DNA of 64,000 nucleotides from positions 62,001 to 126,000 of the IMG/VR virus record IMGVR_UViG_3300047445_000186. The stretch is one strand, 5' to 3'. Made by a program: the position numbers and the translations under genes. This document shows, in pieces, positions 1 to 64,000 of the stretch; positions within the stretch are counted from its first letter, which is position 1; the number at the start of each line of letters is the position of its first letter. Under the pieces are notes generated by a model, which saw only the letters and a list, made by a program, of their open reading frames with translations, was not told the origin of the DNA and made no database searches.

Positions 1-2
1 GA

Positions 3-209
3 GAGGCGCTCGTACTGAAGCTCGAGAGTTCTGAGCTCCATCACCGCCATCGGGAGTTCATCTCCTATGGCGGGACGCACGACTTTGACGAGTACCGTCC
101 GCACATGACCCTCTGCACGAGAGTCCTGTCGATCGACGAGACGAAGCTCAGTCCGATTACGTTCAGCCTGACGTTCCACAAGGAATACAACGAACCGCTT
201 GACCTGTAA
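3..209 (+). CDS. acb1: Acb1/T4 gp57B-like 2H phosphoesterase, C-terminal part (5' truncated by window)
   Basis: Frame 3 reads EALVLKLESSELHHRHREFISYGGTHDFDEYRPHMTLCTR...HKEYNEPLDL*. The second HxT motif (PHMT) in an HDFDEYxPHxT context and the EYxExLxL tail resemble T4 gp57B/Acb1 as recalled. Not in the ORF track because there is no start codon in the window. Confidence 0.7.
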   Translation, partial: EALVLKLESSELHHRHREFISYGGTHDFDEYRPHMTLCTRVLSIDETKLSPITFSLTFHKEYNEPLDL

Positions 210-243
210 TGTGTTATGATGCTCATCCACAACGGAGAAAACC

Positions 244-402
244 ATGGATGAGTACATCGTGAATTTCAGTATCAAGGTCGACGACAAGGCGACTGCCGAA
301 GAACTGCAGAATCTCGTGAAGCAATTCATCTCTGAGAAAGCGCAGTTCGAACTCGGCCTCGAACTCGATGATCACATGAGTACGTCGATAGTGCGAGTTT
401 AG
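244..402 (+). CDS. small hypothetical protein (52 aa)
   Basis: GGAG SD upstream; MDEYIVNFSIKVDDKAT...STSIVRV, ends TAG. Confidence 0.55.
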   Translation: MDEYIVNFSIKVDDKATAEELQNLVKQFISEKAQFELGLELDDHMSTSIVRV

Positions 403-424
403 AGGCATTAGGTGACAGATAGCG
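401..424 (+). repeat. dispersed 24-bp intergenic motif, copy 1
   Basis: AGAGGCATTAGGTGACAGATAGCG; near-identical copies at 20601-20623 (+) and 50335-50358 (-). Confidence 0.9.
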
Positions 425-447
425 GAGGACCTTAGGGTCCTCTTTTC
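424..447 (+). terminator. rho-independent terminator
   Basis: GGAGGAC-CTTAGG-GTCCTC followed by TTTT. Confidence 0.7.
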
Positions 448-469
448 GTTTCCGGAGCCAGCGCAGCCC

Positions 470-475
470 TAAATA
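470..475 (+). promoter_or_regulatory. T4-like late promoter TAAATA
   Basis: TAAATA 25 nt before the start codon at 500; the same hexamer precedes many other genes (see findings). Confidence 0.6.
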
Positions 476-499
476 TCAGGTTCACACAAGGAGAAAGAT

Positions 500-877
500 A
501 TGGACAAGCTGGCAACTGTAATCGAAGTCTTTGGCTTCAACATCAGCCTGATGAACGCGACGATCTTCATCGTCCTGATCGGCATGCTGATGCTCTTCCG
601 TCGTATTCAAGCATCTGAGAAGCTCGACTTCGCGGACATGATCACCAAGGACGGGCGTGCTGTTTCCCTGACGAAGGTTCTGCAGCTCATTGGTGGTATC
701 ACCGCCACATGGGTGATCGTGAAGCTCACACTTGCAGGTGGTCTGAACGAGGGCCTGTTCGGCGTGTACCTCGCGTACGTAGGCGCGATCGAAGGTTATA
801 GCAAGTTCGTAGCTGCAAAGTACGGCTACACCGAGAAGTCGATCAAGGACGCTGATCAAGCGGCCAAGACAGAGTAA
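500..877 (+). CDS. small membrane protein, possible holin
   Basis: AGGAG SD; about three hydrophobic segments and a charged C-terminus; late-type promoter. Confidence 0.7.
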   Translation: MDKLATVIEVFGFNISLMNATIFIVLIGMLMLFRRIQASEKLDFADMITKDGRAVSLTKVLQLIGGITATWVIVKLTLAGGLNEGLFGVYLAYVGAIEGYSKFVAAKYGYTEKSIKDADQAAKTE

Positions 878-924
878 TCTCTGTACACGCGGCCAGTGCA
901 ATGCTGGCCGCGTTCTGTTACAAG

Positions 925-980
925 TCCGGCGATCGTTACAGATTCGTTTACACGAACCTCGGGATCGATATAGAATTCAC
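925..980 (+). promoter_or_regulatory. sigma70-like early/middle promoter with upstream CGTTACA box
   Basis: CGTTACA...TTTACA-N18-TAGAAT-TCAC; architecture repeated at 14.7, 20.6, 25.4 and 61.4 kb. Confidence 0.65.
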
Positions 981-1009
981 CTATCGACAAACAAACGTAG
1001 GAGCTGAAT

Positions 1010-1699
1010 ATGACCGGATTGTTCGCCAAGGCAAAGACCCTCACCAAGCCTGTTACCGCTGCCAAGAAGCAAGAGCGCCAAGAGATTCCGGTCGCGCAGC
1101 TCCAACAGCTTTGCGAAATCAAGGCGCTCATGCAGACCCTCGAGGGTGTGTACAAGTCGCTCGAAGGCGAAGTCAAGGAAGCCGGTTTCGCCGAGTTCCT
1201 CACGATGACCCAGAACACTGGTGTTCGCCCTGACTCCTTCCGCGGCATCGATGGTATGGCTTCTGCCTCCGTCGAAATGCGCAAGCGCGGTACGAACTCG
1301 GCCCTGAACGAAGACGAGTGCAAGCTCCTCCGCGAGCACAACATCGAGCCGTTCGAACAAGAAGTCCAGAAGCAACTGTTCGCGATCAACCCCGCGTACG
1401 CCGAGCAGGAAAACCTGATGGCGAAGGTCGAAGCCGCGCTGTCCAAGGTGAAGGACCTGCCGGAAGACTTCATCGTCCAACAAGCCGGCGTGACGAAGTT
1501 CGTCGTGACCGACGAGATGATGGACAAGGCGTTCAAGAACGGCGACGGCGAAGTCCTCCGGATCGTGAGCACGATGGCCCTGAAGCCGAAGCTGAACGAA
1601 GAATACCCGATGGCCGAGCTGTTCGACAACGTGAAGAAGATCGTCCAGCCCGAAGTGAAGGCCAAGAAGGCGGTCCTCCCCGGCAAGAAGGCAGCCTAA
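1010..1699 (+). CDS. hypothetical early protein (229 aa)
   Basis: AGGAG SD, strong phage codon bias, directly behind promoter. Confidence 0.85.
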   Translation: MTGLFAKAKTLTKPVTAAKKQERQEIPVAQLQQLCEIKALMQTLEGVYKSLEGEVKEAGFAEFLTMTQNTGVRPDSFRGIDGMASASVEMRKRGTNSALNEDECKLLREHNIEPFEQEVQKQLFAINPAYAEQENLMAKVEAALSKVKDLPEDFIVQQAGVTKFVVTDEMMDKAFKNGDGEVLRIVSTMALKPKLNEEYPMAELFDNVKKIVQPEVKAKKAVLPGKKAA

Positions 1700-1722
1700 G
1701 TCGAGAGATCAAGGAGATCATC

Positions 1723-1923
1723 ATGATGTACCTTGTCTCTCGCACTCCGCGCCACGAGCTCCGCCTCTCGAAGTCCATCCGCGTGACGGTCGTGCACGCA
1801 GCTTCGAAGGCCGAGGCTCTCCGCACGGCAGCCCAGAACGACCCCGCGTTCTCCGATGAGAACGACAGCTTCAACGCGGCGAAAGCCGAGCCCCTGAAGT
1901 CCTCCACCACGTACACGTTCTGA
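1723..1923 (+). CDS. hypothetical protein (66 aa)
   Basis: AAGGAG SD before ATG 1723; 3' part of track ORF 1318..1923. Confidence 0.7.
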   Translation: MMYLVSRTPRHELRLSKSIRVTVVHAASKAEALRTAAQNDPAFSDENDSFNAAKAEPLKSSTTYTF

Positions 1924-1925
1924 TC

Positions 1926-2570
1926 ATGCTCGCTCCACTCGCCACTGGTCTCCGGTACGAAAGCTACTCGTATCTCTGGGCTCCCCGCCCCGAAGTCAAG
2001 ATCGCAAAGTCCCAACTCGCGTTCTACGAGAACAAAGGCTGGTGGGCCCAGAAAAAGAAGAACGGCACTTGCACGCTGATCTTCGCGAAGAAGAACGAGA
2101 TCATCTTCAAGACGCGCCACAAGGACATCGAGGACGGCAATCACCGGATGTGGCGCCCCGAGGGAGATCACAACGCGTTCTTCGCAGGTCGCGCGAAGTG
2201 GAACGTGTTCGTCGCCGAACTCCTGCACTCGAAGGTCACTGGCGGCCCGAAGAACGAGCTGTACATCTTCGATCAGATCGTCCAAGACGGTGTCCAACTC
2301 GTGGGTACCACGTTCGCCGAGCGGCAGCACATTCTGCACGAGCAGTTCAGCGGCACGGACGAAGGCGATCAAGTTCGGATCGCTCCGCGAATCACGCTCG
2401 CGAAGTGCTTCGACGAAGGTTTCATCGAGACTTTCGATCACCTGAAGAAGGAAGACGAAGGTCTCGTTCTCAAGAATCCCGACGCCCCGCTCCTCGCCTG
2501 CATCAAGGCCGGCTCGAACAACGCGTGGCAAGTGAAGTGCCGCATTGGCCACAAGAATTACTCGTTCTAA
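1926..2570 (+). CDS. ATP-dependent ligase-like nucleotidyltransferase (adenylation domain only)
   Basis: Motif I KKNG, motif III YIFD, motif IV EGLVLK, motif V WQVK; no room for an OB domain. Confidence 0.7.
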   Translation: MLAPLATGLRYESYSYLWAPRPEVKIAKSQLAFYENKGWWAQKKKNGTCTLIFAKKNEIIFKTRHKDIEDGNHRMWRPEGDHNAFFAGRAKWNVFVAELLHSKVTGGPKNELYIFDQIVQDGVQLVGTTFAERQHILHEQFSGTDEGDQVRIAPRITLAKCFDEGFIETFDHLKKEDEGLVLKNPDAPLLACIKAGSNNAWQVKCRIGHKNYSF

Positions 2571-2574
2571 AATC

Positions 2575-2886
2575 ATGACCGTTCTCTCTTTCCAATCCAT
2601 GGTCGCTATCCCCTTTCGAGGCGCGAAGAAAGCGGATGTTATCGCGGCGTTCGAGAAAGCCGGCATTCCACTGTACGAAATCGCCGAGCCGAAGGAAGAC
2701 ATGATCATCCTGAAGAAGTTCGTCTTTGATGACTGGCCCGAAGGGCAGATCGAGTTCGTGTTCAAGAAGCTCGGCGTCTGGGACTTCAGCTTCACGGCCT
2801 GGCGGCTTTGGGCATGGGAAGAAAAGTTCGGTGCCGTCGTCGGGGACAGAGAAATCCCCGGTGAAAAGCTCGAATGGACCCTCTGA
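2575..2886 (+). CDS. hypothetical protein
   Basis: ATG 5 nt after the upstream stop; typical codon usage. Confidence 0.7.
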   Translation: MTVLSFQSMVAIPFRGAKKADVIAAFEKAGIPLYEIAEPKEDMIILKKFVFDDWPEGQIEFVFKKLGVWDFSFTAWRLWAWEEKFGAVVGDREIPGEKLEWTL

Positions 2887-2920
2887 GAACACCCCGGTTG
2901 CACCACTTCAGAAAGCTGAT

Positions 2921-3208
2921 ATGTCCTACACCTTCGTCTGTTTCGTGTCCCTGATGTACCTGATGTTGCTCGCAGGCAATCACCTCCTACTGCGGAACAT
3001 CTTCCTGCGGAATGCGCTGATCCTGCCGCTCGTGCTCCTTCGAATTCTGTTCCACGGAGCGTCGTACGTGCTCGATCTGATCTCGGGCTGGGTCTTGAAC
3101 ATCGGCGATTTCCTGCCAGGTTTCTCGCGCTCGTATCAAGATCTCGAGAACGTCGCGACTTCGAAGCGGAACCATCGCCTCACGCAAAAAGACTGGGAAA
3201 GCCTGTGA
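2921..3208 (+). CDS. hydrophobic membrane protein
   Basis: MSYTFVCFVSLMYLMLLAG...; long hydrophobic stretches; stop overlaps the next start. Confidence 0.6.
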   Translation: MSYTFVCFVSLMYLMLLAGNHLLLRNIFLRNALILPLVLLRILFHGASYVLDLISGWVLNIGDFLPGFSRSYQDLENVATSKRNHRLTQKDWESL

Positions 3209-3396
3209 TGGACGACAATGATCCGGAACTCTTGACCGAAGAAGCTCGTCAAGACATGCTCGCCTCGATGCGCAAGCGCCTCGTCCATGAACGCTCGACC
3301 GCTCTCGACATCGTGCTGTTCATGGACGTAGCCGAGCGACTCACGCCCATAAAGCTGGTCGACGCATTCAACACTTTCTGGAACGCGAGAATCTGA
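3205..3396 (+). CDS. hypothetical protein
   Basis: GTGA overlap coupling with the upstream gene; TGATG coupling with the downstream gene. Confidence 0.65.
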   Translation: MMDDNDPELLTEEARQDMLASMRKRLVHERSTALDIVLFMDVAERLTPIKLVDAFNTFWNARI

Positions 3397-3659
3397 TGGA
3401 ACACCTCGTAAGCTGGAGCGGCCTTGGCCTTACTCTGCTGTTCGTGCTTTGCACGATCGTGCTGGTCGCTCTCTGGTACTGGCCTCGAAATTCTGATGGC
3501 ACGATGATGAGCGCCGAGGAACTCGACGAGCTCTTGTCGAAGATGCCGTCGTCTGGAGCGACCTCAGACAAGATGATGTACGCGCTGATTGTGATCGCGC
3601 TTCTCGCAATCGCGCTCACGAGACACAGTGAGAAGAACACTCTCGATATAGACCGGTGA
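3396..3659 (+). CDS. small two-TM membrane protein
   Basis: Two hydrophobic helices; TGATG coupling. Confidence 0.7.
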   Translation: MEHLVSWSGLGLTLLFVLCTIVLVALWYWPRNSDGTMMSAEELDELLSKMPSSGATSDKMMYALIVIALLAIALTRHSEKNTLDIDR

Positions 3660-3781
3660 TCCCGAACCTGATCCCGAATTGTACCGAGACGAAACCGTGA
3701 TGTACTCCCGAACCCAGACGAATAGAATAACCGAACCATGAACACATGTGCGCCCGGTTCTGGGAACGGTAAAATGGTTGA

Positions 3782-4270
3782 ATGTTTGAACTCACCATCA
3801 ATCCAAATCGCATCGAACTCGATGAAGCGTACATGTCCATGGCCGAGATCTGGGCCAAGCGATCGAAAGCAAATCGACTCCAAGTCGGTGCGCTGATCGT
3901 GAAGGATCGCCAGATCATCTCGGACGGCTACAATGGTATGCCGTCAGATTCAAAGGATGATGTATGCGAGATCTACGACAGGGACGGGAACCTAAGAACC
4001 AAAATGGAGGTGCTGCACGCGGAGTCGAACGCACTTCTCAAGATCGCGGAAAATGGTGGAGTTGGAGCGCAAGGTGGAACCTTGTACACCACGTACTCTC
4101 CTTGTCTGGAGTGCGCAAAGCTGATCAAGCAATCGAAGATCCGTCGGGTCGTGTACAGGAACTCATATCGTGTGCAAGACGGCATTCAACTGTTGCGCAA
4201 TTGGGGCGTCGAAGTTTCGCATCTCGCATCCGCGGAATCCGATGCGACATGCGCCGGGCACGGAAGCTGA
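3782..4270 (+). CDS. dCMP deaminase
   Basis: QVGALIVKD, GYNG, HAESNAL, PCLECAK zinc-binding deaminase motifs. Confidence 0.92.
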   Translation: MFELTINPNRIELDEAYMSMAEIWAKRSKANRLQVGALIVKDRQIISDGYNGMPSDSKDDVCEIYDRDGNLRTKMEVLHAESNALLKIAENGGVGAQGGTLYTTYSPCLECAKLIKQSKIRRVVYRNSYRVQDGIQLLRNWGVEVSHLASAESDATCAGHGS

Positions 4271-4430
4271 TGCACCTGCATTCGAAGCACGTTGATCCGA
4301 AGATCAATCCCGTCGACTTCATCGAGAGCGACATGGGAACTCTCCAGTAACTCTCGATCGGCCAAGTGTAACGCTTGCGAAACTCGCGCGCGGTTGGTGT
4401 ACAATTCACCATCATCACTTGGAGATCACC

Positions 4431-4787
4431 ATGTTCAAGCAACGCACTGCTACCGTGAACCGCCAGACCTTCAACCCCAAGAGCACCGCGCACGTGAAGT
4501 CGCTCGAGATCTTCCTGCGGACCGGCACCTGGGGCGATGTCTCGTTCTTCATCGAAGCGCCATTCACGGATGTCCCGACCACGGTGCTCACGAAGTTCGC
4601 GCTCTCGAAGCTGAACGTGACTCCCGAGACCGCGGCCGAGCGCATGGCCCGGTACGCCGCGAAGAACGTGCTCGTGATCGACGACATGGACGACCCGGTC
4701 GTGAACACCCCGGAACTCGTTGCGCAGGCCCTGCCGACCGTGCTCAAGAAGTACGAAGGGCTGGAGCTCGAACCCCTCCCTGCATGA
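4431..4787 (+). CDS. hypothetical early protein
   Basis: TACAATTCAC promoter at 4400, GGAG SD. Confidence 0.8.
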   Translation: MFKQRTATVNRQTFNPKSTAHVKSLEIFLRTGTWGDVSFFIEAPFTDVPTTVLTKFALSKLNVTPETAAERMARYAAKNVLVIDDMDDPVVNTPELVAQALPTVLKKYEGLELEPLPA

Positions 4788-5341
4788 CAGACGAACTGTT
4801 CACTGAACTGAACGACCGCACCTTGCGGTTCGACGGAATCTCGGTGCTCGACCCTGAAATGGTCGAGCACTTTTTGCTGCGTGGCATGAAGCCAAATCAA
4901 ATGCGTGTTCTCGAGCTCACACCAGAGCTCGAGACGTTCAACGAGAACGTTCCACCTGATGAACGGCTCTCGACAGAAATCTTCGAGGAACCTCAGTTCG
5001 AGGTTTCTTGGGAGTTGCCACCGAAGTACCTGGAGCTCGATGTCGAGCAGCACGTGCTGGCGGTGTTCGGTGAGCGTCTGCCTGAACTGGCGTATGACGC
5101 TACACAAACAGAGACGGCGATCACTCGTGTCGCCAGAGAGCTTGAGGAGTATGAGAGGCGAGGATTGACTGACCTGCTCAGGACAATCATTTACACGCTC
5201 GACAGATTCAAAGAGACAAACCAAGTGTTCGGTGTCGGGCGAGGCTCATCATGCGCTTCATTCGTGCTATTTTTGTTAGGACTGCACGTCGTAGATTCCA
5301 TCAAATACGACGTTCCACTGGAGGAATTTTTTCATGACTGA
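4784..5341 (+). CDS. DNA polymerase III alpha (DnaE)-like fragment, N-proximal palm region
   Basis: GVGRGSSCASFVLFLLGLHVVDSIKYDVPLEEFF matches the DnaE GxGRGSAAGSLVxYxLGITxVDP...FERF motif. Confidence 0.8.
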   Translation: MTDELFTELNDRTLRFDGISVLDPEMVEHFLLRGMKPNQMRVLELTPELETFNENVPPDERLSTEIFEEPQFEVSWELPPKYLELDVEQHVLAVFGERLPELAYDATQTETAITRVARELEEYERRGLTDLLRTIIYTLDRFKETNQVFGVGRGSSCASFVLFLLGLHVVDSIKYDVPLEEFFHD

Positions 5342-5615
5342 TCCAACTACCATCATCGAGTTCTATTGGTCGGCCGAGCCGAAGAACGGAAAGATGGCCT
5401 GGTGCGTGAACTGGAAGATGATGACCGAGAAGGGCGAAACGCTCTGCCACGGCGTCGGACACAAGAGTGAACGCGATGCTGCAATGAGTGTTCAGCGAAT
5501 CGCTGATGCGCTCACGCACAATCACCACCATCTGACCACGCATCATCTGGGGCCGAAGCCAACATCCCCACTTGCTGATTACCATGAAGACACAATCATG
5601 GGTATTCCAGTCTAG
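5334..5615 (+). CDS. hypothetical protein
   Basis: ATGA overlap with the upstream gene; ends TAG. Confidence 0.7.
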   Translation: MTDPTTIIEFYWSAEPKNGKMAWCVNWKMMTEKGETLCHGVGHKSERDAAMSVQRIADALTHNHHHLTTHHLGPKPTSPLADYHEDTIMGIPV

Positions 5616-5632
5616 CCAAGACCTGGAAACAG

Positions 5633-5661
5633 AAAAGGGACCTTACGGTCCCTTTATTTTT
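5633..5661. terminator. bidirectional terminator between convergent genes
   Basis: AAAAGGGAC-CTTACG-GTCCCTTT-ATTTTT. Confidence 0.75.
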
Positions 5662-5678
5662 GCTCAGATCCCGGAGGA

Positions 5679-5876
5679 TTAAGCAAGAGCTGCGGTAGCG
5701 ATGAACGCGGTGCCGTTGAACACCTTAATCATGTTCGCAGTCGTGTCAAACACAACAGTGCCTGGCTTAATTGCGTTCACTTCTTGCGTGCCAGTTGGGC
5801 CGAAAGCAGCGACGAGAGCGGTGATTTGAGTAGTCGTGTATGTGCGGAACGAGCCAGCAACGTTACGGAATGCCAT
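5679..5876 (-). CDS. small late protein (65 aa), possible virion decoration protein
   Basis: AGGAG SD and TAAATA on the minus strand; PGTVVFDTTANMIKVFNG resembles the G-x-x-x-FDTT-x-x-x-KxYNG motif of structural proteins. Confidence 0.7.
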   Translation of the reverse strand: MAFRNVAGSFRTYTTTQITALVAAFGPTGTQEVNAIKPGTVVFDTTANMIKVFNGTAFIATAALA

Positions 5877-6014
5877 GTGATTTTCTCCTAAGGGGGAAGG
5901 TAAGAGAAACTCCACACCATGCAGAGTTCCAGCAGCTATTTAGCCCGCTGGCCGGCCGGAGTAAATAAAGAACGCCATTATGGCGTGCCATACCCATCTA
6001 GGAGAAATTGCACC

Positions 6015-6245
6015 ATGTCGAACGCAATTCGCAGCGCCCGCGGCGTCTTTGTTGATTTTGAACTCTTGGCCATCAAGGCCCAACTCGCCGCAGTTCCGGT
6101 CCCAAAGCCAGTCTTGGATCGTCGCGTCGCTATCGAAGAACGCGAAGGGATCAAACCTCTCGCAACCCCTGCTGTCGATGAACTGCTTGCAGTTGCCGCT
6201 GCTGCAGCTGACGCATCCGCTCGCGTAGCTCCAAAGCGGAAGTAA
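6015..6245 (+). CDS. hypothetical late protein
   Basis: TAAATA at 5962, AGGAG SD, ATG 6015. Confidence 0.75.
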   Translation: MSNAIRSARGVFVDFELLAIKAQLAAVPVPKPVLDRRVAIEEREGIKPLATPAVDELLAVAAAAADASARVAPKRK

Positions 6246-6457
6246 TGTTCCATTCGACGAACAATCTGTTCTTCGGGAAGAAGGACGGGAACGTCCGGAT
6301 CCTGAAGCTCAGGACCGCTCCATCAGACTTTCCGAAGTTCGACACGAGTTTCCCTGCGCATGACGTGCTGTTAGACGTTACAATTGATGCTGGTACCTGG
6401 AGTTCGATCGTGTCATTGCAAGACGAGCGCCAGATCGATTATTTCTTTGTGGACTAA
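6245..6457 (+). CDS. hypothetical protein
   Basis: TAATG coupling. Confidence 0.7.
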   Translation: MFHSTNNLFFGKKDGNVRILKLRTAPSDFPKFDTSFPAHDVLLDVTIDAGTWSSIVSLQDERQIDYFFVD

Positions 6458-6458
6458 C

Positions 6459-6779
6459 ATGAGCACTCTTCGCCCTCTCGGGAACACCATCCTTTTCACT
6501 TTCCTCGACGCAACCAGCGGTTCAGCTGGTAAGTTCACCGAACGCACTCGCGGCGGCCTGATCATCCCTCAACTGCAAAGCACCCAGAAGGGCGAGCGCT
6601 GGGGCAAGGTCACGCACATCGGTCCTGATGTCGAAGGCATTGCAGTCGGTGAATTCATCCTGATCGAGCCGATGATGTGGACGACCCACGAAGTCTTCGA
6701 AGGCGAGAAGGTCTGGAAGACGAACGACACGAAGGTCATGGCCGTCACCGATGACGAGTCACTGACAGTCACTTGGTAA
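6459..6779 (+). CDS. groES: GroES-like co-chaperonin
   Basis: LRPLGNTILF, TRGGLIIP, GKVTHIGPDV...VGEFIL match the Cpn10 fold signature. Confidence 0.8.
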   Translation: MSTLRPLGNTILFTFLDATSGSAGKFTERTRGGLIIPQLQSTQKGERWGKVTHIGPDVEGIAVGEFILIEPMMWTTHEVFEGEKVWKTNDTKVMAVTDDESLTVTW

Positions 6780-6801
6780 TGAGACCAATCAAGGAAGTCT
6801 G

Positions 6802-7986
6802 ATGCTGTTCGTCCTAATCACGTTCCTTGCTGCATTCCTGATCGAGGGTCTTGGGACCCTTGTGTCGGTTATCGGCCTGAGCACGTTGTTCGGCGCGAAT
6901 CCAATTATCATCGCGCTCGCGATCTCCCTCGACGTCGGCAAGCTCGTCGTTGTCTCGATGCTGTACAAGTACGGCAAAGAGATGGGGAAGGTCATGAAGA
7001 CGTACGCGTTCATCGCTGCAACGATCACAATGATCATCACCTCGGCTGGAGCCGCTGGTTATCTCTCTGGTGAATTCCAGAAGGCGATCATGGGTACTCA
7101 AGAGGGGAGCCTGAAAGTCTCTGTGCTGAAGGATCAGCAGAAGAAGTACGAAGATCGAAAGCGCCAGATCGATGATCAGATTGCTGCGTTGCCTGAGAAG
7201 ACGACGGTGAATCAGCGATTGAAGCTCATGAACGGCTTCAAGGCCGAGCAAGCTGAACTGCAGAACAAAATCTCTGATATTGACAAGCAGCTGCCTGAAC
7301 TCCAGATCCATCAGATCGGTGTTGAAGCGAAGGCTGGTCCAATTCTTTACATCGCGAAAGCGTTCGACATTCCCGTGGAGTCTGCAGTGAAGTACGTGAT
7401 TTTGATGATCATCTTTGTGTTCGACCCGTTGGCGGTCTATCTGATTCTGGCAGGGAACTTCTTGCTCGATCGGATGCGACGTCTGAAGGAGAAGGCTGGG
7501 ATCGTTCAAGAAGAACCGAAGGAAGCTGAAGACCCACGTCAGTTCCCAGCGAACTACGGCTTCGTTGCTCAAGAGGTCGCTGACGTCTTGCCTGAAGCGG
7601 TCACGAAGGAATACGACGCACAGCAAGCGCTCAGAGTCGTCGATCTGGCTGACTTCGAGCCGATCAATCAGGAACATAACCTGGCTGATGCGCTTCGCGA
7701 ATACGAACCACCGGTGGAGCCAGTCGTCGTTCAGGAGAAAGTACCTGAGCCAGCTCCACCGGTTCCTCAGCCAGTCGTGATTGAAGAGCCCATCATCGAG
7801 GCGGAGCCAGTGCAACCGGCGACACCTGATGAAGCCGAGCGTACGCTCGAGAAGCGAGAAGAGATCACGCTCGACGATCTGATTCCTGCTCGTTCTTCCT
7901 TGAACGACATCAATCTGAACGAACCCGGTTCGAACGTGGTATTCGATTCGACACCACAAGCGGTCACGAGTCGACACTACATCTGA
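6802..7986 (+). CDS. membrane protein with coiled coil and Pro/Glu-rich tail
   Basis: Three N-terminal TM helices, a coiled coil, a fourth TM (IIFVFDPLAV) and an acidic low-complexity C-terminus. Confidence 0.85.
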   Translation: MLFVLITFLAAFLIEGLGTLVSVIGLSTLFGANPIIIALAISLDVGKLVVVSMLYKYGKEMGKVMKTYAFIAATITMIITSAGAAGYLSGEFQKAIMGTQEGSLKVSVLKDQQKKYEDRKRQIDDQIAALPEKTTVNQRLKLMNGFKAEQAELQNKISDIDKQLPELQIHQIGVEAKAGPILYIAKAFDIPVESAVKYVILMIIFVFDPLAVYLILAGNFLLDRMRRLKEKAGIVQEEPKEAEDPRQFPANYGFVAQEVADVLPEAVTKEYDAQQALRVVDLADFEPINQEHNLADALREYEPPVEPVVVQEKVPEPAPPVPQPVVIEEPIIEAEPVQPATPDEAERTLEKREEITLDDLIPARSSLNDINLNEPGSNVVFDSTPQAVTSRHYI

Positions 7987-8005
7987 TCCTGACCCGCTCA
8001 GAAAC

Positions 8006-8029
8006 AAAGGAGGCTTCGGCCTCCTTTTT
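8006..8029 (+). terminator. rho-independent terminator
   Basis: GGAGGC-TTCG-GCCTCC-TTTTT. Confidence 0.8.
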
Positions 8030-8080
8030 CGTTCCCAGTTCCAGGACGCGCTCAAGAGCCCCTCCGTTTACAATACACTT

Positions 8081-8995
8081 ATGGCATTGAACAAACTCTG
8101 GGTGGAAGCTTACCGCCCCAAAACTGTCTCCGACGTCGTGTTCGCGAATCCCGAGGAACGCACGTTCTTCGATAACGTTGTGAAATCGAAGTCACTTCCG
8201 AATCTGCTCTTGGTTGGCGCTCCTGGCACTGGCAAGACCTCATTGAGTGGTGCGCTCTTGAATGACCTTGGCGTTCTGCCTGAGGACGTTCTTCGCGTGA
8301 ACTGCTCGGACGAGAAGATCGACGCGATGCGCGACAAGGTGAAGACCTTTGCGTACACGATGGCTATGGGCGACTTCAAGGTCGTGCAGCTCGAGGAAAT
8401 GGACAATCTGTCGAACGACGCGCAGAAGCTCCTTCGTTCCCTGCTCGAAGAAGTCTCTGGATCGTGTCGCTTCATCGGCACCGGGAACTACCAGAACCGG
8501 ATCATTCCAGCGATGCAGGATCGATTCCAAGTGTTCAACTTCAGCAAGCCAGATCGTGATGACATCGCGCTCCGAGCTGCATGGGTTCTCGAGGTCGAGA
8601 AGATCGAGTTCGAAGCCGAGGATCTGTTGAAGGTCGTCGAAGCTGGGTACCCGAGCGTTCGTCGAGTTCTCAGCCTGCTCGAGAAATCCTCGAAGACCGG
8701 GAAGCTCGTCGTGATCGGCGAAGGCGCGGTCGCAGACTGGAAGCTCCAACTGCTGCCACTACTCGAAGCGTCGGACCTGAAGGGTGCTCGCACTCTTGTC
8801 TGCGCCTCGGCCTCGAAGGACGAACTGCAAGACGTCTATCGGTACTTGTACGACAATCTGCATCGCTCGAAGAAGCTGAACACGGTTGCTGATGAAGCAG
8901 TCGTTCTGATCGCAGACTATCAGCGGTACCACGAAGCCGTGGACGACAAGGAGATCCACATCGCGGCTCTGTTCATCGAGCTCGGAGCCCTGTGA
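8081..8995 (+). CDS. sliding clamp loader AAA+ subunit (T4 gp44/RFC-like)
   Basis: LWVEAYRP RFC box II, GAPGTGKT Walker A, LEEMDNL Walker B-like, RFIGTGNY sensor. Confidence 0.92.
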   Translation: MALNKLWVEAYRPKTVSDVVFANPEERTFFDNVVKSKSLPNLLLVGAPGTGKTSLSGALLNDLGVLPEDVLRVNCSDEKIDAMRDKVKTFAYTMAMGDFKVVQLEEMDNLSNDAQKLLRSLLEEVSGSCRFIGTGNYQNRIIPAMQDRFQVFNFSKPDRDDIALRAAWVLEVEKIEFEAEDLLKVVEAGYPSVRRVLSLLEKSSKTGKLVVIGEGAVADWKLQLLPLLEASDLKGARTLVCASASKDELQDVYRYLYDNLHRSKKLNTVADEAVVLIADYQRYHEAVDDKEIHIAALFIELGAL

Positions 8996-9252
8996 TGCAC
9001 TACCACGTTGATTCACCGAACTGGGAGTACTACGTCGAGGAAGCGAAGCTTCGTGGTCTGCAAGAAGGCGCTTCGCATCTGATCGTTGCAACTTCATGGG
9101 ATGATCCAGATGATTTGACAACTGAGTTCTACTTCGCGTTTGACGATGAAGGTGATTACGACAAGGACTCCGGCGTGATCGAGAAGCGCGTGAACAACGG
9201 TGGCGGGCAAATTCGCGCTGTGATCGAACTTGGCAGCATTACACACGGGTAA
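8992..9252 (+). CDS. hypothetical protein
   Basis: GTGA overlap. Confidence 0.65.
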   Translation: MMHYHVDSPNWEYYVEEAKLRGLQEGASHLIVATSWDDPDDLTTEFYFAFDDEGDYDKDSGVIEKRVNNGGGQIRAVIELGSITHG

Positions 9253-9255
9253 ATT

Positions 9256-9453
9256 ATGTACTACCAACTTAACGAACTGAAACCAGGTGATCGAATCACC
9301 GTGTACATGCGCGGGAACCACGTAGTGTCGAACATAATCTTTGTGTCGTACAGTGGCGCCGAAAGCCTTTTGTCGGCAACTGACAGAGGCTACCAGTTCT
9401 TCATTGACACTCGGTCAATTGTGATGTTCCAGCTGAATAAGCTTCCAGACTGA
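9256..9453 (+). CDS. hypothetical protein
   Basis: Tight packing, SH3-like composition. Confidence 0.6.
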   Translation: MYYQLNELKPGDRITVYMRGNHVVSNIIFVSYSGAESLLSATDRGYQFFIDTRSIVMFQLNKLPD

Positions 9454-9698
9454 TGCAAGAACAAGTCGACCCAATGATCCGCGAGGATTACCTCTCGCAG
9501 ATCCGCGCATATGCTGTGACACTGAACAGTCACTCACCAGCTCGTGATTTGAACCAGGTGATTCACCGACTCGAGGATGCAGTGATGGATCTGTACGAGC
9601 ACTCGATCCTCACCGAGCATGGATCAAGTCTTCACTACGGGGTCGCTGAAGTCTTAGAATGTATTGACTACCTCAAGAATCTAAATGGCGTTCGATAA
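9453..9698 (+). CDS. hypothetical protein
   Basis: TGATG coupling. Confidence 0.65.
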   Translation: MQEQVDPMIREDYLSQIRAYAVTLNSHSPARDLNQVIHRLEDAVMDLYEHSILTEHGSSLHYGVAEVLECIDYLKNLNGVR

Positions 9699-10176
9699 AG
9701 AAAATTTCGATCTGTTCGCGTTCCTCGGACAGCTGAACAAGCGTGACATGCACGCGTACGAGAAGCTCAGTGAAGAGGGCAAGAAAGCGGCGCACCCATT
9801 CGTGATCATGCGCTGGTTGAGCGGCACGAGTGACCAAGCCCAGATCGTTCGACTGAACGCGACTGCGAATCGCTGCATGTTCGCTCTTGGCGAAGAGAAG
9901 GGATTGCTGTTCAAGCTCCTCGCAGCCGCGTGCACAGGGCCGAAGCGGAACCAGTGGATCAAGGGACCAGGTTCATCGAAGTCTCGTCTCGCGACAGAAG
10001 CGATCACGGCCAGGTTCGGCTGCTCGACCCGCGAATCAGAGGAGCATCTCGGGTTGCTGGAGCCCACGGACGTTCTACAATTCGCAGAAGAAGCTGGTTG
10101 GGAAAAGGACCAGTTGAAGAAGCTCCAGGTTGAACTGGGTATCGAAACCGTAAAAGTGAAACCAAAGAAGAAGTAA
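9685..10176 (+). CDS. possible clamp loader small subunit (gp62-like)
   Basis: HPFVIMRWLS segment, size and proximity to the gp44-like gene; the function is inference. Confidence 0.55.
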   Translation: MAFDKENFDLFAFLGQLNKRDMHAYEKLSEEGKKAAHPFVIMRWLSGTSDQAQIVRLNATANRCMFALGEEKGLLFKLLAAACTGPKRNQWIKGPGSSKSRLATEAITARFGCSTRESEEHLGLLEPTDVLQFAEEAGWEKDQLKKLQVELGIETVKVKPKKK

Positions 10177-10913
10177 TGGACCGTGAAGCATTGCGACTAG
10201 CAGCAGCAAGCCGTAGGAACGAAGCAGGTTACCAGCCTGTCCGAGCCACGTGGCCTTGCGAATTCTGCCTGCGCGACTTCCAGACCGAGAACGGTTTCAT
10301 GAATCACCACTGCCCTGAACGAGCGAAGCTCGAGGAGATGCGTTCACCTCGTGGCCAAGCAGCTTATGCGTACTACGCAGAGTGGATGCGTCTTCAAAAG
10401 CGCTCCGTTCCTGATGCAGAACGGTTCATGAACTCGCGACAGTGGAACTACTTCTTGAAGTTCACGGATTGGTCTGAGAAGACCGCGGTTCCGAGACCGA
10501 ATCAGTTCATCAAGCTGATGGTTGAGACGGCCACGCAACCAGTGCTGTGGTGTCGTGACAACACGTACGCAATGTACCTCCAGTGGTACGACAACGTGTA
10601 CCCACCGACACAGCAGTTCATTGAGACGTACGACGCACTCGCCTCGTACGCTCGAGATCTGGAAGTGCCAATCTCTGGAGTGTACCCCGCGATCGGAGCA
10701 ATGGAGATCGCGCGACTCGTTCGTCGCCGGAAACTCTCGCCTTGGTTGCTCGTCGTCTCTCAGAACTTCCTGAACTGGGTGCGAGCTCTGCCTCCAATGG
10801 AGCGTGATGTCCTCTCTGAAGCGATCAACTTCAGCGCGTACGCCCAGAAGCTGAAGCAGAACCCTGAACTGGCGCGTGAATTCGCGTCTGCATGTGAACT
10901 TGAAAATGTCTAA
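10176..10913 (+). CDS. conserved hypothetical protein with N-terminal zinc finger
   Basis: CEFC-x12-HHC; TAATG coupling. Confidence 0.8.
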   Translation: MDREALRLAAASRRNEAGYQPVRATWPCEFCLRDFQTENGFMNHHCPERAKLEEMRSPRGQAAYAYYAEWMRLQKRSVPDAERFMNSRQWNYFLKFTDWSEKTAVPRPNQFIKLMVETATQPVLWCRDNTYAMYLQWYDNVYPPTQQFIETYDALASYARDLEVPISGVYPAIGAMEIARLVRRRKLSPWLLVVSQNFLNWVRALPPMERDVLSEAINFSAYAQKLKQNPELAREFASACELENV

Positions 10914-11106
10914 TTTCGTTGGCTACCCTGAGAGCACTCGTCGTTTCTACGCCGAGCTGATTTACGCTTCGCTCTTGAACATCGCTGCGGTCCGCCAAGG
11001 ATTGTTCGATGAGTACTTCAGCGCAGACTTGACTGGTGATACCTGGTTCCGCTTTGTCGAGGCTCAGCCAGAAATTCACCATCACATGGTGGTTGGCAGC
11101 GTGTAA
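10906..11106 (+). CDS. hypothetical protein
   Basis: ATG 10906 overlaps the upstream stop; TAATG coupling to the next gene. Confidence 0.6.
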   Translation: MSNFVGYPESTRRFYAELIYASLLNIAAVRQGLFDEYFSADLTGDTWFRFVEAQPEIHHHMVVGSV

Positions 11107-11672
11107 TGGACATTGACGTCGACGTCTCCCCAACATTCGATCGGACGATTTTCCCGTGGGTGCGGGCATCTGTCGTTCGTGATGGACAACTGACTCCACA
11201 TCCTTGCGGCACGTACCCGCAGTCGATGCCGATCGATCCTGTCACGAAGCTCGCAGCGATTCCGTACGACGTTGCCGAAGAGCTCGGGTACTTCAAGATC
11301 GACTTCCTGAATCTGAACGTGTACCAACACTTCAAGACCCGAGGCGAGATTGAGGCGCTCCTGAAAATCGAGCCTGACTGGACGCTTCTGCAATTACAAT
11401 CGAATCATCACAAGCTCTTTCAGCTTGCGAACCACGGTGAACTGCTCTTGAAGCTGAAGCCGAAGTCGGTTCTCGAGCTTGCAGACGTGATGGCACTGAT
11501 CAGACCAGGCAAGCGACAGCTCGTGCCGCTGTACATGAAGGATCGGAACATGGCGCGTCAAGTGCTATGGTCTCGGAACGACGAAGGGTATGCGTTCAAA
11601 CGCTCACACGCACTTGGGTACTCGATGGTACTCGTGCTGCAACTACATTTGATTGAACAGGGAAGACTCTGA
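11106..11672 (+). CDS. DNA polymerase III alpha (DnaE)-like fragment, catalytic palm/finger region
   Basis: MDIDVD (PDIDxD catalytic motif), PHPCG, GYFKIDFLNL, QLFQ-like KLFQL, ALIRPG, YAFKRSHALGY are all DnaE signatures. Confidence 0.85.
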   Translation: MDIDVDVSPTFDRTIFPWVRASVVRDGQLTPHPCGTYPQSMPIDPVTKLAAIPYDVAEELGYFKIDFLNLNVYQHFKTRGEIEALLKIEPDWTLLQLQSNHHKLFQLANHGELLLKLKPKSVLELADVMALIRPGKRQLVPLYMKDRNMARQVLWSRNDEGYAFKRSHALGYSMVLVLQLHLIEQGRL

Positions 11673-11869
11673 TGGCGAAAAAGAAACAAGGCGAGATCGA
11701 TTACGAGGCATTCTTGAGTGAGCTCTCTGCACTCACCCTGAAATATCGCGTGTCGATCGGTGGTTGCGGTTGCTGCGGTAGCCCGCATCTGACCGAGCTC
11801 GAGAAGAAAGTGACTGCTGGCTCGTACACGGTTTCAGACTCATACGACGACTTGACATTCCGGACGTAA
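11672..11869 (+). CDS. hypothetical protein
   Basis: IGGCGCCGSP motif; TGATG coupling. Confidence 0.75.
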   Translation: MAKKKQGEIDYEAFLSELSALTLKYRVSIGGCGCCGSPHLTELEKKVTAGSYTVSDSYDDLTFRT

Positions 11870-11879
11870 GGGGAAATTT

Positions 11880-12101
11880 ATGGATCTGTTTCTTTCGTGG
11901 ACTGGGTTCGTCATCTCGGTCATCGCTGTTGCTGCTTTCATCTACAGCGGCTGCACATTCGCGACGATGGCTGTTTCAATCTGGCGCAATGCTGGACAGC
12001 AGAGTGATCGTTGGTATGCGGCTGGTCTCGGCGTGACGACCGCGGTCTGCGCAGTCGGCGCGACTTTCTTCCTTCACATTGCATCGGTGGTCGTACGATG
12101 A
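11880..12101 (+). CDS. two-TM membrane protein
   Basis: Two hydrophobic helices; GGGGA SD. Confidence 0.7.
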   Translation: MDLFLSWTGFVISVIAVAAFIYSGCTFATMAVSIWRNAGQQSDRWYAAGLGVTTAVCAVGATFFLHIASVVVR

Positions 12102-12268
12102 AACCGAAGAACCGCGAAAACGCGCTTGCGAACTTGCAAGCGCTCATCGAAGGGACACTCGACAAGAGCACCCTGACCCTCAAAGAAGCGAAGCACATGG
12201 AGGAGATCGTGTTCGAGACGATCGTCACAAAGCTCGCAACGGTCGATGAACCATGGGAAGTCCAATGA
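12098..12268 (+). CDS. hypothetical protein (56 aa)
   Basis: ATGA overlaps on both sides. Confidence 0.65.
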   Translation: MKPKNRENALANLQALIEGTLDKSTLTLKEAKHMEEIVFETIVTKLATVDEPWEVQ

Positions 12269-12474
12269 GCGATTACGATCGTCTTCATGATGTGCTCTGG
12301 GAAGCGCTCGACATCGAGCTCTCTGACGGGCAGATTGACAAGGTCTTGGAACTTGTGCCTAGCCAGCTCGTCGCTGAAGGTGATGAGTGGGGTTGGGACA
12401 CGGTCACGAGCGATGAGCTGTTCCGCTGGGCTAAGAAGAACTTCAATCAGCTCGTGTTCATGTTCGCTTATTAA
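12265..12474 (+). CDS. hypothetical protein
   Basis: ATGA overlap; acidic. Confidence 0.7.
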   Translation: MSDYDRLHDVLWEALDIELSDGQIDKVLELVPSQLVAEGDEWGWDTVTSDELFRWAKKNFNQLVFMFAY

Positions 12475-12544
12475 CAGTCTGTAAAACCTGAGTCTGATCT
12501 GAACAATCAGACTTACAATGATCTTCTTGTGATAGGAGATCGAA

Positions 12545-12994
12545 ATGTATAAACACCCAGACATTGTTCCAGTCGAGGACAATCAATTCGACAAGAGGGT
12601 CATCCCCCTTACATGTTTTGAGAAGCATGGGAAGGTCATGGATCACACGTCGAAGGGGAAGGTCGTAATCGGCGATCTTTGCGTGACTGGGTACTTCGAT
12701 GTGTACGAACATGGGGTCGCGATTCCCCATGAGTTCATCGAGGTCACGATGTTGGGTGGCTCAGTCGTTCCTTGTTTCCGGCGAAAGTCGCACAAGGACG
12801 ATTGGGTGATCTGCCAGAACTTCCAGTTCCACGGCGTGTACGCACCTGAGCCTGAACCCGTGCCTGCACGTAAGCGAGCAGCGAAGACGGCTGCGGCCGT
12901 CGCAACCGCGAAGAAGCTCACGAAGATCACGACAGTGAAGCGGAAGGCGCCAGTGAAGAAACACCCGCCACCGGTGATGCACGCCCATCACTGA
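12545..12994 (+). CDS. hypothetical protein
   Basis: AGGAG SD; basic C-terminal tail. Confidence 0.75.
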   Translation: MYKHPDIVPVEDNQFDKRVIPLTCFEKHGKVMDHTSKGKVVIGDLCVTGYFDVYEHGVAIPHEFIEVTMLGGSVVPCFRRKSHKDDWVICQNFQFHGVYAPEPEPVPARKRAAKTAAAVATAKKLTKITTVKRKAPVKKHPPPVMHAHH

Positions 12995-13063
12995 ACCCAG
13001 GAATGCGTGAGCGTGCGTTCTTGAACATGTGACAATAGAAGGAAACCACATGTTAAGAATTTC

Positions 13064-14146
13064 ATGCTCTACGATCCTCCAGTCCGGAATCTGCTCTGCG
13101 CGCTCACGTACGGTTCGCACCTGTACGGGACGAACACCCCAACGTCCGATCACGACTTCAAGGCCGTGTACCTCCCAGAGCTGCGTGACCTGATCCTCAC
13201 GAAGACGCCAAAGGTCCTGCGCTTTCGCTTTGACGCGAATGGAGACCCTGTGGGTGGTGACAAGCCGATGCCAGACAATGGGTACGAGGCTGAGCACGTC
13301 CCCGTGCAAAAGTTCGTGCAAGACTGGCTGAGCGGTCAAGCGTACGCGGTTGAGGCCGTATTCGCAGTCCTGCATGGCGCGCACGAGCTGCATCAGCCAG
13401 CGTCTTGTTTCACTCTCGAGACACGTCGCTGGAACGAGTTCGCGCGTCTGTGCCGGATCCTAGCGACTCGGTACGTGCACAAGAACGTGCAAGGTATGGT
13501 CGGCTTCGCCGTGAAGCAGACGTTCGATTACGTTCGGCGCGGTGAGCGGCTGAACCAAGCTCTGAAGGTCATCGAGGTCACGAAGAACCTCACGACGTTC
13601 GGCGTTCCGAATACGCGCCTGGATTCGCCTACTTCGTACTACAGCAACGACGGCGTGGTTGATGGAGAGATCAAGAAGGCGATCACGTACATCGCACTCC
13701 AGACGGGTCTCGAGCTTGGTGAAGCGATCCAGCATGATCGGAAGATCTTGACGCTGAAGCTGAACGGGCGTGAGTACCTCGAGACGACTTCGCTCGAGAA
13801 CTTCCTGACAGCGGTTCAAAAGCTGGCTGATCAGTACGGTGAACGCTCAACGAACGCGTCGAAGACCGACGTTGACTGGAAGTCGCTGATGCATGCGGTT
13901 CGCGTGTACCAACAGGTTCTCGAGCTCTTGAACACCGGAACGATCTCGTTCCCTCGCGAGAACTCTGATTACCTACTGCAGATCCGTCGTGGAGAGCTCA
14001 CGCTCGACGAGGTGAAGGACAATCTGCGGAAGCTGGATGATCTCGTGAACGCGACTCTCGCTACCACGAACCTTCCAGAGGTCACGGAGTCCTTCAAGGA
14101 CGAAGTCGAAGATGTGCTACACGCCTGGCTGAAGGCGCTGTACTGA
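13064..14146 (+). CDS. DNA polymerase beta-superfamily nucleotidyltransferase
   Basis: YGSHLYGTNTPTSDHDFKAVY is the hG[S]x9DhD motif; C-terminal KSLMHAVRV helix bundle. Confidence 0.85.
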   Translation: MLYDPPVRNLLCALTYGSHLYGTNTPTSDHDFKAVYLPELRDLILTKTPKVLRFRFDANGDPVGGDKPMPDNGYEAEHVPVQKFVQDWLSGQAYAVEAVFAVLHGAHELHQPASCFTLETRRWNEFARLCRILATRYVHKNVQGMVGFAVKQTFDYVRRGERLNQALKVIEVTKNLTTFGVPNTRLDSPTSYYSNDGVVDGEIKKAITYIALQTGLELGEAIQHDRKILTLKLNGREYLETTSLENFLTAVQKLADQYGERSTNASKTDVDWKSLMHAVRVYQQVLELLNTGTISFPRENSDYLLQIRRGELTLDEVKDNLRKLDDLVNATLATTNLPEVTESFKDEVEDVLHAWLKALY

Positions 14147-14150
14147 ACGA

Positions 14151-14176
14151 ATAAGAGCTCCCTAGGGAGCTCTTAT
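14151..14176. terminator. hairpin between convergent genes
   Basis: ATAAGAGCTCC-CTAG-GGAGCTCTTAT perfect stem. Confidence 0.75.
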
Positions 14177-14192
14177 GTTTTGCGATGGCTCT

Positions 14193-14645
14193 TTAGAGAG
14201 CTGCTGCGAAAGCGATCACCGAACTCTTCGGTTTGATCTCGACGCCTGCTGGAACGTACGGTGCGCGTCGACGACGAACTCGAGCTGGTGTGGTCAAGTC
14301 GTACTGGAATGGTTTGCCTACAAGGCGGGTCACGTACGCGATGTCGAACGTCTTGTAGATCTTCCGTGTCACACTCGTCAAGCCTAGACGAGAGAGCTCG
14401 AACGAAAGCGGGTACTCAGCGTTCGTGCCAGCCAACCAGCCTTCAGCTACTTCGATGAAGGTCTGAAGATCGATCCCTTCCTGCTGGGCATGATCTAGCA
14501 CGTACGCCGTGATGCTATCGTCGTTGATGTTATCGACGATCACGAGATAGTGCTCGCGCCGATGCTCAAGCATACTGAGCAGATGCAGATTGCCGTTGTC
14601 CGAAACCGGCTCTACGATCAGCGTGGGGATTTTGCGTTTTGACAT
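14193..14645 (-). CDS. conserved hypothetical late protein
   Basis: Minus-strand TAAATA at 14672-14677; plausible codon usage. Confidence 0.8.
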   Translation of the reverse strand: MSKRKIPTLIVEPVSDNGNLHLLSMLEHRREHYLVIVDNINDDSITAYVLDHAQQEGIDLQTFIEVAEGWLAGTNAEYPLSFELSRLGLTSVTRKIYKTFDIAYVTRLVGKPFQYDLTTPARVRRRRAPYVPAGVEIKPKSSVIAFAAAL

Positions 14646-14711
14646 TCGTTATGTTCTTATCTGGTTCAGGATATTTATTTCGACCGGCGAGCGCGTCGTT
14701 ACGAGTTCGGC

Positions 14712-14762
14712 CGCCGTTACAGATTAGTTTACACGCGTTTCCAGGTTGTTGTACAATTCACC
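14712..14762 (+). promoter_or_regulatory. early/middle promoter with CGTTACA box
   Basis: CCGCCGTTACAGATTAG-TTTACA-N18-TACAAT-TCAC. Confidence 0.7.
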
Positions 14763-14783
14763 CATCGACAAACAAACTGAGGA

Positions 14784-15170
14784 ATGAAGATGCTGACCAA
14801 AGACAAAGTTTCCACCATCCAGTCCGATCTGCAAGCTGCCCTGGCCGAAGTCGCCAAGAAGCACGGTCTCTCGATGAGCGGCACTCGCATCGTCTTCGGC
14901 TCCACGGACTTCAAGCTCACCTGCCAATTCGCCGACAAGAGCGCGACCGGCGGCGAAGAGATCGACCCCACCCTGATCGCGAACCTCCGCCGGAACGGCC
15001 CGCTGTACGGCTTCACGATGGCCGATGTGAATCGCGAATTCCAGATCCCGGGCAAGGGCACTGCGAAGTTCCTCGGCCTCCGTGGTCGCTTCGCGATCAT
15101 CCAGTTGAATGGCAAGAACTGGAAGTACGACGTGAACATGATCGCCGCGATGGTCAAGGCTGCACGATAA
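14784..15170 (+). CDS. hypothetical early protein
   Basis: GAGGA SD, strong codon bias. Confidence 0.85.
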   Translation: MKMLTKDKVSTIQSDLQAALAEVAKKHGLSMSGTRIVFGSTDFKLTCQFADKSATGGEEIDPTLIANLRRNGPLYGFTMADVNREFQIPGKGTAKFLGLRGRFAIIQLNGKNWKYDVNMIAAMVKAAR

Positions 15171-15463
15171 TGAGCGAACTGAAAGGCAGCACCCGCCGCG
15201 GGTATTTCGCCGGTGAAATTCTTCGAAGGAAAAGCAAGATGCCTGTCCCTCAGCACCAGCACGACTGCGATTGCTGCACGTTCCTCGGAAATGCCGGCAC
15301 CGCTGATCTGTACTTCTGCCCGCAAGGCGGATTCCCGACCGTGATTGCGCGGTACGGCGAAGCCGGGAACTACGCGAGCGGCCTGTTCGCCCACGACGTG
15401 AATCCCGATCTGCGTGAAGCGAAGCGTCGCGCGCAGCTCCTCGGCCTCCTCCCCAAGGACTGA
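15170..15463 (+). CDS. hypothetical protein
   Basis: TAATG coupling; HDCDCC...DLYFC...TVIARYG. Confidence 0.75.
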   Translation: MSELKGSTRRGYFAGEILRRKSKMPVPQHQHDCDCCTFLGNAGTADLYFCPQGGFPTVIARYGEAGNYASGLFAHDVNPDLREAKRRAQLLGLLPKD

Positions 15464-15468
15464 TCACC

Positions 15469-16056
15469 ATGAAGGACAATCCCCGCGCCCTGCTCACTCC
15501 GCGCCTGATGAAGCGCGTCGAGGACAAGCTCCTCGAGTGCATCGAGATCGCGAAGCAGAAATTCCCGAAGCACGAGTGGCCGATGCCGGAAGTCCGGTAC
15601 GACGTGAAGAACACGGTCGGCGGCTTCGCGTACGGGCAGCAGTGGCTGATTCGCCTGAATCTGATCCTCTGCTTCGAGAACGAGGACCACTTCGTGAACC
15701 ACACGGTGCCGCACGAGTTCGCACACTTGATGCAGCGCCGAGTGCACGGATTCACGAAGGAAGTCAAGGAGTCGAGCGGCGAGATCAAGATCAAGAAGAT
15801 CATGGCGCACGGCAAGGAGTGGAAGGAGATGATGGGACACCTCGATCAAGTCCCTCGGAAGTACCACAACTACGACACGACCTCGATTGCGAAGCGTCAT
15901 CGCTCGAGTCGAGGCGCCGTGATCACGGGAACCCAGACCGCGCTGATGCTGAAGCGCCTCGAGAACGGCGTGAAGCGCCTCCAACCGGCAGCGAAGAAGG
16001 ACTTCCTGCTCTGGCTCGAGCAGCACATCGAAGAACTGCCGGAGAACGAGCAATGA
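15469..16056 (+). CDS. SprT-like zinc metalloprotease
   Basis: TVPHEFAHL (HExxH), GGFAY, HGKEWKEMM are SprT signatures. Confidence 0.88.
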   Translation: MKDNPRALLTPRLMKRVEDKLLECIEIAKQKFPKHEWPMPEVRYDVKNTVGGFAYGQQWLIRLNLILCFENEDHFVNHTVPHEFAHLMQRRVHGFTKEVKESSGEIKIKKIMAHGKEWKEMMGHLDQVPRKYHNYDTTSIAKRHRSSRGAVITGTQTALMLKRLENGVKRLQPAAKKDFLLWLEQHIEELPENEQ

Positions 16057-16226
16057 TCACCGCATGGATTCTCGTCGGGTACCTTGCGACGATGAACAGG
16101 CAACCGACCCCTCCTTCGCCCGCGACCTTCGCAGATGAAGCATCCTGCGACATCGTGAAACGCGCTTCCATCGATGTCGCACGCGAGTCCTCGCTGCGAT
16201 GCGTCAAAGTCAATCTGGTAAAGTAA
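16053..16226 (+). CDS. small secreted/membrane protein
   Basis: MITAWILVGYL...CDIVK...LRCVKV; ATGA overlap. Confidence 0.65.
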   Translation: MITAWILVGYLATMNRQPTPPSPATFADEASCDIVKRASIDVARESSLRCVKVNLVK

Positions 16227-16228
16227 AA

Positions 16229-16888
16229 ATGGCACACATGAAAGATCTGATGATGGTCTCGTACGTCCACCCGAAGGACTTGAAGACTCGCTATCGCCAG
16301 TCCGCGTACGACGTGCTGCCTCCCTGGGCGTTCGCAGTCCAAGACGAGATACCGACGGCCGATGAGATCGTGCTCCTCCAAGCGAATCAAGCGAAGGAAA
16401 CCGAGCCAGTCGGCGAAATAGTCGTCACCAAGGATTCGAGCGGCGAGATCGTTGCCGTGACTCGTCAAGACGAGGAAGGTCGCGTCTTGAAAGTGATCGC
16501 CACGACCTCGCGAGGTGCGCAACGCCGGATGTACATCCCCGAGATCGGTGACCACGTCAAGCTCGCCGAGCCTTGGGCCTTCCGCCTGTTCGACGAGTAC
16601 CGGAACGCCTCGATGTTCGAGCACCTCGCGCTTCCCGACCCTCGCGCCAGTAAGAAGCCTCGCGATTTCGCTGAAGTCGAGCTCCCCGCCGGCACCGAGC
16701 TCGGCGTCGATCGCGTGTACATCCGTCGAGGGAATGCCGAGTTCTCGTCGATCACGTTCAACTTGATCGGGTACAAGAAACCCAAGGGCAGTGGTCTCCC
16801 CAGTCGTGTGCGGTTCTGGGCGAAACTCGAGGACGTGAACCGCATGGTCTTCTTCTCAGCGACCGAGTCGCAAAAACTGGAGTTATGA
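16229..16888 (+). CDS. hypothetical protein
   Basis: Packed ORF, typical codon usage. Confidence 0.8.
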   Translation: MAHMKDLMMVSYVHPKDLKTRYRQSAYDVLPPWAFAVQDEIPTADEIVLLQANQAKETEPVGEIVVTKDSSGEIVAVTRQDEEGRVLKVIATTSRGAQRRMYIPEIGDHVKLAEPWAFRLFDEYRNASMFEHLALPDPRASKKPRDFAEVELPAGTELGVDRVYIRRGNAEFSSITFNLIGYKKPKGSGLPSRVRFWAKLEDVNRMVFFSATESQKLEL

Positions 16889-16889
16889 A

Positions 16890-17402
16890 ATGACACAAGA
16901 ACAGCGTGGTGCAGTTCCGCCGAAATCGGGACTTGGAATTTCGACTTGGCTTTGGCTCGTGTTCGGCGCGTTGTTCGTGCTGGCCAAGATCCACAAGTAT
17001 TTTCCAACCGCGTCTGTTCGCTCGTCGCTCGTACTCGTGATCTTCGGCGCACTGATCTTCTTGATCACGATTTGCAGGAAGTGGCCGCTCTGGAAGTACA
17101 TGATGTTCATGTTGATGCCGGCGATCGGGTACGCTGCATTCGAAGGTGGCGGTCGCCCGAACGGCGAGTTCTTGAACCTGCACTGGCTCGTGTGGATCTT
17201 CATCGGAGCATTCACGTTCACATTCACCGCGATGGCGAAGTGCATTCACGAAGACGCGATCTTGAAAGCGCAGAACCCCGAGTACGTGACGACGATGGAG
17301 ATCTTCCTGCCGATCGTTGCAGTCGTCGCGATCCTGAAAATTCCCACAATAATCGCGATCATTTTCGCCGTGATCGTCGTGATCGGTCAATCTGGTGTAT
17401 AA
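16890..17402 (+). CDS. multi-pass membrane protein
   Basis: About five hydrophobic helices. Confidence 0.8.
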   Translation: MTQEQRGAVPPKSGLGISTWLWLVFGALFVLAKIHKYFPTASVRSSLVLVIFGALIFLITICRKWPLWKYMMFMLMPAIGYAAFEGGGRPNGEFLNLHWLVWIFIGAFTFTFTAMAKCIHEDAILKAQNPEYVTTMEIFLPIVAVVAILKIPTIIAIIFAVIVVIGQSGV

Positions 17403-17432
17403 TTCATCAACACAAATCCTGGAGCATCCCGA

Positions 17433-18854
17433 ATGACCATCGCCACCTTCGTCCAAGCCCTCAAAACCTGTGAATCCGCGAGCGGTGCAGGCAAGAAGGC
17501 AGTGATTCAGACCGCGCTGAAGGGTCTGAGCGCCGACGGCCGGGTCCTGATGTTCTACGCGATGAATCCGTACTTCACGTACGGCGTGAAGAAGTACGTC
17601 CGCCCGACCGAGTACGCGGATCAAGACGCCCCGCTGAGCACGATCACCGACGTGCTCGATCAACTTCGCGCTCGCGAGCTGACTGGCACCGCAGCGAAGA
17701 ACATTGTGACGATGTTGCTTGGCGCGTTCACGAAAGAAACCTCGCACTACCTCGAGCGAATCCTCGACAAGGACCTGAAGGCCGGGTTCTCGCCAGAGAC
17801 GTACAACAAGGTCTGGCCAGGCGAGCCAGTCCCGACGTTCTCGGTGATGCTCGCCGACAAGTGTGCCGATGCCGACGAGTTCGAGCAGTACGTCACGTTC
17901 CCATGCCAAGGCGATGTGAAGTACGACGGTGAACGGAACATCGCGATCGTGAAGTCCGTGCACGGCAAGGTCGAGGTCTCGAACATCTCGCGCTCTGGTC
18001 TCGAAGCGTTCCACATGAATGGCCTGTTCGATTCCGAGCTCGCAGAAATCCATGCGTATGTGAAGGAAAAGTTCGGTTGGGACGACTTCATTCTCGATGG
18101 TGAGCGGTTCGCGAACGACTGGACCGACACGATGAACGCGAAGAAGAGCGGCCTCGAAGGTGAAGACGCGAAGTCGCGAATGTTCATCCGCGCGTTCTTC
18201 ATGATGCCGCTCAAAGACTGGTTGGCGCAGAAGACCTTGATCACGATGCGCCAGAACCGCGTGAACATCGAGCAAATCCTGAGCGATCTGCCGCACATCA
18301 CGCGAATCACTCTCAGCACCGGTCGCGAAGTCAAGGACTACCAAGACATGACGGCGTTCTGCGACGAAGTCACGACTCCTGGTTATGACGGCCAAGCCAA
18401 GGGTCACGAAGGTCTGATTCTCAAGGAATGGGAAGCCACGTACTCGTGGGATCGCTCGATGGCCTGGTGCAAAGTGAAGAAGTTCTACGATGTCGACATG
18501 AAGATCGTCGGCTTCCTGCCTGGCCGTCCGAAGTCGAAGTTCGAGAAGACGCTCGGGAAGCTCACGGTCATTGGTGTGATCGAGGAAGGTTCGATGAAGG
18601 GCACTTTCATCAAGTGCAACGTCGGCTCTGGTATCAAGACCTTGAAGCCGAAGGACGATGACAGCGTTCCGACTCGTGACGAAATCTGGAACAGCCAAGC
18701 GAAGTTCCTTGGTGGCACTGTCGTGGTGAAGTACCAAGAGATCACGCTCGCCAAGGGCAAGACGGTTCACAGCCTCCGGTTCGGCACGGTCTCTCGCTTC
18801 CGCGATGACAAGATCATCGAAGTCGAAGATATCACCGAAGGTGCAGACGCGTAA
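17433..18854 (+). CDS. lig: ATP-dependent DNA ligase
   Basis: DVKYDGER motif I, ILDGE, EGLILK, WCKVKK, C-terminal OB (VKYQE...SLRF). Confidence 0.95.
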   Translation: MTIATFVQALKTCESASGAGKKAVIQTALKGLSADGRVLMFYAMNPYFTYGVKKYVRPTEYADQDAPLSTITDVLDQLRARELTGTAAKNIVTMLLGAFTKETSHYLERILDKDLKAGFSPETYNKVWPGEPVPTFSVMLADKCADADEFEQYVTFPCQGDVKYDGERNIAIVKSVHGKVEVSNISRSGLEAFHMNGLFDSELAEIHAYVKEKFGWDDFILDGERFANDWTDTMNAKKSGLEGEDAKSRMFIRAFFMMPLKDWLAQKTLITMRQNRVNIEQILSDLPHITRITLSTGREVKDYQDMTAFCDEVTTPGYDGQAKGHEGLILKEWEATYSWDRSMAWCKVKKFYDVDMKIVGFLPGRPKSKFEKTLGKLTVIGVIEEGSMKGTFIKCNVGSGIKTLKPKDDDSVPTRDEIWNSQAKFLGGTVVVKYQEITLAKGKTVHSLRFGTVSRFRDDKIIEVEDITEGADA

Positions 18855-19018
18855 TGTTGAACGTTTTCAAAACCGTGGTCTTGCTGGCCGTATTCATCGC
18901 TCTCGGCGAGATCCTCGTTCGAATCGCTTTTCTCGGCGCAGTCCTGTCCACGACTGCGTTCCTCGTGTTCTGCTGCTTCCTAGCTTGGATTGCTCGAGGT
19001 CTCCTATGGCGTAGCTAG
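18854..19018 (+). CDS. small two-TM membrane protein (54 aa)
   Basis: Not in track; TAATG coupling; MLNVFKTVVLLAVFIALGEILVRIAFLGAVLSTTAFLVFCCFLAWIARGLLWRS, ends TAG. Confidence 0.65.
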   Translation: MLNVFKTVVLLAVFIALGEILVRIAFLGAVLSTTAFLVFCCFLAWIARGLLWRS

Positions 19019-19034
19019 CCTCCTGCTAGCCCTC

Positions 19035-19069
19035 AGGGCCTACACTTCGTGAGAGGTGTAGGCCCTTTC
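19035..19069 (+). terminator. terminator hairpin
   Basis: AGGGCCTACAC...GTGTAGGCCCT-TTC. Confidence 0.7.
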
Positions 19070-19155
19070 AGCTTTCCGGATTCGATGCAACCGGCGACCC
19101 CTCGTGTAGCCAGATCGCCTAAATACAGCTGAAGCAGCCAGCACAGGAGCAGGCC

Positions 19156-19329
19156 GTGAAGTTGTATGATTTTTCCGTGTACGCTAAAAAGCGTGAAGTT
19201 CAGCTCAGTGCTGCACGGGTCCTTGCGCTCAAGGAACGACTGCACGAACCTGGGATCGTGCTTGAACTCAAACGCGAGGTTCAAGACTGGCTAGTCCTCC
19301 ACCAAGAGGTCTCGCACAAGGCGTCCTAG
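19156..19329 (+). CDS. small late protein, MKLxD/E-type N-terminus (57 aa)
   Basis: Not in track; TAAATA 19120, AGGAG SD, GTG start, MKLYDFSVYAKKREVQL... Confidence 0.55.
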   Translation: MKLYDFSVYAKKREVQLSAARVLALKERLHEPGIVLELKREVQDWLVLHQEVSHKAS

Positions 19330-19371
19330 TTCCTGGATTCAGTTGCGAGGCTGAGCAACTAGAATCTAGAG

Positions 19372-20175
19372 ATGAGTACCAAATACATCCGTGTCGCAAG
19401 CGACCTGCACCTTGAGGGGTTCATGGGTCGAAACATCGAGACCCTGCAAATCGACATGCTTCCAAAGCATGAGAACGACGCCGAGTCAATTCTTGTTCTC
19501 GCTGGCGACATCAGCTCCAGCCCCACGCAGCTCTGCCAGTTCCTGAAGGTAATCGAGAATCGATTCCGTCGCGTCGTGTACGTGCCAGGAAATCACGAGT
19601 ACTACAACAACGACTTCTCGACTTGGACTCCAGCAGTCCGTGACGCGCTCGAACAGAACTGTCCGAATACCTCGGCTGCTCTGAGCGAAGTGAAGATCGA
19701 AATCATCGACGGAATTCGGTTCATCTTCGGCACGCTTTGGGCCGATGGTGGCGACAGTCTGCACTCCCAAGCGAAGGTTGGCGCTGGTCTCTGGGACTTC
19801 AGCATCATCCGCGACAAGGGAATGCGGTTCACGGTTCAAGACATGCAGCAAGTCCACAAGGCGCAGAAGTCGCAGATCAAGCAAGCTCTTGCGATGCCGT
19901 TCGAAGGGAAGACGATCGTCGTGTCCCATCACATGCCTTCGTACCGTCTGTGCCATCCGCGTTTCGGTACCGAGATAAACGGTGGATTCGCTTCGAACTG
20001 TGACGCGATTTTGGCAGGTGACGATCACCCAGACATCTGGATTCACGGTCATACGCACGACACGATCGACACTGAGCTGTTCGAGACTCGAATTGTCTGC
20101 AATCCACGCGGATACCAACGCGAGGCGAACAAGTCCGAGTTCAACACGTTCGCGCCGAAGTTCATCGATGTCTAA
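19372..20175 (+). CDS. calcineurin-like metallophosphoesterase
   Basis: SDLH, LAGD, GNHEY, SHH, HGHTH motifs. Confidence 0.93.
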   Translation: MSTKYIRVASDLHLEGFMGRNIETLQIDMLPKHENDAESILVLAGDISSSPTQLCQFLKVIENRFRRVVYVPGNHEYYNNDFSTWTPAVRDALEQNCPNTSAALSEVKIEIIDGIRFIFGTLWADGGDSLHSQAKVGAGLWDFSIIRDKGMRFTVQDMQQVHKAQKSQIKQALAMPFEGKTIVVSHHMPSYRLCHPRFGTEINGGFASNCDAILAGDDHPDIWIHGHTHDTIDTELFETRIVCNPRGYQREANKSEFNTFAPKFIDV

Positions 20176-20602
20176 CGTTGTTGACTTCACTGCGAGGCGG
20201 CAAGCGAAAGTTTCGCCGCCTCCGAAAATTCCTACGATTTTCGAGATCAACGTCGAGCAAGTCGATGCGCTGATTGGCGACTGGGAGAAGATGGTTCGAG
20301 CGAATCGCTTGAATGACTACTTCAAGACGGCCTTGCCAAACGTGATCGGCTTCGACAGCACCGTGAACTACATGGCGGATCTGAACGAGATCGCTCGAGT
20401 CGAGATCAAGCTTGGGATCGGTCCTGTCGTGTTCTTCCCTGGGAACTCGGAGAAGAACAAGCTCGGCTGGATCTGCGAGTACAAGATCGGGAACGACTTC
20501 ATCGCGACCCCGGAGCTCATGAGCGAGTGCTACGCTCGGACGTTCGGGATTCTGCTGTACTTGAAAGTGAAGAGAGCAGCCCTGCAAAGCGGCGCGATTT
20601 AG
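20168..20602 (+). CDS. hypothetical protein
   Basis: MSNVVDFTARRQ start overlapping the upstream stop; ends TAG. Confidence 0.75.
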   Translation: MSNVVDFTARRQAKVSPPPKIPTIFEINVEQVDALIGDWEKMVRANRLNDYFKTALPNVIGFDSTVNYMADLNEIARVEIKLGIGPVVFFPGNSEKNKLGWICEYKIGNDFIATPELMSECYARTFGILLYLKVKRAALQSGAI

Positions 20603-20623
20603 AGGCATTAGGTGGCAGATAGC
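20601..20623 (+). repeat. dispersed intergenic motif, copy 2
   Basis: AGAGGCATTAGGTGGCAGATAGC, one mismatch to copy 1. Confidence 0.9.
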
Positions 20624-20675
20624 CGCCGTTACAATCGTTACAGATTGGACCTGCAGGATGTAGTACAATTCATCC

Positions 20676-21086
20676 ATGCACAAACAACCTCTCACTCCTG
20701 AACAAGAACAGTTCGTTCGCGAACTTGAAGGTGCCAAGGCGATCGCTGAAGCCGCTGACAAGCGCCTGAGCGATGTTCGCAAGAAGTGCAAGCACTTGTT
20801 CACGAGCTTGACCGACGAGATGCGCGGAGAGCTGAGGACGCTCTCGCAGAAGTCGTGGAAGTACGACAGCGCTGATTGCCTGCTCTGCCAGCGCTCGTTC
20901 GGATACCGCTGCCCCGACAGCCCCGACACAGTGTGTCACTACTACACGGAATCCGTGCCGTTCACTGCGCAGAACGGTGTGCGACTGGTCACCGGCGAAT
21001 TCGTGGACTACCCCGAAGGCCACGACGTCGAGAACGAAACCGATGATCAGTGCATCTTCTGCGGCCAACCCGAGGAGCGCAAGTAA
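20676..21086 (+). CDS. Cys-rich hypothetical protein
   Basis: Behind the TACAATTCA promoter at 20664; CxxC, CPDSP...CHY and CIFCG motifs. Confidence 0.8.
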   Translation: MHKQPLTPEQEQFVRELEGAKAIAEAADKRLSDVRKKCKHLFTSLTDEMRGELRTLSQKSWKYDSADCLLCQRSFGYRCPDSPDTVCHYYTESVPFTAQNGVRLVTGEFVDYPEGHDVENETDDQCIFCGQPEERK

Positions 21087-21202
21087 TGGACTTCCACGAC
21101 GCGTTCAGCGAAGCGGCTCTCGACGAGTTCAACCTGTACTGGAACCACGGGTACTCGATCTGGGATTTCGGACCAATGTTCTGCATGGGAGGCGAACTGT
21201 GA
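21086..21202 (+). CDS. small hypothetical protein (38 aa)
   Basis: TAATG and GTGA coupling on both sides. Confidence 0.5.
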   Translation: MDFHDAFSEAALDEFNLYWNHGYSIWDFGPMFCMGGEL

Positions 21203-21519
21203 AGCACATCGACGGTTACATTTTCATTCCGTACGGCGGCCAACGTCGATTCGGTCTGAAGACGCACGATCGCCTTGACGGCCAGGTGGTGATGTTCGTG
21301 GATCCTCGCCCCGAGCTGAACATGATGTTCCCACATCAAACGGCCCCGACCTGCCGTGCACTCACGTGCGATCGTGAAGACGAAGAAATCATGGGCCTCG
21401 TGATGGACAAAACCGCGGACGCCGCGCTGAAGCTCGGTGCCGGCAAGAACACGTACATCAAGTTGGAGAATGGCGTGCACATCATTCTCGTCAATCCTGG
21501 AAAGGTCACCAATGTCTGA
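21199..21519 (+). CDS. hypothetical protein
   Basis: GTG start overlapping the upstream stop. Confidence 0.65.
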   Translation: MKHIDGYIFIPYGGQRRFGLKTHDRLDGQVVMFVDPRPELNMMFPHQTAPTCRALTCDREDEEIMGLVMDKTADAALKLGAGKNTYIKLENGVHIILVNPGKVTNV

Positions 21520-23215
21520 AGTCGCTGAATCCCGCACCGAGTTCGTTTCCTTCCGCGTCGACGGCGGCTGGCTCGCGGATTTCGCTCGCACCCGTCTCGA
21601 AGAAGGCGCGTGGGACCGAGCTCTCTCGCTCTTGACCGACTCGCTCGATGGCCTGACGACCGATCAAGCGGTCGCGATCTTGAAGGGTGAAGCCACCCTC
21701 ACTGGCGACTCGAGCGACAAGGAAGGGATCGGGTACAAGGTTCTCCCGAAGACCGGCAAGCTCGCGAAGAAGATGCAAGATCGCTTGGACTACATGTACG
21801 GGAACATCTTCCGTCGTGGTGACGAGCTCTGGAAACCGTACGCCCTCGTGTCGGGCTGGGACAAGGAGGACTGGCACTTCGCGAACAGCTTCAAGGGCAC
21901 GTACCGCATGGAAGGCGTCCGCGACGACAAGTACCTCGCGGGTCTGCGTTCCCTGTACTACGCGAACGATCCGAACAAGGACATGCTTCTGCGAATCGCC
22001 GAGCGCTGGGTCGGTGATCAAGTGATCGCGGATGTCCTGTGCGAACGCGTGAAGGGCATGCCACCGTTCTGGTACAAGGTCAGTACGAACGATCCGAAGA
22101 AGTTCATCGAGGAACGACTGAACAAGCGTGGACTTCCGATCCGTGGCGCCGTGTTTGGCAGCAAGGGCGAGATCACGAAGTACAGCAATCAAGATCTGAA
22201 GCCTGAAGACATCACGGCGCTCGAAGCCGCGCGATCAATCGAAGAGAAGGCCGACACGATCGCCCCACCCACGCTCTTGAGCGACAAGGGCGAAGACGCG
22301 ATGAACGACATGGCGGCCAAGGACCTGTTCGCCGAGCTCCTCGCGACCACGACTTCGTACCTCGTGTCCGCACCGACCGACTACGCGGAACTTCGCGAGA
22401 TGGATCGCGTGTTCGAGAAAGGCGTTGACACCCTGCACCGTCATGCCACGGGCGATCAGTGGGAGATGATCGACGAGCTTCGCAAGAAGTTCAGCACCGA
22501 GCGAGAACGCATCCTTGGCGATCAAGTCCGCGCACAAGCCGACGAACATGGTGGTTGGCTCGAACTTCCGCTGATGTATAAGGGGAAGCCGTACACGAAG
22601 CAGCGCACATTGCGAGTGCCGAAGAATCCGTTCCTGTACTGGTCGCTTCGGTACTTCAACTTCGAAGATCATGGTCACGCGAAGCCGCACTGGGACTTCG
22701 TCGCCGGCTCTGGCCACAAGATGATGAACGACGATCCGTACCACACGGACTGGATGCTCGGTGCTGGTGTTCCGCTTGACGAGGCGTACAGCCACGAAGA
22801 CGGCAGCTTCGGTGAGATCGTTCGCTCGAGCTCGTACGAGTTGAAGAACAAGCTTGTTCGAGAGTACACGGGCCATGCGTTCACGACGCTGACCAAGGGC
22901 GACAAGACGTACATCTCCGGTGAGGTCGTATTCCCGAAGCCGAACGAACGAGTTCCGACTGGTTCAATCGCGATCGTGCCGCATGCCGGCCCAGAGTACC
23001 AGCTCGCCATGGAGTCTGCGAACATGGAAAGCCTCGAAGGATATCGTGGCTGCATCATCTGCGAAACTGGCGGAAAGCTCGCGCATCTCGTGGTCGTCGG
23101 TCGAGAGTTCAAGTGCACCGTGTTGATGATGCCAGGCGCAACGAAGATGTACCGCAAGGGTGATCGGGTCTCGATCGACCTGAATGAAGGTACGATCACG
23201 AATCAGATTTTCTGA
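21512..23215 (+). CDS. large protein with C-terminal phosphohistidine swivel (PEP-utiliser mobile)-like domain
   Basis: C-terminal IICETGGKLAHLVVVGREFKCTVLMMPGAT...GDRVSIDLNEGTI matches T-x-x-GG-x-x-x-H-x-x-x-V-x-RE-x-G-x-P...G-x-x-V-x-VDG-x-x-G. Confidence 0.75.
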   Translation: MSEVAESRTEFVSFRVDGGWLADFARTRLEEGAWDRALSLLTDSLDGLTTDQAVAILKGEATLTGDSSDKEGIGYKVLPKTGKLAKKMQDRLDYMYGNIFRRGDELWKPYALVSGWDKEDWHFANSFKGTYRMEGVRDDKYLAGLRSLYYANDPNKDMLLRIAERWVGDQVIADVLCERVKGMPPFWYKVSTNDPKKFIEERLNKRGLPIRGAVFGSKGEITKYSNQDLKPEDITALEAARSIEEKADTIAPPTLLSDKGEDAMNDMAAKDLFAELLATTTSYLVSAPTDYAELREMDRVFEKGVDTLHRHATGDQWEMIDELRKKFSTERERILGDQVRAQADEHGGWLELPLMYKGKPYTKQRTLRVPKNPFLYWSLRYFNFEDHGHAKPHWDFVAGSGHKMMNDDPYHTDWMLGAGVPLDEAYSHEDGSFGEIVRSSSYELKNKLVREYTGHAFTTLTKGDKTYISGEVVFPKPNERVPTGSIAIVPHAGPEYQLAMESANMESLEGYRGCIICETGGKLAHLVVVGREFKCTVLMMPGATKMYRKGDRVSIDLNEGTITNQIF

Positions 23216-23228
23216 TACAATACGGGCT

Positions 23229-23432
23229 ATGAAGCCCGTTAACAAACCGAATCTTGGCCGCCAGCCGCTTGGTCCTCTGATCAAGTCGTCACTGGCGGCC
23301 TTCGTGCAAAAGCGCGAACCAGACGAGCTCGTGATCGTGCATCACTACACTGACACTCGCACGAAGCTCCAACTCGAAGTCGAGCGTCGCTCCAGCACAC
23401 TGGGGCTCTCATTCGAACGAATTGTTCTCTGA
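23229..23432 (+). CDS. hypothetical protein
   Basis: Packed ORF; TGATG coupling to the next gene. Confidence 0.55.
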   Translation: MKPVNKPNLGRQPLGPLIKSSLAAFVQKREPDELVIVHHYTDTRTKLQLEVERRSSTLGLSFERIVL

Positions 23433-23980
23433 TGGCGCAGCAAGTCTTTCACAAGGAGCTCACGCTCCGCGAGGGCTTCCTTGTATCTGAACTTCCAAAG
23501 CGCTCGCGTCTGATCAATGGTCGAGAGGTTGGCCTCTGTTCTGGCATCAAGCTATTCACCGCAATGCAAGGTCGGCCGATCAAGTGCTGGAAGTGCGAAG
23601 CGGTCGCTGATCGCTGGATTCTCGGCAAGGGTAAGAACGACAAGCTCAGTTCGCCAACGCTGAATCTGTACGCGACTCGCACTGTGAAGCGGAAAATGTT
23701 CGGCAAGAAGCGAGTTCTGCAAGAGCTCGTGATGATGACACGCGATCACATCATTCCAAAGAGTCTCGGCGGCGTGGACTTGAACGAGAATCTCCGCCCT
23801 GGTTGCGAAGACTGCAACTCTGATCGTGGCCATGCAATGGATGAAGCTGATCTGCTGTTCATGGCGAATCATCCCCATCTGATTGACGAAGAGCGTCGAC
23901 TTCAGGGTCTTGAGAACCAGCGTCGGGCTGAGCTTCGACGACAAGAGCAAGCTCGAGCTCGAGACGCCGCTCTAACCTGA
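23432..23980 (+). CDS. HNH endonuclease-domain protein
   Basis: CWKC...MTRDHIIPKSLGGVDLNENLRPGCEDCNSDRG. Confidence 0.85.
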   Translation: MAQQVFHKELTLREGFLVSELPKRSRLINGREVGLCSGIKLFTAMQGRPIKCWKCEAVADRWILGKGKNDKLSSPTLNLYATRTVKRKMFGKKRVLQELVMMTRDHIIPKSLGGVDLNENLRPGCEDCNSDRGHAMDEADLLFMANHPHLIDEERRLQGLENQRRAELRRQEQARARDAALT

Positions 23981-24049
23981 TCCAAATCTGCACCCCCTGA
24001 TCTTTCCTTGTCCGCGTACAATGAGGTACGCAATAAACAAGGAAAGAAA

Positions 24050-25321
24050 ATGGTTGCAGAACTCAAAGAACACGTCAACAAGCGCTCGCTTGTCACAGCC
24101 CGTACAATCGACGGTCTGTTCCCAATTGAAGGCGCTGACGCAATCGAAGTAGCGCAAGTCGATGGCTGGAAAGTCGTCGTGAAGAAGGGCGAGTTCAACG
24201 TGAACGACCCCTGCCTGTACTTCGAAATCGACAGCTTCCTGCCTGAAGGAAATCCCGCTTGGCAGTTCCTCGTGGACAAGCAACCGAAGGTGTTCAACGG
24301 CGTGCGTGGTCACAAGCTCAGAACGATCAAGCTCCGCGGTCAGATCAGCCAAGGGTTCGTAGTTCCGTACAAGGCGTTCCCAATCGTTGTCGCGGCCGTG
24401 ACGAACGACACGACGTTCCCAGTCCCTGAAGAACTGCGCGCTGAGTTCGACAATCTCGTGTTCGGTATGCACGAGCACGAAGCTCAGCTCGACGCTCGAG
24501 ACATGGACTTCAGCGATCTGCTTGGCGTGACGAAGTGGGAAGTCCAGCTTGCGGCGAATCTGCAAGGTCAAGCCGAAGGTCTGTTCCCGTCGTTCATCCA
24601 GAAGACGGACCAAGAGCGTTGCCAGAATCTGAAGAACGAAATCTTTGGGTACGAGGACCTCGTGATTCCGGCTAATGAGCACCGTCCAGAAATCGTTCGG
24701 AGGGCCCTGGCGTCGCCTGATGACGCGTACGAGATCACGGTCAAGCTTGATGGCTCGTCGATGACGGCGTTCGGTCGTGGCGTCATTGAGCAGGACGGCG
24801 AACAGTCGCACCTGAACATCGATGTCGGCGTATGCTCGCGTAACCTGCAGCTCAAGGTCAACGAAGCGAACGCAGAAAACTCGTTCATCAAAACGTCGAC
24901 AGACTCTGGATTGCTGCAAGCGATCATGTTCTACGTGCGTGAAACTGGTGAATCGATTGCCGTTCAAGGTGAGCTCATGGGCCCGAACATCCAAGGCAAC
25001 CGTGAACAACTCACGAAGGCGGCGTTCTATCTGTTCGACGTGTACCTCATCAATGAGGGTCGGTACGCCACGCCGATCGAGCGCGGTGAAGTGTTCCGCA
25101 GGCTCGTCGAGCTTGGTGCGAAGATCGAGCACACGCCGATCAAGCACGCGAAGACAACGCTCATTGAGCTCGGCCTGAAGACGATCGACGATCTGTTGAA
25201 GTTCGCTGAAGGTCCGTCGATCAAGCACCCGATCCGCGAAGGTCTCGTGTTCAAGCGACTGGACGGCAAGTTCAGCTTCAAGGCGATCTCGAACAAGTAC
25301 CTCGAAAAAGAGAAGGACTGA
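24050..25321 (+). CDS. RNA ligase, Rnl2/DRB0094-like with N-terminal OB domain
   Basis: IEGADAIE...GWKVVVKKGEF...YFEIDSFLP...LRGQISQG N-domain; VKLDGSS, QGELMGP, FYLFDV, REGLVFK, FKAISNKYL. Confidence 0.92.
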   Translation: MVAELKEHVNKRSLVTARTIDGLFPIEGADAIEVAQVDGWKVVVKKGEFNVNDPCLYFEIDSFLPEGNPAWQFLVDKQPKVFNGVRGHKLRTIKLRGQISQGFVVPYKAFPIVVAAVTNDTTFPVPEELRAEFDNLVFGMHEHEAQLDARDMDFSDLLGVTKWEVQLAANLQGQAEGLFPSFIQKTDQERCQNLKNEIFGYEDLVIPANEHRPEIVRRALASPDDAYEITVKLDGSSMTAFGRGVIEQDGEQSHLNIDVGVCSRNLQLKVNEANAENSFIKTSTDSGLLQAIMFYVRETGESIAVQGELMGPNIQGNREQLTKAAFYLFDVYLINEGRYATPIERGEVFRRLVELGAKIEHTPIKHAKTTLIELGLKTIDDLLKFAEGPSIKHPIREGLVFKRLDGKFSFKAISNKYLEKEKD

Positions 25322-25415
25322 TCATCCCGACGCGAACTCGAACCCTCGTTACACTCGTTACGAATTCGGGTTCGCGGATGTAGTACAATCACTCATCGAC
25401 AAAACGAGGATGACC

Positions 25416-25562
25416 ATGAAGCAAGCCACTCTCGACGCCGCTTTCGCAGCGCTCCAGACCGAAATCAAGAACGGGACCGAGTACCCGGACGCGATCTGGA
25501 AGATCAGCCAACGCTTCAAGGTCGATCACGAGATCATCGAAGCAATGTACGACAACCTGTGA
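25416..25562 (+). CDS. small early protein (48 aa)
   Basis: Not in track; TACAAT promoter 25384, GAGGA SD; MKQATLDAAFAALQTEIKNGTEYPDAIWKISQRF... Confidence 0.7.
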   Translation: MKQATLDAAFAALQTEIKNGTEYPDAIWKISQRFKVDHEIIEAMYDNL

Positions 25563-25570
25563 GCACGACC

Positions 25571-26071
25571 ATGGCACAAATCCTCTCCCGCGCTCGCCCC
25601 AACACCGCTGCGAACGACGCTGCGATGTACACCCCCACGCAGCAAAAGTACGACATCCGCGACAAGCTCACGGTCGATCAGTCGTGCAACGTCGAGTACG
25701 AGCGGAAGATGATCGTCCGCGAGCTGAAGATGTCGCTCTCGCGCGAAGAGCTACTCGCGATCAAGACGGCCAAGCGCTGGAATCTCTGGAGCGCACATTC
25801 GGCCCTGACCCGCTGCATCGTGGCCGAGTACGAGCTGAACATCGACGGGCATCACATCACGCAAATCTGGCGCGATGCCGAAGCACGGTACCCGCTCGTG
25901 AACATCGCCCGCACCGCCTGCGAATTCCACCCGTGCGAACCGACGAACTTCGCGCTCTCATGCATCAAGCGACTCTGGGAGAACCTGCAAGTCGCGGAAT
26001 TCATCGACACCCATCCTGCCATGACGCGGTATGCCGAAGCGCTTGACAGCTTCGCCGCCAGAAAGATCTGA
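25571..26071 (+). CDS. hypothetical protein
   Basis: Typical codon usage. Confidence 0.75.
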   Translation: MAQILSRARPNTAANDAAMYTPTQQKYDIRDKLTVDQSCNVEYERKMIVRELKMSLSREELLAIKTAKRWNLWSAHSALTRCIVAEYELNIDGHHITQIWRDAEARYPLVNIARTACEFHPCEPTNFALSCIKRLWENLQVAEFIDTHPAMTRYAEALDSFAARKI

Positions 26072-26072
26072 A

Positions 26073-26564
26073 ATGAACTGCTCACCCACCCTGACTCCCG
26101 AAGAATTCTCGGACGTGCACAACGGGAAGTGCAAGCTGTGCTCGGTGATTGAACGCCTGAGCAACGTGGTCGCCCCAGCGGTTCTTGCAGAACTGCAAGC
26201 AGCAGTGGACCTGTTGAACAAGGGTCTGCAGCGAGCGTACGATCTCGACGACGCGGAATGGGAGCGCAAGCACTCGATTGCAAAGGCAATCGGCGAGGCG
26301 AATGGCTTCAAGTCGGCCTGGAGCATCTCCGAAGTTGACAATTTCACGGCTGTTCCATTCCCGACCGCGACGCAAGTTACGTACATCGACCACTGGGGTC
26401 CACACGAGGTCTTGGTGAAGATCAAGCTGAACAGCACGTGGGAAGATCTCTGGCGCGCTGCAGATACCGCGATCGCGCTCAGCACGGATCAGCACCACAT
26501 TTTCATCGAGCGCTTCAAACTCGCCGACGACGGTTTCACCCTGATTCTCTCCACTGGAAGCTAA
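26073..26564 (+). CDS. hypothetical protein
   Basis: Packed ORF; WEDLWRAADTAI...DQHHIFIERF C-terminus. Confidence 0.8.
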   Translation: MNCSPTLTPEEFSDVHNGKCKLCSVIERLSNVVAPAVLAELQAAVDLLNKGLQRAYDLDDAEWERKHSIAKAIGEANGFKSAWSISEVDNFTAVPFPTATQVTYIDHWGPHEVLVKIKLNSTWEDLWRAADTAIALSTDQHHIFIERFKLADDGFTLILSTGS

Positions 26565-27719
26565 ATGAATCTGACTCTGATTTGGTTCTTGGTCTTGCCG
26601 ATCATCGGCGGCGCCACGATCTGGCACTTCAATCGAAACACGAGCGCTGGGGTTTTCCTCGCGCCGATCGCTTTCGTCCCTGGCGCGATCCTGATCGGTC
26701 TCGTGTTCCTGATCTCGTACGGCTCGGCCGTGATCGACACAGAGATTTGGAGCGGCCAGGTCGTTTCGAAGACTCGAAAACACGACACGTACGAGGAATC
26801 GTACGAGTGCAATTGCAAGAACGTCTCGCGAACAGTGGGCTCTGGCAAGGATGCTCGGACCGTGACCGATCGCGTTTGCGACACGTGCTACCGAACGCAC
26901 TACACCGTGGACTGGGATTGCCAGACGACCGTTGGCTCGTTCCGGATCGACCGCAAGGACAGCACATGGCGCTCAGTGTACGACTCGGCAGATCCTGCGC
27001 GGTACACGTCAATCCAGAAGGGTGACCCTGCGGCGAAGACAGCGAAGTACACGAACTACGTGCAAGCCGTACCGAACTCTCTGTTTGCTGCAGTTGGAGA
27101 GACCACAAAGGCGCGATTCGCTGGAAAGCTCCCCGCGTATCCAGATCAGATCTACGACTTCTACCGAATCAATCGGTTCCTGTCCCCTGGGTTCTCGTTC
27201 CTCGACGCTGGAAAGTGGAACGAAGACATCTCGAACATCCTTCGTGATCTCGGCCCGGCAAAGCAGGTGAATGTGATCGTGGTTGTCGCGAAGACGGACG
27301 ATCGAGCGTACACCGCTGCACTGCGTGATCACTGGGAAGGCGCGAACAAGAACGACGTTGTGCTCGTGATTGGCTCCCTCGACGGCACGAAGATCGAGTT
27401 CGCCGAGGTCATGAGCTGGACGAAGAGCGAGATCTTCAAGATTGAGCTGCAAGACCGAGTGCAAGACATTGGCGTGATCGAGCGGAATCAGATCATGAGC
27501 GCCGTGCAACAGCAGATCGTGAAGAACTTCCAACGTCGCCATATGCGAGAGTTCGAGTACCTGAAGGGCGCGATTGATCCGCCGATGTGGCTCCTTGTCA
27601 CCCTGTTGATCACGCTCGTCGCTGGTTATGGTATTGCTGCAGCAGCCCTGACGGGTGCTCTCGATCGCTTCAGTGGTCGCAATCGCCGTGGAATTTACGG
27701 TCGCCGAGTTTTTCGTTAG
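26565..27719 (+). CDS. membrane protein with large periplasmic domain
   Basis: Two N-terminal TMs, CxC...CxxC, a C-terminal TM and a basic tail; ends TAG. Confidence 0.88.
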   Translation: MNLTLIWFLVLPIIGGATIWHFNRNTSAGVFLAPIAFVPGAILIGLVFLISYGSAVIDTEIWSGQVVSKTRKHDTYEESYECNCKNVSRTVGSGKDARTVTDRVCDTCYRTHYTVDWDCQTTVGSFRIDRKDSTWRSVYDSADPARYTSIQKGDPAAKTAKYTNYVQAVPNSLFAAVGETTKARFAGKLPAYPDQIYDFYRINRFLSPGFSFLDAGKWNEDISNILRDLGPAKQVNVIVVVAKTDDRAYTAALRDHWEGANKNDVVLVIGSLDGTKIEFAEVMSWTKSEIFKIELQDRVQDIGVIERNQIMSAVQQQIVKNFQRRHMREFEYLKGAIDPPMWLLVTLLITLVAGYGIAAAALTGALDRFSGRNRRGIYGRRVFR

Positions 27720-27725
27720 GACATC

Positions 27726-27983
27726 ATGTTTCGCTTTCTGTTCAATTGCTTTCGCAAGACGCCCGTGACCCCGCTCGCTGAAGACCAAGCGACCCTCGAA
27801 GGACTGGAGAAGATCGTGCACGACTTCGGTATGCGAGTTCACGAGTACATCACGCACCCTCTTGCCGACAAGGTCCAAGCTCGCAAACTCGAGGATGTGC
27901 TGCAGTACCACGAGGAACTTGTTCACTGCGCTCGCGCGAACATCTCAACCCGAAAACTCTGGAACACACTCGGCTACAACTGA
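27726..27983 (+). CDS. hypothetical protein
   Basis: AGGA SD. Confidence 0.7.
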   Translation: MFRFLFNCFRKTPVTPLAEDQATLEGLEKIVHDFGMRVHEYITHPLADKVQARKLEDVLQYHEELVHCARANISTRKLWNTLGYN

Positions 27984-28024
27984 GCTAGAATTCAACTCTC
28001 ATCAAACCACTGGAGAAGATCATC

Positions 28025-28612
28025 ATGAAGAAACAAGTTGGAATGGCTCTGTCGAGCCTCCTGGTCCTGATCGGCACGATCGCCCTGATCGCGCTGCTCG
28101 TGATCCCCTCGTACATCTCGGCCGCGAACTACGGGAACAAGGTCGAGAACACGCTGAACGCGAAGATCGAAGACAACGAGAACATCTACGCCCAAGGCAC
28201 CCAAGCGGTCATGGAAATCGCGCAGGTTCCGACGATGATGAAGAACGATCTTCTCGAGCTCGTGAAAGCCGAAATCCAGGGGAAGTACGGCAAGGACGGC
28301 TCGCAAGCTACCGTGCAGTTCCTTCGTGATCGCAATATCCCAATCGACGCCTCGATGTACAAGGCGATCCAACAGCAGATCCTCGCGTTCCGGAACAAGT
28401 TCGAAGTCGCTCAACGTGAAATGCTCGATCAGCGGAACACGTACCAAATCGCGCTCGGCACCGTCTGGCAAGGCATGTGGCTGAAGTTCGCCGGCTATCC
28501 GAAGATCGATCTGAAGAAGTTCACGATCGTGACGACCGAAAAGGCTCGTGCAACGTTCGAAACGAAGCGTGACAGCGGCATCAATCTCGGTGGCCTTCGC
28601 CCCGCTCAGTAA
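28025..28612 (+). CDS. membrane-anchored helical protein (LemA-like, tentative)
   Basis: TAGAATTCA promoter 27986; N-terminal TM then YISAANYGN and amphipathic helices ending ...FAGYP. Confidence 0.8.
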   Translation: MKKQVGMALSSLLVLIGTIALIALLVIPSYISAANYGNKVENTLNAKIEDNENIYAQGTQAVMEIAQVPTMMKNDLLELVKAEIQGKYGKDGSQATVQFLRDRNIPIDASMYKAIQQQILAFRNKFEVAQREMLDQRNTYQIALGTVWQGMWLKFAGYPKIDLKKFTIVTTEKARATFETKRDSGINLGGLRPAQ

Positions 28613-28623
28613 GGACTACGGCC

Positions 28624-29274
28624 ATGTGGAAGACTCTCAAGAATCTCGTCGTTGAAGACGACTCCAGCGGCCAGTCCGCTGCTCCGAAGACCACGACGAC
28701 CGCAGCCACCCCGCTCGGTCACGCAGCTCCGGCCTCGACCGCAGTTGCAGCAGACAACAAGTTCGTTCAAGCACTGCGCGGTGCAATCAAGAACCGCGCC
28801 ACAGCGTTCACCTCGCTGCTCGCAGCCGCAGACAAGCTCGTGACGATCATCCCCGATCCCACGACTCGACTGAAGGCCGCGTTCGCGACGGTTGCTGGCG
28901 AAGGTCGCGGCGTGAAGGAAGTTCTGGGCGCTCTCGAGATCCATGCGTCTGACTTGGAGGGACAACGCCTGCAGTTCCAACGTGCGGCCGAGGAGGCCAA
29001 GAACATCGCTGTTGGTGGACTCCAAAGGGAGCTCGACACGATTCAACCGAGTGTCGCTGGTGCACAAAGCCAGATCACCTCGATGCAGACGCAGATTCAG
29101 TCTCTGAACGAGCTGATCGCGCAGAAGTCAGCACGTGGTGCTGAGCTCACGGCGCAGATCTCGACCGAGAACCAACGTCTCACGACGTCGCAGCAAGAAT
29201 TCGAAACCGCGCTCACGATCGTGAAGAGCGAGCTGGATGGCCAGAAGGCGATCATCCTGACCGCACTGTCCTAA
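28624..29274 (+). CDS. coiled-coil protein
   Basis: Long heptad-rich C-terminal half. Confidence 0.85.
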   Translation: MWKTLKNLVVEDDSSGQSAAPKTTTTAATPLGHAAPASTAVAADNKFVQALRGAIKNRATAFTSLLAAADKLVTIIPDPTTRLKAAFATVAGEGRGVKEVLGALEIHASDLEGQRLQFQRAAEEAKNIAVGGLQRELDTIQPSVAGAQSQITSMQTQIQSLNELIAQKSARGAELTAQISTENQRLTTSQQEFETALTIVKSELDGQKAIILTALS

Positions 29275-29297
29275 TCAACGAAACTGGAAAGAAAAAG

Positions 29298-30314
29298 ATG
29301 GAAGATTCCGCAAAGACCAAGTCGTTCTGGGCCCGACCTGAAGGCACCACGGGTATGCTTGCGCTGGCAGCCGCCGGTGTTGGTCTGTACATCGCAGCTC
29401 CCGCGCTCCTCGGCTTCATGACGATGCTCACGGCCCTGCTCGGCCAAACGATCGCGGCAGTCTCGCTCGCTGCAGTGCTCGGCGCTCTGCTGTTCATCAT
29501 CAGCGACAAGAAGTTCCGCACCCTCGGCGCGTACATGTTCAAGAGCGTGATGCGCAAGATCACTGGCGTTTTCGTCGAGATCGATCCAATTGGGATCATG
29601 AAGTCGTACATCGAGTCGCTGATTGGCAAGCGCGAAGTGATGGAAGTCTCGCGTGACAAGCTCAGCGGGCAGATCACGGTCTTGAAGAAGCAGATCAATC
29701 AGAACTCGTCTGAGTACGACAAGTCGATGTCGATGGCCGCGCTTGCTCACCAGAAGGGGAACAACTCGGTGTTCAGCGTACAAAGCCGCCAAGCTGGCCG
29801 TCTCGAGAAGCTGAACAGGGACTCGCTCGGCCCACTGCTCTTGCAGATGGAAGTGCACCTTCGCGCAATCAACAAGTACCACGAAGTCACTGGCACTGTG
29901 ATTGACGACTTGAAGAACGAAGTCTCGGCCCGCAAGATCGAACGCGACATGATCTTGGCTTCGCATACGGCAATGAAGGCAGCCAAGCGAATCCTGAACG
30001 GTGGCGGCGATGCGAAGGAGCTGTTCGATCAAGCGATGGAATTCGTGGTTGAAGACTTCGGCATGAAGATGGGCGAGATCGATAGCTTCATCGAGAACTC
30101 GAAGGGCTTCGTCGAAGGTCTGGACATGCAGAACGGTGTGTACGAAGCCGATGCGCTGAAGAAGCTCCAAGCCTGGGAGAACAAGGCCGACAGCATCCTG
30201 CTCGGGAACTCGAAGGCCCAGCTCCTGGACAGCTCGACCCTGACGAGCTCGCTGAATGTGAACATCGGTGTGCCGGCTGCGACGGTCGTCGATTACTCGA
30301 AGCTGATCAAGTGA
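29298..30314 (+). CDS. membrane-anchored PspA/ESCRT-III-like coiled-coil protein
   Basis: Two TMs then VEIDPIGIMKSYIESL and long helices, resembling the PspA DP-x-x-I-L motif. Confidence 0.7.
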   Translation: MEDSAKTKSFWARPEGTTGMLALAAAGVGLYIAAPALLGFMTMLTALLGQTIAAVSLAAVLGALLFIISDKKFRTLGAYMFKSVMRKITGVFVEIDPIGIMKSYIESLIGKREVMEVSRDKLSGQITVLKKQINQNSSEYDKSMSMAALAHQKGNNSVFSVQSRQAGRLEKLNRDSLGPLLLQMEVHLRAINKYHEVTGTVIDDLKNEVSARKIERDMILASHTAMKAAKRILNGGGDAKELFDQAMEFVVEDFGMKMGEIDSFIENSKGFVEGLDMQNGVYEADALKKLQAWENKADSILLGNSKAQLLDSSTLTSSLNVNIGVPAATVVDYSKLIK

Positions 30315-30391
30315 TCAACCTGGGCGAGCTCTGACACAAAAGTGCTCGCCCAGAATAGAATTCACTTCTCATCAAACCCCTGGAAAAAAGA

Positions 30392-32116
30392 ATGAAACTC
30401 AAAGTTGTTCCGAAGATGCTGCTCATCGGCCTCGTGGTCGGTGGTGCTTACTTCGGTATCCAAGCTGCGCTGAACAGCGGCTACCTGAAGCCGAAGGCCA
30501 CGGTCGCGGTCTCGGTTCCCGACAAGATCGACTTCGGCACCGCCGCTCCGGTCGTCATTCCCGCCGCAACGAGCGCGATCACCGCCTCGGCGAGCACGAA
30601 GGAAACGATCCGCATCAAGTCCATTCCCTGGAACGGCACCACTGGTCTGCAGTACGCGAAGGCCGCTGGTCTGTTCAAGCAACGCGGTCTGAACGTCGAT
30701 GTGCAACGTGAAGACGACTACGCGAAGCTGATCGCCGACATGGCATCGTTCGCGAAGGATCCGAACACCGGTTCGCACTTCACGATCATCATGGGCGATG
30801 GTCTCCCAGCGTACATCATCGGCCTGAACGAAGCACTGAAGCCGTTCAACCAGTCCGCAGCGATGATCGCCGGCATCGGGTACTCGCGTGGTGAAGACAA
30901 GTGCATCATCGACGGGAACGCTGATCCTCGCGGTTCCCTGATCGCTGGCTACCTCGGCGATGGCGACATCAACATCTGCATCAAGTACGCGGCCGACAAC
31001 GGTATCCCCGTGAACTCCGATCCGAAGACGTTCGATCCGAACGCGATGAACTTCCTCGGCACCGGCTCTTTCGTCGAAGCTGACGAAAAGTTCATCGCCA
31101 GCGCGAAGTCGAACTACACGTCGGGCGGTTCCTGCGAAGATCGCAAGGTCGTTGGCGGCGGTACCAAGAAGGTCTGCGTGAACGGCACCGCCACTTGGAC
31201 TCCTGGTGATACCAAGGTCTTCGGTGAACTGAAGAAGCTCGGGAAGTCGATCAAGGTCATCGGTTCCACGAAGGAATACGCCTGGCAAATGCCGACTGCT
31301 GTGATCGGCAACAAGCAGTGGATGGCCAAGAACCCCGAAGTCGTGAAGGCCATGCTTGCAGCGATCTTCGAAGGTGGTGAAAAGGTTCGCTCGAACAGCG
31401 ACGCCCTGATGATCGCCGCAGCTGAACAAGCTCGAGTGAACAACGAAGGTGATGCAGCGTACTGGAGCACGATGTTCAAGGGTACCACTGAAGTCGGCCC
31501 GAACGGCAAGGCGATCAGCCTCGGTGGTTCCACGACGAATGGTGTGTCTGACGCAGCCTTCCTGTTCGGTCTGAACGGCAACGACAATCTGTACAAGAAG
31601 GTCTACACGGTGTACGGCAATATCGCAGTGAAGTACTTCCCTGATGTGATGCCTGGTGGTCTGGTTCCTTACGAGCAAGCTGTCGACAGTTCGTACGTTC
31701 AAGCTCTCCTCGGTCAGTCGACGAACGTAGCTCCTGCTGCCGTGCCGACCTACACCGCTGGTACCGAAACGTTCGCATCGAAGTCGTACGCAATCGAGTT
31801 CGAAACTGGCAAGGCAACGTTCACGCCGAAGGCTGTCGCTGTTCTGAATGACCTGCTCGATCAAGCTGCTGTGACGTCGCTCTCCGTGCAGATCAATGGC
31901 CACACCGACAACGTCGGCAATCCAGCCACGAACCTCTCGCTGAGCAAGGCACGAGCTGACTCGGTGAAGAACTTCCTGTCGCAGAACGCGCCGAAGAACT
32001 TCCCTGACGAACGAGTCGTTGCACGAGGTTTCGGCGATACGCAGCCAGCCGCCGATAACGCGACTCCCGCTGGCAAAGCGAAGAACCGCCGAGTCGAAGT
32101 GATCTTGAAGAAGTAA
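30392..32116 (+). CDS. NMT1/THI5-like substrate-binding domain fused to OmpA-like peptidoglycan-binding domain
   Basis: N-terminal anchor; PWNG...GLNVDV...GYSRGEDK periplasmic binding fold; C-terminal INGHTDNVG...NLSLSKARA...GFGDTQP...NRRVEV. Confidence 0.9.
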   Translation: MKLKVVPKMLLIGLVVGGAYFGIQAALNSGYLKPKATVAVSVPDKIDFGTAAPVVIPAATSAITASASTKETIRIKSIPWNGTTGLQYAKAAGLFKQRGLNVDVQREDDYAKLIADMASFAKDPNTGSHFTIIMGDGLPAYIIGLNEALKPFNQSAAMIAGIGYSRGEDKCIIDGNADPRGSLIAGYLGDGDINICIKYAADNGIPVNSDPKTFDPNAMNFLGTGSFVEADEKFIASAKSNYTSGGSCEDRKVVGGGTKKVCVNGTATWTPGDTKVFGELKKLGKSIKVIGSTKEYAWQMPTAVIGNKQWMAKNPEVVKAMLAAIFEGGEKVRSNSDALMIAAAEQARVNNEGDAAYWSTMFKGTTEVGPNGKAISLGGSTTNGVSDAAFLFGLNGNDNLYKKVYTVYGNIAVKYFPDVMPGGLVPYEQAVDSSYVQALLGQSTNVAPAAVPTYTAGTETFASKSYAIEFETGKATFTPKAVAVLNDLLDQAAVTSLSVQINGHTDNVGNPATNLSLSKARADSVKNFLSQNAPKNFPDERVVARGFGDTQPAADNATPAGKAKNRRVEVILKK

Positions 32117-32134
32117 TCCTTCATTCCTGATCCC

Positions 32135-32165
32135 AAGGGCAGAGTCGAAAGGCTCTGCCCTTTCT
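32135..32165. terminator. bidirectional terminator
   Basis: AAGGGCAGAG-TCGAAAGG-CTCTGCCCTTTTC. Confidence 0.75.
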
Positions 32166-32569
32166 TACTTGTACTTGTCAGCACTCAGATCGTGTGCGAT
32201 CACGCTGACCTTCACGGTGCCTTGCTTTGAAATGATCGCGTGCTCTGCGCGATGATGACCATCGAACAGGTGCACCAAACCATCAGGGGTCTTGATCCCT
32301 GTTGGCGCTCCAGGTGATGCAGATTTCGGAGTCCACGAATCAGCAATCCAGTCCTGCGTTGCTCGCAGATTCTGAACTGGAATCTCTTCCAATGAGAAGT
32401 CAGCTCGCTTGTGATCGAACACGATTCGACCAACGTGCTCGTACGTGAACTTCGACATCGGAATCGTGATCTTGCGATGCGGAAACCCGAGCTCACCGTT
32501 CTCGTCATCGAAGTCCTCGTCCTCGTAGTCTTCGTCGTCCTCGACCTGATGAATCTCATGCAGCTTCAT
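32165..32569 (-). CDS. ParB/sulfiredoxin-like domain protein with MKLHEI N-terminus
   Basis: IPVQNLRATQ and LFDGHHRA motifs; minus-strand TAAATA 32601-32606. Confidence 0.75.
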   Translation of the reverse strand: MKLHEIHQVEDDEDYEDEDFDDENGELGFPHRKITIPMSKFTYEHVGRIVFDHKRADFSLEEIPVQNLRATQDWIADSWTPKSASPGAPTGIKTPDGLVHLFDGHHRAEHAIISKQGTVKVSVIAHDLSADKYK

Positions 32570-32587
32570 GGTACTAAAATTTCAGTT

Positions 32588-33373
32588 ATGATCTCAGCTC
32601 TATTTACTCCGTACGCCTTGGGCCGAAAGCTCTCGGTAAAGTTCCTGGCCGGTGTCTCTCTGGCGACACTGATGGTGTTCTGGGCACTCGCTCCAGCTTC
32701 GACAGGTATCCCTACACAGCTCTCGATCGTTCACTCCTGGAACACCCTGGCCCTCGAGCAAGGCCTTCTGCTTGAGCTGTTCCAGTCGACGATCGTGATT
32801 TGGAAAGCTCTGTTCCTAAGTGCATTCATCGCTGGTGGGATCGCAGCTCTAGTCACGGCCGACATCTTCAAGCCCGTTGGCACGTTCATCGCGTCGATGC
32901 GCTTCCTTGGTTTCGCTGGCTTGACGTTCCTGTTCACGATCTGGACGAGTGATGGGTCACAGTTGAAACTCGCGCTCCTCACGTTCGGCATGACGGTCTT
33001 TTTGACGCGCTCAACGATCGACATGGTCAAGAGCATTCCACAATCCGACATCGATTACGCGCGCTCGCTTGGTCTCAAGGGTTGGGGCTTGACATGGGAG
33101 CTCGTTGTTCGTGGCCGCTCCGCTGACATGCTCGACTTGGTTCGTCAGAACGCAGCCGTTGGGTGGACTCTGCTCTCCATGGTCGAAGGCCTGGTCAGAT
33201 CTGAAGGCGGGATCGGTGCTCTGCTCTTGAACCAGAACAAGTATTTCAATTTGAGTGCAGTGTTCGCGATTCAACTTACGATTCTAGGGTACGGCATCAT
33301 TCAAGACTTCGGTCTTAGCTACCTTCGTAGCGTGCTTTGTCCTTGGACCAAACTTAATCGGAGCGATAAGTGA
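32588..33373 (+). CDS. ABC transporter permease (NitT/TauT type)
   Basis: Six TM-like helices; EAA-loop IDYARSLGLKGWGLTWELVV; MVEGLVRSEGGIG. Confidence 0.9.
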   Translation: MISALFTPYALGRKLSVKFLAGVSLATLMVFWALAPASTGIPTQLSIVHSWNTLALEQGLLLELFQSTIVIWKALFLSAFIAGGIAALVTADIFKPVGTFIASMRFLGFAGLTFLFTIWTSDGSQLKLALLTFGMTVFLTRSTIDMVKSIPQSDIDYARSLGLKGWGLTWELVVRGRSADMLDLVRQNAAVGWTLLSMVEGLVRSEGGIGALLLNQNKYFNLSAVFAIQLTILGYGIIQDFGLSYLRSVLCPWTKLNRSDK

Positions 33374-33696
33374 CCAAACCATTCAGTCCCGCGGAAGCCC
33401 GCAAAGCCAAGCAACAATCGATCCCACCGGAAGTGATCGAGGTTGTGAACACCATCCTTGCTCGGGAATGCTCCCAATCTGGGTACGCAACCATGCTCGA
33501 GGAAGACGTGATCACTGCGATTCTCGAGGCGATCCCCGCCGCGACCCGCTCGCAAATCTACAAGGACCACTGGCTCGATTTCGAAGAAGCCTATCGTGCT
33601 CAAGGATGGAGCGTCGACTATGACGCGCCTGGGTACAACGAGAGCTACAAGGCGAGCTACACCTTCCGCCCGAAGCGTGGAGGTGACCGTGACTAA
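33370..33696 (+). CDS. hypothetical protein
   Basis: GTGA overlap; WLDFEEAYRAQGWSVDYDAPGYNESY. Confidence 0.8.
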   Translation: MTKPFSPAEARKAKQQSIPPEVIEVVNTILARECSQSGYATMLEEDVITAILEAIPAATRSQIYKDHWLDFEEAYRAQGWSVDYDAPGYNESYKASYTFRPKRGGDRD

Positions 33697-33901
33697 GCTC
33701 ATTCAAGTTTCCCTGTACACGAACGACAAGAACGATGGGACGGTGCTTCATCTCCCAGTGCTTCCTCCAGTTGGCGCATTCTTGAACTACGGTCAACGTG
33801 CGTACACCGTGATCCGCGTGATCTTCGATCTCGAGATCAGCGATCGGTACAGCGATGTGCGGAACACTACGAAGATCAAACTCCTGCTTGAAGAACGATG
33901 A
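33689..33901 (+). CDS. hypothetical protein
   Basis: GGAGG SD before GTG 33689. Confidence 0.65.
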   Translation: MTKLIQVSLYTNDKNDGTVLHLPVLPPVGAFLNYGQRAYTVIRVIFDLEISDRYSDVRNTTKIKLLLEER

Positions 33902-34689
33902 GCTACGAAAAGAAAGAGCGACTGCTCACGATCGAGAACGTGAACTTGCAGTACGGCGAGAAGGTCATTCTGCGCGATGTGAATCTGCACGTTGACAACA
34001 TTGTTCGGCCGGGGATGCAGCAAGGTCAAGTGGTCGCGCTGCTCGGTCTGTCGGGCTCTGGAAAGACTCAACTGTTCCGATGCATTGCAGGTCTCCAAGC
34101 TCCGACCGGTGGTGTCGTAAAGCTCATGAGCGACACTCAGGTGAAAGCGGGCGACGTCGGTGTGGTGCAACAAGCATACCCGCTTCTCAATCACCGGACG
34201 ATCTGGTCGAACCTGATGCTGGCTGCGCACGGCAAGAAGGAGAACAAGGAAAAGGCGGAGAGCCTCCTTGCGCACTTCAAGCTGAGCGACAAGAAGAACT
34301 CGTACCCACTCGAGCTCAGTGGTGGTCAACGACAGCGTGTGGCGATCATCCAACAGCTCCTGTGCTCATCGCACTTCTTGCTGATGGACGAACCGTTCAG
34401 CGGTCTCGATGTGATGGCGAAGCGGCGTGTGTTCGACACGATCAACACCGTAGCGACAACCGACGAGTTGAACACGGTGATCTTCACCACGCACGATCTG
34501 GAAGCAGCGGTCACTTTGGCCGACACGATCTGGATCATTGGCCACAAGGAAGGCGATCCTCCTGGCGCGACCGTGTTGAAGCAGCTCGATCTCGCGGCGA
34601 TCGGCCTGGCCTGGACGCCTGACATCCAGCGCCACCCTTTGTACTTCCAAACCGTACTCGAGCTGAAAGAGCTCTTCGCATCACTGTGA
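33898..34689 (+). CDS. ABC transporter ATP-binding protein
   Basis: GLSGSGKT Walker A, VVQQ Q-loop, LSGGQRQR signature, LLMDEPFSGLD Walker B/D-loop, TTHD H-loop. Confidence 0.96.
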   Translation: MSYEKKERLLTIENVNLQYGEKVILRDVNLHVDNIVRPGMQQGQVVALLGLSGSGKTQLFRCIAGLQAPTGGVVKLMSDTQVKAGDVGVVQQAYPLLNHRTIWSNLMLAAHGKKENKEKAESLLAHFKLSDKKNSYPLELSGGQRQRVAIIQQLLCSSHFLLMDEPFSGLDVMAKRRVFDTINTVATTDELNTVIFTTHDLEAAVTLADTIWIIGHKEGDPPGATVLKQLDLAAIGLAWTPDIQRHPLYFQTVLELKELFASL

Positions 34690-34782
34690 TTTGCAAGTGA
34701 ACCCGAATTCACTTTAGCCGTTCATGCTGAGTGCACGATAGAATTCACCTGTCAACAACATCATCTGACTGGAGTATTTCAA

Positions 34783-35079
34783 ATGGCACTCAAGCCCGTT
34801 CCCAAGCTCATCCTGATCGCCGTCATCGTTGGCGGTGTCGGCTACGGAGCCACGAAGTTCATGCCCGCTTCCGCTCCTGCTCAAGCAGCAGCACCGATCG
34901 AAGCACCCACTGTGGTTGCACCGCCCACTGCGCAAGTCCAAGAAGCACGCGCAGTTCCGGCTCCGGCCCCAGCACCTGTGAGCGAGCCCGTTCAGCAAGC
35001 GCCGGAACGCACCTTCCAAGCCGCTCCCGCGCAGAACGACGCCGGCATGAACGCCCTGCTCGGTCTGAAGAAGAAGTAA
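34783..35079 (+). CDS. membrane-anchored Pro/Ala-rich protein
   Basis: TAGAATTCAC promoter 34739; N-terminus MALKPVPKLILIAVIVGGVGYG parallels that of the OmpA fusion (MKLKVVPKMLLIGLVVGGAYFG). Confidence 0.8.
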   Translation: MALKPVPKLILIAVIVGGVGYGATKFMPASAPAQAAAPIEAPTVVAPPTAQVQEARAVPAPAPAPVSEPVQQAPERTFQAAPAQNDAGMNALLGLKKK

Positions 35080-35104
35080 ATCGATCATCAACTGGAGTAA
35101 CGAA

Positions 35105-36019
35105 ATGAACAAGAACTACCGCGGCTTCGCATTCGCCGCCTTGGCGCTGGCCTCTTGCGCTGCACTCGCAGCTCCCGTCGGGATCGCCTCTGGCCAACCC
35201 ACCGGCACGAACTACCCGATGGTCGAGGACATCAAGAAGGTCTGCTCGGCACCGGGCTCGCCGATCAACAACAACGTCAGCGACGGTTCGCTCGACAACC
35301 TGTTCAAGATTTACGGCGACAAGAACTCGCAGTACGCCGTGGTCCAAGCCGACGCGCTGGTCTACCAGCAAGGCCAGGACAAGAAGATGATGGACCGCAT
35401 TCTGACGGTCTTCCCGTTCTTCTCGACCGAGATCCACCTGGTCGCCAAGGACGGTTCCCCGATCAATTCCCTGGCCGATCTGCAGGGCAAGCGTGTGGTC
35501 GAAGGCCCTGAAGGTTCCGGCACCTGGGTCACGGTCCAAGTGATCAAGGCCCTGACCGGCGTGACGTGGCAGCCATTCTTCGCGTCCCAACAAGACGGCT
35601 TCAATGCCGTGATGAGCAACCAAGCTGACGCCGAGTTCATCGTCGCTGGCAAGCCGATCGGCATGCTCACGAAGGCGAGCGGCTTCAAGCTCGTGCCGCT
35701 CAAGAATCCGAAGCTCGACGAGTTCAAGCTGTACACGAAGACGATGATCTCGACCGGCTCGTACGCCTCGCAGAAGACCGCGGTGCAGACGTACAAGGTC
35801 GACAATGTGCTCGCAACGTACGCGTTCAAGAACCAGTACCAGAAGGAAATCGGCGATCTGGTCACGTGCATCACGAAGAACATCGGCCGCCTGCAGACCG
35901 AGCCTGGCTTCCACGAGAAGTGGAAGGACGTCGATCCTCTCGACATCCAGCGCATCGACTGGCCCACGCACCCCGCCGCGCTGAGCGCCATTCAACGTGA
36001 AGCGAAGGCACGCAAGTGA
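35105..36019 (+). CDS. TAXI-family TRAP solute-binding receptor
   Basis: Signal peptide; IASGQPTGTNY, SDGSLDNL, AVVQADAL, STEIHLVA, INSLADLQGKRVVEGPEGSGT. Confidence 0.88.
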   Translation: MNKNYRGFAFAALALASCAALAAPVGIASGQPTGTNYPMVEDIKKVCSAPGSPINNNVSDGSLDNLFKIYGDKNSQYAVVQADALVYQQGQDKKMMDRILTVFPFFSTEIHLVAKDGSPINSLADLQGKRVVEGPEGSGTWVTVQVIKALTGVTWQPFFASQQDGFNAVMSNQADAEFIVAGKPIGMLTKASGFKLVPLKNPKLDEFKLYTKTMISTGSYASQKTAVQTYKVDNVLATYAFKNQYQKEIGDLVTCITKNIGRLQTEPGFHEKWKDVDPLDIQRIDWPTHPAALSAIQREAKARK

Positions 36020-36336
36020 TCGATCACAACCCAGACCATCTGGATTTCGCGATCACGCCAGAGCGACAGGCCATTCGACAATTCCTGTCGAAGCCCGCAC
36101 CAATGCCTCAAGCCTGCGGTTGCATGGGGCCGCAGGCGATCGACGGAAGTTCCTGGGACCCCAGCTCTGGCACGAAATACGAGGACATCAAGCGGTACCC
36201 TTCCTGTCCTTGCGCGATGCAGTGGCATGAAGAAATCGACGGTCAGTTCTACGTGATCGACGAGAACAGATCACCTGATGGGATCACGCACACGGCCACT
36301 CTGGTCGGACCGGTCGGAGGACCGTACAAGAAGTAA
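36016..36336 (+). CDS. Cys-containing hypothetical protein
   Basis: GTGA overlap; ACGCMGP...CPCAM. Confidence 0.75.
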   Translation: MIDHNPDHLDFAITPERQAIRQFLSKPAPMPQACGCMGPQAIDGSSWDPSSGTKYEDIKRYPSCPCAMQWHEEIDGQFYVIDENRSPDGITHTATLVGPVGGPYKK

Positions 36337-36710
36337 GTTGTTGGTTGGTTGTTTTCTTAGGTTGATCTCGCCAGAGTGATGACCTGGCGAGCGAAGGGCA
36401 GAAGAGGTACGGGTACTCCAGCCGTATTCCTTCTGCCCTTCTTCTTTGCTCGGGTCCGGGGTGACCTCCGGACAGTGTATAATTACCATGTTAAGCGATG
36501 TTTCAATGACCCGGTCAGACCGGCCGGGAAATGAAACCTTTAGTTTACTTTTTGAAACCTGATCACTTTTAAAGGCGGAACCCGAGTAAATTTGGTGATA
36601 CATCCGGAAACGTCCTTCGGTTAGAGTACAATACATCTACAGCGTCGAGTAATAAGAGACAAGAACGCTGCAATAAAACTACATTTTTTGGACGAGGTTT
36701 TTTGAAAATT

Positions 36711-37421
36711 ATGGCAAAGATTCTGTTCGTGTCGTCTTCCGTGCAAGCTGCTCTCATGACGCAAGTGTTCATTCCCGAGCTGATCGATGGTTTCTGGAAG
36801 AACCATCGCCCCGCTGGTCATGGTGAAGTTTGGAAGGACGTCGACGTTCAAGTTACCGTGGATGGCACGCTCGGTCCGGTTGGATTCGATGCGCCGCGGA
36901 ACTACAACTTCCTCAACCTGGATTTCGCTCTGCCGAACGAAGCTCGTCTGGTTGCAGTTGCACAAGGTGCGAAGGCAAGCTCGAACTTCAAGTCGGTCAA
37001 GAAGGAACTGATCGAACTCGGTCGCATCGTTGGTTCGCGTCTCGCTTCGCGTGATGCAAACCCTCTGAAGCTGTTCCGTGGTAATCACAAGCCTGGTACG
37101 CAGACGGTTTCGTCCGCTCGAGCTCGTGCTGCCGCGAACGCCATGGGTTCGGCCGGTACTCAAGCCCTCGGCCTGGTCAGCGTGCAAGCCCCATCTGCAA
37201 TCGTCGTGACTCCTGAAGTCGCAGGCGCTCGCAAGATGACCGGTCCGAAGCGGACCGTGACGAAGGTGAAGAGCACCCTCCCAGCGCGCTCTCCCGAGCA
37301 AGTCGCAGCAACGAAGGCGAAGCTCGCCGAGCTGCACGAGACCGTGACCACGACCTCGCAAGGTGCCACGGTCCGCCGTGTCCCCGCAGTGATCGAAGCA
37401 TCGACCCCTGCTGCCGAGTAA
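36711..37421 (+). CDS. hypothetical protein with basic Ala-rich C-terminus
   Basis: TACAAT promoter about 36627, GAGG SD; strong codon bias. Confidence 0.85.
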   Translation: MAKILFVSSSVQAALMTQVFIPELIDGFWKNHRPAGHGEVWKDVDVQVTVDGTLGPVGFDAPRNYNFLNLDFALPNEARLVAVAQGAKASSNFKSVKKELIELGRIVGSRLASRDANPLKLFRGNHKPGTQTVSSARARAAANAMGSAGTQALGLVSVQAPSAIVVTPEVAGARKMTGPKRTVTKVKSTLPARSPEQVAATKAKLAELHETVTTTSQGATVRRVPAVIEASTPAAE

Positions 37422-37435
37422 TCCTCGGCAAGAAG

Positions 37436-37462
37436 AAGGCCTGGTAACCCCAGGCCTTTTTT
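37436..37462 (+). terminator. rho-independent terminator
   Basis: AAGGCCTGG-TAACC-CCAGGCCTT-TTTT. Confidence 0.8.
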
Positions 37463-37488
37463 GTCACCAAAATTTGGACGTTACAATT

Positions 37489-37662
37489 ATGATCATGTTC
37501 CTGAAGCGAGTCGGCGAAGACCACCCTGGATTCCGGTACGGAACTCCTGACGAGACGCGAGTGCCTCCCTGCTTTCGAATGGAGAAAGCAGAACTCGGAG
37601 CGCAGCGCGACGAGTGGATCAAGAATTTCGGTCGCGAGTACGTGATCGTCGAGCAGCCCTGA
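37489..37662 (+). CDS. small hypothetical protein
   Basis: Typical codon usage. Confidence 0.55.
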   Translation: MIMFLKRVGEDHPGFRYGTPDETRVPPCFRMEKAELGAQRDEWIKNFGREYVIVEQP

Positions 37663-37716
37663 TCCCTGTCTCAGGACGACGGCGCCGCGCTAGATAAATA
37701 CAATTACCCTAAGCTA

Positions 37717-37762
37717 GAGCGATAGACGCTCTCAGCATCAACAGCCAAACGAGGAGCTCGCC
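37717..37762 (+). promoter_or_regulatory. conserved leader motif of NAD salvage genes, copy 1
   Basis: GAGCG-ATAGA-CGCTC hairpin, then CGAG-GAG-CTCG over the SD; shared with 42833-42875. Confidence 0.65.
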
Positions 37763-38932
37763 ATGGCATCGAAAACAGACGTCACCGTCTACATCGGAAG
37801 GTTCACGCCTTTCCACTTGGGTCACGCGCATGTTCTGCGCCAAGCCCTGAACAACTCCAAGCTCGTCATCGTTCTGCTCGGTTCGGCTTATCTGGCGCGA
37901 TCACTGAAGAACCCCTTCACGTTCATCGAACGTCGCAGGATCATCGAAAGCTGGGTCTCGGCCGAGATCATGGCCGGCACGATTCCGCACGACGCCGAAA
38001 TCCACTTCGCTCCGCTCCGCGACTTCACGTACAACAACGCTCTCTGGATCCGCAATGTCCAGGAGAAGGTGAAGACGATCGTTCGCGATGTGGCACTCCG
38101 TACGAATCAAATCCTGACCGACATCCGTGTCACTGGTTCGGATCGCGATGAATCGACCTGGTACCTGAACGCGTTCCCGCAATGGAAGAAGGCGCTGGTC
38201 GAAACGTTCCGTCACGACGGTACCGGCGATCTGAGTGCGACCGAAGTTCGTGAACTCCTGTTCTCCGGCCGGGCCATGGAGCCGGGCGTTGCTGAACGCC
38301 TGATCGCGATGCTCCCACGTACGACCTATGAATGGCTAGTCAAGTTCGCCGACTCACCAGAACACTTCCGGTTGGCACGGTGGTACGAACAGAACAGAGC
38401 CTATAAGGAAGCCTGGTCGGTTGCACCGTACGCCCCGATCTTCACCACGGTCGATGCCGTGATCGTTCAGTCCGGTCACATTCTCGTCGTCGAGCGCGGA
38501 GCTGAACCGGGCATGGGGCTCTGGGCTCTGCCTGGCGGATTCCTGAACACGAATGAACGGCTGCGTGATGGCGTTGTCCGTGAAGTTCTGGAAGAAACTG
38601 GGCTGCGCCTCGCTGACGGCAAGAAGGCGAAGGAGATCACGGAAGACATTCTGAAGAATTGCATTCGTGAACAGGAAGTGTTCGACGCTCCTGATCGCTC
38701 GATGCGTGGTCGAACCATCACGCACGCGTTCTTCATTCGTCTCGATGACACGAAGCCGCTCCCCAAGGTGAAGGGACAGAACGCGCCACTGCACGAAACT
38801 GGTGGTGTCGCCGAAGTCGAGACTGCGAAGGCGTTCTGGCTGCCAATCAACGAAGCTCTGAGCCGCTCGGAGATGTGGTTCGAAGATCACCACGCAATCA
38901 TCGAGACGATGATTGGCGGAAAGGACCTGTAA
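37763..38932 (+). CDS. nadM: bifunctional NMN adenylyltransferase / ADP-ribose pyrophosphatase (NadM-NUDIX)
   Basis: IGRFTPFHLGH (HxGH), SLKNPFT, SATEVR; Nudix box LPGGFLNTNERLRDGVVREVLEETGL; FEDHH. Confidence 0.95.
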   Translation: MASKTDVTVYIGRFTPFHLGHAHVLRQALNNSKLVIVLLGSAYLARSLKNPFTFIERRRIIESWVSAEIMAGTIPHDAEIHFAPLRDFTYNNALWIRNVQEKVKTIVRDVALRTNQILTDIRVTGSDRDESTWYLNAFPQWKKALVETFRHDGTGDLSATEVRELLFSGRAMEPGVAERLIAMLPRTTYEWLVKFADSPEHFRLARWYEQNRAYKEAWSVAPYAPIFTTVDAVIVQSGHILVVERGAEPGMGLWALPGGFLNTNERLRDGVVREVLEETGLRLADGKKAKEITEDILKNCIREQEVFDAPDRSMRGRTITHAFFIRLDDTKPLPKVKGQNAPLHETGGVAEVETAKAFWLPINEALSRSEMWFEDHHAIIETMIGGKDL

Positions 38933-39264
38933 TGCTGATCTACCTCGCTGCTCCGTACAGCAACGTCGAAGACAAGGACGAGCTGATGAAGAAGATCATG
39001 ACGTACTCAGGTGCGTACATGCTCGAGAACAAGGGCTCGCACATCGTGTCGCCGTTGTTCAATCACTACTCGCTCGAGCATGTGCCTGAGCTCGGTGGAA
39101 CGTACGAGTTCTGGGAAGCGTACTCGGCTGAACTGCTGGGTGTCTGCAGAAAGATGATCGTGCTCACTCTGCCTGGCTGGACGAAGAGCAAAGGCGTGCA
39201 GTCCGAGATGATGATCGCGAAGTCGCGTTCCATCCCGGTTGAGTTCGTCGAACTGTGTATCTAA
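38932..39264 (+). CDS. DUF1937-like / nucleoside 2-deoxyribosyltransferase-fold protein
   Basis: IYLAAPYS...SPL...LPGWTKSKGVQSEM. Confidence 0.75.
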   Translation: MLIYLAAPYSNVEDKDELMKKIMTYSGAYMLENKGSHIVSPLFNHYSLEHVPELGGTYEFWEAYSAELLGVCRKMIVLTLPGWTKSKGVQSEMMIAKSRSIPVEFVELCI

Positions 39265-39312
39265 AAGGTAAGATTCGGACCTTCCTAATCGAATCAAAAC
39301 TGAAAGAAGAAA

Positions 39313-39987
39313 ATGAACTTTCCTGGTGGCAACAAATTCATGGACCGTATGTTCCGCAAGGCTGATGGCGTTGTGTGGGACCTGATGAGCGGCAAGATCG
39401 GCGTGCAAACGTCGGAAGGTATCGCAACGATCGCCGGTGAAGGCGACGACGCGCAGATCACGCTGAACGTGATGGACGAATTCGGCCTGGCTCTGCCAGC
39501 GTTCGCCCAAAGCACGCCAGTCGCGTCGATCAACGTCGGCGACATCATCTACCGCGGCAAGCGCGACAACGTCTCGTTCGTGATCGGCAAGACCGACAAT
39601 GGCAAGTTCAAGGTGATGAGCACCGATGGTGTGACCTCCACCTGGACTCCTCCGAAGGTCGCGATGCTCGGCTTCGAAACTGGCGTGATGGTTCTCCGCT
39701 CGCTGGCCACGATGCTGCCGAACGGCGACAAGGGTCTGGGCGCAATGCAGAACATGCTCCTCCCAATGATGATGATGGGTGGCGGCGAACTGGGCGGCGA
39801 CATGGAAAGCATGCTCCCCCTGATGCTGATGTCCCAAACCAATGGCGGCGACGCTGGTGGCATGGGGAACATGATGCAGACCATGATGATGATGAAGATG
39901 ATGAAGGGCGACGGCGGTTCCCTGTTCGGCGGCAGCTCGAAGAAGTCGACTTCTGAAAGTGGCCGCACCCCTTTCTACAAGGGCTGA
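39313..39987 (+). CDS. hypothetical protein with Met/Gly-rich C-terminus
   Basis: Strong codon bias; MLPMMMMGG repeats. Confidence 0.85.
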   Translation: MNFPGGNKFMDRMFRKADGVVWDLMSGKIGVQTSEGIATIAGEGDDAQITLNVMDEFGLALPAFAQSTPVASINVGDIIYRGKRDNVSFVIGKTDNGKFKVMSTDGVTSTWTPPKVAMLGFETGVMVLRSLATMLPNGDKGLGAMQNMLLPMMMMGGGELGGDMESMLPLMLMSQTNGGDAGGMGNMMQTMMMMKMMKGDGGSLFGGSSKKSTSESGRTPFYKG

Positions 39988-40082
39988 CCGAAGACAGCAG
40001 CGCTAGCGAGAAGTACCACACAGGTCTCCGATCGCTAAGCGCTGCGGAAAGCCAAGCACTGTCAGACATCAGGATTGTAGGC

Positions 40083-40484
40083 ATGCGGTTCTATCCAGGA
40101 TCGTTTGATTCTCTGATCCGAGCATCGCGCTCTCCTGACACCATGATGACCCGGTTATACTTGGTCTCGGAAGTGAACAACAAGTATGATCAACATGCTG
40201 TGATGGTTCACGATGGTGAAAGAAAGATCGCAAGTGTTTGCGCAGAAGATGCACCGAAGGTTCGAGCACTGCTTGAAGCATGGCGAACCGAAAGTTCATC
40301 GGATGATGTGCTGGTTTGCTCGATTGAATATGTCTCTGAAGCGTTCAACGCGGAGAAGTTGTTCAGAAACCGCGGTACTTTGAAAATCCGCGGTCGTCAT
40401 CGAGTGAATGAGCGCCTTGCTCGCAAATACGTCAAAGAGCGTGGTAATCGGATCGATCCGAAAACGTTCGAACTAGTTAACTGA
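40083..40484 (+). CDS. hypothetical protein, possible HIRAN-like
   Basis: YLVSEVNNKYDQHAVMV...IASV resembles the HIRAN EPxNxYDxxAVxV motif. Confidence 0.65.
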   Translation: MRFYPGSFDSLIRASRSPDTMMTRLYLVSEVNNKYDQHAVMVHDGERKIASVCAEDAPKVRALLEAWRTESSSDDVLVCSIEYVSEAFNAEKLFRNRGTLKIRGRHRVNERLARKYVKERGNRIDPKTFELVN

Positions 40485-40494
40485 AGGAAGAAAA

Positions 40495-41400
40495 ATGGGA
40501 AACGCACGTTGGGATGACAGAGCGTACAAGTCGTACGCTGATACCACGAACTACCGCAGTGCAAGCATCGACAAGGTGTTCTCGCACAAGGTGAATGAAA
40601 AGCTCGATCCGCGGAACGTGAAGGTCGGCAAGGGCGATCGCAAGGGTCTGCAGCTTCGCGAGTCGATCATCAGCGAAGAAAATCCGAATCCGACCCCGAT
40701 CATTCTCGGTCTGGACGTCACTGGTTCGATGGGCCAGGTCGCTGAGCAAATCGCGAAGGACGAGCTGCCGACGCTGATGACGAAGATCCATGAAACTGGC
40801 GTCGTGACTGATCCGCACGTGATGTTCATGGGGATCGACGACGTGTTCGCTCAAGGTCATGGTGCTCTGCAAGTCTCGTACTTCGAGCCTGATCTGCGGA
40901 TCGTCGAGCAGCTGCGGAACATGTGGCTCGTCAAGAACGGTGGCGGGAACGGTTCCGAGTCGTACGACTTGGCCTGGTACTTCGCTGGTCGGTACACCTA
41001 CCTCGAAGGCTTCGAGAAGCAAGATCGCAAGGGCTTCTTGTTCACGTTCGGTGATGAGCCTGCACCGTTCCAAACTGTCAGCCCCGGTCATCTGGAGCAA
41101 ATCTTCGGCCCTGGCGACTACGAATCAACTGCACCTGCAGTGAGCCTGAAGTCGGCACAAGCGAAGTACCAAGTGTTCCACATCGTGGTTGAACGCAGCT
41201 CCAGCAGCCGCTCCCTGCGCAAGAGCTGGACGGATCTGCTCGGCAATAACGCGATCTTCCTGCGCGAAGTGGAGTTCCTGACTCCTGTCGTTCTTGCAAC
41301 GATGGCAATCGCGAACGGCGCGAACATCCAAGACGTGATCGCTGAAAGTGAATGCCCTGCTGAACTGCGGCACGCATTCGCGAACGTGCTGGGTGAATGA
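40495..41400 (+). CDS. vWA domain protein
   Basis: MIDAS-type GLDVTGSMG, MGIDD, GGGNGSESY, FTFGDEP. Confidence 0.88.
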   Translation: MGNARWDDRAYKSYADTTNYRSASIDKVFSHKVNEKLDPRNVKVGKGDRKGLQLRESIISEENPNPTPIILGLDVTGSMGQVAEQIAKDELPTLMTKIHETGVVTDPHVMFMGIDDVFAQGHGALQVSYFEPDLRIVEQLRNMWLVKNGGGNGSESYDLAWYFAGRYTYLEGFEKQDRKGFLFTFGDEPAPFQTVSPGHLEQIFGPGDYESTAPAVSLKSAQAKYQVFHIVVERSSSSRSLRKSWTDLLGNNAIFLREVEFLTPVVLATMAIANGANIQDVIAESECPAELRHAFANVLGE

Positions 41401-41555
41401 TGCTCGAGTACAAGATCGCTGCGGGTACCAGCATTCGTGAGCTGGAAATAGCGGTCCAATTCTGGCTCGATCTCGGATGGTCACTGCAAGGTGGTGTCGG
41501 AGTTGGGCCGTACTTGTACCAAGCTCTCGTTAAAACCAAAACTGAAGAAGTGTAA
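41397..41555 (+). CDS. small DUF1737-like protein (52 aa)
   Basis: Not in track; YKI...LEIAVQFWLDLGWSLQGGV...YQALVK; ATGA and TAAATG coupling. Confidence 0.7.
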   Translation: MMLEYKIAAGTSIRELEIAVQFWLDLGWSLQGGVGVGPYLYQALVKTKTEEV

Positions 41556-42782
41556 ATGTCTGGCTCTACTGTTGCAGTTATCGGTGCGAATTTTGGTGAT
41601 GAAGGCAAGGGCCTGATCACTGACTTCGAAACCCGTCGTCTGAATGCGAAGCTTGTCGCGCGCATGAATGGTGGAGCTCAGGCAGGACACACGGTAGTCA
41701 CCACCGAAGGAGACCGGCATGTGTTCGGTCACTTCGGTGCTGGCACCTTTGCAGGTGCTGACACGTACCTGCCAGCCACCTTCCTTGTGAACCCTCTCGT
41801 TCACGAAAAGGAAAAGAATACCCTTGGCGCGAGAGCTACAAGAACGTTCGTACATCCACATGCACCTGTCTCGACGATCTGGGACATGGCATTGAATGCG
41901 ATCGTTGAGCTCTCGCGCGATAAGCCACATGGCTCTTGCGGCCTTGGCATCAATGAGACCGTGACTCGCACTATTGCTGGGCACGGTATTCTGTTCAACA
42001 TGCTGAAGACTCAGACGGTCGAGCACGTTGCTGGTGTGATGAGCCTGATTCGTCGTGACTGGATTCCAGAACGGATCAAGAGCTTCGGCATCGATTTCAA
42101 TTCGCATAGTGATCAGCTGCGTGCAAAGCTTGAGCCGATGCTGAACGTGCTGAATGACCTCGACTTCATGCGACACGCCCAGCGGCTTGTCGATGCAGCC
42201 GCTGGTCTTGAACTCGGTCAGCCGACGATTGAAGGCAATCTTGTGATTGAAGGTGCGCAAGGCTTGCAGCTCGATCAAGACCTCGGAATCTTTCCGCACG
42301 TGACTCGTTCGATGACGGGCCTCGGATCGGCGATCGTGACTGCGAATGAACTTGGCCGCAAGAGTGTTCAGCCCGTGTACATCACGCGTTGCTACCTGAC
42401 TCGCCATGGTGCAGGGCCACTCGAGCACGAGAAGATTCGATTCACTGAGCAGAAATTGTTCGATCAGACTAATCAACCGAATCAATGGCAAGGTACGCTT
42501 CGGTACGCACCACTGAATCTCGTGCAGCTTGAAGACTTCATTCGCCGCGACTGTGTGCGTGGTGCTGAATTCGCCAGCCGCATGAAGATCGAACTGGAGC
42601 AGCCAACGATCGCGGTCACGTGCCTCGATCAGGTCGGCTCTGAGATCTCGATGTTCGGCGCAGATCAAGAATTAGTCACGATCCCGACAGAGAATGCAGC
42701 TAGCTACATTGCAGACACGTTGAAACTCAGGTTGAGCCACTCGTCCCGCGGCCCATCTGCTGCTGACGTGCAGTTCATGTAA
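41556..42782 (+). CDS. purA: adenylosuccinate synthetase-like protein (divergent PurA)
   Basis: GANFGDEGKG, NGGAQAGHT, EGAQGLQLD, PHVTRS, YLTRHGAGP. Confidence 0.88.
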   Translation: MSGSTVAVIGANFGDEGKGLITDFETRRLNAKLVARMNGGAQAGHTVVTTEGDRHVFGHFGAGTFAGADTYLPATFLVNPLVHEKEKNTLGARATRTFVHPHAPVSTIWDMALNAIVELSRDKPHGSCGLGINETVTRTIAGHGILFNMLKTQTVEHVAGVMSLIRRDWIPERIKSFGIDFNSHSDQLRAKLEPMLNVLNDLDFMRHAQRLVDAAAGLELGQPTIEGNLVIEGAQGLQLDQDLGIFPHVTRSMTGLGSAIVTANELGRKSVQPVYITRCYLTRHGAGPLEHEKIRFTEQKLFDQTNQPNQWQGTLRYAPLNLVQLEDFIRRDCVRGAEFASRMKIELEQPTIAVTCLDQVGSEISMFGADQELVTIPTENAASYIADTLKLRLSHSSRGPSAADVQFM

Positions 42783-42797
42783 AATTGATCTATTGAA

Positions 42798-42875
42798 GAG
42801 GTGTGCCGAAGACCTCAATGAACTTCGGCAGTGAGCGATAGACGCGAGCTAAGAAAAGTAGAGGAGCTCTACCAA
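42798..42875 (+). promoter_or_regulatory. structured leader of NAMPT gene, leader motif copy 2
   Basis: GAGGT/ACCTC and TGCCGAAG/CTTCGGCA overlapping pairings; GAGCGATAGACGC; GTAGAG-GAG-CTCTAC hairpin covering the SD. Confidence 0.65.
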
Positions 42876-44342
42876 ATGTCACAAAGAACCGCAGCAGAAT
42901 TCCTGGCCCCGAAGGCCACGGACATCAAGTACACGCACGACGATCAGCTGATCATCAGCCTGATCTGCCGTACCGACTCGTACAAGTTCGGTCACCCGTT
43001 CGCATACCCCGAAGAAGTGAAGGGGATGTCCTCGTACGGCGAAGCCCGTGTCGATCGGAAGACCACGATCATTCCGTTCGGAATGCAGATCCTCGTGAAG
43101 AAGTTCCTCACGCAACGGATCACCATGGCGCACATCGACGCTGCTGAAGCATTCGCGCTCGCTCACTTCGGCCGCCCTCTGTTCGCTCGCGCTGCCTGGG
43201 AAAAGGTCGTGCAAGTGTACGACGGCTACCTGCCCCTGATCATCCGCGCAGTTCGCGAAGGTACGAAGATCACCGGTGGCCTGCCGATCTACAGCGTGAC
43301 CTGCCTCGACGAAGACCTGTTCTGGATGTCGAGCGGTATCGAAACGCTGATCCTTCGCGGTATCTGGTACCCGACGTCGATCGCGACGATGGACAACTCG
43401 ATCAAGCGCGAAATCAAGCACTACTACGAAATCACCGGCGCAGACATGAATCTGCTCCCGTTCTCGCTGCACGACTTCGGTGGTCGCGGTGTGACGAGCT
43501 CGGAGCAAGCTGAAATCGGTGGTGCAGCGCACACCGTGAACTTCATGGGTTCCGACACGGTCGAAGGCGTCCTTGCGGCGAACTTCTACTACAAGCACGC
43601 AATGACTGCGTTCTCGGTGTTCGCAACCGAGCACAGCATCGAATGTTCGTTCGGTGGTGGTCGTGAAGACGCACTGCGGTACATCCGCCAAGTGCTGAAG
43701 AACGCGCTCCCTGGCTCGATCGTTTCGTTCGTGCTTGACGGGTACGACGTGTACCGTGAAGCCGAGCTGGCCTGCACCGTGCTGCACGACGAAATCCTGG
43801 CGACGAACGCGAAGGTCGTGTTCCGCCCTGACAGCGGCGACATGATGGAAGTCGTTCCCCGCATCCTGCTCCTGCAAGCGAAGTGCTTCGGCACTGTGAA
43901 GAACTCGAAGGGTTTCCTGAAGGTGAACACCGTCGGCATTCTGCAAGGCGATGGCGTTGATCACCTTGCGATCACCTCGCTGCTTGGCAAGCTCCTGACC
44001 ATGGGGTTCTCTGCTGACAACGTCGTGTTCGGCTCGGGTGGTGCTCTCCTGCAGAAGGTCAATCGCGACACATTCAAGTTCGCACAGAAGGCCTCCGCTG
44101 TTCTCGTGAATGGCGTGTGGAAGGGTATCGCGAAGGATCCGATCACCGACCCTGGCAAGAAGTCGAAGGAAGGCATCCTCACTACCGTGCGTTCGCGCAT
44201 GACTGGTGAACTGATGGCTGCTCGCCTCGATCTGGCGCCGCTGAACGAAGAATTCGAGGACCTCCATGTCCTGGTTTACTACTACGGTCAGCTGTACAAC
44301 GAGACCACGATGGACGAAGTCCGCGAACGCGCAGCAGTCTGA
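42876..44342 (+). CDS. nadV: nicotinamide phosphoribosyltransferase
   Basis: TDSYKFGH, LHDFGGRG, ATEHS, SFVLDGYD, VFRPDSGD, LQGDG, FGSGGALLQKVNRDTFKFAQK, KDPITDPGKKSK. Confidence 0.96.
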   Translation: MSQRTAAEFLAPKATDIKYTHDDQLIISLICRTDSYKFGHPFAYPEEVKGMSSYGEARVDRKTTIIPFGMQILVKKFLTQRITMAHIDAAEAFALAHFGRPLFARAAWEKVVQVYDGYLPLIIRAVREGTKITGGLPIYSVTCLDEDLFWMSSGIETLILRGIWYPTSIATMDNSIKREIKHYYEITGADMNLLPFSLHDFGGRGVTSSEQAEIGGAAHTVNFMGSDTVEGVLAANFYYKHAMTAFSVFATEHSIECSFGGGREDALRYIRQVLKNALPGSIVSFVLDGYDVYREAELACTVLHDEILATNAKVVFRPDSGDMMEVVPRILLLQAKCFGTVKNSKGFLKVNTVGILQGDGVDHLAITSLLGKLLTMGFSADNVVFGSGGALLQKVNRDTFKFAQKASAVLVNGVWKGIAKDPITDPGKKSKEGILTTVRSRMTGELMAARLDLAPLNEEFEDLHVLVYYYGQLYNETTMDEVRERAAV

Positions 44343-44344
44343 TC

Positions 44345-44569
44345 ATGCAGAAGTACGACCTGACCGTTCTCACGAAGTTTGAACCTCAAGCTCGTGAGAT
44401 GTGCAAGAACCTTGGAGTCAACCCTGACGAACAGGTCCATGCCGGTGAGTACGGTTGGATTCAACCTGCATGGTTCGCCGAAGCCGAGAGGCTGGCAGTT
44501 CTGTTCGATCGCCTGGTGCTCCTAGGGGTGATCGAACAGAAAGCTGTACAGCTTATCACCCTCCCTTAA
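44345..44569 (+). CDS. hypothetical protein
   Basis: TGATCATG coupling. Confidence 0.7.
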   Translation: MQKYDLTVLTKFEPQAREMCKNLGVNPDEQVHAGEYGWIQPAWFAEAERLAVLFDRLVLLGVIEQKAVQLITLP

Positions 44570-44605
44570 ACGGTGTCCCTGAACACCACCTGATCACTCC
44601 GGAAT

Positions 44606-44923
44606 ATGAACGTCGACATCGCGATCTTTGATGACCAGACCCAAGACCCGAACGCATCTGTTCGGAATGCCGTGCACTGCCTCGCATGGGTGCAGGTCGA
44701 AACCCAACCGTCGGTGCAGAATCCGAAAGTCCCTGATCTACTGATCATCGCAAGCGGTGGCAAGCAGTACCGCTTCACGAATCCCGCGTTGGTCTCGATC
44801 GGTCATGGCCGCACTGTGCTCCGCGTGTTCGAAGCACGTGACAGCGGTTCCGTTGGTGGTGTCGTCGAGCGCATGATCGTGATCATGGTTGCTGGCGCCC
44901 TTGGCGAAGCACTGCACGACTGA
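44606..44923 (+). CDS. hypothetical protein
   Basis: Typical codon usage. Confidence 0.7.
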   Translation: MNVDIAIFDDQTQDPNASVRNAVHCLAWVQVETQPSVQNPKVPDLLIIASGGKQYRFTNPALVSIGHGRTVLRVFEARDSGSVGGVVERMIVIMVAGALGEALHD

Positions 44924-44925
44924 TC

Positions 44926-45258
44926 ATGAAAAATCTGATCATCGCAGCTCTGCTGCTCGCATCGTCTACTGTGTTCGCGCATGGTAGCTCCCATCCAAAG
45001 AAGGAAGACCCGCCTCCGCCGCCAGAAGTTGTCGCGACTGGAAAGCCTTGTTGGATCCAGGTGAACGACGAGCCGACGTACATGAACGCGAAGTTGATCA
45101 CGCAGATCAGCAAGACGCGTGTATGGAACAAGAAAACTTCCGAGTACGACCTTCCGGCGGTGTTTTATCAAGCAGGTAAACAGACAGCCGTGGCTGCAAC
45201 CCCGAATCCTGAAGCGGTCATGAAAGACTTCATGGCGCAAACCGACAAATGCAAATGA
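44926..45258 (+). CDS. secreted protein
   Basis: Signal peptide MKNLIIAALLLASSTVFA; two Cys. Confidence 0.8.
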   Translation: MKNLIIAALLLASSTVFAHGSSHPKKEDPPPPPEVVATGKPCWIQVNDEPTYMNAKLITQISKTRVWNKKTSEYDLPAVFYQAGKQTAVAATPNPEAVMKDFMAQTDKCK

Positions 45259-45265
45259 GATCACC

Positions 45266-45664
45266 ATGCGCTGGGCCCAATACCACTCCAAAGGATATGA
45301 GTGCTCTTCGCGAGGCGATAAGCGCTTCAGCGCTCTGTTCGCTCGCCTTGCTGATGGAAGAACTATCGAAGAAGGGTATCAGCTGGACGTCAAGGGATAC
45401 CGACAGCATTCGAATGAGTGGCGAGCCGGCAAAGGTAAGCCTCCACTTAACGGCAAAACAAAGGCCGAACTCTGGGCTGAGTATCTCGTACTCTGGGAAA
45501 CCTGGGCAAGCGAGAATCCCGAGCTGATCGTTGAACTAGAATTGAAATCTCGCGATAAAGTTCTAACCGATATGTTCGCGACGACAGACGTAAACCAAGC
45601 GCACGCACTGAGCGTGATCATTCGAAACATGCGTGAGAACGCGAGAACAGGATTCACTTTTTAA
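45266..45664 (+). CDS. NADAR-like ADP-ribose hydrolase (tentative)
   Basis: YECSSRGDKRFSALFA...TIEEGYQ...K; C-terminal WASENPELIVEL...VLTDMFA...NQAHAL parallels the NADAR QNPxL...L-x-E...N-x-L pattern; the function is inference. Confidence 0.5.
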   Translation: MRWAQYHSKGYECSSRGDKRFSALFARLADGRTIEEGYQLDVKGYRQHSNEWRAGKGKPPLNGKTKAELWAEYLVLWETWASENPELIVELELKSRDKVLTDMFATTDVNQAHALSVIIRNMRENARTGFTF

Positions 45665-45666
45665 TC

Positions 45667-45885
45667 ATGCCGAACATCCATCGCCAAGTCACCGTCGTCA
45701 TTTCGCCCGACGAAGTGATGAACATTCTCCGCCAGCATGGTCAAGTTCCTGAGAACGCCGTCGCAAAGTTCTCGCACCGCGTTGGTGACAGCCGTGGGAG
45801 CGCATGCTCGGCGCATGCTCCGCACGTTTCGTTCACGTACACCGAAGGCCTGACGCCGACCAGCACCTACGGTGGTCCGGGCTAA
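45667..45885 (+). CDS. hypothetical protein
   Basis: TAATCATG coupling. Confidence 0.7.
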   Translation: MPNIHRQVTVVISPDEVMNILRQHGQVPENAVAKFSHRVGDSRGSACSAHAPHVSFTYTEGLTPTSTYGGPG

Positions 45886-45937
45886 CTATGTACGGGTCCG
45901 TCGATCTATGATATAAAGGTTCCTGAAAGGAACCCGT

Positions 45938-46288
45938 ATGATTCTGAATCGACGGAAGCTGATAAGCAGCAGAGAAGCAGTTGAGGCAAAGTGTCAGCAC
46001 GACAAGCCTTGTTCTGATTGTCCATGGGCTCGTGATTCACTTCACGGCTGGTTAGGTGGATTTTCACCTGACACGTGGACAGCGGCTGCGCACGGCGAAG
46101 AGGTAATTTGGTGTCACATGCTAATCGGCGCGCAATGCGCCGGTGCTGCGATCTACCGCGCGAATGTTGCGAAGAACACCAGATCCGATCAGACTCTTCG
46201 TCTCCCAAAAGATCCAAAGATGGTGTTCAACACGCCGTTCGAGTTCTGGGATCACCATACGATCGCGCCCAGGAAGGACAAGAAATGA
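45938..46288 (+). CDS. Cys/His-rich hypothetical protein
   Basis: KPCSDCPW...WCH...CAGA. Confidence 0.8.
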   Translation: MILNRRKLISSREAVEAKCQHDKPCSDCPWARDSLHGWLGGFSPDTWTAAAHGEEVIWCHMLIGAQCAGAAIYRANVAKNTRSDQTLRLPKDPKMVFNTPFEFWDHHTIAPRKDKK

Positions 46289-46527
46289 TCCAGCTTCTCT
46301 TGACATTCACGACACCTGTGTCGTACACCGCGCAAGAGCTCACTGCCGTGATAAATGGTCGTGGACCGAGGCGGTGGCAAGCAAAAACCGTTCGCGTTTC
46401 GCAGATGCTGAAGATGGCCGCGGGATCACGGCGGCTCACGGTTGACCGGAAGATCATCGTGAACAAGCTCATTGTCACGTACTCAGGTCCAGAAAGCGTA
46501 TTCGAAGAGATCATGAAACGGGCGTAG
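46285..46527 (+). CDS. hypothetical protein
   Basis: AGGA SD, ATGA overlap; ends TAG. Confidence 0.6.
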   Translation: MIQLLLTFTTPVSYTAQELTAVINGRGPRRWQAKTVRVSQMLKMAAGSRRLTVDRKIIVNKLIVTYSGPESVFEEIMKRA

Positions 46528-46561
46528 AATCCTTAAATAGAAGGAACTACCTGCCCTGAAC

Positions 46562-47005
46562 ATGAAACTGTTTGAACTGAAATCCCACCGTCCGCGCGTG
46601 CACACACCGGACACGATGGATCTGTACCTTGATCTGTCCGAGTACGGCATGAGCGACGAAGTCGACGTTCAAGTCGAATACGAATACGAAGGTGAGTCGC
46701 ACACCGATCATCCTTACGGTTCCGGCACCGCTCGTGAACATCACCCAGCTCGCCTGACCGTCGGTGAAGTGAAGACGATCCGTGACGAGCCAACGTACGA
46801 TCAAGACGGGAACGAGAACGGAACTCCGCTGCCAAAGGGCACCGTGATTTCGAATCTCGAGTGGTACAAGCATGCGGACAGCCTGCACGACTGGATCGAA
46901 GAGAAGGTTCAGAGCAAGCTCGCAGACATGGCCGACGAGAACTTCGAAGAGCCAGATCGCGATGATTACTACGACGCGTACTCTGATTACGACGGCCCTA
47001 ACTGA
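46562..47005 (+). CDS. acidic late protein, MKLFEL N-terminus
   Basis: TAAATA 46534; very acidic. Confidence 0.85.
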   Translation: MKLFELKSHRPRVHTPDTMDLYLDLSEYGMSDEVDVQVEYEYEGESHTDHPYGSGTAREHHPARLTVGEVKTIRDEPTYDQDGNENGTPLPKGTVISNLEWYKHADSLHDWIEEKVQSKLADMADENFEEPDRDDYYDAYSDYDGPN

Positions 47006-47013
47006 GAACCACT

Positions 47014-47361
47014 ATGAATCTGACTGAAATCCGCGGCGCAAAGCCGCACAAATTCGCCATTGTCTATGAAGGATCATGGGAAGGCGAAGACGAGAACCAC
47101 ACTGAGTACTCGATGCTTGATGTGTTCGAAGTCTCTGCTGCCGATCTGAAGAAGTTCGCTGCCGCGAATGACTGGCCTGTCGGCGAGTTTATTGATGGCG
47201 CCGACGGTAGCGCTGAAGCAGCCACTGTTCTTGCGAAAGCACTGGAAGCTGGACAGCTCGGCAAGAAGACCGGAAAAGTTAAGGTGTTCGGTTCTGATGT
47301 CGGCGTCGAGAACGTCGAATCTGCAGATAGCAGCGTCAATCTGTTGTTCCCTGAGCTGTAA
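47014..47361 (+). CDS. acidic late protein, MNLTEI N-terminus
   Basis: Same transcription unit. Confidence 0.8.
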   Translation: MNLTEIRGAKPHKFAIVYEGSWEGEDENHTEYSMLDVFEVSAADLKKFAAANDWPVGEFIDGADGSAEAATVLAKALEAGQLGKKTGKVKVFGSDVGVENVESADSSVNLLFPEL

Positions 47362-47714
47362 TGAAACTCCAAGAACTCCACGAAGCAGCTGAAGGATCGG
47401 GCAAGACGATCATCAGCGATGCGTCAAAGACCTTGCGTGGGATCGCTGCAAAGCATGGGCTCGTGCTGAAGACGAACCCACGCGAAAACAAGACATCCTT
47501 TGTTTGGGACCTCGGTTTCGAACCAAACGCGGCGAACTACCACAAGATGCATTCGGGTGAAAGCGGCGTGAACAAGCTGTTCACTGATGCGATCGACAAG
47601 TTCTGGCAAGATGTCGCGAAGCTTCCAGGTGAAAAGTTCTCGAATGGTGTTAAGCTCGAGCCAGGCGTGAAACCACGTCACGGCTTCGGCCACTCGCTGA
47701 AGATCATGAAGTGA
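47361..47714 (+). CDS. late protein, MKLQEL N-terminus
   Basis: TAATG coupling. Confidence 0.8.
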   Translation: MKLQELHEAAEGSGKTIISDASKTLRGIAAKHGLVLKTNPRENKTSFVWDLGFEPNAANYHKMHSGESGVNKLFTDAIDKFWQDVAKLPGEKFSNGVKLEPGVKPRHGFGHSLKIMK

Positions 47715-47764
47715 TCCCGAAGATCAAGGTTCTCGAACAGACGATCTTGATCTACAATAGAAGT

Positions 47765-48040
47765 ACTGCAGCAATGCAGTGATTGCCGTAATTCGGACTG
47801 ACTTGATGGATTTTGGACGGGGGTTCGACTCCCCCCACCTCCACCAAAAGAAGCTTGATCGCAGGATTCTTCTGATGGGGGTGCCATGGTTTCGACAAGG
47901 TTACTGAGATGACGTACGCGGCAGGAGAGACGACCGACCTAATCGGCGTAAATGAAGTAAATGCTAACTCTGATAGCTTCCGTCTCGTCGCCTAAACAAC
48001 GACCCCGGTGAGGTCAGCCGCCTTATAAAGAAACGGTTAG
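47765..48040 (+). ncRNA. ssrA: circularly permuted (two-piece) tmRNA
   Basis: Acceptor piece first: GGACGGGGGTTCGACTCCCCC-CACCTCC-A-CCA ending 47846. A 30-nt spacer follows, then the coding piece GGGGGTG-CCATGGTTTCGAC from 47877. The acceptor helix pairs fully with G3-U70. Resume context GTAAAT-GCT; tag ANSDSFRLVA* at 47963-47995. TACAAT at 47753. Outer ends are approximate. Confidence 0.9.
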
Positions 48041-48090
48041 AAAATAGAAAGTTGATCAAGCCTCGGCCGAAGTCCTTTTGATTTTTCGCT

Positions 48091-48120
48091 ACAAGGACCT
48101 TCGGGTCCTTGTTTGTTTTC
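48091..48120 (+). terminator. terminator after tmRNA
   Basis: ACAAGGACC-TTCG-GGTCCTTGT-TTGTTTT. Confidence 0.8.
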
Positions 48121-48160
48121 TGGGCCTGTAAATACCGGTTTCATACACAGAGACAGAATC

Positions 48161-48385
48161 ATGGAACCAGCTCGCATAGAAGATTACTTCTTCAAGTCCG
48201 TAGCAGCGATCGGCGACACAGGCGACACCGACGTGCATCATTTCCAGACCGATGATGAGGACTACTTCTTCTCGCCCGGTGCGAACGAGTGGCCCGATTT
48301 CTTCACTGACGGGGTTGAAGACGAGAATCCGGCGCAAGGAAAAATTCCTGCAGAAAAACCGCGCAAAATTTTCTCGTCACGCTGA
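48161..48385 (+). CDS. small acidic late protein
   Basis: TAAATA 48129; ATG 48161. Confidence 0.65.
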   Translation: MEPARIEDYFFKSVAAIGDTGDTDVHHFQTDDEDYFFSPGANEWPDFFTDGVEDENPAQGKIPAEKPRKIFSSR

Positions 48386-48405
48386 ACCCGCCCTAAATAA
48401 GCCGT

Positions 48406-49086
48406 ATGATCCTCTCTGAACTCCATGGCGGCTTTGAAGGCCAAACACTCGAACAGGTCGTGAAGGCCTTGGTCACCAAGAACAAGCTCGGATCGGCTGA
48501 TGGTTCGAACGCGATCGTTCTATACGCGCCTTCCAAGAGCTACGTTTACCGCGTGTGGGTAGACGATGCTGGGTACGAAGAGTGGCTGAAGTACGCGGTT
48601 CAGAATCAATCGAATCCGCACGTGTTGAAGGTCCTCTCAAAGGTTCGCACTGTGCAGCCGAAGCTGGCCGGAATTCCTGACGGAAAGACCGTGAAGTTCG
48701 TGAAGCTTGAAAAGCTCGGCGATCTGACGATGGAACTCGCGAACACGATCACGACCGCGTTCCAAGCGGCTGGTGAGCTTGGTGAAGCCGAACTCAGAGA
48801 GATGGAGTACGACGGCTTCGTTGAGACGATGAAAGAAACGGCCGAGATGTACACCGATGACGGTGAAGGCGATCACATCGTAAAGACCATGAAGAAGTAC
48901 GATTCGTTCTTCAAGTTCTACTATGAGCTTTCGGTCGAGAAGGGGTACCGCGACATGCACGCTGAGAACTGCATGATGCGTGGCTCTGTTCCTGTGATCA
49001 TCGACCCATTGCATCTCGATGAGAACATCATCTCGGCCTCTGACATGGTCGGTGCCCTTGACCTCGGCGGGCGCGGTCCTCGCTAA
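48406..49086 (+). CDS. protein kinase-like fold enzyme with MILSEL N-terminus
   Basis: KLGSADGSNAIV glycine-rich-loop-like, LEKL hinge, YRDMHAENCMM catalytic loop, VIIDP; TAAATA 48394. Confidence 0.7.
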   Translation: MILSELHGGFEGQTLEQVVKALVTKNKLGSADGSNAIVLYAPSKSYVYRVWVDDAGYEEWLKYAVQNQSNPHVLKVLSKVRTVQPKLAGIPDGKTVKFVKLEKLGDLTMELANTITTAFQAAGELGEAELREMEYDGFVETMKETAEMYTDDGEGDHIVKTMKKYDSFFKFYYELSVEKGYRDMHAENCMMRGSVPVIIDPLHLDENIISASDMVGALDLGGRGPR

Positions 49087-49146
49087 CCCGAACTATTTTC
49101 GGAAACGGATTGTACAGGTCTCCGGGTCTGTGTATAATTCACTCAT

Positions 49147-49221
49147 GCGCCTGTAGCTCAACGTCGGAGCAGTGGATTCTAAATCTGAAGGTCGTGGGGT
49201 AGGCACCCACCAGGCGCACCA
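49147..49221 (+). tRNA. amber-decoding tRNA (anticodon CUA) with non-canonical D and T loops
   Basis: GCGCCTG/CAGGCGC acceptor, GCTC/GAGC D stem, GTGGA-TTCTAAA-TCTGA anticodon arm (CTA at 49179-49181 by canonical spacing), AGGTC variable, GTGGG-GTAGGCA-CCCAC T arm, A73, CCA; own promoter TATAATTCAC at 49133. Confidence 0.78.
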
Positions 49222-49237
49222 AATTCTGGAGTAGGAA

Positions 49238-49348
49238 ATGAGTAGACGCAAACAGCAGGGCGATGCGCTTTTCTTGGCCATTCTTGCCGTGGTTGTCACC
49301 CTTGTGGTGATCGCCTGGATTGTGCAGACACAGTCCACCTCTTTCTAG
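49238..49348 (+). CDS. small single-TM protein (36 aa)
   Basis: Not in track; AGGA SD; MSRRKQQGDALFLAILAVVVTLVVIAWIVQTQSTSF, ends TAG. Confidence 0.55.
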   Translation: MSRRKQQGDALFLAILAVVVTLVVIAWIVQTQSTSF

Positions 49349-49382
49349 TCGTAAATAGTTTCACCAACCAAAGGAGTATTCC

Positions 49383-49727
49383 ATGAAGCTGTAGAACCTC
49401 AAGTCGTACCTTTACACGATTTCTCGCCGCGATCTCCCCCTCGCGCAACAGGCCGTTCAAGCTGCCCACGCTGGCATCGAGCACGCCTATCAATTTGGTC
49501 GCCCTGCCGATCACCATCCCTCGTACATTCACCTGACGATTCGCGACAAGCATCAGCTTGAGCAACTCCGTGCGCGTCTCCACAGCGCAGGCATCGGCAC
49601 GTCCGAATTTCACGAGCCTTACCAAGACTGGGGTCTCACGGCAATCGCTTGCTGTCTGACCGAAGACAATCGCAATCTGCTCAAGGGCCTTCAGCTCTGG
49701 CGCCTTCCAACTCAGGAGATGACATGA
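49383..49727 (+). CDS. Pth2-like peptidyl-tRNA hydrolase with in-frame TAG at codon 4
   Basis: Not in track. TAAATA 49352, AAGGAG SD, ATG AAG CTG TAG, then 110 open codons: NLKSYLYTISRRDLPLAQQAVQAAHAGIEH...EFHEPYQDWGLTAIACCLTEDNRNLLKGLQLW. This matches the Pth2 V-x-R-x-DL...AQ-x-x-HA and G-x-x-T-x-x-A...L-x-L patterns. No in-frame ATG/GTG/TTG lies between the TAG and the conserved N-terminal motif. Confidence 0.8.
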
Positions 49728-50332
49728 AAATCACGTACAACGAAAATCCAATGGCCGCAACGATCGAGCTCGATGAGCATGAGAAGCGCGAGCTCCGCAA
49801 TCGAATCGAGATCAAGGAGCTGAAGGAGCTCTTGTACGACACGCACTTCCATCTGGTCGACGAGTACGACGGGAAGTACTTCGATCTGGCGAAGGCCCGA
49901 GAGAATGTGGAGCCTTCGTACTATTACGCGGACGACACCCCGACCTGCGGTCTCGAGAAGCGAGTCGAAGAACTCTACCAGTACGCGCTCAGTGAACAGA
50001 CGAGCTCCCACGCCGGTGATTGCACGTGCTTCGCCTGCTCCTGCACGAAGTGCTGGTTCGAAGGGATGCTCGGCATTGATACGATCAAGGGACTTGGGAA
50101 GCACGAAGGTCACAAGATCTACGCAGCTTTCAGCAGGGAAGGTATGACGGTCGATCGCTTGATCGCTGAGTGGGAAGCTGCTCCTCCTATCGTCGCAACC
50201 AAGGACTGGCATGAGGGTCACACTGACCGTTGGAATGCTGAACGAGCTAAGGCGCTCGCCTGGTTGAAGGAGTACCGGACGTTGGTAGGAACCACGACGG
50301 TCACCCCGGTTGGTGTCGATCGGACTCTGTGA
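49724..50332 (+). CDS. hypothetical protein with Cys cluster
   Basis: AGGAG SD, ATGA overlap with the Pth-like gene; HAGDCTCFACSCTKC. Confidence 0.85.
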   Translation: MKITYNENPMAATIELDEHEKRELRNRIEIKELKELLYDTHFHLVDEYDGKYFDLAKARENVEPSYYYADDTPTCGLEKRVEELYQYALSEQTSSHAGDCTCFACSCTKCWFEGMLGIDTIKGLGKHEGHKIYAAFSREGMTVDRLIAEWEAAPPIVATKDWHEGHTDRWNAERAKALAWLKEYRTLVGTTTVTPVGVDRTL

Positions 50333-50334
50333 AA

Positions 50335-50358
50335 CGCTATCTGTCACCTAATGCCTCT
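50335..50358 (-). repeat. dispersed 24-bp intergenic motif, copy 3 (inverted)
   Basis: CGCTATCTGTCACCTAATGCCTCT is the exact reverse complement of 401-424. Confidence 0.9.
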
Positions 50359-50388
50359 TAATTCACGCCTCACCCTAAAGGACTTCAC

Positions 50389-50997
50389 ATGACGTAGGTT
50401 TACCCCACTTCCTTCGACGAGCTCAAAGCAGCGATGCAATCAGGCACGCAAACGAGAGGGATCAGCTTCTGGGAGCATGGTTCACTTGTCTCACGCCGGT
50501 TCTGCGATCTCATGAACCCGAACCCGCAGATGATCTGGCGACTGCCTGCTTGGTTCACTGAGCACGCGGATTGGATTCGCGAGACGCTGATGCCTCACTT
50601 CGAGAACATCGCGATCTACCACCAATGGCACGATTGCGGTAAGCCGTACTGCAAGACGATCGACGAAGACGGCAAGGTCCATTATCCAGATCACGCTGAA
50701 ACGTCTGCAAAGATCTGGAATTCGCTCACTCAAGGACAAACTGACCCTTGGGCGAAGGACAATCGTTGGATTGGTTGCCTGATCCGCGATGACATGCTTT
50801 GTCATCAACTCCGTCCAGCCGATGCAGAGGCTTTCGCCTTGAACCCGAACGCTGTCACGCTTCTCACGACCGCATTGTGCGAGCTGCATGCGAACGCCTC
50901 CATGTTCGGAGGTCTCGAATCCGACTCTTTCAAGATCAAGTACAAGCGTCTTGATAAGTGCGGTGCTACTATTCTCAATAAACTCACGAAGGAATAA
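50389..50997 (+). CDS. HD-domain phosphohydrolase with in-frame TAG at codon 3
   Basis: AAGGA SD 6 nt before ATG ACG TAG GTT TAC CCC..., in frame with track ORF 50434..50997; EHG...WHDCGKPYC...DGKVHYPDHAETSAKIW HD motifs. ATG 50434 lacks an obvious SD. Confidence 0.8.
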
Positions 50998-50999
50998 TC

Positions 51000-51260
51000 A
51001 TGGAATTCAATTCACGCTCTACCTATCTCGCCGCCGTCAAGGACTGGCAATTCAAATACTTCTCGAAGATCGCCGAGATCCGAGCGATCAAGCTGAAGTT
51101 CAAGGACGTTCATCGTGAACAGGCGAAAGGAAAGTTCGCGCACGTGTACGGTCTTCGCAGCGAACTGCACGACGCGCAGAATGATCTTGTGAAGCTTGTC
51201 GTTCAGCGAGAAGAAGGCCGACGAGAAGCACATCGTCAGTACATCGCCGCGCACTCCTGA
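51000..51260 (+). CDS. helical hypothetical protein
   Basis: AAGGA SD, TAATCATG coupling. Confidence 0.8.
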   Translation: MEFNSRSTYLAAVKDWQFKYFSKIAEIRAIKLKFKDVHREQAKGKFAHVYGLRSELHDAQNDLVKLVVQREEGRREAHRQYIAAHS

Positions 51261-51326
51261 ACCAGAGTTTGTACGTCAGCTCGAGCTGGGTTGACGTACA
51301 ATGTGGTTACTCGCTAACACTAACTA

Positions 51327-51635
51327 ATGGCGAGAATGAATACAGAACGAGTTTGGTACAAGGCGAAGCTGCTCCCAGCAGCCCAGTCAATTTTTACAGA
51401 AGGTTTCTACCCGGAACCGAAGGCTAGAACTGGGTCCCAGTACGTGTACTTCACTCAGGTGGACTCTGCTCCTACGAATTCGAAGGTGCTGATTGCATCT
51501 CGACTCGCGGAGAACTCTTTCCGTATGTTGACGTTGGAACTGGCGAAGCATTGTCTTGAACCAGGCGATAAGGCAACGCGCGCTGAGATGAGTGAGCTGA
51601 ATCGTTTAAGCGCGCATCTCGAAAAGCACGTATGA
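51327..51635 (+). CDS. hypothetical protein
   Basis: TACAAT upstream at 51297; overlap with the next gene. Confidence 0.6.
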   Translation: MARMNTERVWYKAKLLPAAQSIFTEGFYPEPKARTGSQYVYFTQVDSAPTNSKVLIASRLAENSFRMLTLELAKHCLEPGDKATRAEMSELNRLSAHLEKHV

Positions 51636-52123
51636 CCCGCAATCTCTGGCTTGATCTCGAAGACACGATCATCGCTCCTGTGACGAACGGCTGGCCTCAG
51701 ACGTCGCTCGTGAACGAGGAGAAGATCTTGGCGTTCATCGAGGAATACAAGCCAGACCACGTGCACATCTTCTCGTTCGCAATCTGGAACCAGTTCGAAT
51801 TCCGCGCGTTCCAGTTGTTCACACAGCCGATGATCGAGCGCGTGCTGATGATCAAGCTTGACGTGATTCCAACAGTCGATGATCACATCATCAAGGCCTG
51901 TTGCCGCGTTATGAAGATGGCGCACGAGTACGTTGACTTCGAGGAGATGAGCAACTTCTGGGGAAAGCACGAAGCATTCCGCCTGTTCCTCCGCGATCGG
52001 TACAAGTCAGGATCGGTCGAGACTGATCACGTTCTGCTCGATGACGCCGTGTTCAACGAAGAATTCGTGTGGCCTGATCTGAAGATCAAGGGCCGCGTCC
52101 TGAATATTGATCAAATGAAATGA
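51632..52123 (+). CDS. HAD-superfamily hydrolase
   Basis: LWLDLEDTII motif I, VHIFS motif II, KHE, VLLDD motif IV. Confidence 0.75.
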   Translation: MTRNLWLDLEDTIIAPVTNGWPQTSLVNEEKILAFIEEYKPDHVHIFSFAIWNQFEFRAFQLFTQPMIERVLMIKLDVIPTVDDHIIKACCRVMKMAHEYVDFEEMSNFWGKHEAFRLFLRDRYKSGSVETDHVLLDDAVFNEEFVWPDLKIKGRVLNIDQMK

Positions 52124-52230
52124 CGTTCCTTTCATCATTCACTGCGCTCCCAGCAATCGGTCCAGAGAACCGAGTACAGCAGTGGGATCGAATCACTGAC
52201 GTGAGAATAACAATTCCAAGGAGAGAACCA

Positions 52231-52578
52231 ATGGCCCAGAACCCTGTATTTGAAACCTTCGATGAAGACGCGATCGTGACTCGTGAAGGACTGATCCGCG
52301 CACTTCAAGCCGGTAAAGTTCGAGTAGCATTCACGACAGCAGACGGCTCGCCGCGCGACATGGAATGCACGCTGAACGAAAGCCTGATTCCTACTGAGCA
52401 GCGTCCTGTGAAGGCGCCAATCACTACTCTGCAAGACATCGCGTACGCACCTGATCCGAGAACGATCGCCGAAGCTACCAAGGTCCAAGACCCGAATTTG
52501 ATCAAAGTGTACGCGCTTGACCGTCAAGGCTGGCGTTCGTTCCGCTTTGAACGACTACTTTCCCACTCAAACCCCTGA
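52231..52578 (+). CDS. WYL_2/Sm-like beta-barrel protein (T4 61.1-like)
   Basis: AAGGAG SD before ATG 52231; VRVAFTTADGSPRDMECTL...IKVYALDRQGWRSFRFERL. Confidence 0.8.
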   Translation: MAQNPVFETFDEDAIVTREGLIRALQAGKVRVAFTTADGSPRDMECTLNESLIPTEQRPVKAPITTLQDIAYAPDPRTIAEATKVQDPNLIKVYALDRQGWRSFRFERLLSHSNP

Positions 52579-52584
52579 AAGAAC

Positions 52585-52905
52585 ATGGAAGTTAAATCAT
52601 TCCTCCTGCAAACTGGTCAAGAGATCATTGCTGAAATCGTCGCGCACTCGTCTTCGGATGAGAAGTGGACAATCCACAATCCACTGGCCGTGCACATCAT
52701 GCAAGGTCCAGACGGCAAGCCACAGCTCGGCTTCGCACCGATCTCGATGATCCACAAGACTGACGTCGACATCGTCGTGCACCGCACTTCGCTGTTGCTC
52801 GAACCTGTCGAAGTCGAAGAAGCGGTCGCGTCCTCGTACATCCAACAACAGACTGGCCTGATCGTCGCTCCAACGGCGCTGGGCAAGCAAATCCTGCACA
52901 GCTAA
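52585..52905 (+). CDS. Sm-like fold hypothetical protein
   Basis: VKSFLLQTGQEIIAEI...IHNP...FAP. Confidence 0.75.
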   Translation: MEVKSFLLQTGQEIIAEIVAHSSSDEKWTIHNPLAVHIMQGPDGKPQLGFAPISMIHKTDVDIVVHRTSLLLEPVEVEEAVASSYIQQQTGLIVAPTALGKQILHS

Positions 52906-52906
52906 G

Positions 52907-53056
52907 ATGCTAGACCTCTTGAAGAAATACGGCGTGAAAGCCGGCCTCGCAGCAGCGATTGTGGTTGCACTCACCGTGATCCCGCTGTACTTCCAATACA
53001 AGACGACCGTTGATTTCGATGCTAGAATCACGGCTCTCGAAAAGGCTGCAAAGTGA
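52907..53056 (+). CDS. small single-TM protein (49 aa)
   Basis: Not in track; MLDLLKKYGVKAGLAAAIVVALTVIPLYFQY...; GTGA overlap with the next gene. Confidence 0.6.
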   Translation: MLDLLKKYGVKAGLAAAIVVALTVIPLYFQYKTTVDFDARITALEKAAK

Positions 53057-53304
53057 ACGCAACTGAACAATTCCGGCAACTGGTCGAGCAGCTCGCATAC
53101 TACGATCACGAGAACGACACGGACGTGGTCTCGCAGACCGTGATCCTGGTGAACGACCTCGTTGCAGAACAAGCGACGCAGGCCGAAGCAATCGATGCAT
53201 TCACCGGGTACGCTGAGGCTCTGGCTGAAATTCTGGATGATGCCGAGCAACGCACGCTCGTTCAGTCCGTGTTCAAACAGATTCCGACTCTGCTGTTCCT
53301 GTAA
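53053..53304 (+). CDS. hypothetical helical protein
   Basis: GTG start overlapping the upstream stop. Confidence 0.7.
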   Translation: MNATEQFRQLVEQLAYYDHENDTDVVSQTVILVNDLVAEQATQAEAIDAFTGYAEALAEILDDAEQRTLVQSVFKQIPTLLFL

Positions 53305-53324
53305 GGTCTGTCCTGGAGTAAAAT

Positions 53325-53348
53325 AGCACCCATCACGGGTGCTTTTTC
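53325..53348 (+). terminator. rho-independent terminator
   Basis: AGCACCC-ATCAC-GGGTGCT-TTTT. Confidence 0.75.
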
Positions 53349-53405
53349 GCATCCAGCCTAGCCGATCCTGTAAATAAAGACGAACTAAATCATTAGGAAT
53401 TTCGT

Positions 53406-54080
53406 ATGAAGATGCTGCAAGAACTGCTCACGCTCCGTGAAGCTTTTGAAAAGATTGAGCTGAAGGACCTGATCACTCACTTCCCAAAGTTCCACGGTAA
53501 GGCTCTCGAAAAGCTGTGGGGCGGCTCACGTCTCGTTTGGAACGGCGACGCGTTCTTCACCGACAGTCAATGGGGTCCTGCGTACAAGAAGTCTGTCGCT
53601 GCTTGCGAAGCGTACGCGAAAGACGGGTACAACACTGACGCAACGATCTCGCTCGACACGGGTGGTATCGGTGAATCGCACCACGGTGGTGACTTCACGT
53701 TCGACATCGAATTCAAGGATGCCGATATGCAGGAAGTCTATTGCGGTTACCGCACTGAAGACGACACGCTGTTCATCGGGTTCGACACCTGGGTCTCGGA
53801 AGACGCTTTCAACGAAGCTTGGGACAAGGAATTCCAGAACGAAACCGGCGAAGAATTCGATCACGAGAACGATCAGCACCGCGAAGTGTTCGACAAGGCA
53901 TGGGCTGAGTACCAGCGCGAAGGCCTCGGCATGTGGGGTGTTCTGTACTCGATCACGCACGGCGACGATGCATACACGGCTGAAGCAACTGATGCTCAAC
54001 CAGGCGGCTTCTACCGCGGGATCTACAAGAAGATGAAGGCTGATCAGGGTAACGAGATCATCGATCTTCGTCTGGACTGA
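53406..54080 (+). CDS. acidic late protein, MKMLQEL N-terminus
   Basis: TAAATA 53371, AGGA SD. Confidence 0.85.
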   Translation: MKMLQELLTLREAFEKIELKDLITHFPKFHGKALEKLWGGSRLVWNGDAFFTDSQWGPAYKKSVAACEAYAKDGYNTDATISLDTGGIGESHHGGDFTFDIEFKDADMQEVYCGYRTEDDTLFIGFDTWVSEDAFNEAWDKEFQNETGEEFDHENDQHREVFDKAWAEYQREGLGMWGVLYSITHGDDAYTAEATDAQPGGFYRGIYKKMKADQGNEIIDLRLD

Positions 54081-54082
54081 TC

Positions 54083-54529
54083 ATGAAATTCGGTCTGATC
54101 GTGGAGATCAACGAACTCCTGAGCGAAGGTGCTGCAGAAGGTTTTGATCCAAGCGGCAAATTTGTAGGCTGGTCACTGCGACTGCTGGCGACTGCCTCTG
54201 GCCACAAGGTCTCTCCAGGTCTTGGGGCCATTCATGGTGACGTGATCTTCTTCAAGAACGAATTAGAAGCCCGTGCAGCGGTCAAGAAAGCTGGCATGGA
54301 CGGATTCCGGTTCGCGACTCCAGCAGAATTCAAGCTCCTGAAGGCGAATGGATTCGGTATTCGTCTGAAGGAAGAAGTAGTCGTGCACGACATGGGCGAC
54401 GGCCTGAAGGCTTACTCGATCTTGAAGGACAGCTCCTGGCACAAGAACGCCTACAAGGAAGTTCCGAAGGACGCCTGGTCGATCGGTAAGTTCGTGACCC
54501 TGCACAGACAAGATCGTCGTCAAGACTGA
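54083..54529 (+). CDS. late protein (MK...ELLSEG N-terminus)
   Basis: TGATCATG coupling. Confidence 0.8.
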   Translation: MKFGLIVEINELLSEGAAEGFDPSGKFVGWSLRLLATASGHKVSPGLGAIHGDVIFFKNELEARAAVKKAGMDGFRFATPAEFKLLKANGFGIRLKEEVVVHDMGDGLKAYSILKDSSWHKNAYKEVPKDAWSIGKFVTLHRQDRRQD

Positions 54530-54535
54530 TCCCGA

Positions 54536-54567
54536 GCGAGATCCCGTGTGAGAACGCCGGATCTCGC
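54536..54567 (+). terminator. hairpin ending the late unit
   Basis: GCGAGATCC...GGATCTCGC followed by an AT-rich tract. Confidence 0.6.
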
Positions 54568-54577
54568 TATATAGATT

Positions 54578-54590
54578 TATAATTCATTCA
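54578..54590 (+). promoter_or_regulatory. promoter of the tRNA array leader
   Basis: TATAAT-TCATTCATGCGC, nearly identical to TATAAT-TCACTCATGCGC before the CUA tRNA at 49133. Confidence 0.65.
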
Positions 54591-55018
54591 TGCGCTGCTG
54601 CAAAGCAACGTAGACAACCGGATAGAGTAACTTCAAATGTACGCAACGTCAGTAACAGTCGGATATACATCAAGCCCAGTGCTTGGTGGTACCTCGCCTG
54701 CGCTCGCCTTGCCACTGGAGTTGACCCTCAGCTAAAGTTCTAACGAACCAAACGCAACGAGGGTCTAGACGAAAGTCGAGACCCTCGAGTGGTATCTGGA
54801 AGTTGATAAACGGTCATCCTGATAACTGATGAGTCAGTGATGATTAAGAAGATTACAATAACTCATCGACGCTGATTGAACATCGTTTCAACAGCAGCAA
54901 ATCTGAAAAGATCTGCAGTTCATTAAAAATTTAGAACACCAATCAAGCGCGCAGCTTGATGATCTGATCCGGTCTCGCAGATGCGACAAAGGTGAAAGAG
55001 AATTACTGCGCAGCTTTT

Positions 55019-55094
55019 ACCCGGTTAGCTCAGTTGGTAGAGCGGCGTCATGACATGGCGTAGGTCGTTGGTTCAAACCCAACACCGGGTACCA
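55019..55094 (+). tRNA. tRNA-Val(GAC)
   Basis: ACCCGGT/ACCGGGT acceptor; loop ATGACAT; TTCAAAC T loop; CCA. Confidence 0.85.
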
Positions 55095-55303
55095 TTGGAA
55101 ATCGCTCTTGTGACATCTTCTAACATGGAAAGATTCGCGGTGAGTATCGTAAAAATGCTGGTTTCGAGATCCAGCTGTCATTCGAGTGATTCCCAATGGT
55201 AAGAAAATCCTTGTTGTGAGGGTGGAAAGCGGAACACTGGCCATTTCGGTAAATCCTTTTGGTTGCACGCAGTTTTGAGTACATTCAACAGTCAATGAGG
55301 TAT

Positions 55304-55392
55304 GGGCCCGCTGTCCTTGGAGAGATAAGCTCGCTGTAAACGAGTGGCACGCAAATAAGTCTGAACTGGTTCGATTCCAGTCGGTCCCACCA
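55304..55392 (+). tRNA. tRNA-Tyr(GTA)
   Basis: GCTCG-CTGTAAA-CGAGT; long variable arm; CCA. Confidence 0.8.
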
Positions 55393-55400
55393 AATAACTT

Positions 55401-55483
55401 TCGCTTCAACCGTTGTGGTAACGGCCCGACTTTGAATCGGTGGTCACGAAAACTGATGAGGTTCGATTCCTCGTAGCGATCCA
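55401..55483 (+). tRNA. atypical tRNA-Gln(TTG)
   Basis: CCCGA-CTTTGAA-TCGGT; extended variable region; TTCGATT T loop; CCA. Confidence 0.65.
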
Positions 55484-55499
55484 AATTGAAGAACACCTT

Positions 55500-55586
55500 G
55501 CCCAGGTGGCGGAATTGGTAGACGCGCAGCGTTGAGGTCGCTGTGTCCGAAAGGACGTGGAGGTTCGAGTCCTCTCCTGGGCACCA
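55500..55586 (+). tRNA. tRNA-Leu(GAG)
   Basis: CAGCG-TTGAGGT-CGCTG; canonical long variable arm; CCA. Confidence 0.95.
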
Positions 55587-55681
55587 TGAAAATAAGAACA
55601 AAAACAAACACGGAACGATGTTGTCCTCGCAACATCGGGAATGTGAGGTCGCAGAAGCGATCTAAAACCGAGGCGTACTAA

Positions 55682-55774
55682 CCGTACTGATGAGCTGGTG
55701 AAACTCCAGCGAAACGCACTGAGAAAAGTTCATCGAGGTAAGAACTCTGAACGTAGTACCAGTAGCGTATACGG
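55682..55774 (+). ncRNA. type I hammerhead ribozyme
   Basis: Stem I CCGTA/TACGG; core CTGATGA; stem II GCTGG/CCAGC; GAAA; stem III ACGC/GCGT; GUA cleavage triplet with the cut after 55769. Confidence 0.85.
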
Positions 55775-55889
55775 GACAATGTGGTGAAGTTAAATGCAGT
55801 GAGTGCACTTACTGTATGATGCACCTTTGGTCAGCTTACATGCTGGTCAAGTTCAAGATCGGACCTTGATCGTTGCACCCGACCAATTT

Positions 55890-55965
55890 GGGCTTAAGCA
55901 TTGGGGTTGCGGGAACGCCTTGCAAGTGTTCTGTCAGTGGAGTTCGATTCTCCCTAGGTCCACCA
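55890..55965 (+). tRNA. tRNA-Cys(GCA)
   Basis: AACGC-CTTGCAA-GTGTT; CCA. Confidence 0.8.
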
Positions 55966-56024
55966 GAATGTTTCTCATTGTAGACAATGTACACAATGAG
56001 AAACAGTTTAAGAATGCACTTTGT

Positions 56025-56098
56025 CAGAGTGTGGTGACAAGTGGACGTCGACCGGGTTTGGAACCTGGAATATGCCGGTTCGAGGCCGGCCACTCTGA
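56025..56098 (+). tRNA. tRNA-Pro(TGG)-like, no encoded CCA, inside a 20-bp inverted repeat
   Basis: CCGGG-TTTGGAA-CCTGG; flanks 56012-56031 and 56091-56110 are perfect complements. Confidence 0.6.
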
Positions 56099-56113
56099 CA
56101 AAGTGCATTCGAT

Positions 56114-56190
56114 CGGAGATTAGCGCAGTCTGGTAGCGCATCTGCTTTGGGAGCAGAGGGTCAGAGGTTCGAATCCTCTATCTCCGACCA
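56114..56190 (+). tRNA. tRNA-Pro(TGG)
   Basis: Canonical CGGAGAT acceptor; TCTGC-TTTGGGA-GCAGA; CCA. Confidence 0.95.
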
Positions 56191-56340
56191 AATATCTCTC
56201 CATGACACGGGGAGTACAATGTGATAAGTTCCGTGTCCTTAGTCGGTGAAAGTTCGCGATAGCGCCGGAAACGGTTTGACTCGAGCAAGATGAAGATCGC
56301 TAGATCTTGCCGGGAAGCACTTGGTTATGCTTCAGCTATT

Positions 56341-56414
56341 TTGGTAGTAGCATGTGTGGGATATGCAGCCCTTTGGTGGGAAGATCACAGGTTCAAATCC
56401 TGTCTACTGATCCA
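56341..56414 (+). tRNA. degenerate tRNA-like gene (Pro TGG-like anticodon region)
   Basis: Acceptor, D and T arms and CCA present; anticodon stem poorly paired. Confidence 0.45.
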
Positions 56415-56531
56415 GGTAAGTCTCAGTCCTTCTAATGACTGAGTGGTGGAACGTCGCGTTGAAACCAATGCGGCCCCAGAACGTGAAATTGAATGTGGTC
56501 TGAACATCATTTGTTTACCACAGGAGAAATC

Positions 56532-56810
56532 ATGTTCAAAGTTCAATACGATGTCAATGTTCCAGGCGCATGGCGCGGTGCTCGGACTCTGTCCCCAGGC
56601 GATCTCGGCGAAAACCCTTCGGGGTGGACGATCACGGGTGTTGTCCATGAGGATTATTTCGAGTGGGTGAATTACTTTGAAGCGAAGCATCCTACCTTCG
56701 GGTGGGTACGTGGAGACTTCGAGTCGGAAATCCAGGCAAAATCTAAGAAAGCGTTCGCGCACTTCTTAGAGAATCATCCGCCAAATGAGTGGGATTACGG
56801 CGATATCTGA
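56532..56810 (+). CDS. conserved hypothetical protein in tRNA array
   Basis: AGGAG SD; GWTITG...EDYFEWVN...GDFE...WDYGDI. Confidence 0.8.
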   Translation: MFKVQYDVNVPGAWRGARTLSPGDLGENPSGWTITGVVHEDYFEWVNYFEAKHPTFGWVRGDFESEIQAKSKKAFAHFLENHPPNEWDYGDI

Positions 56811-56852
56811 AAGAACTCTCCTCGGTATGAGATAAAAAGGCCGTGAAATTCT

Positions 56853-56928
56853 GGGGGATTAGCTCATCTGGGAGAGCGGCAGCTTTGCAAGCTGTAGGTG
56901 ATCGGTTCGAGTCCGATATCCTCCACCA
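56853..56928 (+). tRNA. tRNA-Ala(TGC)
   Basis: G3-U70; GCAGC-TTTGCAA-GCTGT; CCA. Confidence 0.95.
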
Positions 56929-57146
56929 AATTTGATCCTAACGGCGCTAATAACCGAGATAACGCCGTGAAGAACATGAACTGCTGGCAAAGTCGATAAA
57001 TTCCTTCTCAGGATGTGCAGTTGTTCAGGGTCAATTCGTTTATTGGTTGTAGGTGCTGCCCCACGTAAAGTACAGAACCTTCAGAATTCCGTGATCAGAT
57101 ACGGCCGCCTAACAAGCGGCAAGAGTCCTCTGATCGCGATCCAATT

Positions 57147-57220
57147 TCGACGCTAGTGTAGTAGATGCACGCCGTCCATGAGTGGCGGAAGGAAAGGTGC
57201 AAATCCTTTGTGTTGATCCA
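57147..57220 (+). tRNA. atypical tRNA-like gene (anticodon position TGA, short variable loop)
   Basis: Full cloverleaf spacing and CCA, but A33 and T loop TGCAAAT. Confidence 0.5.
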
Positions 57221-57225
57221 TCTTT

Positions 57226-57297
57226 GCGGGTGGTTTGTGGAATACGTTTAGCCTTCCAAGCTGAAAGATGCAGGTTCGAACCCTGTCGCCCGCTCCA
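57226..57297 (+). tRNA. tRNA-Gly(TCC)
   Basis: TTAGC-CTTCCAA-GCTGA; U73; CCA. Confidence 0.9.
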
Positions 57298-57384
57298 TAT
57301 CTGAACGCTCTTGCGGTAAAGAGTGCAGCGCCTGCAGCGTGTCTTCTCCCTCGAGGACAAGTGCATTCGAGAGCGTTCAGATAT

Positions 57385-57470
57385 GGGTATTCGTCAGAGC
57401 TGGAGAGCTGAAGCGGGCTGTAACCCCGTTCCTTATAGGTGAGCAGGTTCGATTCCTGCAGTACCCACCA
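57385..57470 (+). tRNA. tRNA-Tyr(GTA), second copy
   Basis: GCGGG-CTGTAAC-CCCGT; variable arm; CCA. Confidence 0.88.
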
Positions 57471-57488
57471 GAATTTTAGGAGTTCAAA

Positions 57489-57752
57489 TTGCGTTGTAAA
57501 CCAGGTATCCTCGCCGAGATTATCGGCGGTGTAGATGGTCTGAACAAAGGAAAGATCGTTGAAGTCGTTGCGTTCGCAGGAATGCACGTTGAATTCGGTC
57601 CAATCTGGGAAATCAGGTCACGCACTCTCGATCTCGTTTCTGAGTACGGTGGAATGTCTAAGGACGCGCACTGTGCTGACATTTGGTTGAAGCCGATTCC
57701 AACGGATCCGCTCCCACCAAAGGTGAAGACAAAAGACCTCGAGCTCGTATGA
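57489..57752 (+). CDS. hypothetical protein
   Basis: AGGAG SD with TTG start; WLKPI motif; ATGA overlap. Confidence 0.7.
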   Translation: MRCKPGILAEIIGGVDGLNKGKIVEVVAFAGMHVEFGPIWEIRSRTLDLVSEYGGMSKDAHCADIWLKPIPTDPLPPKVKTKDLELV

Positions 57753-57979
57753 TCGTGTGTCTCTGCTACCGAGTCTCTTCGAATGAGATTCGCGACGCAG
57801 CGAAGTTCTTGAACGCGAAGACCATTGAGGAACTCCAATGTGGTCTCGAAGTCTGCCAGAATTGTGAAGTGTGCAAGCCGTACATTGAAGCGATTCTGCA
57901 GGAAACGGTTCCTTCCGTATCGCATGGGTTAAGCGATGGTGATCACGATACCACAATCGAGACGCGGCTACTGTGTTAA
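57749..57979 (+). CDS. bfd: Bfd-like [2Fe-2S] protein
   Basis: MIVCLCYRVSSNEIRDA...VCQNCEVCKPYIEAIL, the Bfd CxC...CxxC pattern. Confidence 0.75.
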   Translation: MIVCLCYRVSSNEIRDAAKFLNAKTIEELQCGLEVCQNCEVCKPYIEAILQETVPSVSHGLSDGDHDTTIETRLLC

Positions 57980-58140
57980 TGTGGTGAGATGTACTCTAGA
58001 GTCTCGGCCATGAACGTTCCTGTTCATTGGAGATACGAATATTCCCTGAGTTGGTTTATGAGAAAGTTCACGTTAACAACTGCTCAAAGCTGGTAGGTAA
58101 GCTACAAGTCGTAATGTTGGGAAACGTCGCGCAGATATAT

Positions 58141-58216
58141 GCCCTTGTAGCTCAGTGGTAGAGCACCCGCCTTGTAAGCGGTAGGTCGCGAGTTCAATTC
58201 TCCGCCAGGGGCACCA
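58141..58216 (+). tRNA. tRNA-Thr(TGT)
   Basis: CCCGC-CTTGTAA-GCGGT; CCA. Confidence 0.9.
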
Positions 58217-58224
58217 TGAATTAT

Positions 58225-58304
58225 TGCGGGGTAGGGGAGTCTGGTCGTCCCCGCCAGTCTCATAAGCTGGAGATCGTGCGGTTCAAATCCCACCCCCGCA
58301 ACCA
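58225..58304 (+). tRNA. tRNA-Met(CAT), initiator-like acceptor
   Basis: GCGGGG acceptor; loop CTCATAA; CCA. Confidence 0.8.
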
Positions 58305-58349
58305 ATTCCCTGAGTTGATGTTGAACTCTAATACAAGAAATCATCACCT

Positions 58350-58426
58350 GCCCTGTTACGCTAATTGGTAGTGCGGACAGTTTCAAACACTGTTGGTTCT
58401 CGGTTCGAATCCGAGATGGGGCACCA
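58350..58426 (+). tRNA. tRNA-Leu(CAA) with short variable loop
   Basis: ACAGT-TTCAAAC-ACTGT; 5-nt variable loop; A73; CCA. Confidence 0.78.
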
Positions 58427-58431
58427 GATTT

Positions 58432-58508
58432 GCGGTCGTGGTGTAATTGGTAAACGCCTCCGGTTCAGAACCGTAGTCCTGTGGGTTCGAGTCCCACCGA
58501 CCGCACCA
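58432..58508 (+). tRNA. tRNA-Leu(CAG) with short variable loop
   Basis: TCCGG-TTCAGAA-CCGTA; short variable loop; A73; CCA. Confidence 0.8.
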
Positions 58509-58642
58509 GAACGAAACGTGCAGCAATGCACCGATATCGCCGAACGTGGTAGGCGTAGAGCATGGGCTAAATCGATGATGCAGCATGCCGCTAAGTAACA
58601 ACCAACTCTTGTTGATTATCAGACTAAATCATCAGAATTCAT

Positions 58643-58752
58643 GCGCGTGTTGCGGAACGGCACACGCTGTCGGTAAAGAGCCGACGACCCAGACGTTCGA
58701 CTCGTCTTAAACTATGGAGGGGATGTAGGTTCGAATCCTACCGCGCGCACCA
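58643..58752 (+). ncRNA. Leu-like tRNA with an extra T-arm-like hairpin
   Basis: GCGCGTG/CGCGCGC acceptor, Leu-type D arm, GTCGG-TAAAGAG-CCGAC, extra AGACG-TTCGACT-CGTCT, then GTAGG-TTCGAAT-CCTAC, A, CCA. Confidence 0.6.
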
Positions 58753-58874
58753 GGTTTTGATCGATGCCTTAATTGGGTATCTGTGTTCCAGACGGATTGT
58801 TCTTCGGTCTGGACGTGAAGTACTCGCTCCCACAGAGTAAGAGAACATGAGGGGAGTCTCGATCAAATTAGTTT

Positions 58875-59005
58875 GGAGTCGTGGTGTAATGGTAGCACAC
58901 GTACAAACTCGATTTCTCCATTTTGTCGCTTCGGCGACCGCACTGAAATTGATTATCTCCCGTAACGAGCGGGGACCGCGGTTCGAATCCCGGTAGACTC
59001 CACCA
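58875..59005 (+). ncRNA. tRNA-like RNA with large insertion replacing the anticodon arm
   Basis: GGAGTC/GACTCC acceptor, GGTGTAATGGTAGCAC D arm, GGTTCGAATCC T arm, ACCA; 131 nt total. Confidence 0.65.
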
Positions 59006-59010
59006 AATAT

Positions 59011-59086
59011 AGGCATGACGCTGAAATGGTTTCAGGCCGCGGTCACATCGCGGATTTAGGGAGTTCGATTCTCCACTTGCCCACCA
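59011..59086 (+). tRNA. tRNA-Val(CAC)
   Basis: CCGCG-GTCACAT-CGCGG; imperfect acceptor; CCA. Confidence 0.7.
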
Positions 59087-59096
59087 TTGTTTTGAG

Positions 59097-59244
59097 AATG
59101 TTTATCAGAAAGTCTAACCGCTGACAGTTGGTTATCTACTTTTACTGCTTAAAAAATCCGGAGATGGTTCAATTCCTCTCATGGTCTGCTGGTGCCGGAG
59201 ACCAATGCCCAACTTCACTTTTGTTCGGCGTTCTGATAAACATT
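59097..59244 (+). ncRNA. candidate structured RNA closed by a 14-bp inverted repeat
   Basis: AATGTTTATCAGAA/TTCTGATAAACATT; internal hairpins, including a GGTTCAATTCC T-loop-like element. Confidence 0.45.
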
Positions 59245-59257
59245 TTGAAAGAGTATC

Positions 59258-59491
59258 ATGAAAATGGTAACCCGCGACGATTATCCTAATTTGGATCCGG
59301 AAGTTTCAGTGCACAATTGCACTGCAGAAAATCCGATGCCTCCAGAGGTTGGAGATCGCGCTCAAGAGCTGAAGCAGCTTTGGGTACATCATGATACTGA
59401 AGAAATTTGGGAGAGCGATTCAGGCCGCTTTATGCGCGTTCGCTGTCTGCACTGCAAGTACGAGTACACAATCGACTTCGGTGATGATTGA
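59258..59491 (+). CDS. small zinc-ribbon-like protein
   Basis: HNC...WVH...RCLHCKY. Confidence 0.65.
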   Translation: MKMVTRDDYPNLDPEVSVHNCTAENPMPPEVGDRAQELKQLWVHHDTEEIWESDSGRFMRVRCLHCKYEYTIDFGDD

Positions 59492-59496
59492 GATTT

Positions 59497-59571
59497 GGGT
59501 CCTTAGCACAGCGGTAGTGCGGCTCCTTTACACGGAGTAGGTCGTAGGTTCGATCCCTACAGGACCCACCA
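59497..59571 (+). tRNA. tRNA-Val(TAC)
   Basis: GCTCC-TTTACAC-GGAGT; CCA. Confidence 0.93.
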
Positions 59572-59628
59572 AGTTTTGTCACCCTACCCAAGGGGTCCAT
59601 GAGAGTGGTTGGAAGCATCATGGCAAGT

Positions 59629-59703
59629 GTTTACGTAGCTCAGTGGAAAGAGCGCCATCCATCGCGTGGTGGAGACGCAGGTTCGAATCCTGTCGTAGTT
59701 CCG
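59629..59703 (+). tRNA. degenerate tRNA (anticodon position ATC), no CCA
   Basis: Canonical D and T arms; loop CCATCGC; weak acceptor. Confidence 0.45.
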
Positions 59704-59809
59704 TGACAAATTATTTTGCTGCTTGGTAAGACAAGCTAACGGAGGATGGGAAGTACGTCGCCATGAAGGCGATACGGCGGATACCCCACCGGCCTTGCAG
59801 CTCCAATTT

Positions 59810-59901
59810 GGAAGATGATACCTGATGGTGACGGTGGCTCCCTGCTAAGGAGTTCGTCCGGTGATGAACCGGATTCGGTTCGATTCCGACCTCTTCCTCC
59901 A
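59810..59901 (+). tRNA. tRNA-Ser(GCT)
   Basis: GCTCC-CTGCTAA-GGAGT; long variable arm; CCA. Confidence 0.9.
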
Positions 59902-59905
59902 ATAT

Positions 59906-60015
59906 GGCGCATTGACCTGTAGTAGCGCTTAAATGCAGGGCGATATGGTATCAAGCACGAAGGCTGCTCGAGCAGCTAGAGGCAATGAGGTTCGAATCCT
60001 CCCAGTGCGCCGCCA
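59906..60015 (+). ncRNA. tRNA-like RNA with 9-bp acceptor stem
   Basis: GGCGCATTG/CAGTGCGCC, G, CCA; GAGG-TTCGAAT-CCTC T arm; CCTGTA/TGCAGG and GCTGC-TCGA-GCAGC arms. Confidence 0.6.
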
Positions 60016-60032
60016 ATTTAGTGGAGTGAGAC

Positions 60033-60338
60033 ATGAAACTGCGAAACATCATCCTCGCTCTGAAGGACCAACTGCCGCTCAGACGGCTGATCAGAAATCT
60101 TTGGAACGGTCGTGTGACTGGTCTGACGCATCCAAGAACGCACTTGAATGCGAACGGCAAACCAAAGATCATGTACAACACAAAAGCGACTGCAGTGAAA
60201 GCTGCAGCTGCGATGGCCGCGAAGCGTGGCGTACCGTTCGGAAATTGGAAATGCATGCATTGCGATGGTTTCCACATCGGCAAGAACCGATCGTACGACA
60301 ACTTCAAGGCAAATCAGAACATGGAAGAGTCTCCCTGA
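60033..60338 (+). CDS. basic hypothetical protein with CxxC
   Basis: GGAG SD; WKCMHCDGFHIG; 3' end overlaps the tRNA-Ser gene. Confidence 0.75.
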   Translation: MKLRNIILALKDQLPLRRLIRNLWNGRVTGLTHPRTHLNANGKPKIMYNTKATAVKAAAAMAAKRGVPFGNWKCMHCDGFHIGKNRSYDNFKANQNMEESP

Positions 60339-60413
60339 TGGTGATGGGGTCCGCCTCGAAAGCGGTTCTGTCCACGCGAGTGGGCAACGGTTCGATTCCG
60401 TACTCTTCCTCCA
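60323..60413 (+). tRNA. tRNA-Ser(CGA)
   Basis: TCCGC-CTCGAAA-GCGGT; long variable arm; CCA. Confidence 0.9.
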
Positions 60414-60420
60414 GAACAGT

Positions 60421-60475
60421 GGGTGGGTTTGTGGCAAACCCGGGAATGCAGGTTCGAGTCCTGTCCCATCCACCA
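60421..60475 (+). ncRNA. 55-nt anticodon-less mini-tRNA with alanine identity elements
   Basis: GGGTGGG/CCCATCC acceptor with G3-U70, A73, CCA; GCAGG-TTCGAGT-CCTGT T arm; only 20 nt between acceptor and T arm. Confidence 0.75.
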
Positions 60476-60701
60476 ATAGTTGAGGGCCTTCGATCGCATC
60501 GAGGGCGTGGTTAGACTGCGCAGTCGGACGAAGATCGTGGCCACGGTCAATGTCCTAAAAGTTGTTTGGTATGTGAGGTTCAACTCCTCACCAACTTTAA
60601 CCACCTCATTCAATTTAAGCGGGACCGCTGGGTCAACAAGTCTGCATAAGCCGGAGGTGCTTGCACCGAAGAGAGATACAGCCCAGGTTAAAACCGCTTT
60701 T

Positions 60702-60790
60702 GGAGAGTTGTCCCTGATGGTGATGGGCACCGCTTGGAAAGCGGTTGCACTGCGAAAGCGGTGACGGTTCGATTCCGTAGCTCTCCTCCA
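60702..60790 (+). tRNA. tRNA-Ser(GGA)
   Basis: ACCGC-TTGGAAA-GCGGT; long variable arm; CCA. Confidence 0.92.
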
Positions 60791-60797
60791 GAATTCC

Positions 60798-60874
60798 GCG
60801 CGAATGGCCGAATCGGTATAGGCAAGAGGCTTAAACCCTCTTTGTTGTCGGTTCGAGTCCGACTTCGCGCACCA
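60798..60874 (+). tRNA. tRNA-Leu(TAA) with short variable loop
   Basis: AGAGG-CTTAAAC-CCTCT; short variable loop; A73; CCA. Confidence 0.82.
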
Positions 60875-60879
60875 AACAT

Positions 60880-60962
60880 GGCCTCGTGGATAGTGCAAAT
60901 CGGTACAGCTACCGGGTTTAGAACCCGGACCATTGTGAGTTCGAGTCTCACCGAGGCTACCA
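60880..60962 (+). tRNA. tRNA-Leu(TAG) with short variable loop
   Basis: CCGGG-TTTAGAA-CCCGG; 6-nt variable loop; enlarged D loop; CCA. Confidence 0.8.
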
Positions 60963-60971
60963 TGAATTTTT

Positions 60972-61047
<76 letters not shown>

Positions 61048-61052
61048 GATAT

Positions 61053-61138
61053 GCGTGAGGTCGTGGGACCTATGGCAAAGCGCGAATCGGCCGAGAACGC
61101 GCCGAAGTCGCTTGGTTCGACTCCAAGCTCCCGCTCCA
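61053..61138 (+). ncRNA. Gly-like tRNA variant with expanded anticodon loop
   Basis: GCG acceptor start, U73, CCA, canonical T arm; GCGCG-AATCGGCCGAGAA-CGCGC arm. Confidence 0.55.
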
Positions 61139-61159
61139 ATATTGGTGTTCTAAATTTAT

Positions 61160-61249
61160 GGAGACGTGGCAGAGTGGCCTATCGCTCCGGCCTTGAAAAC
61201 CGGCGACCCTTAACCGGGTCCGTGAGTTCGAATCTCACCGTCTCCGCCA
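61160..61249 (+). tRNA. tRNA-Ser(TGA)
   Basis: Loop CTTGAAA; long variable arm; G73; CCA. Confidence 0.93.
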
Positions 61250-61254
61250 TCTAT

Positions 61255-61343
61255 GTTCAGTGTGGTGAGCAATTGTCGAATTGGTACAGCCCCTTGCGTT
61301 TAGCGAGGCCACTTTGCGGGTTCGAATCCCGTCACTGAACTCC
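61255..61343 (+). ncRNA. degenerate tRNA-like gene with 8-bp acceptor
   Basis: GTTCAGTG/CACTGAAC; GCGGG-TTCGAAT-CCCGT; CCTTG-CGTTTAG-CGAGG; no CCA. Confidence 0.45.
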
Positions 61344-61344
61344 T

Positions 61345-61392
61345 CCGTTACAGTCGTTACACATTCACGCGCAGGATGTAGTACAATTCACC
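61345..61392 (+). promoter_or_regulatory. early/middle promoter with tandem CGTTACA boxes
   Basis: CCGTTACAGTCGTTACAC-ATTCACG...GGATGTAG-TACAAT-TCAC. Confidence 0.7.
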
Positions 61393-61416
61393 ATCGACAC
61401 TGAAACGGAGATCCTC

Positions 61417-61794
61417 ATGACCGAAAAGACCATCGACGAAAAGAAGCGCGAATTCTACGTCGGCCACGTGAACAGCGGCCTGGAAGGCGCGAAGCGCAAG
61501 ATCGCGAAGTTCGCCGCCGACGTCGTCGAGAACCCCGAGCATGCGATGACCTGGTCTGACGACACGTTCACCACCGCGGCGAAGCACACGATGTACACGC
61601 GGATCGCACAGGGCCTGGGCCGTGAAGAATGCACGCTCCAGATGGTGTACGACACGCTCCAGTCCGAGTTCCTGAGCAAGGCTCGGTACATCAACAATCG
61701 CTCGACTTCGACCGGCTCGAACCGCATGGCTGACTGCACAGTCTCGGTCCTGGCCGAAGAGCTCGAGTTCCTGGGCCGCGGGTTCCTGGGCTGA
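61417..61794 (+). CDS. hypothetical early protein
   Basis: GGAG SD; strong codon bias. Confidence 0.85.
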   Translation: MTEKTIDEKKREFYVGHVNSGLEGAKRKIAKFAADVVENPEHAMTWSDDTFTTAAKHTMYTRIAQGLGREECTLQMVYDTLQSEFLSKARYINNRSTSTGSNRMADCTVSVLAEELEFLGRGFLG

Positions 61795-61798
61795 TCAG

Positions 61799-62164
61799 AT
61801 GAGCACCAAGATCTACCCGATGCAGCTCAGCGAGAGCACCGCGCGGAAACTCGTGTCGAACCACCTCAGGGTTCCGTTCGAACGTGAAATGCGCGCGCGG
61901 TACGGAGACGTCTCGCTCACGTACTACGCCACTCTCCAGGAGAACGGCGAGGTCGATGTGTTCGTGCACTACGTGAGCGAAGGGTTCGGCATCCAATCGG
62001 CCGGCCCGCTCATTCGCGAGAAGATCCGGCCGTACGATGCGGAGCGGATCGCCGAGCTGGAAGAACAGCGGAAGTTCGAGATCGCTCGTGCCGAGTACGA
62101 ACGCCGCCAATCAGTGAAGGCTCTCGCCGAGATCGACAAGATCAAGAAGAAGCTGTTCGCCTGA
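61799..62164 (+). CDS. hypothetical protein
   Basis: Packed ORF. Confidence 0.8.
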   Translation: MSTKIYPMQLSESTARKLVSNHLRVPFEREMRARYGDVSLTYYATLQENGEVDVFVHYVSEGFGIQSAGPLIREKIRPYDAERIAELEEQRKFEIARAEYERRQSVKALAEIDKIKKKLFA

Positions 62165-62170
62165 TCCCAC

Positions 62171-62204
62171 CCGACGCCGAACCTTATTTGAGGTTCGGCG
62201 TCGG
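62171..62204 (+). terminator. strong hairpin, probable terminator
   Basis: CCGACGCCGAACCT-TATTTG-AGGTTCGGCGTCGG. Confidence 0.7.
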
Positions 62205-62228
62205 CGTTTCCGGAGCTAGAATCCGGGA

Positions 62229-63170
62229 ATGGCTGAAATCACAGAACAGGTTCGAGCGAAAATTCAAGCAGATGCCACGGCCCGGCTGAAGGAGCTTCGT
62301 GCTCGGAACGTAGGCTCGGAGGAACCAGGGGCCCTCTGTGGCACCGTTCCAACCAAGCCCAATTGGCTAATCATCGGCAGCACGGCGGCGTACCGGTGGT
62401 TCCCGGACATGCGGAAACCGGCCGATCTCGATCTGCTCACGCCAGCAACGATCAAGACCTCGAGCACCCAGCTCTGCTTCGTAGACACGCAGTGGCACGC
62501 AGCAGCCGAGCATGTTCTGTCCGTGAATCGCGACCCAGTGTTCGCGGATCCAGACGTGCTGTACACGCTGAAGGTCTCGCACGCGCACTGGAACATCAAG
62601 TGGCAGAAGACGATGGACGACATCGAAATTCTCCGCCGCAAAGGGTGCAAGCTGAACTTCAAGTTGTACGAACATCTCGTCGAAGTCTGGACAGAGATTC
62701 ACGGCAAGAAGCACGTGAACATGAACCAGTCGATGGACACGTTCTTCAAGGATGCCGTTCAGCGCGAGTACGATCACGAGTACCTCCATGAGCTCGTCGC
62801 GTTCAACGGTCGACCAATGCACGAGCGCCTTCGTCCTGACATCGGTACCGCATGGTGTGACCAGAATCTGTTCAATGCTCTGACCCCTGATGAACAGGCG
62901 CAAACAGTCCTAGAAGAGATAATGGCTACTGCTATCGAGCGTTCCCGTCTGAACAATACGGCCCGTAAGAGCCAGAAGTTCGCGGCGATGAACAGAGCAC
63001 ACTTCCTGCTTTGCACATCCATGACCAAGGGATGGTTCGCGCGGTACCTGATTTTGAATCGATTTAACTTACTTTATGAGCGAAAAGAAGAATGGCTGAC
63101 GATAATGAACAAAGCGCTTTCGGTGATTTCGACAGCACCGACTCGAGCGTGTACACCTCGAAGCAATTGA
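62229..63170 (+). CDS. nucleotidyltransferase-like phage protein
   Basis: IIGSTAAYRWFPDMRKPADLDLL (hGS...DhD), YTLKVSHAHW, YDHEYLHELVA; the true start may lie downstream. Confidence 0.7.
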   Translation: MAEITEQVRAKIQADATARLKELRARNVGSEEPGALCGTVPTKPNWLIIGSTAAYRWFPDMRKPADLDLLTPATIKTSSTQLCFVDTQWHAAAEHVLSVNRDPVFADPDVLYTLKVSHAHWNIKWQKTMDDIEILRRKGCKLNFKLYEHLVEVWTEIHGKKHVNMNQSMDTFFKDAVQREYDHEYLHELVAFNGRPMHERLRPDIGTAWCDQNLFNALTPDEQAQTVLEEIMATAIERSRLNNTARKSQKFAAMNRAHFLLCTSMTKGWFARYLILNRFNLLYERKEEWLTIMNKALSVISTAPTRACTPRSN

Positions 63171-63553
63171 CCCTGCTTGCTCTGACCGATCCTTGCGAGG
63201 CCCTGCAGATTGTGTTCGCTGGTTTGTCTGGCGACGCTGAAAAGGAGGACTTCGATTTGGAACAGTTCTGGAGCGAATGCTATCCCGAGCTTGAAGATTT
63301 CTCGGACGGTAAGGAGCACTACCTCGGCCTGACGTACCAGCTCGTGCATCAAGAAGGCGGCCACGAAGGTGGCGGCGAATCTGTCGATCGCGTGTACGCG
63401 CTGAAGGACTTCGTGAGCGGTGATGTGCACGCATTCATTCGCCAAACTGGTTACTACTACAGCCATAACGGCACAGAGTGGGACGATGGTCTGAACCAGG
63501 TGTATGCCCGCGAAGTAATGATCACGATCTACGAGGATAATCCGCATGTCTGA
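63092..63553 (+). CDS. acidic hypothetical protein
   Basis: VHQEGGHEGGGE...IRQTGYYYSHNGTEWD...V; paralogous to the next gene. Confidence 0.75.
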   Translation: MADDNEQSAFGDFDSTDSSVYTSKQLTLLALTDPCEALQIVFAGLSGDAEKEDFDLEQFWSECYPELEDFSDGKEHYLGLTYQLVHQEGGHEGGGESVDRVYALKDFVSGDVHAFIRQTGYYYSHNGTEWDDGLNQVYAREVMITIYEDNPHV

Positions 63554-63887
63554 AGAACTCACCAAGAAATTCGCGAAGAAGGATCCTGTCGCGTTCGTGA
63601 CGGCGCTGATCCGCTCACTCGGATATTCCACTAACCAGGCCGGTCGGTACAAGTACAAGAGTGATCTTGAACATGACGACTTCACGATGAAGCTCGTAGC
63701 CGAAGACGGTGGTGAGGGCGACGGCGCTCCGATCAGCCTCGTGTTCGAGGTCCAAGAGAACGGAAAGCATGTTCTGTACTTCGAAGTGACGGGAACGTAC
63801 AGCTCGTGGGCCGACACCGAGTACGATAGCGATATCGTGATCGTGAAGCCGAAGCAAGTGAAAGTAACCCAGTGGTTCCCCGTATGA
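63546..63887 (+). CDS. hypothetical protein, paralog of the upstream gene
   Basis: VAEDGGEGDG...FEVTGTYSSWADTEYD...VKPKQVKVT. Confidence 0.8.
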   Translation: MSEELTKKFAKKDPVAFVTALIRSLGYSTNQAGRYKYKSDLEHDDFTMKLVAEDGGEGDGAPISLVFEVQENGKHVLYFEVTGTYSSWADTEYDSDIVIVKPKQVKVTQWFPV

Positions 63888-64000
63888 TGCTCGAGGATTA
63901 TGTCGCGCATCTGAAGGAACTGGCTGAACAGTTCCACACGGAGTGGGTCAAGAGCCGGGTAACCAATCCACGGGAGTGGCCTCTGATGATGAACCAGGCA
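63884..64000 (+). CDS. hypothetical protein, 3' truncated by window
   Basis: ATGA overlap; MMLEDYVAHLKELAEQFH... open to the window end. Confidence 0.55.
   Translation, partial: MMLEDYVAHLKELAEQFHTEWVKSRVTNPREWPLMMNQA

What the first reader, a model, noticed from the sequence alone, without database searches (positions are those of the whole stretch)
47753..48040. Phage-encoded circularly permuted two-piece tmRNA with an LVA-ending tag
Seen: the T-arm/CCA acceptor half (ends 47846) lies upstream of the GGGGGTG 5' half (starts 47877), separated by a 30-nt spacer with an AGAAG/CTTCT hairpin. The halves form a 7-bp acceptor helix with G3-U70 and A73. The tag reads ANSDSFRLVA*. Established: permuted ssrA is known from alphaproteobacteria, some cyanobacteria and a betaproteobacterial lineage, and LVA is a functional degradation-tag variant. 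A permuted version in a phage, 1.1 kb from the amber/Pth module, suggests a broader phage-run ribosome-rescue programme and may hint at the host lineage (inference).
Basis: partly seen in the sequence, partly recalled or inferred. Interest (0 to 1): 0.75.

Follow-up and report, generated by a model that had tools for sequence, protein, structure and literature searches.

The report
Two-piece tmRNA gene in a jumbo phage
A 332-kb soil (rhizosphere) phage carries a complete, circularly permuted "two-piece" tmRNA gene for rescuing stalled ribosomes; the call is correct, but such genes are already known and common in phages, so the only unusual points are its LVA-ending tag and its conserved neighbours.

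Summary
ARAGORN calls a permuted tmRNA at 47754-48086 with the tag ANSDSFRLVA*. Rfam beta_tmRNA scores 130.9 bits (cut-off 84) and tmRNA_permuted 125 bits (cut-off 47). The alpha, cyano and standard-order models all fall below their cut-offs. CCA ends at 47846 and G1 is at 47877. The acceptor stem has 7 pairs with G3-U70 and A73. The locus lies in a 331,776-bp phage record from rhizosphere metagenomes and is identical in three independent assemblies.

It is not new in kind. Two-piece tmRNAs in phages are published (Melnitz; 53 cases among isolate genomes). One pattern scan found 115 IMG/VR contigs with the same junction, many of them beta-type. Cultured Pseudomonas, Alcaligenes, Caulobacter and Brevundimonas phages carry them too, so the type is a poor guide to the host.

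The phage has no SmpB, RF-1/ArfB-domain protein or bacterial-type Pth, so it must use host factors. No RNA data exist.

The LVA ending is unique among about 108 viral permuted tmRNAs examined.

The most interesting by-product is a module conserved in four related jumbo-phage contigs: tmRNA, amber-suppressor tRNA, and a Pth2-fold gene with an in-frame TAG after a short leader (codon 4 here; six distinct contigs in all).

The parts
47753..47758 (+). Putative -10 promoter element TACAAT of the tmRNA precursor (inferred)
   Evidence: It aligns with TATAAT (preceded by TGn) in the orthologous locus L168, 6-8 nt upstream of the conserved 5' hairpin. The simple sigma-70 scan did not call a full promoter, so this is inference.
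47764..47781 (+). 5' leader hairpin at the start of the acceptor piece
   Evidence: 7-bp stem, -8.8 kcal/mol, z=-2.6. The 16-nt core is 100% identical in L168, although the flanks diverge.
47784..47815 (+). Strand of helix P2 carried by the acceptor piece
   Evidence: In the Rfam beta_tmRNA alignment it pairs with 47896-47923. 18 of 20 pairs are standard and 2 are flagged non-standard.
47819..47835 (+). T-arm (GGGGG / TTCGACT / CCCCC)
   Evidence: The stem covaries in relatives: GCGGG/CCCGC in L168 and GGGAG/CTCCC in L167.
47836..47846 (+). Acceptor-stem 3' strand CACCTCC, discriminator A73 and encoded CCA (3' end of the acceptor piece)
47847..47876 (+). Intervening spacer, predicted to be removed during processing
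   Evidence: 30 nt. Its hairpin is not significant alone (z=-0.77), but acceptor stem plus spacer folds at -21.2 kcal/mol, z=-3.9. Spacer length varies from 30 to 128 nt in relatives.
47877..47895 (+). 5' end of the coding piece: acceptor 5' strand GGGGGTG (G3 pairs with U70) and the D-loop-like CCATGGTTTCGA
   Evidence: Compensatory changes in relatives keep the stem paired: GGGGCCG/CGGCTCC, GGGGGCG/CGCCTCC and GGGGCTG/CAGCTCC.
47896..47923 (+). Strand of helix P2 carried by the coding piece
   Evidence: Rfam alignment.
47963..47995 (+). Tag reading frame: resume codon GCT, ANSDSFRLVA, stop TAA
   Evidence: ARAGORN. The Rfam alignment places the conserved UAAAUGC resume context here.
47996..48058 (+). 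3' helices of the coding piece (weak match to the beta-specific part of the model)
   Evidence: End of the Rfam beta_tmRNA alignment, with several non-standard pairs.
48091..48120 (+). Intrinsic terminator ending the precursor transcript
   Evidence: 9-bp GC-rich stem followed by a T run; -15.2 kcal/mol, z=-4.85.
49147..49218 (+). Context: amber-suppressor-like tRNA (anticodon CUA) with an atypical T-loop, preceded by TTGTAC-17-TATAAT at 49110-49138
   Evidence: Rfam tRNA 43.4 bits; ARAGORN does not call it; sequence read; aligned with tRNA(CUA) genes of relatives.
49383..49727 (+). Context: Pth2-fold gene with an in-frame TAG at codon 4
   Evidence: Translation. AlphaFold model pLDDT 93.4. 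Top PDB matches are all Pth2 proteins, TM 0.7-0.77. The TAG after a short leader is conserved in the relatives.

Best explanation
This is a genuine and probably functional circularly permuted (two-piece) tmRNA gene of the 'beta' structural type, carried by a 332-kb jumbo phage from rhizosphere soil.

Shown: the sequence has every sequence-level hallmark of a tmRNA in permuted order, and it is conserved with compensatory changes in related phages.

Inferred mechanism: a precursor of about 350 nt is transcribed from just upstream of 47764 to the terminator at about 48120. Host RNase P cuts at G1 (47877), and 3' trimming stops at the encoded CCA (47846), which discards the 30-nt spacer. The acceptor piece (about 47764-47846) and the coding piece (47877 to about 48060-48120) stay together through the 7-bp acceptor stem and the roughly 20-bp helix P2. 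Host alanyl-tRNA synthetase charges the RNA through G3-U70 and A73. Host SmpB, since the phage has none, delivers it to ribosomes stalled on broken or stop-less mRNAs. Translation then resumes at GCT 47963, appends ANSDSFRLVA and terminates at TAA, which frees the ribosome and marks the product for proteolysis.

Inferred purpose: to raise ribosome-rescue capacity during infection. One likely use is handling ribosomes that run to the end of a message after stop-codon readthrough caused by the phage's own amber-suppressor tRNA, which is a conserved neighbour together with a Pth2-fold peptidyl-tRNA hydrolase candidate.
For: Identification: ARAGORN permuted tmRNA. Rfam beta_tmRNA 130.9 bits against a cut-off of 84, and tmRNA_permuted 125 against 47. 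Alpha 46.6, cyano 48.7 and standard 34.4 bits are all below their cut-offs. All 7 acceptor pairs and all 5 T-stem pairs are standard, as are 18 of 20 P2 pairs.

Phage origin: the record is a 331,776-bp virus record, CheckV 94% complete. It has 44 tRNAs and exactly one tmRNA, and phage-type neighbours such as DNA ligase, RNA ligase and NAD-salvage genes. The stretch is identical in a second IMG/VR contig and in contigs from three separate sequencing runs, with 0 differences.

Selection for structure: related phages keep G3-U70 and A73 while changing both sides of acceptor and T-stem pairs. A strong terminator follows the gene.

Conserved module of tmRNA, tRNA(CUA) and Pth2-like gene: window, L168, L167 and L014. 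Suppressor tRNAs also sit next to permuted tmRNAs in L085, L092 and Alcaligenes phage QDWS595.

Literature: nonsense suppression generates non-stop complexes handled by SsrA (Ueda 2002, as cited in PMC8012679). Huge phages carry tmRNAs (PMC7162821). Two-piece tmRNAs occur in phages (PMC9004378). An LVA tag is degraded in E. coli (PMC3511798).
Against: There is no expression or processing evidence, because no RNA run holding the sequence was listed. The host is unknown, so compatibility with its SmpB, AlaRS and proteases is untested. The phage encodes no SmpB. The beta-specific parts add only about 6 bits over the model of the tRNA-like domain alone, and the model's PK1 hairpin is only half satisfied by eye. 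The tag is atypical: it has Arg at -4 and Val at -2, and the LVA ending is the only one among about 108 viral permuted tmRNAs. The window's own tRNA(CUA) has a degenerate T-loop and a weak anticodon stem and may not work. There is no genome-wide TAG recoding. Only 3 of 108 other viral loci show a suppressor tRNA in the fetched flanks, and no background rate was measured.
Confidence: 0.75

Rival explanations
1. The RNA works on the trans-translation pathway but not as a simple booster. It may compete with the host tmRNA for SmpB and replace the host degradation tag with a phage-specified tag (LVA here, AHA in L014). That tag could change the fate of tagged proteins, for example through slower or different proteolysis, or evasion of a host response that senses tagging.
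For: The tag C-termini deviate from the canonical LAA/IAA in two of the four clade members: LVA in the window and AHA in L014. LAA ends 83 of 110 ARAGORN calls from the viral-scan loci, a count that includes the window's three duplicate calls. The phage has no SmpB and must share the host's. A phage tRNA-like-domain-only tmRNA (DS6A) has been reported to inhibit host tmRNA (PMC4131195, PMC11915505).
Against: LVA is still an efficient degron in E. coli (PMC3511798). The other two clade members have canonical endings: AIAA in L168 and RLAA in L167. The full mRNA-like domain is intact.
Confidence: 0.13
2. It is a recently acquired or decaying passenger gene with no role in infection.
For: There is no expression data. 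The beta-specific 3' region matches the model poorly. The adjacent tRNA(CUA) looks degenerate.
Against: Syntenic orthologues exist in divergent relatives. The tmRNA aligns to the window's only locally (L168: 81% over 102 nt; the 551-nt 100% match is a duplicate of the same phage, not a divergent relative). Compensatory changes preserve the stems, and G3-U70 and A73 are invariant. The resume context, reading frame and stop are intact. The gene has its own terminator. No close bacterial donor was found.
Confidence: 0.08
3. It is an artefact: host DNA mis-assembled into the phage contig, a leftover attachment-site fragment of a host ssrA gene, or a normal-order tmRNA that was misread.
For: Phages that integrate into ssrA often carry 3' fragments of the gene (PMC4383910, PMC9004378).
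Against: Both halves and the tag frame are complete. The stretch 46500-50500 lies in one piece with 0 differences in contigs from three separate runs and in a second IMG/VR contig. The standard-order model scores 34.4 bits, below its cut-off of 47. Related jumbo phages have the gene at the same position.
Confidence: 0.02

Closest known systems
Betaproteobacterial two-piece tmRNA (Rfam RF01850; 'third lineage' of Sharkady and Williams 2004, as cited in PMC9004378)
   Same: Same permuted gene order, encoded CCA, acceptor stem GGGGGUG/CACCUCC with G3-U70, T-arm, D-loop-like GGUUUCGAC, P2 layout, UAAAUGC resume context and a 10-residue tag beginning AN. It scores above the family cut-off, whereas the alpha and cyano models do not.
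   Different: The score is modest: 130.9 bits, against 279.8 for an Azoarcus chromosome copy. The regions outside the tRNA-like domain and P2 fit poorly. The tag ends LVA rather than the (L/I/M)AA typical of these tags. The gene is carried by a phage, and no close bacterial relative was found among 401 Burkholderiales genomes.
Phage-encoded two-piece tmRNAs already described: Methylophilales phage Melnitz, pelagimyophages and cyanophages (Buchholz et al. 2022, PMC9004378)
   Same: A complete permuted ssrA in a lytic-type large phage without its own SmpB, proposed to maintain hijacked translation. That paper counted 53 two-piece tmRNAs among 133 unique tmRNA structures in isolate phage genomes.
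   Different: Melnitz has an alpha-type RNA with a glutamine riboswitch and comes from marine myophages of 140-ish kb (size from memory). This one is beta-type, comes from soil, lies in a 332-kb genome, showed no riboswitch at Rfam gathering thresholds, and sits beside a suppressor tRNA and a Pth2-fold gene.
Unannotated permuted tmRNAs in cultured phages: Pseudomonas phage PA_L9, Alcaligenes phage vB_Af_QDWS595, Brevundimonas phage Bajun, Caulobacter phage CcrRogue
   Same: All are detected by the same Rfam models. PA_L9 is beta-type at 101 bits and QDWS595 is beta-type at 93.8 bits. Bajun is alpha-type at 57.4 bits, and CcrRogue matches the generic permuted model at 88.2 bits. QDWS595 has an ochre-suppressor tRNA abutting the tmRNA.
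   Different: Sequence similarity to the window is limited to the T-arm and acceptor end. The tags are canonical (ANDTSFDVRLAA, ANDNVYAAAA). The genomes are smaller and no Pth2-like neighbour was seen.
Caulobacter crescentus two-piece tmRNA (Keiler, Shapiro and Williams 2000, cited in PMC8012679 and PMC9004378)
   Same: The only type of permuted tmRNA I know of with direct evidence that a single precursor is cut into two base-paired pieces that function in tagging. It is the mechanistic template used here.
   Different: It is alpha-type and chromosomal, with a longer tag. Processing of the phage RNA is inferred by analogy only.
One-piece phage tmRNAs (mycobacteriophage Bxz1 group, Bacillus phage G) and the tRNA-like-domain-only RNA of phage DS6A (PMC4131195)
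   Same: Phage carriage of ssrA-type RNAs alongside large tRNA sets.
   Different: These have the standard gene order, or in DS6A no coding part at all.

Membership tests
tmRNA (ssrA) | tRNA-like domain: 7-bp acceptor stem with G3-U70, discriminator A73, a CCA end and a T-arm with a GGUUCGAnUCC-type loop | tested here: met
   Read directly. Rfam alignments show no non-standard pair in either stem. G3-U70 and A73 are invariant in six phage homologues, with compensatory changes elsewhere.
tmRNA (ssrA) | Long helix P2 joining the tRNA-like domain to the rest of the RNA | tested here: met
   18 of 20 modelled pairs are standard. Free-energy co-folding alone did not recover this helix.
tmRNA (ssrA) | mRNA-like domain: GCN resume codon in a conserved context, and a short frame ending in a stop and encoding a tag with a hydrophobic/Ala C-terminus | tested here: met
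   UAAAU-GCU resume context, ANSDSFRLVA, TAA. The ending is LVA rather than LAA.
tmRNA (ssrA) | Pseudoknot PK1 upstream of the resume codon | tested here: inconclusive
   By eye, the hairpin that the beta model places there has only 2 of 4 standard pairs. Pseudoknots are not modelled by the tools used.
tmRNA (ssrA) | Score at or above the curated Rfam threshold | tested here: met
   RF01850 130.9 against 84, and RF04321 125 against 47.
tmRNA (ssrA) | Works with a dedicated SmpB partner | tested here: not met
   No SmpB (PF01668) was found in the 332-kb phage record at E<=1. A host SmpB would have to serve, which cannot be tested here. This bears on autonomy, not on the identity of the RNA.
Permuted (two-piece) tmRNA | Gene order: acceptor half with encoded CCA upstream, then a spacer, then the 5' half and the tag frame | tested here: met
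   The standard-order model scores below its cut-off. The order is reproduced in independent assemblies.
Permuted (two-piece) tmRNA | The precursor is cut into two RNAs that stay base-paired | not testable with these tools
   No RNA run holding the sequence was listed.
Beta-type permuted tmRNA (RF01850) | Fits the beta model better than the alpha or cyano models and passes its threshold | tested here: met
   Beta 130.9 (cut-off 84); alpha 46.6 (cut-off 50); cyano 48.7 (cut-off 70). Most of the score comes from the shared tRNA-like domain.
Beta-type permuted tmRNA (RF01850) | Occurs in, or was derived recently from, a betaproteobacterial host | tested here: inconclusive
   A strict junction pattern hits only four bacterial genomes, all betaproteobacterial. 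However, the best BLAST match in 401 Burkholderiales genomes is 78% over 85 nt, and the same type occurs in a Pseudomonas phage.
PTH2 peptidyl-tRNA hydrolase (neighbouring gene, context only) | PTH2 fold and sequence-family membership | tested here: inconclusive
   The fold test is met: pLDDT 93.4, and the top 15 PDB matches are Pth2 proteins except rank 3 (2gax, a protein of unknown function), with TM-scores of 0.55-0.77. The Pfam PTH2 score of 14.3 bits is below its cut-off of 23. Catalytic residues were not examined.

The most novel reading that the evidence does not exclude
In a clade of soil jumbo phages, the permuted tmRNA, one or two amber-suppressor tRNAs and a Pth2-fold hydrolase form one co-adapted unit. 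The hydrolase gene can only be translated in full by reading through a conserved TAG that follows a three-codon leader. The suppressor tRNA would switch on the hydrolase and, as a side effect, drive ribosomes past TAG stops to the ends of messages. The phage tmRNA and the hydrolase would then clear the resulting stalled ribosomes and dropped peptidyl-tRNAs, and the phage-specific tag (LVA here) would set the fate of the readthrough products.
Probability: 0.2. Interest if true: 0.65.

Novelty: new member of a known kind. Interest (0 to 1): 0.35.

Why it matters
As a tmRNA call it mainly matters for annotation. Permuted tmRNAs are missed in many deposited phage genomes. Four cultured examples detected here have no tmRNA among the annotated features listed for three of them; the Brevundimonas phage Bajun site was not inspected. 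Spurious small ORFs are easily called across such genes. The result also warns against using the tmRNA type to guess a phage's host. The wider interest lies in the conserved neighbourhood. A phage lineage that keeps a ribosome-rescue RNA, a stop-codon suppressor and a peptidyl-tRNA hydrolase candidate together, with a conserved in-frame amber codon in the hydrolase gene, offers a concrete and testable case of a virus managing the side effects of its own interference with translation termination.

Tried and rejected
1. My first two collection scans returned nothing because I miscounted the bases between the T-loop and the acceptor strand. The corrected pattern, checked on the window first, found 115 viral contigs.
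2. BLAST of the tmRNA and of 16 kb around it against deposited phages gave only T-arm-length matches or none, so there is no close cultured relative.
3. Minimum-free-energy co-folding of the two pieces recovered the acceptor stem and T-arm but not P2. I relied on the covariance-model alignment instead.
4. MAFFT misaligned the 5' half between the window and L168 because the spacers differ in length. Stems were compared after anchoring on motifs.
5. Genome-wide TAG recoding was tested and rejected. Same-frame segments of at least 100 aa joined across a stop number 14 for TAG, 31 for TAA and 91 for TGA.
6. A phage-encoded SmpB, bacterial Pth or RF-1/ArfB-domain protein was not found.
7. Pfam on seven neighbouring ORFs gave no hits, and one weak sub-threshold hit on a further two ORFs upstream.
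8. A profile search of the Pth2-like family against PDB sequences gave nothing useful. Only the fold comparison was informative.
9. No RNA sequencing run was listed, so processing into two pieces could not be examined.
10. The spacer hairpin as a meaningful feature was rejected.

Full report
**1. The observation**

- The T-arm (GGGGG / TTCGACT / CCCCC, 47819-47835) is followed by CACCTCC, A and CCA, ending at 47846.
- After a 30-nt spacer, GGGGGTG begins at 47877, followed by the D-loop-like CCATGGTTTCGA.
- The two strands form seven pairs, including G3-U70, and the discriminator is A.
- The frame from GCT 47963 reads ANSDSFRLVA and stops at TAA 47993-47995.

ARAGORN, which has a dedicated mode for permuted genes, calls 'tmRNA*' at 47754-48086 with the same tag. 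Rfam gives beta_tmRNA 130.9 bits (cut-off 84, E=1e-39) over 47733-48058, and tmRNA_permuted 125 bits (cut-off 47) over 47784-47995. In that alignment no acceptor or T-stem pair is non-standard, and 18 of 20 pairs of helix P2 are standard. A junction pattern matches once in the window and never in 100 shuffles.

Two details need correction. The spacer hairpin is not better than chance on its own (z=-0.77).

**2. It is not a misread normal-order gene or an artefact**

Scored family by family on the whole phage record, the results are:

| Rfam model | Bits | Cut-off |
|---|---|---|
| beta_tmRNA | 130.9 | 84 |
| alpha_tmRNA | 46.6 | 50 |
| cyano_tmRNA | 48.7 | 70 |
| standard-order tmRNA | 34.4 (at this same T-arm) | 47 |

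No T-arm/CCA complementary to GGGGGTG lies downstream. The stretch 46500-50500 is present in one piece, with no differences, in contigs assembled from three separate rhizosphere sequencing runs. A fourth run has a contig crossing the junction. A second IMG/VR contig of 234.5 kb is 100% identical over 551 nt.

**3. Where it sits**

- The window is part of a 331,776-bp virus record, estimated 94% complete, with 54.2% G+C, 44 tRNA genes and this single tmRNA.
- Nearby genes match phage families for DNA ligase, RNA ligase, nucleotidyltransferase and NAD salvage.
- One large protein has its only cultured relatives, at 26-30% identity, in phiCbK-like Caulobacter and Brevundimonas phages and some Vibrio phages.
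- All five listed runs that hold the sequence, in full or in part, are rhizosphere metagenomes.
- No RNA run was listed.

**4. How it most likely works**

Shown: all sequence-level hallmarks of a tmRNA are present in permuted order (section 1).

Also shown: selection on structure in the phage lineage. The six phage homologues anchored by motif are the window, L168, L167, L014, Alcaligenes phage QDWS595 and Pseudomonas phage PA_L9. All six keep G3-U70 and A73. Other acceptor pairs change on both sides (GGGGGTG/CACCTCC, GGGGCCG/CGGCTCC, GGGGGCG/CGCCTCC, GGGGCTG/CAGCTCC), and the T-stems covary (GGGGG/CCCCC, GCGGG/CCCGC, GGGAG/CTCCC).

Inferred by analogy with the Caulobacter two-piece tmRNA (cited in PMC8012679 and PMC9004378):
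- One precursor is made, probably starting just after a -10-like TACAAT (47753-47758). That element aligns with TGnTATAAT in the orthologue L168, just before a 5' hairpin whose 16-nt core is identical in both.
- The precursor ends at the terminator.
- RNase P cuts at G1, and 3' trimming stops at the encoded CCA, which removes the spacer.
- The two pieces stay paired through the acceptor stem and P2.
- Charging by AlaRS, delivery by SmpB, and tagging and release follow the standard trans-translation scheme.

The phage encodes no SmpB, no RF-1/ArfB-domain protein and no bacterial-type Pth. The RNA therefore depends on host factors.

**5. The tag**

Among about 108 permuted tmRNAs found in IMG/VR contigs, tags end in LAA (83), IAA (10) or MAA (5). 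LVA occurs only in this phage and its duplicate contig. In E. coli, LacI carrying AANDENYALVA is degraded with a half-life of about 13 min, against about 8 min for the LAA version (PMC3511798). This has not been tested in the present tag context (Arg at -4) or in the unknown host.

**6. Comparison with what is known**

Phage-borne two-piece tmRNAs are established.
- Buchholz et al. 2022 (PMC9004378) describe one in phage Melnitz. They counted 53 two-piece forms among 133 unique tmRNA structures in 18,146 phage genomes, mostly aquatic.
- The tmRNA database lists 79 phage sequences (PMC11915505).
- Huge phages are reported to carry tmRNAs (PMC7162821).

My own scan found 115 IMG/VR contigs with the junction pattern, and ARAGORN confirmed 108 of them. 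Of 30 such IMG/VR loci run through Rfam, 18 pass the beta-type threshold, 3 the alpha-type, and the rest only the generic permuted model. The pattern may favour the beta type.

Cultured phages carry them too:
- Pseudomonas phage PA_L9: beta-type, 101 bits.
- Alcaligenes phage vB_Af_QDWS595: beta-type, 93.8 bits.
- Brevundimonas phage Bajun: alpha-type, 57.4 bits.
- Caulobacter phage CcrRogue: generic permuted model, 88.2 bits.

The annotated features listed for the PA_L9, QDWS595 and CcrRogue sites include no tmRNA. The Bajun site was not inspected.

**7. Host lineage**

The strict junction pattern hits only four bacterial genomes, all betaproteobacterial. Three of the four copies are atypical: two score just above the beta cut-off and one below it, and all three have long odd tags. 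BLAST against 401 Burkholderiales genomes gives at best 78% identity over 85 nt.

A beta-type gene also occurs in a Pseudomonas aeruginosa phage. P. aeruginosa has a one-piece tmRNA by my knowledge, which was not tested here. In the Melnitz case the tmRNA type does not match the host (PMC9004378). Together these show that the type is a weak guide to the host.

**8. The neighbourhood**

About 1.06 kb downstream lies a tRNA-like gene with anticodon CUA (49147-49218). Rfam scores it at 43.4 bits, ARAGORN does not call it, and its T-loop is atypical.

It is followed by a gene (49383-49727) whose fourth codon is TAG.
- Its Pfam PTH2 match is sub-threshold at 14.3 bits.
- A confident model (pLDDT 93.4) has Pth2 structures as its top matches, apart from one protein of unknown function (1wn2, 1q7s, 3erj, 2zv3, 1xty; TM 0.7-0.77, probability 1.0).
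- In the relatives the body of the gene lacks its own ATG. It is preceded in frame by ATG, two codons and TAG in five distinct contigs, counting the window, plus a duplicate of one of them; L014 has a longer leader.

The arrangement of tmRNA, tRNA(CUA) and Pth2-like gene recurs in three other jumbo-phage contigs:

| Locus | Contig size | Tag |
|---|---|---|
| L168 | 376.6 kb | ANDSNYAIAA |
| L167 | 310.7 kb | ANDSAFYGDTRLAA (read by eye) |
| L014 | 332.3 kb | ANAPKAMAAHA |

Two further relatives with the Pth2-like gene (L171, L172) show no tmRNA within 4 kb.

Suppressor tRNAs also sit beside permuted tmRNAs in three unrelated loci: L085, L092 and the Alcaligenes phage.

Nonsense suppression is a known source of non-stop ribosome complexes handled by SsrA (Ueda 2002, cited in PMC8012679). 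A functional link is therefore plausible. It remains inference, because no background rate of suppressor tRNAs was measured, the window's own suppressor looks degenerate, and the genome is not TAG-recoded. No paper in the held library describes such a module.

**9. Verdict**

The identification is correct and robust. The element is a new member of a known kind. The idea of a linked rescue module gains real, though indirect, support from conserved synteny.

Noticed in passing
window 49383-49727; L168 3929-4276; L167 3977-4318; L171 3938-4279; L172 3932-4279; L014 4572-5009: The Pth2-fold gene has a conserved in-frame TAG. In five distinct contigs (counting the window), plus a duplicate of one of them (L169 = L168), an ATG, two sense codons and TAG (MKL*, MQS*, MKH*, MRS*, MTL*) lie in frame with a body that lacks its own ATG. 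L014 has a longer leader. This looks like programmed amber readthrough, or a minigene-like leader coupled to a peptidyl-tRNA hydrolase candidate.
   Followed up: partly
window 49110-49218: A tRNA-like gene with anticodon CUA sits behind a near-consensus TTGTAC-17-TATAAT promoter. Its T-loop (GTAGGCA) and anticodon stem are atypical. ARAGORN misses it, and Rfam scores it at 43.4 bits. Relatives have well-formed tRNA(CUA) genes at the same place.
   Followed up: partly
L157 (OK149171.2, Alcaligenes phage vB_Af_QDWS595) 1453-1873; L158 (PP869205.1, Pseudomonas phage PA_L9) 1440-1860; JX100814.1 102546-102864 (CcrRogue); ON529858.1 192435-192747 (Bajun): Four cultured phage genomes carry permuted tmRNA genes. 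The annotated features listed for three of them (QDWS595, PA_L9, CcrRogue) include no tmRNA; the Bajun site was not inspected. In the Alcaligenes phage an ochre-suppressor tRNA (anticodon UUA) abuts the tmRNA.
   Followed up: partly
L119, L120, L122 (Oxalobacteraceae and Burkholderiaceae genome contigs): These are permuted tmRNA copies with unusually long tags (23-28 residues, for example ...NGNCYQQAA and ...DKCFEMVA) and low beta-model scores (80-96 bits). They may be second copies borne on mobile elements in bacteria that normally have one-piece tmRNA. This was not examined further.
   Followed up: no
L085 2891-2965 and L092 3274-3347: In two otherwise unrelated viral contigs, the only tRNA near the permuted tmRNA is an amber suppressor. 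In L092 it directly abuts the tmRNA's 3' end.
   Followed up: no
window 13064-14146, 17433-18854, 24008-25321, 37763-38932, 42831-44342: Genes matching phage families for nucleotidyltransferase, ATP-dependent DNA ligase, RNA ligase, an NMN adenylyltransferase/NUDIX fusion and nicotinamide phosphoribosyltransferase lie upstream of the tmRNA. They could form an RNA-repair and NAD-salvage set.
   Followed up: no
window 55019-61249 and genome 167.8-173.7 kb: There are two large tRNA arrays (24 ARAGORN calls in the window, 44 in the genome). They include calls with odd anticodon loops, such as 56341-56414 with a two-base 'anticodon', and unusual anticodons (ATC for Asp, ACC for Gly).
   Followed up: no
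window 47678-47907, both strands: Small ORFs (42-69 aa) overlap the tmRNA on both strands. The translated matches to other viral contigs at this spot reflect the conserved RNA, not proteins, so gene callers are likely to report false proteins here.
   Followed up: partly

What the first reader, a model, noticed from the sequence alone, without database searches (positions are those of the whole stretch)
49133..50997. Candidate amber-gated tRNA-rescue module: a CUA tRNA plus two enzymes locked by early in-frame TAG codons
Seen in the sequence: a stand-alone tRNA gene with anticodon CUA (49147-49221) has its own promoter and sits 5.8 kb away from the main tRNA array. Within 1.8 kb downstream are two genes with good SD sites whose frames are broken by TAG at codon 4 (ATG AAG CTG TAG, Pth2-like) and codon 3 (ATG ACG TAG, HD hydrolase). 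Long enzyme genes elsewhere in the window contain no internal TAG, and at least eight ORFs end in TAG, so this is not genome-wide recoding. Established knowledge: Pth2 releases tRNA from peptidyl-tRNA, and HD domains of this type occur in tRNA end-healing and CCA-adding enzymes. Inference: full-length enzymes are made only when UAG is decoded, i.e. when the CUA tRNA is charged and intact or RF1 is limiting. This would make a translational switch coupling tRNA-recycling enzymes to the state of the translation machinery. Without readthrough the starts act as 2-3 codon minigenes, the class (lambda bar) known to cause peptidyl-tRNA drop-off, which is the substrate of Pth. I know of no description of this arrangement.
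Basis: partly seen in the sequence, partly recalled or inferred. Interest (0 to 1): 0.93.

Follow-up and report, generated by a model that had tools for sequence, protein, structure and literature searches.

The report
Suppressor-tRNA-gated tRNA-repair genes in jumbo phages
A giant bacteriophage carries its own stop-codon-reading tRNA, and two neighbouring tRNA-end enzymes start with a built-in stop codon that only such a tRNA can read; the pairing recurs in about 30 related phages and names the missing targets of their suppressor tRNAs.

Summary

**In the window**
- A tRNA with anticodon CUA lies at 49147-49221.
- Two genes follow it. Each has a Shine-Dalgarno site (SD), an ATG, and then TAG at codon 4 (gene A) or codon 3 (gene B).
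- Gene A has no ATG, GTG or TTG for 108 codons after its TAG.

**In relatives**
- About 28 lineages of gene A and about 21 of gene B keep an in-frame stop, mostly at codons 2-5. The codons around the stop vary freely.
- These include cultured jumbo phages: RsoM2USA, XacN1, GAP32, ME3, Arash, RAS14 and pT24.
- Most loci with enough flank also carry a CUA tRNA.
- One lineage (L018) has TGA in both genes, and both of its tRNAs read UCA.
- The base after the stop is a purine in 43 of 43 cases.

**What the genes are**
- Gene A has a Pth2 (peptidyl-tRNA hydrolase 2) fold.
- Gene B is an HD domain closest to the C-terminal part of a class II tRNA nucleotidyltransferase.
- In some phages the two are fused into one protein.

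**Scope and novelty**
- In the whole RsoM2USA genome, A and B are the only convincing amber-interrupted genes.
- I found no published description. The XacN1 authors reported that they could not find targets for their suppressor tRNAs.

**Not shown**
- Actual readthrough, the amino acid inserted, and the physiological purpose of the gate.

The parts
47733..48058 (+). Two-piece (permuted) tmRNA gene of betaproteobacterial type. It lies upstream of the module, and at least 10 relatives keep a tmRNA in the same position. Its link to the module is by association only.
   Evidence: Rfam beta_tmRNA 130.9 bits and tmRNA_permuted 125 bits. ARAGORN reports tag peptide ANSDSFRLVA. tmRNA found upstream of the suppressor tRNA in L010-L012, L014, L016-L018, L022, L025 and L026. 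Terminator-like hairpin at 48091-48112.
49111..49138 (+). Sigma-70-like promoter candidate immediately 5' of the suppressor tRNA.
   Evidence: TGTACA-16-TATAAT, 10 of 12 matches. The number of such sites in the region is not above chance, so only its position supports it.
49147..49221 (+). Amber-suppressor-type tRNA gene with anticodon CUA and an encoded CCA end. Its T-loop and D-loop are atypical.
   Evidence: Rfam tRNA 43.4 bits, above the gathering score of 29. Not called by ARAGORN. Cloverleaf minimum-free-energy fold. Similar in acceptor stem and in position to canonical CUA tRNAs of relatives.
49238..49348 (+). Small ORF of 36 aa, hydrophobic, lying between the tRNA and gene A. Role unknown and membership in the module uncertain.
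   Evidence: Only weak sub-threshold Pfam hits.
49371..49394 (+). Gate of gene A: SD AAGGAG, then ATG AAG CTG, then TAG at 49392-49394.
   Evidence: An equivalent SD-ATG-(1-4 codons)-stop is found in about 28 lineages.
49395..49727 (+). Gene A body: a 110-codon protein with a Pth2 fold, ending in TGA.
   Evidence: No canonical start codon for 108 codons. AlphaFold model pLDDT 86.6. The top 15 Foldseek PDB matches are all Pth2-fold or related entries. Pfam PTH2 is the top weak hit in 13 of 17 relatives.
49724..50332 (+). Gene C: a conserved 202-aa cysteine-rich protein between A and B, with an ordinary start. Function unknown.
   Evidence: Homologs found in L009, L010, L012, L013, L015, L018, L020 and L025; RsoM2USA_92 sits at the same position. 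No Pfam, PHROG, NCBIfam or PADLOC hit.
50377..50397 (+). Gate of gene B: SD AAAGGA, then ATG ACG, then TAG at 50395-50397.
   Evidence: An equivalent gate is found in about 21 lineages.
50398..50997 (+). Gene B body: a 199-codon HD-domain protein related to the C-terminal part of a class II tRNA nucleotidyltransferase.
   Evidence: Profile against PDB hits 3wfo-3wfs at E 3e-5. AlphaFold model pLDDT 94.4. Best fold match is 3wfr, 'tRNA processing enzyme complex', probability 1.0, TM 0.58. Invariant H27, H78-D79, H99, D132 and H136. phrog_14850 at 2e-49.

Best explanation
Genes A and B are real genes, and each has a programmed in-frame stop codon a few codons after its start.

**Proposed mechanism**
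- Ribosomes start at the SD-ATG and meet UAG at codon 3-4.
- Then either RF1 releases a 2-3 residue peptide, or the phage's own CUA tRNA inserts an amino acid and the full enzyme is made.
- The tRNA and the stop codon act as a private key and lock. Production of two enzymes that act on the 3' acceptor end of tRNA becomes conditional on a mature, charged phage suppressor tRNA, and proportional to it.
- The two enzymes are a Pth2-fold hydrolase, and an HD phosphohydrolase of the kind attached to CCA-adding enzymes.

**What the gate probably does (inferred)**
- In the window the tRNA lies directly upstream on the same strand as A, C and B and may be co-transcribed. I saw no convincing terminator between them.
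- A stable tRNA would accumulate over time, so the gate would act as a delay or dosage coupler. It would tie the tRNA-maintenance enzymes to the phage's tRNA programme.

**Status of each step**
- Shown here: the sequence features, their conservation, the codon-anticodon covariation, the protein folds, and the absence of other targets.
- Inferred: actual readthrough, the residue inserted, and the physiological purpose.

**What the confidence covers.** The figure of 0.8 is for the claim that the stops are selected features decoded by the phage's cognate suppressor tRNA. The specific purpose (delay or dosage coupling) I would put at about 0.4.
For: 1. **Conservation of the stop.** The stop is kept while its neighbours vary. 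Gene A reads ML*, MHKL*, MQS*, MKH*, MK*, MKA*, MQ*, MRS*, MCS*, MKK*, MNA*, MSL*, V*, MKS*, MAQ*, MT*, MTH* across IMG/VR loci and cultured phages. Gene B behaves likewise.
2. **Translated right after the stop.** Protein conservation begins directly after the stop (YLYTISRRD...), and gene A has no start codon downstream.
3. **A cognate tRNA is present.** One or two CUA tRNAs lie in most fetched loci that have enough flank. K64-1 and S-CBWM1 have ungated A genes and no CUA tRNA in their 16-kb loci.
4. **Covariation.** L018 has TGA in both A and B, and both of its tRNAs are UCA. Its A gene is nested among TAG lineages in the tree.
5. **Context.** The base after the gating stop is a purine in 43 of 43 cases. 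For ordinary TAG terminators it is 41 of 75. From memory of classical E. coli work, a 3' purine favours nonsense suppression.
6. **Specificity.** A and B are the only such genes in the 64-kb window. In the whole 344-kb RsoM2USA genome, which has one CUA tRNA, they are the only convincing ones.
7. **Functional link between A and B.** They are fused into one ORF in XacN1, RAS14, L004 and pT24, and the fusions still carry the early TAG.
8. **Folds.**
Against: - There are no expression, proteomic or read-level data, so readthrough itself is inferred.
- The window's own tRNA is the most degenerate of the family. It scores 43 bits against 49-75 for relatives, ARAGORN misses it, and its T-loop and D-loop are non-canonical. 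It may work poorly, or another suppressor may lie outside the window.
- Several gated loci show no suppressor tRNA in the fetched flank: L003, L004, RAS14 and LR756511. In RsoM2USA it is 12 kb away. In XacN1 it is in the terminal repeats, according to the paper.
- In L018 an opal suppressor would also read ordinary TGA terminators, and TGA is the commonest stop in the window and the related IMG/VR loci.
- The logic is incomplete. A repair enzyme whose synthesis needs an intact tRNA would fall exactly when tRNAs are damaged.
- In gene A, the positions that I recall as the Pth2 catalytic Lys and Asp align with Gln and Glu. Its chemistry may therefore differ from peptidyl-tRNA hydrolysis.
Confidence: 0.8

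Rival explanations
1. Self-limiting suppressor circuit (negative feedback). A and/or B act on the suppressor tRNA itself, or on all charged tRNAs, by deacylating or trimming the 3' end. More suppression then makes more enzyme, which lowers suppression. This would hold readthrough of ordinary stop codons at a safe level. The suppressor's main job would lie elsewhere, for example on host messages.
For: - Both enzymes are predicted to act on the tRNA acceptor end.
- Some phages gate only one of the two genes.
- TAG still ends 5-7% of phage genes, so unlimited suppression would be costly.
- A tmRNA gene next door would mop up ribosomes that read through to mRNA ends.
Against: - No other phage target of the suppressor was found in RsoM2USA, nor in XacN1 by its authors. 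The circuit would therefore have no known output.
- No evidence on substrate specificity.
Confidence: 0.15
2. Minigene and drop-off coupling. The 2-4 codon ORFs work like lambda bar minigenes. They shed short peptidyl-tRNAs, which are the substrate of the Pth2-like enzyme encoded just downstream, and this load shapes the enzyme's expression.
For: - Strong SD and a stop at codons 2-5 in most lineages.
- The enzyme downstream has a Pth2 fold.
Against: - The stop lies at codon 12 (L011 B), codon 14 (L022 B) and codon 46 (GAP32 B).
- The codon before the stop is not conserved.
- pT24 has no SD.
- The idea does not explain the match between TGA and UCA in L018.
Confidence: 0.08
3. Short upstream ORF with termination-reinitiation. 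The ATG...TAG is a leader ORF. The enzyme is started anew at the codon right after the stop, often AUU, AUC, AUA or GUU, or at a downstream AUG in gene B. The suppressor tRNA is unrelated.
For: - The codon after the stop is biased towards ATT, GTT, ATC, GTC and ATA: 29 of 43 cases.
- Gene B has an in-frame ATG 12 codons later in many relatives.
Against: - In other lineages the codon after the stop is AAC, ACA, ACC, ACT, ACG, AAT, GGC or GTA, including the window's gene A (AAC).
- Gene A has no canonical start for 108 codons.
- Residues between the stop and the first Met of B are conserved.
- The stop type follows the tRNA anticodon in L018.
- Ungated phages lack the tRNA.
Confidence: 0.05
4. 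Genome-wide or block-wise stop-codon reassignment (genetic code 15), as in crAss-like and Lak phages, with A and B simply belonging to a recoded block.
For: - A suppressor tRNA is present.
- Public gene-calling pipelines already translate these TAGs as Gln.
Against: - Reading TAG as sense adds no other gene in the window and none in the RsoM2USA genome.
- TAG ends 5 of 89 predicted genes in the window and 35 of 483 coding-like frames in RsoM2USA.
- Each gated gene has just one stop.
Confidence: 0.02
5. Pseudogenes or assembly errors.
For: An in-frame stop is the usual mark of a dead gene.
Against: - The same feature appears in about 30 independently assembled or cultured phages, with 33-83% protein identity, intact frames and strong conservation.
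- Two separate metagenome contigs carry the same TAG-containing starts.
Confidence: 0.01

Closest known systems
Stop-codon recoding by phage suppressor tRNAs as a timer of late or lysis genes (crAss-like, Lak and other gut phages; Borges et al., bioRxiv 10.1101/2021.08.26.457843; Peters et al., PMC9523058)
   Same: - A phage that infects a standard-code host carries a suppressor tRNA.
- Genes with in-frame stops cannot be expressed until that tRNA acts, so decoding works as a regulatory gate.
- Both TAG and TGA versions exist.
   Different: - Here only one or two genes per genome are affected, each with a single stop placed at codons 2-5.
- The gated genes are tRNA-end enzymes, not structural or lysis genes.
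- The genome otherwise uses TAG as a terminator.
- Coding density does not change, so code-detection methods miss it.
Suppressor tRNAs reported in the jumbo phages XacN1 and RsoM2USA, with unknown targets (PMC5852040, PMC8504454)
   Same: These are the same tRNAs. Both phages carry homologs of A and B.
   Different: - The XacN1 authors read through the 18 annotated amber terminators and found nothing.
- The targets proposed here are 2-4 codon starts that are not annotated as genes. ORF364 of XacN1 is annotated from a later ATG, and gene A of RsoM2USA is not annotated at all.
[quoted passage not shown] 2021, PMC7824862)
   Same: The same protein family, read in the same functional neighbourhood of tRNA repair.
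   Different: My term search of that paper found no occurrence of 'suppressor', and its only 'amber' is in the reference list. It does not link PTH2 to suppressor tRNAs or in-frame stops.
Lambda bar minigenes and Pth
   Same: A strong SD followed by a 2-3 codon ORF, in a setting that involves peptidyl-tRNA hydrolysis.
   Different: - bar minigenes are stand-alone and toxic in Pth-deficient cells.
- Here the mini-ORF is in frame with a conserved enzyme and is paired with a cognate suppressor tRNA.
- The short length is not universal.
Programmed stop-codon readthrough that adds a C-terminal extension (for example the Q-beta A1 protein)
   Same: A stop codon is decoded as sense to make a needed protein.
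   Different: - As I recall, Q-beta relies on a host near-cognate tRNA and a leaky UGA at the end of a gene.
- Here the phage supplies a cognate suppressor, and the stop is at the very start of the gene, so the result is all-or-none.

Membership tests
tRNA (Rfam RF00005), suppressor type | Covariance-model score above the gathering threshold, and a cloverleaf fold | tested here: met
   43.4 bits against a gathering score of 29. Cloverleaf minimum-free-energy fold.
tRNA (Rfam RF00005), suppressor type | Anticodon complementary to a stop codon, in a 7-nt loop with U33 and a purine at position 37 | tested here: met
   The loop is UUCUAAA, giving anticodon CUA.
tRNA (Rfam RF00005), suppressor type | Canonical elbow: G18 G19 in the D-loop and T54-Psi55-C56 in the T-loop | tested here: not met
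   The window's T-loop is GUAGGCA and its D-loop is AACGUCG. 23 of the 24 relative tRNAs in the alignment have GGTTCGAnTCC-type T-arms. ARAGORN does not call the window's gene.
tRNA (Rfam RF00005), suppressor type | Aminoacylation and decoding of UAG in vivo | not testable with these tools
   The amino-acid identity is undetermined. The body is most similar to phage tRNA-Arg(UCU) (best hit for 12 of 29 suppressor tRNAs).
Peptidyl-tRNA hydrolase 2 (Pfam PF01981) | Pth2 alpha/beta fold | tested here: met
   Model pLDDT 86.6. Foldseek hits to 1q7s, 1wn2, 3erj, 2zv3 and 1xty at probability 1.0 and TM 0.6-0.7.
Peptidyl-tRNA hydrolase 2 (Pfam PF01981) | Pfam gathering score | tested here: inconclusive
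   The window protein scores 14.3 bits against a cut-off of 23. The XacN1 homolog scores 25.3 bits and passes. PTH2 is the top family in 13 of 17 relatives.
Peptidyl-tRNA hydrolase 2 (Pfam PF01981) | Catalytic Lys (in the GKGK loop) and Asp (in the DAG motif), as I recall them from work on Sulfolobus Pth2 | tested here: not met
   Aligning the XacN1 A domain to MJ0051 Pth2 puts Gln (the invariant QQ of family A) opposite the Lys, and Glu (of the invariant 'EP') opposite the Asp. Which residues are catalytic rests on my memory.
Peptidyl-tRNA hydrolase 2 (Pfam PF01981) | Hydrolysis of peptidyl-tRNA or N-acyl-aminoacyl-tRNA | not testable with these tools
   Needs an enzyme assay.
HD-domain phosphohydrolase (Pfam PF01966), CCA-enzyme type | The H...HD...H...D metal-binding residues | tested here: met
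   H27, H78-D79, H99, D132 and H136 are invariant in 18 sequences.
HD-domain phosphohydrolase (Pfam PF01966), CCA-enzyme type | Pfam gathering score | tested here: inconclusive
   The window protein has no HD hit. The L004 homolog scores 25.3 bits against a cut-off of 22. 4 of 18 relatives give weak hits.
HD-domain phosphohydrolase (Pfam PF01966), CCA-enzyme type | Specific similarity to the HD/body region of a class II tRNA nucleotidyltransferase | tested here: met
   Profile against 3wfo-3wfs at E 3e-5, residues 261-384. Best fold match is 3wfr at probability 1.0. Weak NCBIfam hit to tRNA_CCA_actino.
HD-domain phosphohydrolase (Pfam PF01966), CCA-enzyme type | Phosphoesterase activity on tRNA 3' ends | not testable with these tools
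   Needs an enzyme assay.
Alternatively coded (code 15) phage | In-frame TAG in many genes, and a gain in coding density when TAG is read as sense | tested here: not met
   Coding bases are 47,787 under the standard code and 47,253 with TAG as sense. Only A and B are affected in the window and in RsoM2USA.
Alternatively coded (code 15) phage | A phage-encoded suppressor tRNA matching the recoded stop | tested here: met
Lambda bar-type minigene | A strong SD with a 2-3 codon ORF | tested here: met
   Window: ATG AAG CTG TAG and ATG ACG TAG.
Lambda bar-type minigene | Short length kept as the functional feature; toxicity through peptidyl-tRNA drop-off | tested here: inconclusive
   The most common position is codon 3-4, but codons 12, 14 and 46 also occur. 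Toxicity cannot be tested here.

The most novel reading that the evidence does not exclude
Jumbo phages keep a dedicated tRNA-codon pair whose only job is regulation.
- The suppressor tRNA goes through the whole tRNA life cycle: processing, charging, delivery, and exposure to host enzymes that attack tRNA.
- Its ability to open the early stop in the Pth2-like and HD genes would therefore report the health or abundance of the phage tRNA pool. That signal would set the level of the tRNA 3'-end maintenance machinery.
- This would be a 'canary tRNA' sensor and actuator. It has lasted long enough to switch from UAG/CUA to UGA/UCA as a unit.
Probability: 0.3. Interest if true: 0.9.

Novelty: new variant of a known kind. 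Interest (0 to 1): 0.82.

Why it matters
- **It names the missing targets.** Suppressor tRNAs have been reported in standard-code jumbo phages such as XacN1 and RsoM2USA, with targets unknown or not named.
- **It shows a minimal form of stop-codon recoding.** One tRNA, one or two genes, one stop each, placed at the very start. This may be how larger code changes begin. It is also a natural example of the orthogonal tRNA and amber-codon switch used in synthetic biology.
- **It links the switch to tRNA 3'-end enzymes.** That places it in the current contest between phage tRNAs and host defences that attack tRNA.
- **It corrects annotation.** Gene A is missing or truncated in many GenBank records. 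GAP32 gene B is split into three ORFs. The CUA tRNA of Arash is labelled tRNA-Phe.
- **It is testable now.** Several of the phages are in culture on laboratory hosts.

Tried and rejected
- **DNA-level search of the phage collection.** It found no close relative, only a 49-base tmRNA match. Protein-level search was needed.
- **Single-sequence searches of A and B.** Pfam gave nothing at E 0.01 or better. The profile of A against PDB sequences gave only chance hits. PADLOC and NCBIfam gave nothing useful for A, B or C.
- **Other early-TAG candidates in the window** (6360, 20658, 27989, 40408, 896). All have ordinary SD-ATG starts downstream and were rejected.
- **Initiation at UAG by an initiator-like CUA tRNA.** Rejected: the SD spacing fits the upstream ATG, and the tRNAs have paired 1-72 ends and no GGG/CCC anticodon stem.
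- **Apparent exception L022.** It has an A copy with a plain start, but it also carries a 5' A fragment with MKA* and a gated B.
- **Apparent 'Q' at the stop position in database homologs.** This is TAG translated under code 15 by the source pipelines, not a sense codon.
- **Amino-acid identity of the suppressor.** Sequence comparison with other phage tRNAs points weakly to an Arg(UCU) origin but does not settle the charging identity.


Full report
**What is in the window**

The window is part of a jumbo-phage genome. Two IMG/VR contigs of 235 and 332 kb encode identical A and B proteins with the same upstream sequence. The GC content is 55% and nearly all genes are on the + strand. It holds a 24-gene tRNA array at 55-61 kb and a two-piece tmRNA of betaproteobacterial type at 47733-48058.

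The tRNA at 49147-49221:
- Rfam's tRNA model gives 43.4 bits against a gathering score of 29.
- The anticodon loop is UUCUAAA, so the anticodon is CUA, and the CCA end is encoded.
- ARAGORN misses it.
- The T-loop (GUAGGCA) and D-loop (no GG) are non-canonical, but it folds as a cloverleaf.
- A promoter-like site with 10 of 12 matches sits at 49111-49138.

The genes downstream:
- A 36-codon ORF.
- Gene A: AAGGAG, then ATG AAG CTG TAG, then 110 open codons.
- Gene C: 202 aa with an ordinary start.
- Gene B: AAAGGA, then ATG ACG TAG, then 199 open codons.

Gene A has no ATG, GTG or TTG for 108 codons after the TAG. With a codon model trained on the window, it is the only start-less leader with a clearly positive coding score. 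Reading TAG as sense adds nothing elsewhere in the window. The other early-TAG candidates all have normal SD-ATG starts. My rough gene set has 5 of 89 genes ending in TAG.

**The decisive comparison**

Searching IMG/VR with the part of each protein after the stop returned 24 loci for A and 4 for B.
- In 21 of the 24 gene A loci an in-frame stop follows the start codon (ATG, once GTG) after 1-4 codons. An SD precedes the start in most.
- The mini-ORF codons differ between lineages: ML, MHKL, MQS, MKH, MK, MKA, MQ, MRS, MCS, MKK, MNA, MSL, V, MKS.
- The protein is conserved from the first residues after the stop.
- Gene B shows the same pattern: MT*, MSN*, MM*, ML*, MK*, MTM*. The stop is at codon 12 in L011 and codon 14 in L022.
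- One or two CUA tRNAs lie in the fetched flank in most loci, and a tmRNA lies upstream in at least ten.

Locus L018 is the key case.
- Gene A reads ATG GAA TCG TGA and gene B reads ATG ACA TGG TCG TGA.
- Both of its tRNAs have anticodon UCA.
- In the gene A tree L018 is nested among TAG lineages, so TGA is the derived state.
- Its two gates share the same 12 bases, TCG TGA GTC ACT.

**Cultured and GenBank phages**

tblastn against the phage collection found A in 37 records and B in 29. The state of each gene in the phages I examined:

| Phage | Gene A | Gene B | Suppressor tRNA |
|---|---|---|---|
| RsoM2USA | ML* (not annotated) | MKS* | one CUA, 12 kb away |
| XacN1, RAS14 | B-A fusion, gate MK* | (fused) | XacN1: two CUA in the terminal repeats (paper); RAS14: none within ±5 kb |
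| pT24 (Tenacibaculum) | A-B fusion, gate MK*, no SD | (fused) | tRNA-Sup 2.7 kb upstream |
| GAP32 | MAQ* | plain start, TAG at codon 46, annotated as three ORFs | annotated Sup-tRNA 2.8 kb downstream |
| ME3 | MT* | plain start | CUA, 450 nt upstream |
| Arash | ML* | plain start | CUA, annotated as tRNA-Phe |
| LR756511 (595 kb) | MTH* | not examined | none within ±5 kb |
| K64-1, S-CBWM1 | plain start | K64-1: no B match in the phage search; S-CBWM1: not checked | no CUA in the 16-kb locus |
| L050 | plain start | ML* | CUA |

**Context and specificity**

- The base after the gating stop is a purine in 43 of 43 cases. For ordinary TAG terminators it is 41 of 75.
- I scanned the whole 344-kb RsoM2USA genome piece by piece. 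It has one CUA tRNA.
- Only A and B combine SD-ATG, an early TAG and a coding leader without a start. One further TAG candidate had a leader score of only 0.9. 35 of 483 coding-like frames end in TAG.
- The large protein database holds 144 close homologs of A, all named hypothetical. Many begin 'M..Q..'. Fetching their DNA shows TAG at that position, so the Q is a code-15 translation by the source pipeline.

**What the proteins are**

Gene A:
- The model (pLDDT 86.6) matches only Pth2-fold or related entries at probability 1.0: human Bit1, and archaeal Pth2 from Pyrococcus, Archaeoglobus, Methanocaldococcus and Sulfolobus.
- Pfam PTH2 is sub-threshold for the window protein but passes for the XacN1 homolog.
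- In an alignment to MJ0051, the positions I recall as the catalytic Lys and Asp are Gln and Glu in family A.
- I therefore call it Pth2-fold and leave its chemistry open.

Gene B:
- The model (pLDDT 94.4) has invariant H, HD, H, D and H residues.
- Its profile hits the C-terminal region of the class II tRNA nucleotidyltransferase family entries 3wfo-3wfs at E 3e-5.
- The only strong fold match is 3wfr.

Links between A and B:
- The fusions of A and B argue that they work together on tRNA 3' ends.
- The A-B pair sits among or next to phage tRNA genes in most of the loci examined.
- A phage tRNA nucleotidyltransferase is encoded nearby in ME3 and S-CBWM1.

**Interpretation**

The simplest reading that fits all of this is programmed nonsense suppression by a phage-encoded cognate tRNA, used as a gate on one or two genes. 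Sequencing error, pseudogenes and genome-wide recoding are excluded by the comparative data. Reinitiation after a leader ORF does not explain three things:
- the match between TGA and UCA in L018;
- the absence of the tRNA in ungated phages;
- post-stop codons such as AAC, ACA and ACC.

The purpose of the gate is not shown. I favour a delay or dosage coupling to the phage tRNA programme.

Main caveats:
- There is no direct evidence of readthrough.
- This window's own tRNA is unusual.

**Novelty**

- Stop-codon recoding as a regulator is known for gut phages.
- PTH2 in jumbo phages has been noted without any link to suppressors.
- The XacN1 paper states that no targets of its CUA tRNAs could be found. 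The RsoM2USA paper names none.
- Five full-text searches found no description of this arrangement.
- I rate it a new variant of a known kind, of high interest.

Noticed in passing
window 47733-48086; also L010-L012, L014, L016-L018, L022, L025, L026: The phage encodes a two-piece (permuted) tmRNA of betaproteobacterial type, with tag ANSDSFRLVA and a clean terminator at 48091-48112. At least ten relatives keep a tmRNA 0.5-3 kb upstream of the suppressor tRNA, so tmRNA, suppressor tRNA, A, C and B form a recurring cluster.
   Followed up: partly
window 49147-49221: This phage's CUA tRNA lacks both halves of the usual elbow: no G18 G19 in the D-loop, and a T-loop GUAGGCA instead of TTCGAAT. Most of its relatives have canonical T-arms. 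The identical proteins and a full-length tRNA match occur in two metagenome contigs.
   Followed up: partly
L018:5980-5999 and L018:7625-7648: In the opal lineage, the gates of genes A and B share the same 12 bases (TCG TGA GTC ACT). This suggests copying between the two genes, or a context requirement for UGA suppression.
   Followed up: no
L029:6354-6914 (RsoM2USA_92) into L029:6915-7478: In RsoM2USA, gene C runs in frame into gene B. Its terminator is the same TAG as B's gate, so suppression could also make a C-B fusion protein.
   Followed up: no
L022:5308-5970 and L022:6004-6309: Gene A is present as a 5' fragment of 41 residues with the MKA* gate, followed by unrelated sequence. A second complete copy with a plain ATG follows. 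This looks like an insertion or a partial duplication.
   Followed up: partly
L012:5820-6291: Here gene A lacks its first 13 residues. An upstream ORF runs in frame to a TAG at the junction (...HKTLQ*CIPLAQQA), which could be a readthrough fusion.
   Followed up: no
window 26565-27983 and 19156-20175: Two of the five TAG-terminated genes are followed in frame by the next gene. 26565-27719 is followed two codons later by 27726-27983. 19156-19329 is followed by 19372-20175, with a second TAG in between. Suppression would extend or fuse them; this may be chance.
   Followed up: no
window 900-980, 6350-6385, 20625-20670, 27985-27995: A motif GTTACA (sometimes doubled as CGTTACA) recurs in intergenic regions ahead of genes, and near 950 and 20665 a TAGAAT or TACAAT box follows it. 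A separate TAGAAT lies at 27986. These may be phage-specific promoters.
   Followed up: no
window 56341-56414, 59629-59702, 60880-60962: ARAGORN reports odd members of the tRNA array: one with a 2-base anticodon call ('tRNA-???'), a tRNA-Asp with anticodon AUC, and a tRNA-Gly with anticodon ACC.
   Followed up: no
GenBank records: L031 (GAP32), L033 (Arash), L029 (RsoM2USA), L030 (XacN1), L043 (pT24): Several annotation errors follow from the gate. Gene A is missing in RsoM2USA and truncated in GAP32 and Arash. GAP32 gene B is split into three ORFs. The fusion genes of XacN1 and pT24 are annotated from a later ATG. The CUA tRNA of Arash is labelled tRNA-Phe.
   Followed up: yes
proteins P0005, P0006, P0019 and others; loci L046-L049: Public protein collections hold these genes translated with TAG as Gln (code 15). 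The stop is therefore invisible at the protein level.
   Followed up: yes
alignment A3; L007, L025 and RsoM2USA record positions 55153-55821: The suppressor tRNAs most resemble phage tRNA-Arg(UCU), which often lies next to them. UCA is one substitution from UCU. The CUA loop (CUCUAAA) is a one-base shift of the Arg loop (CUUCUAA). This hints at the origin of the suppressors.
   Followed up: partly
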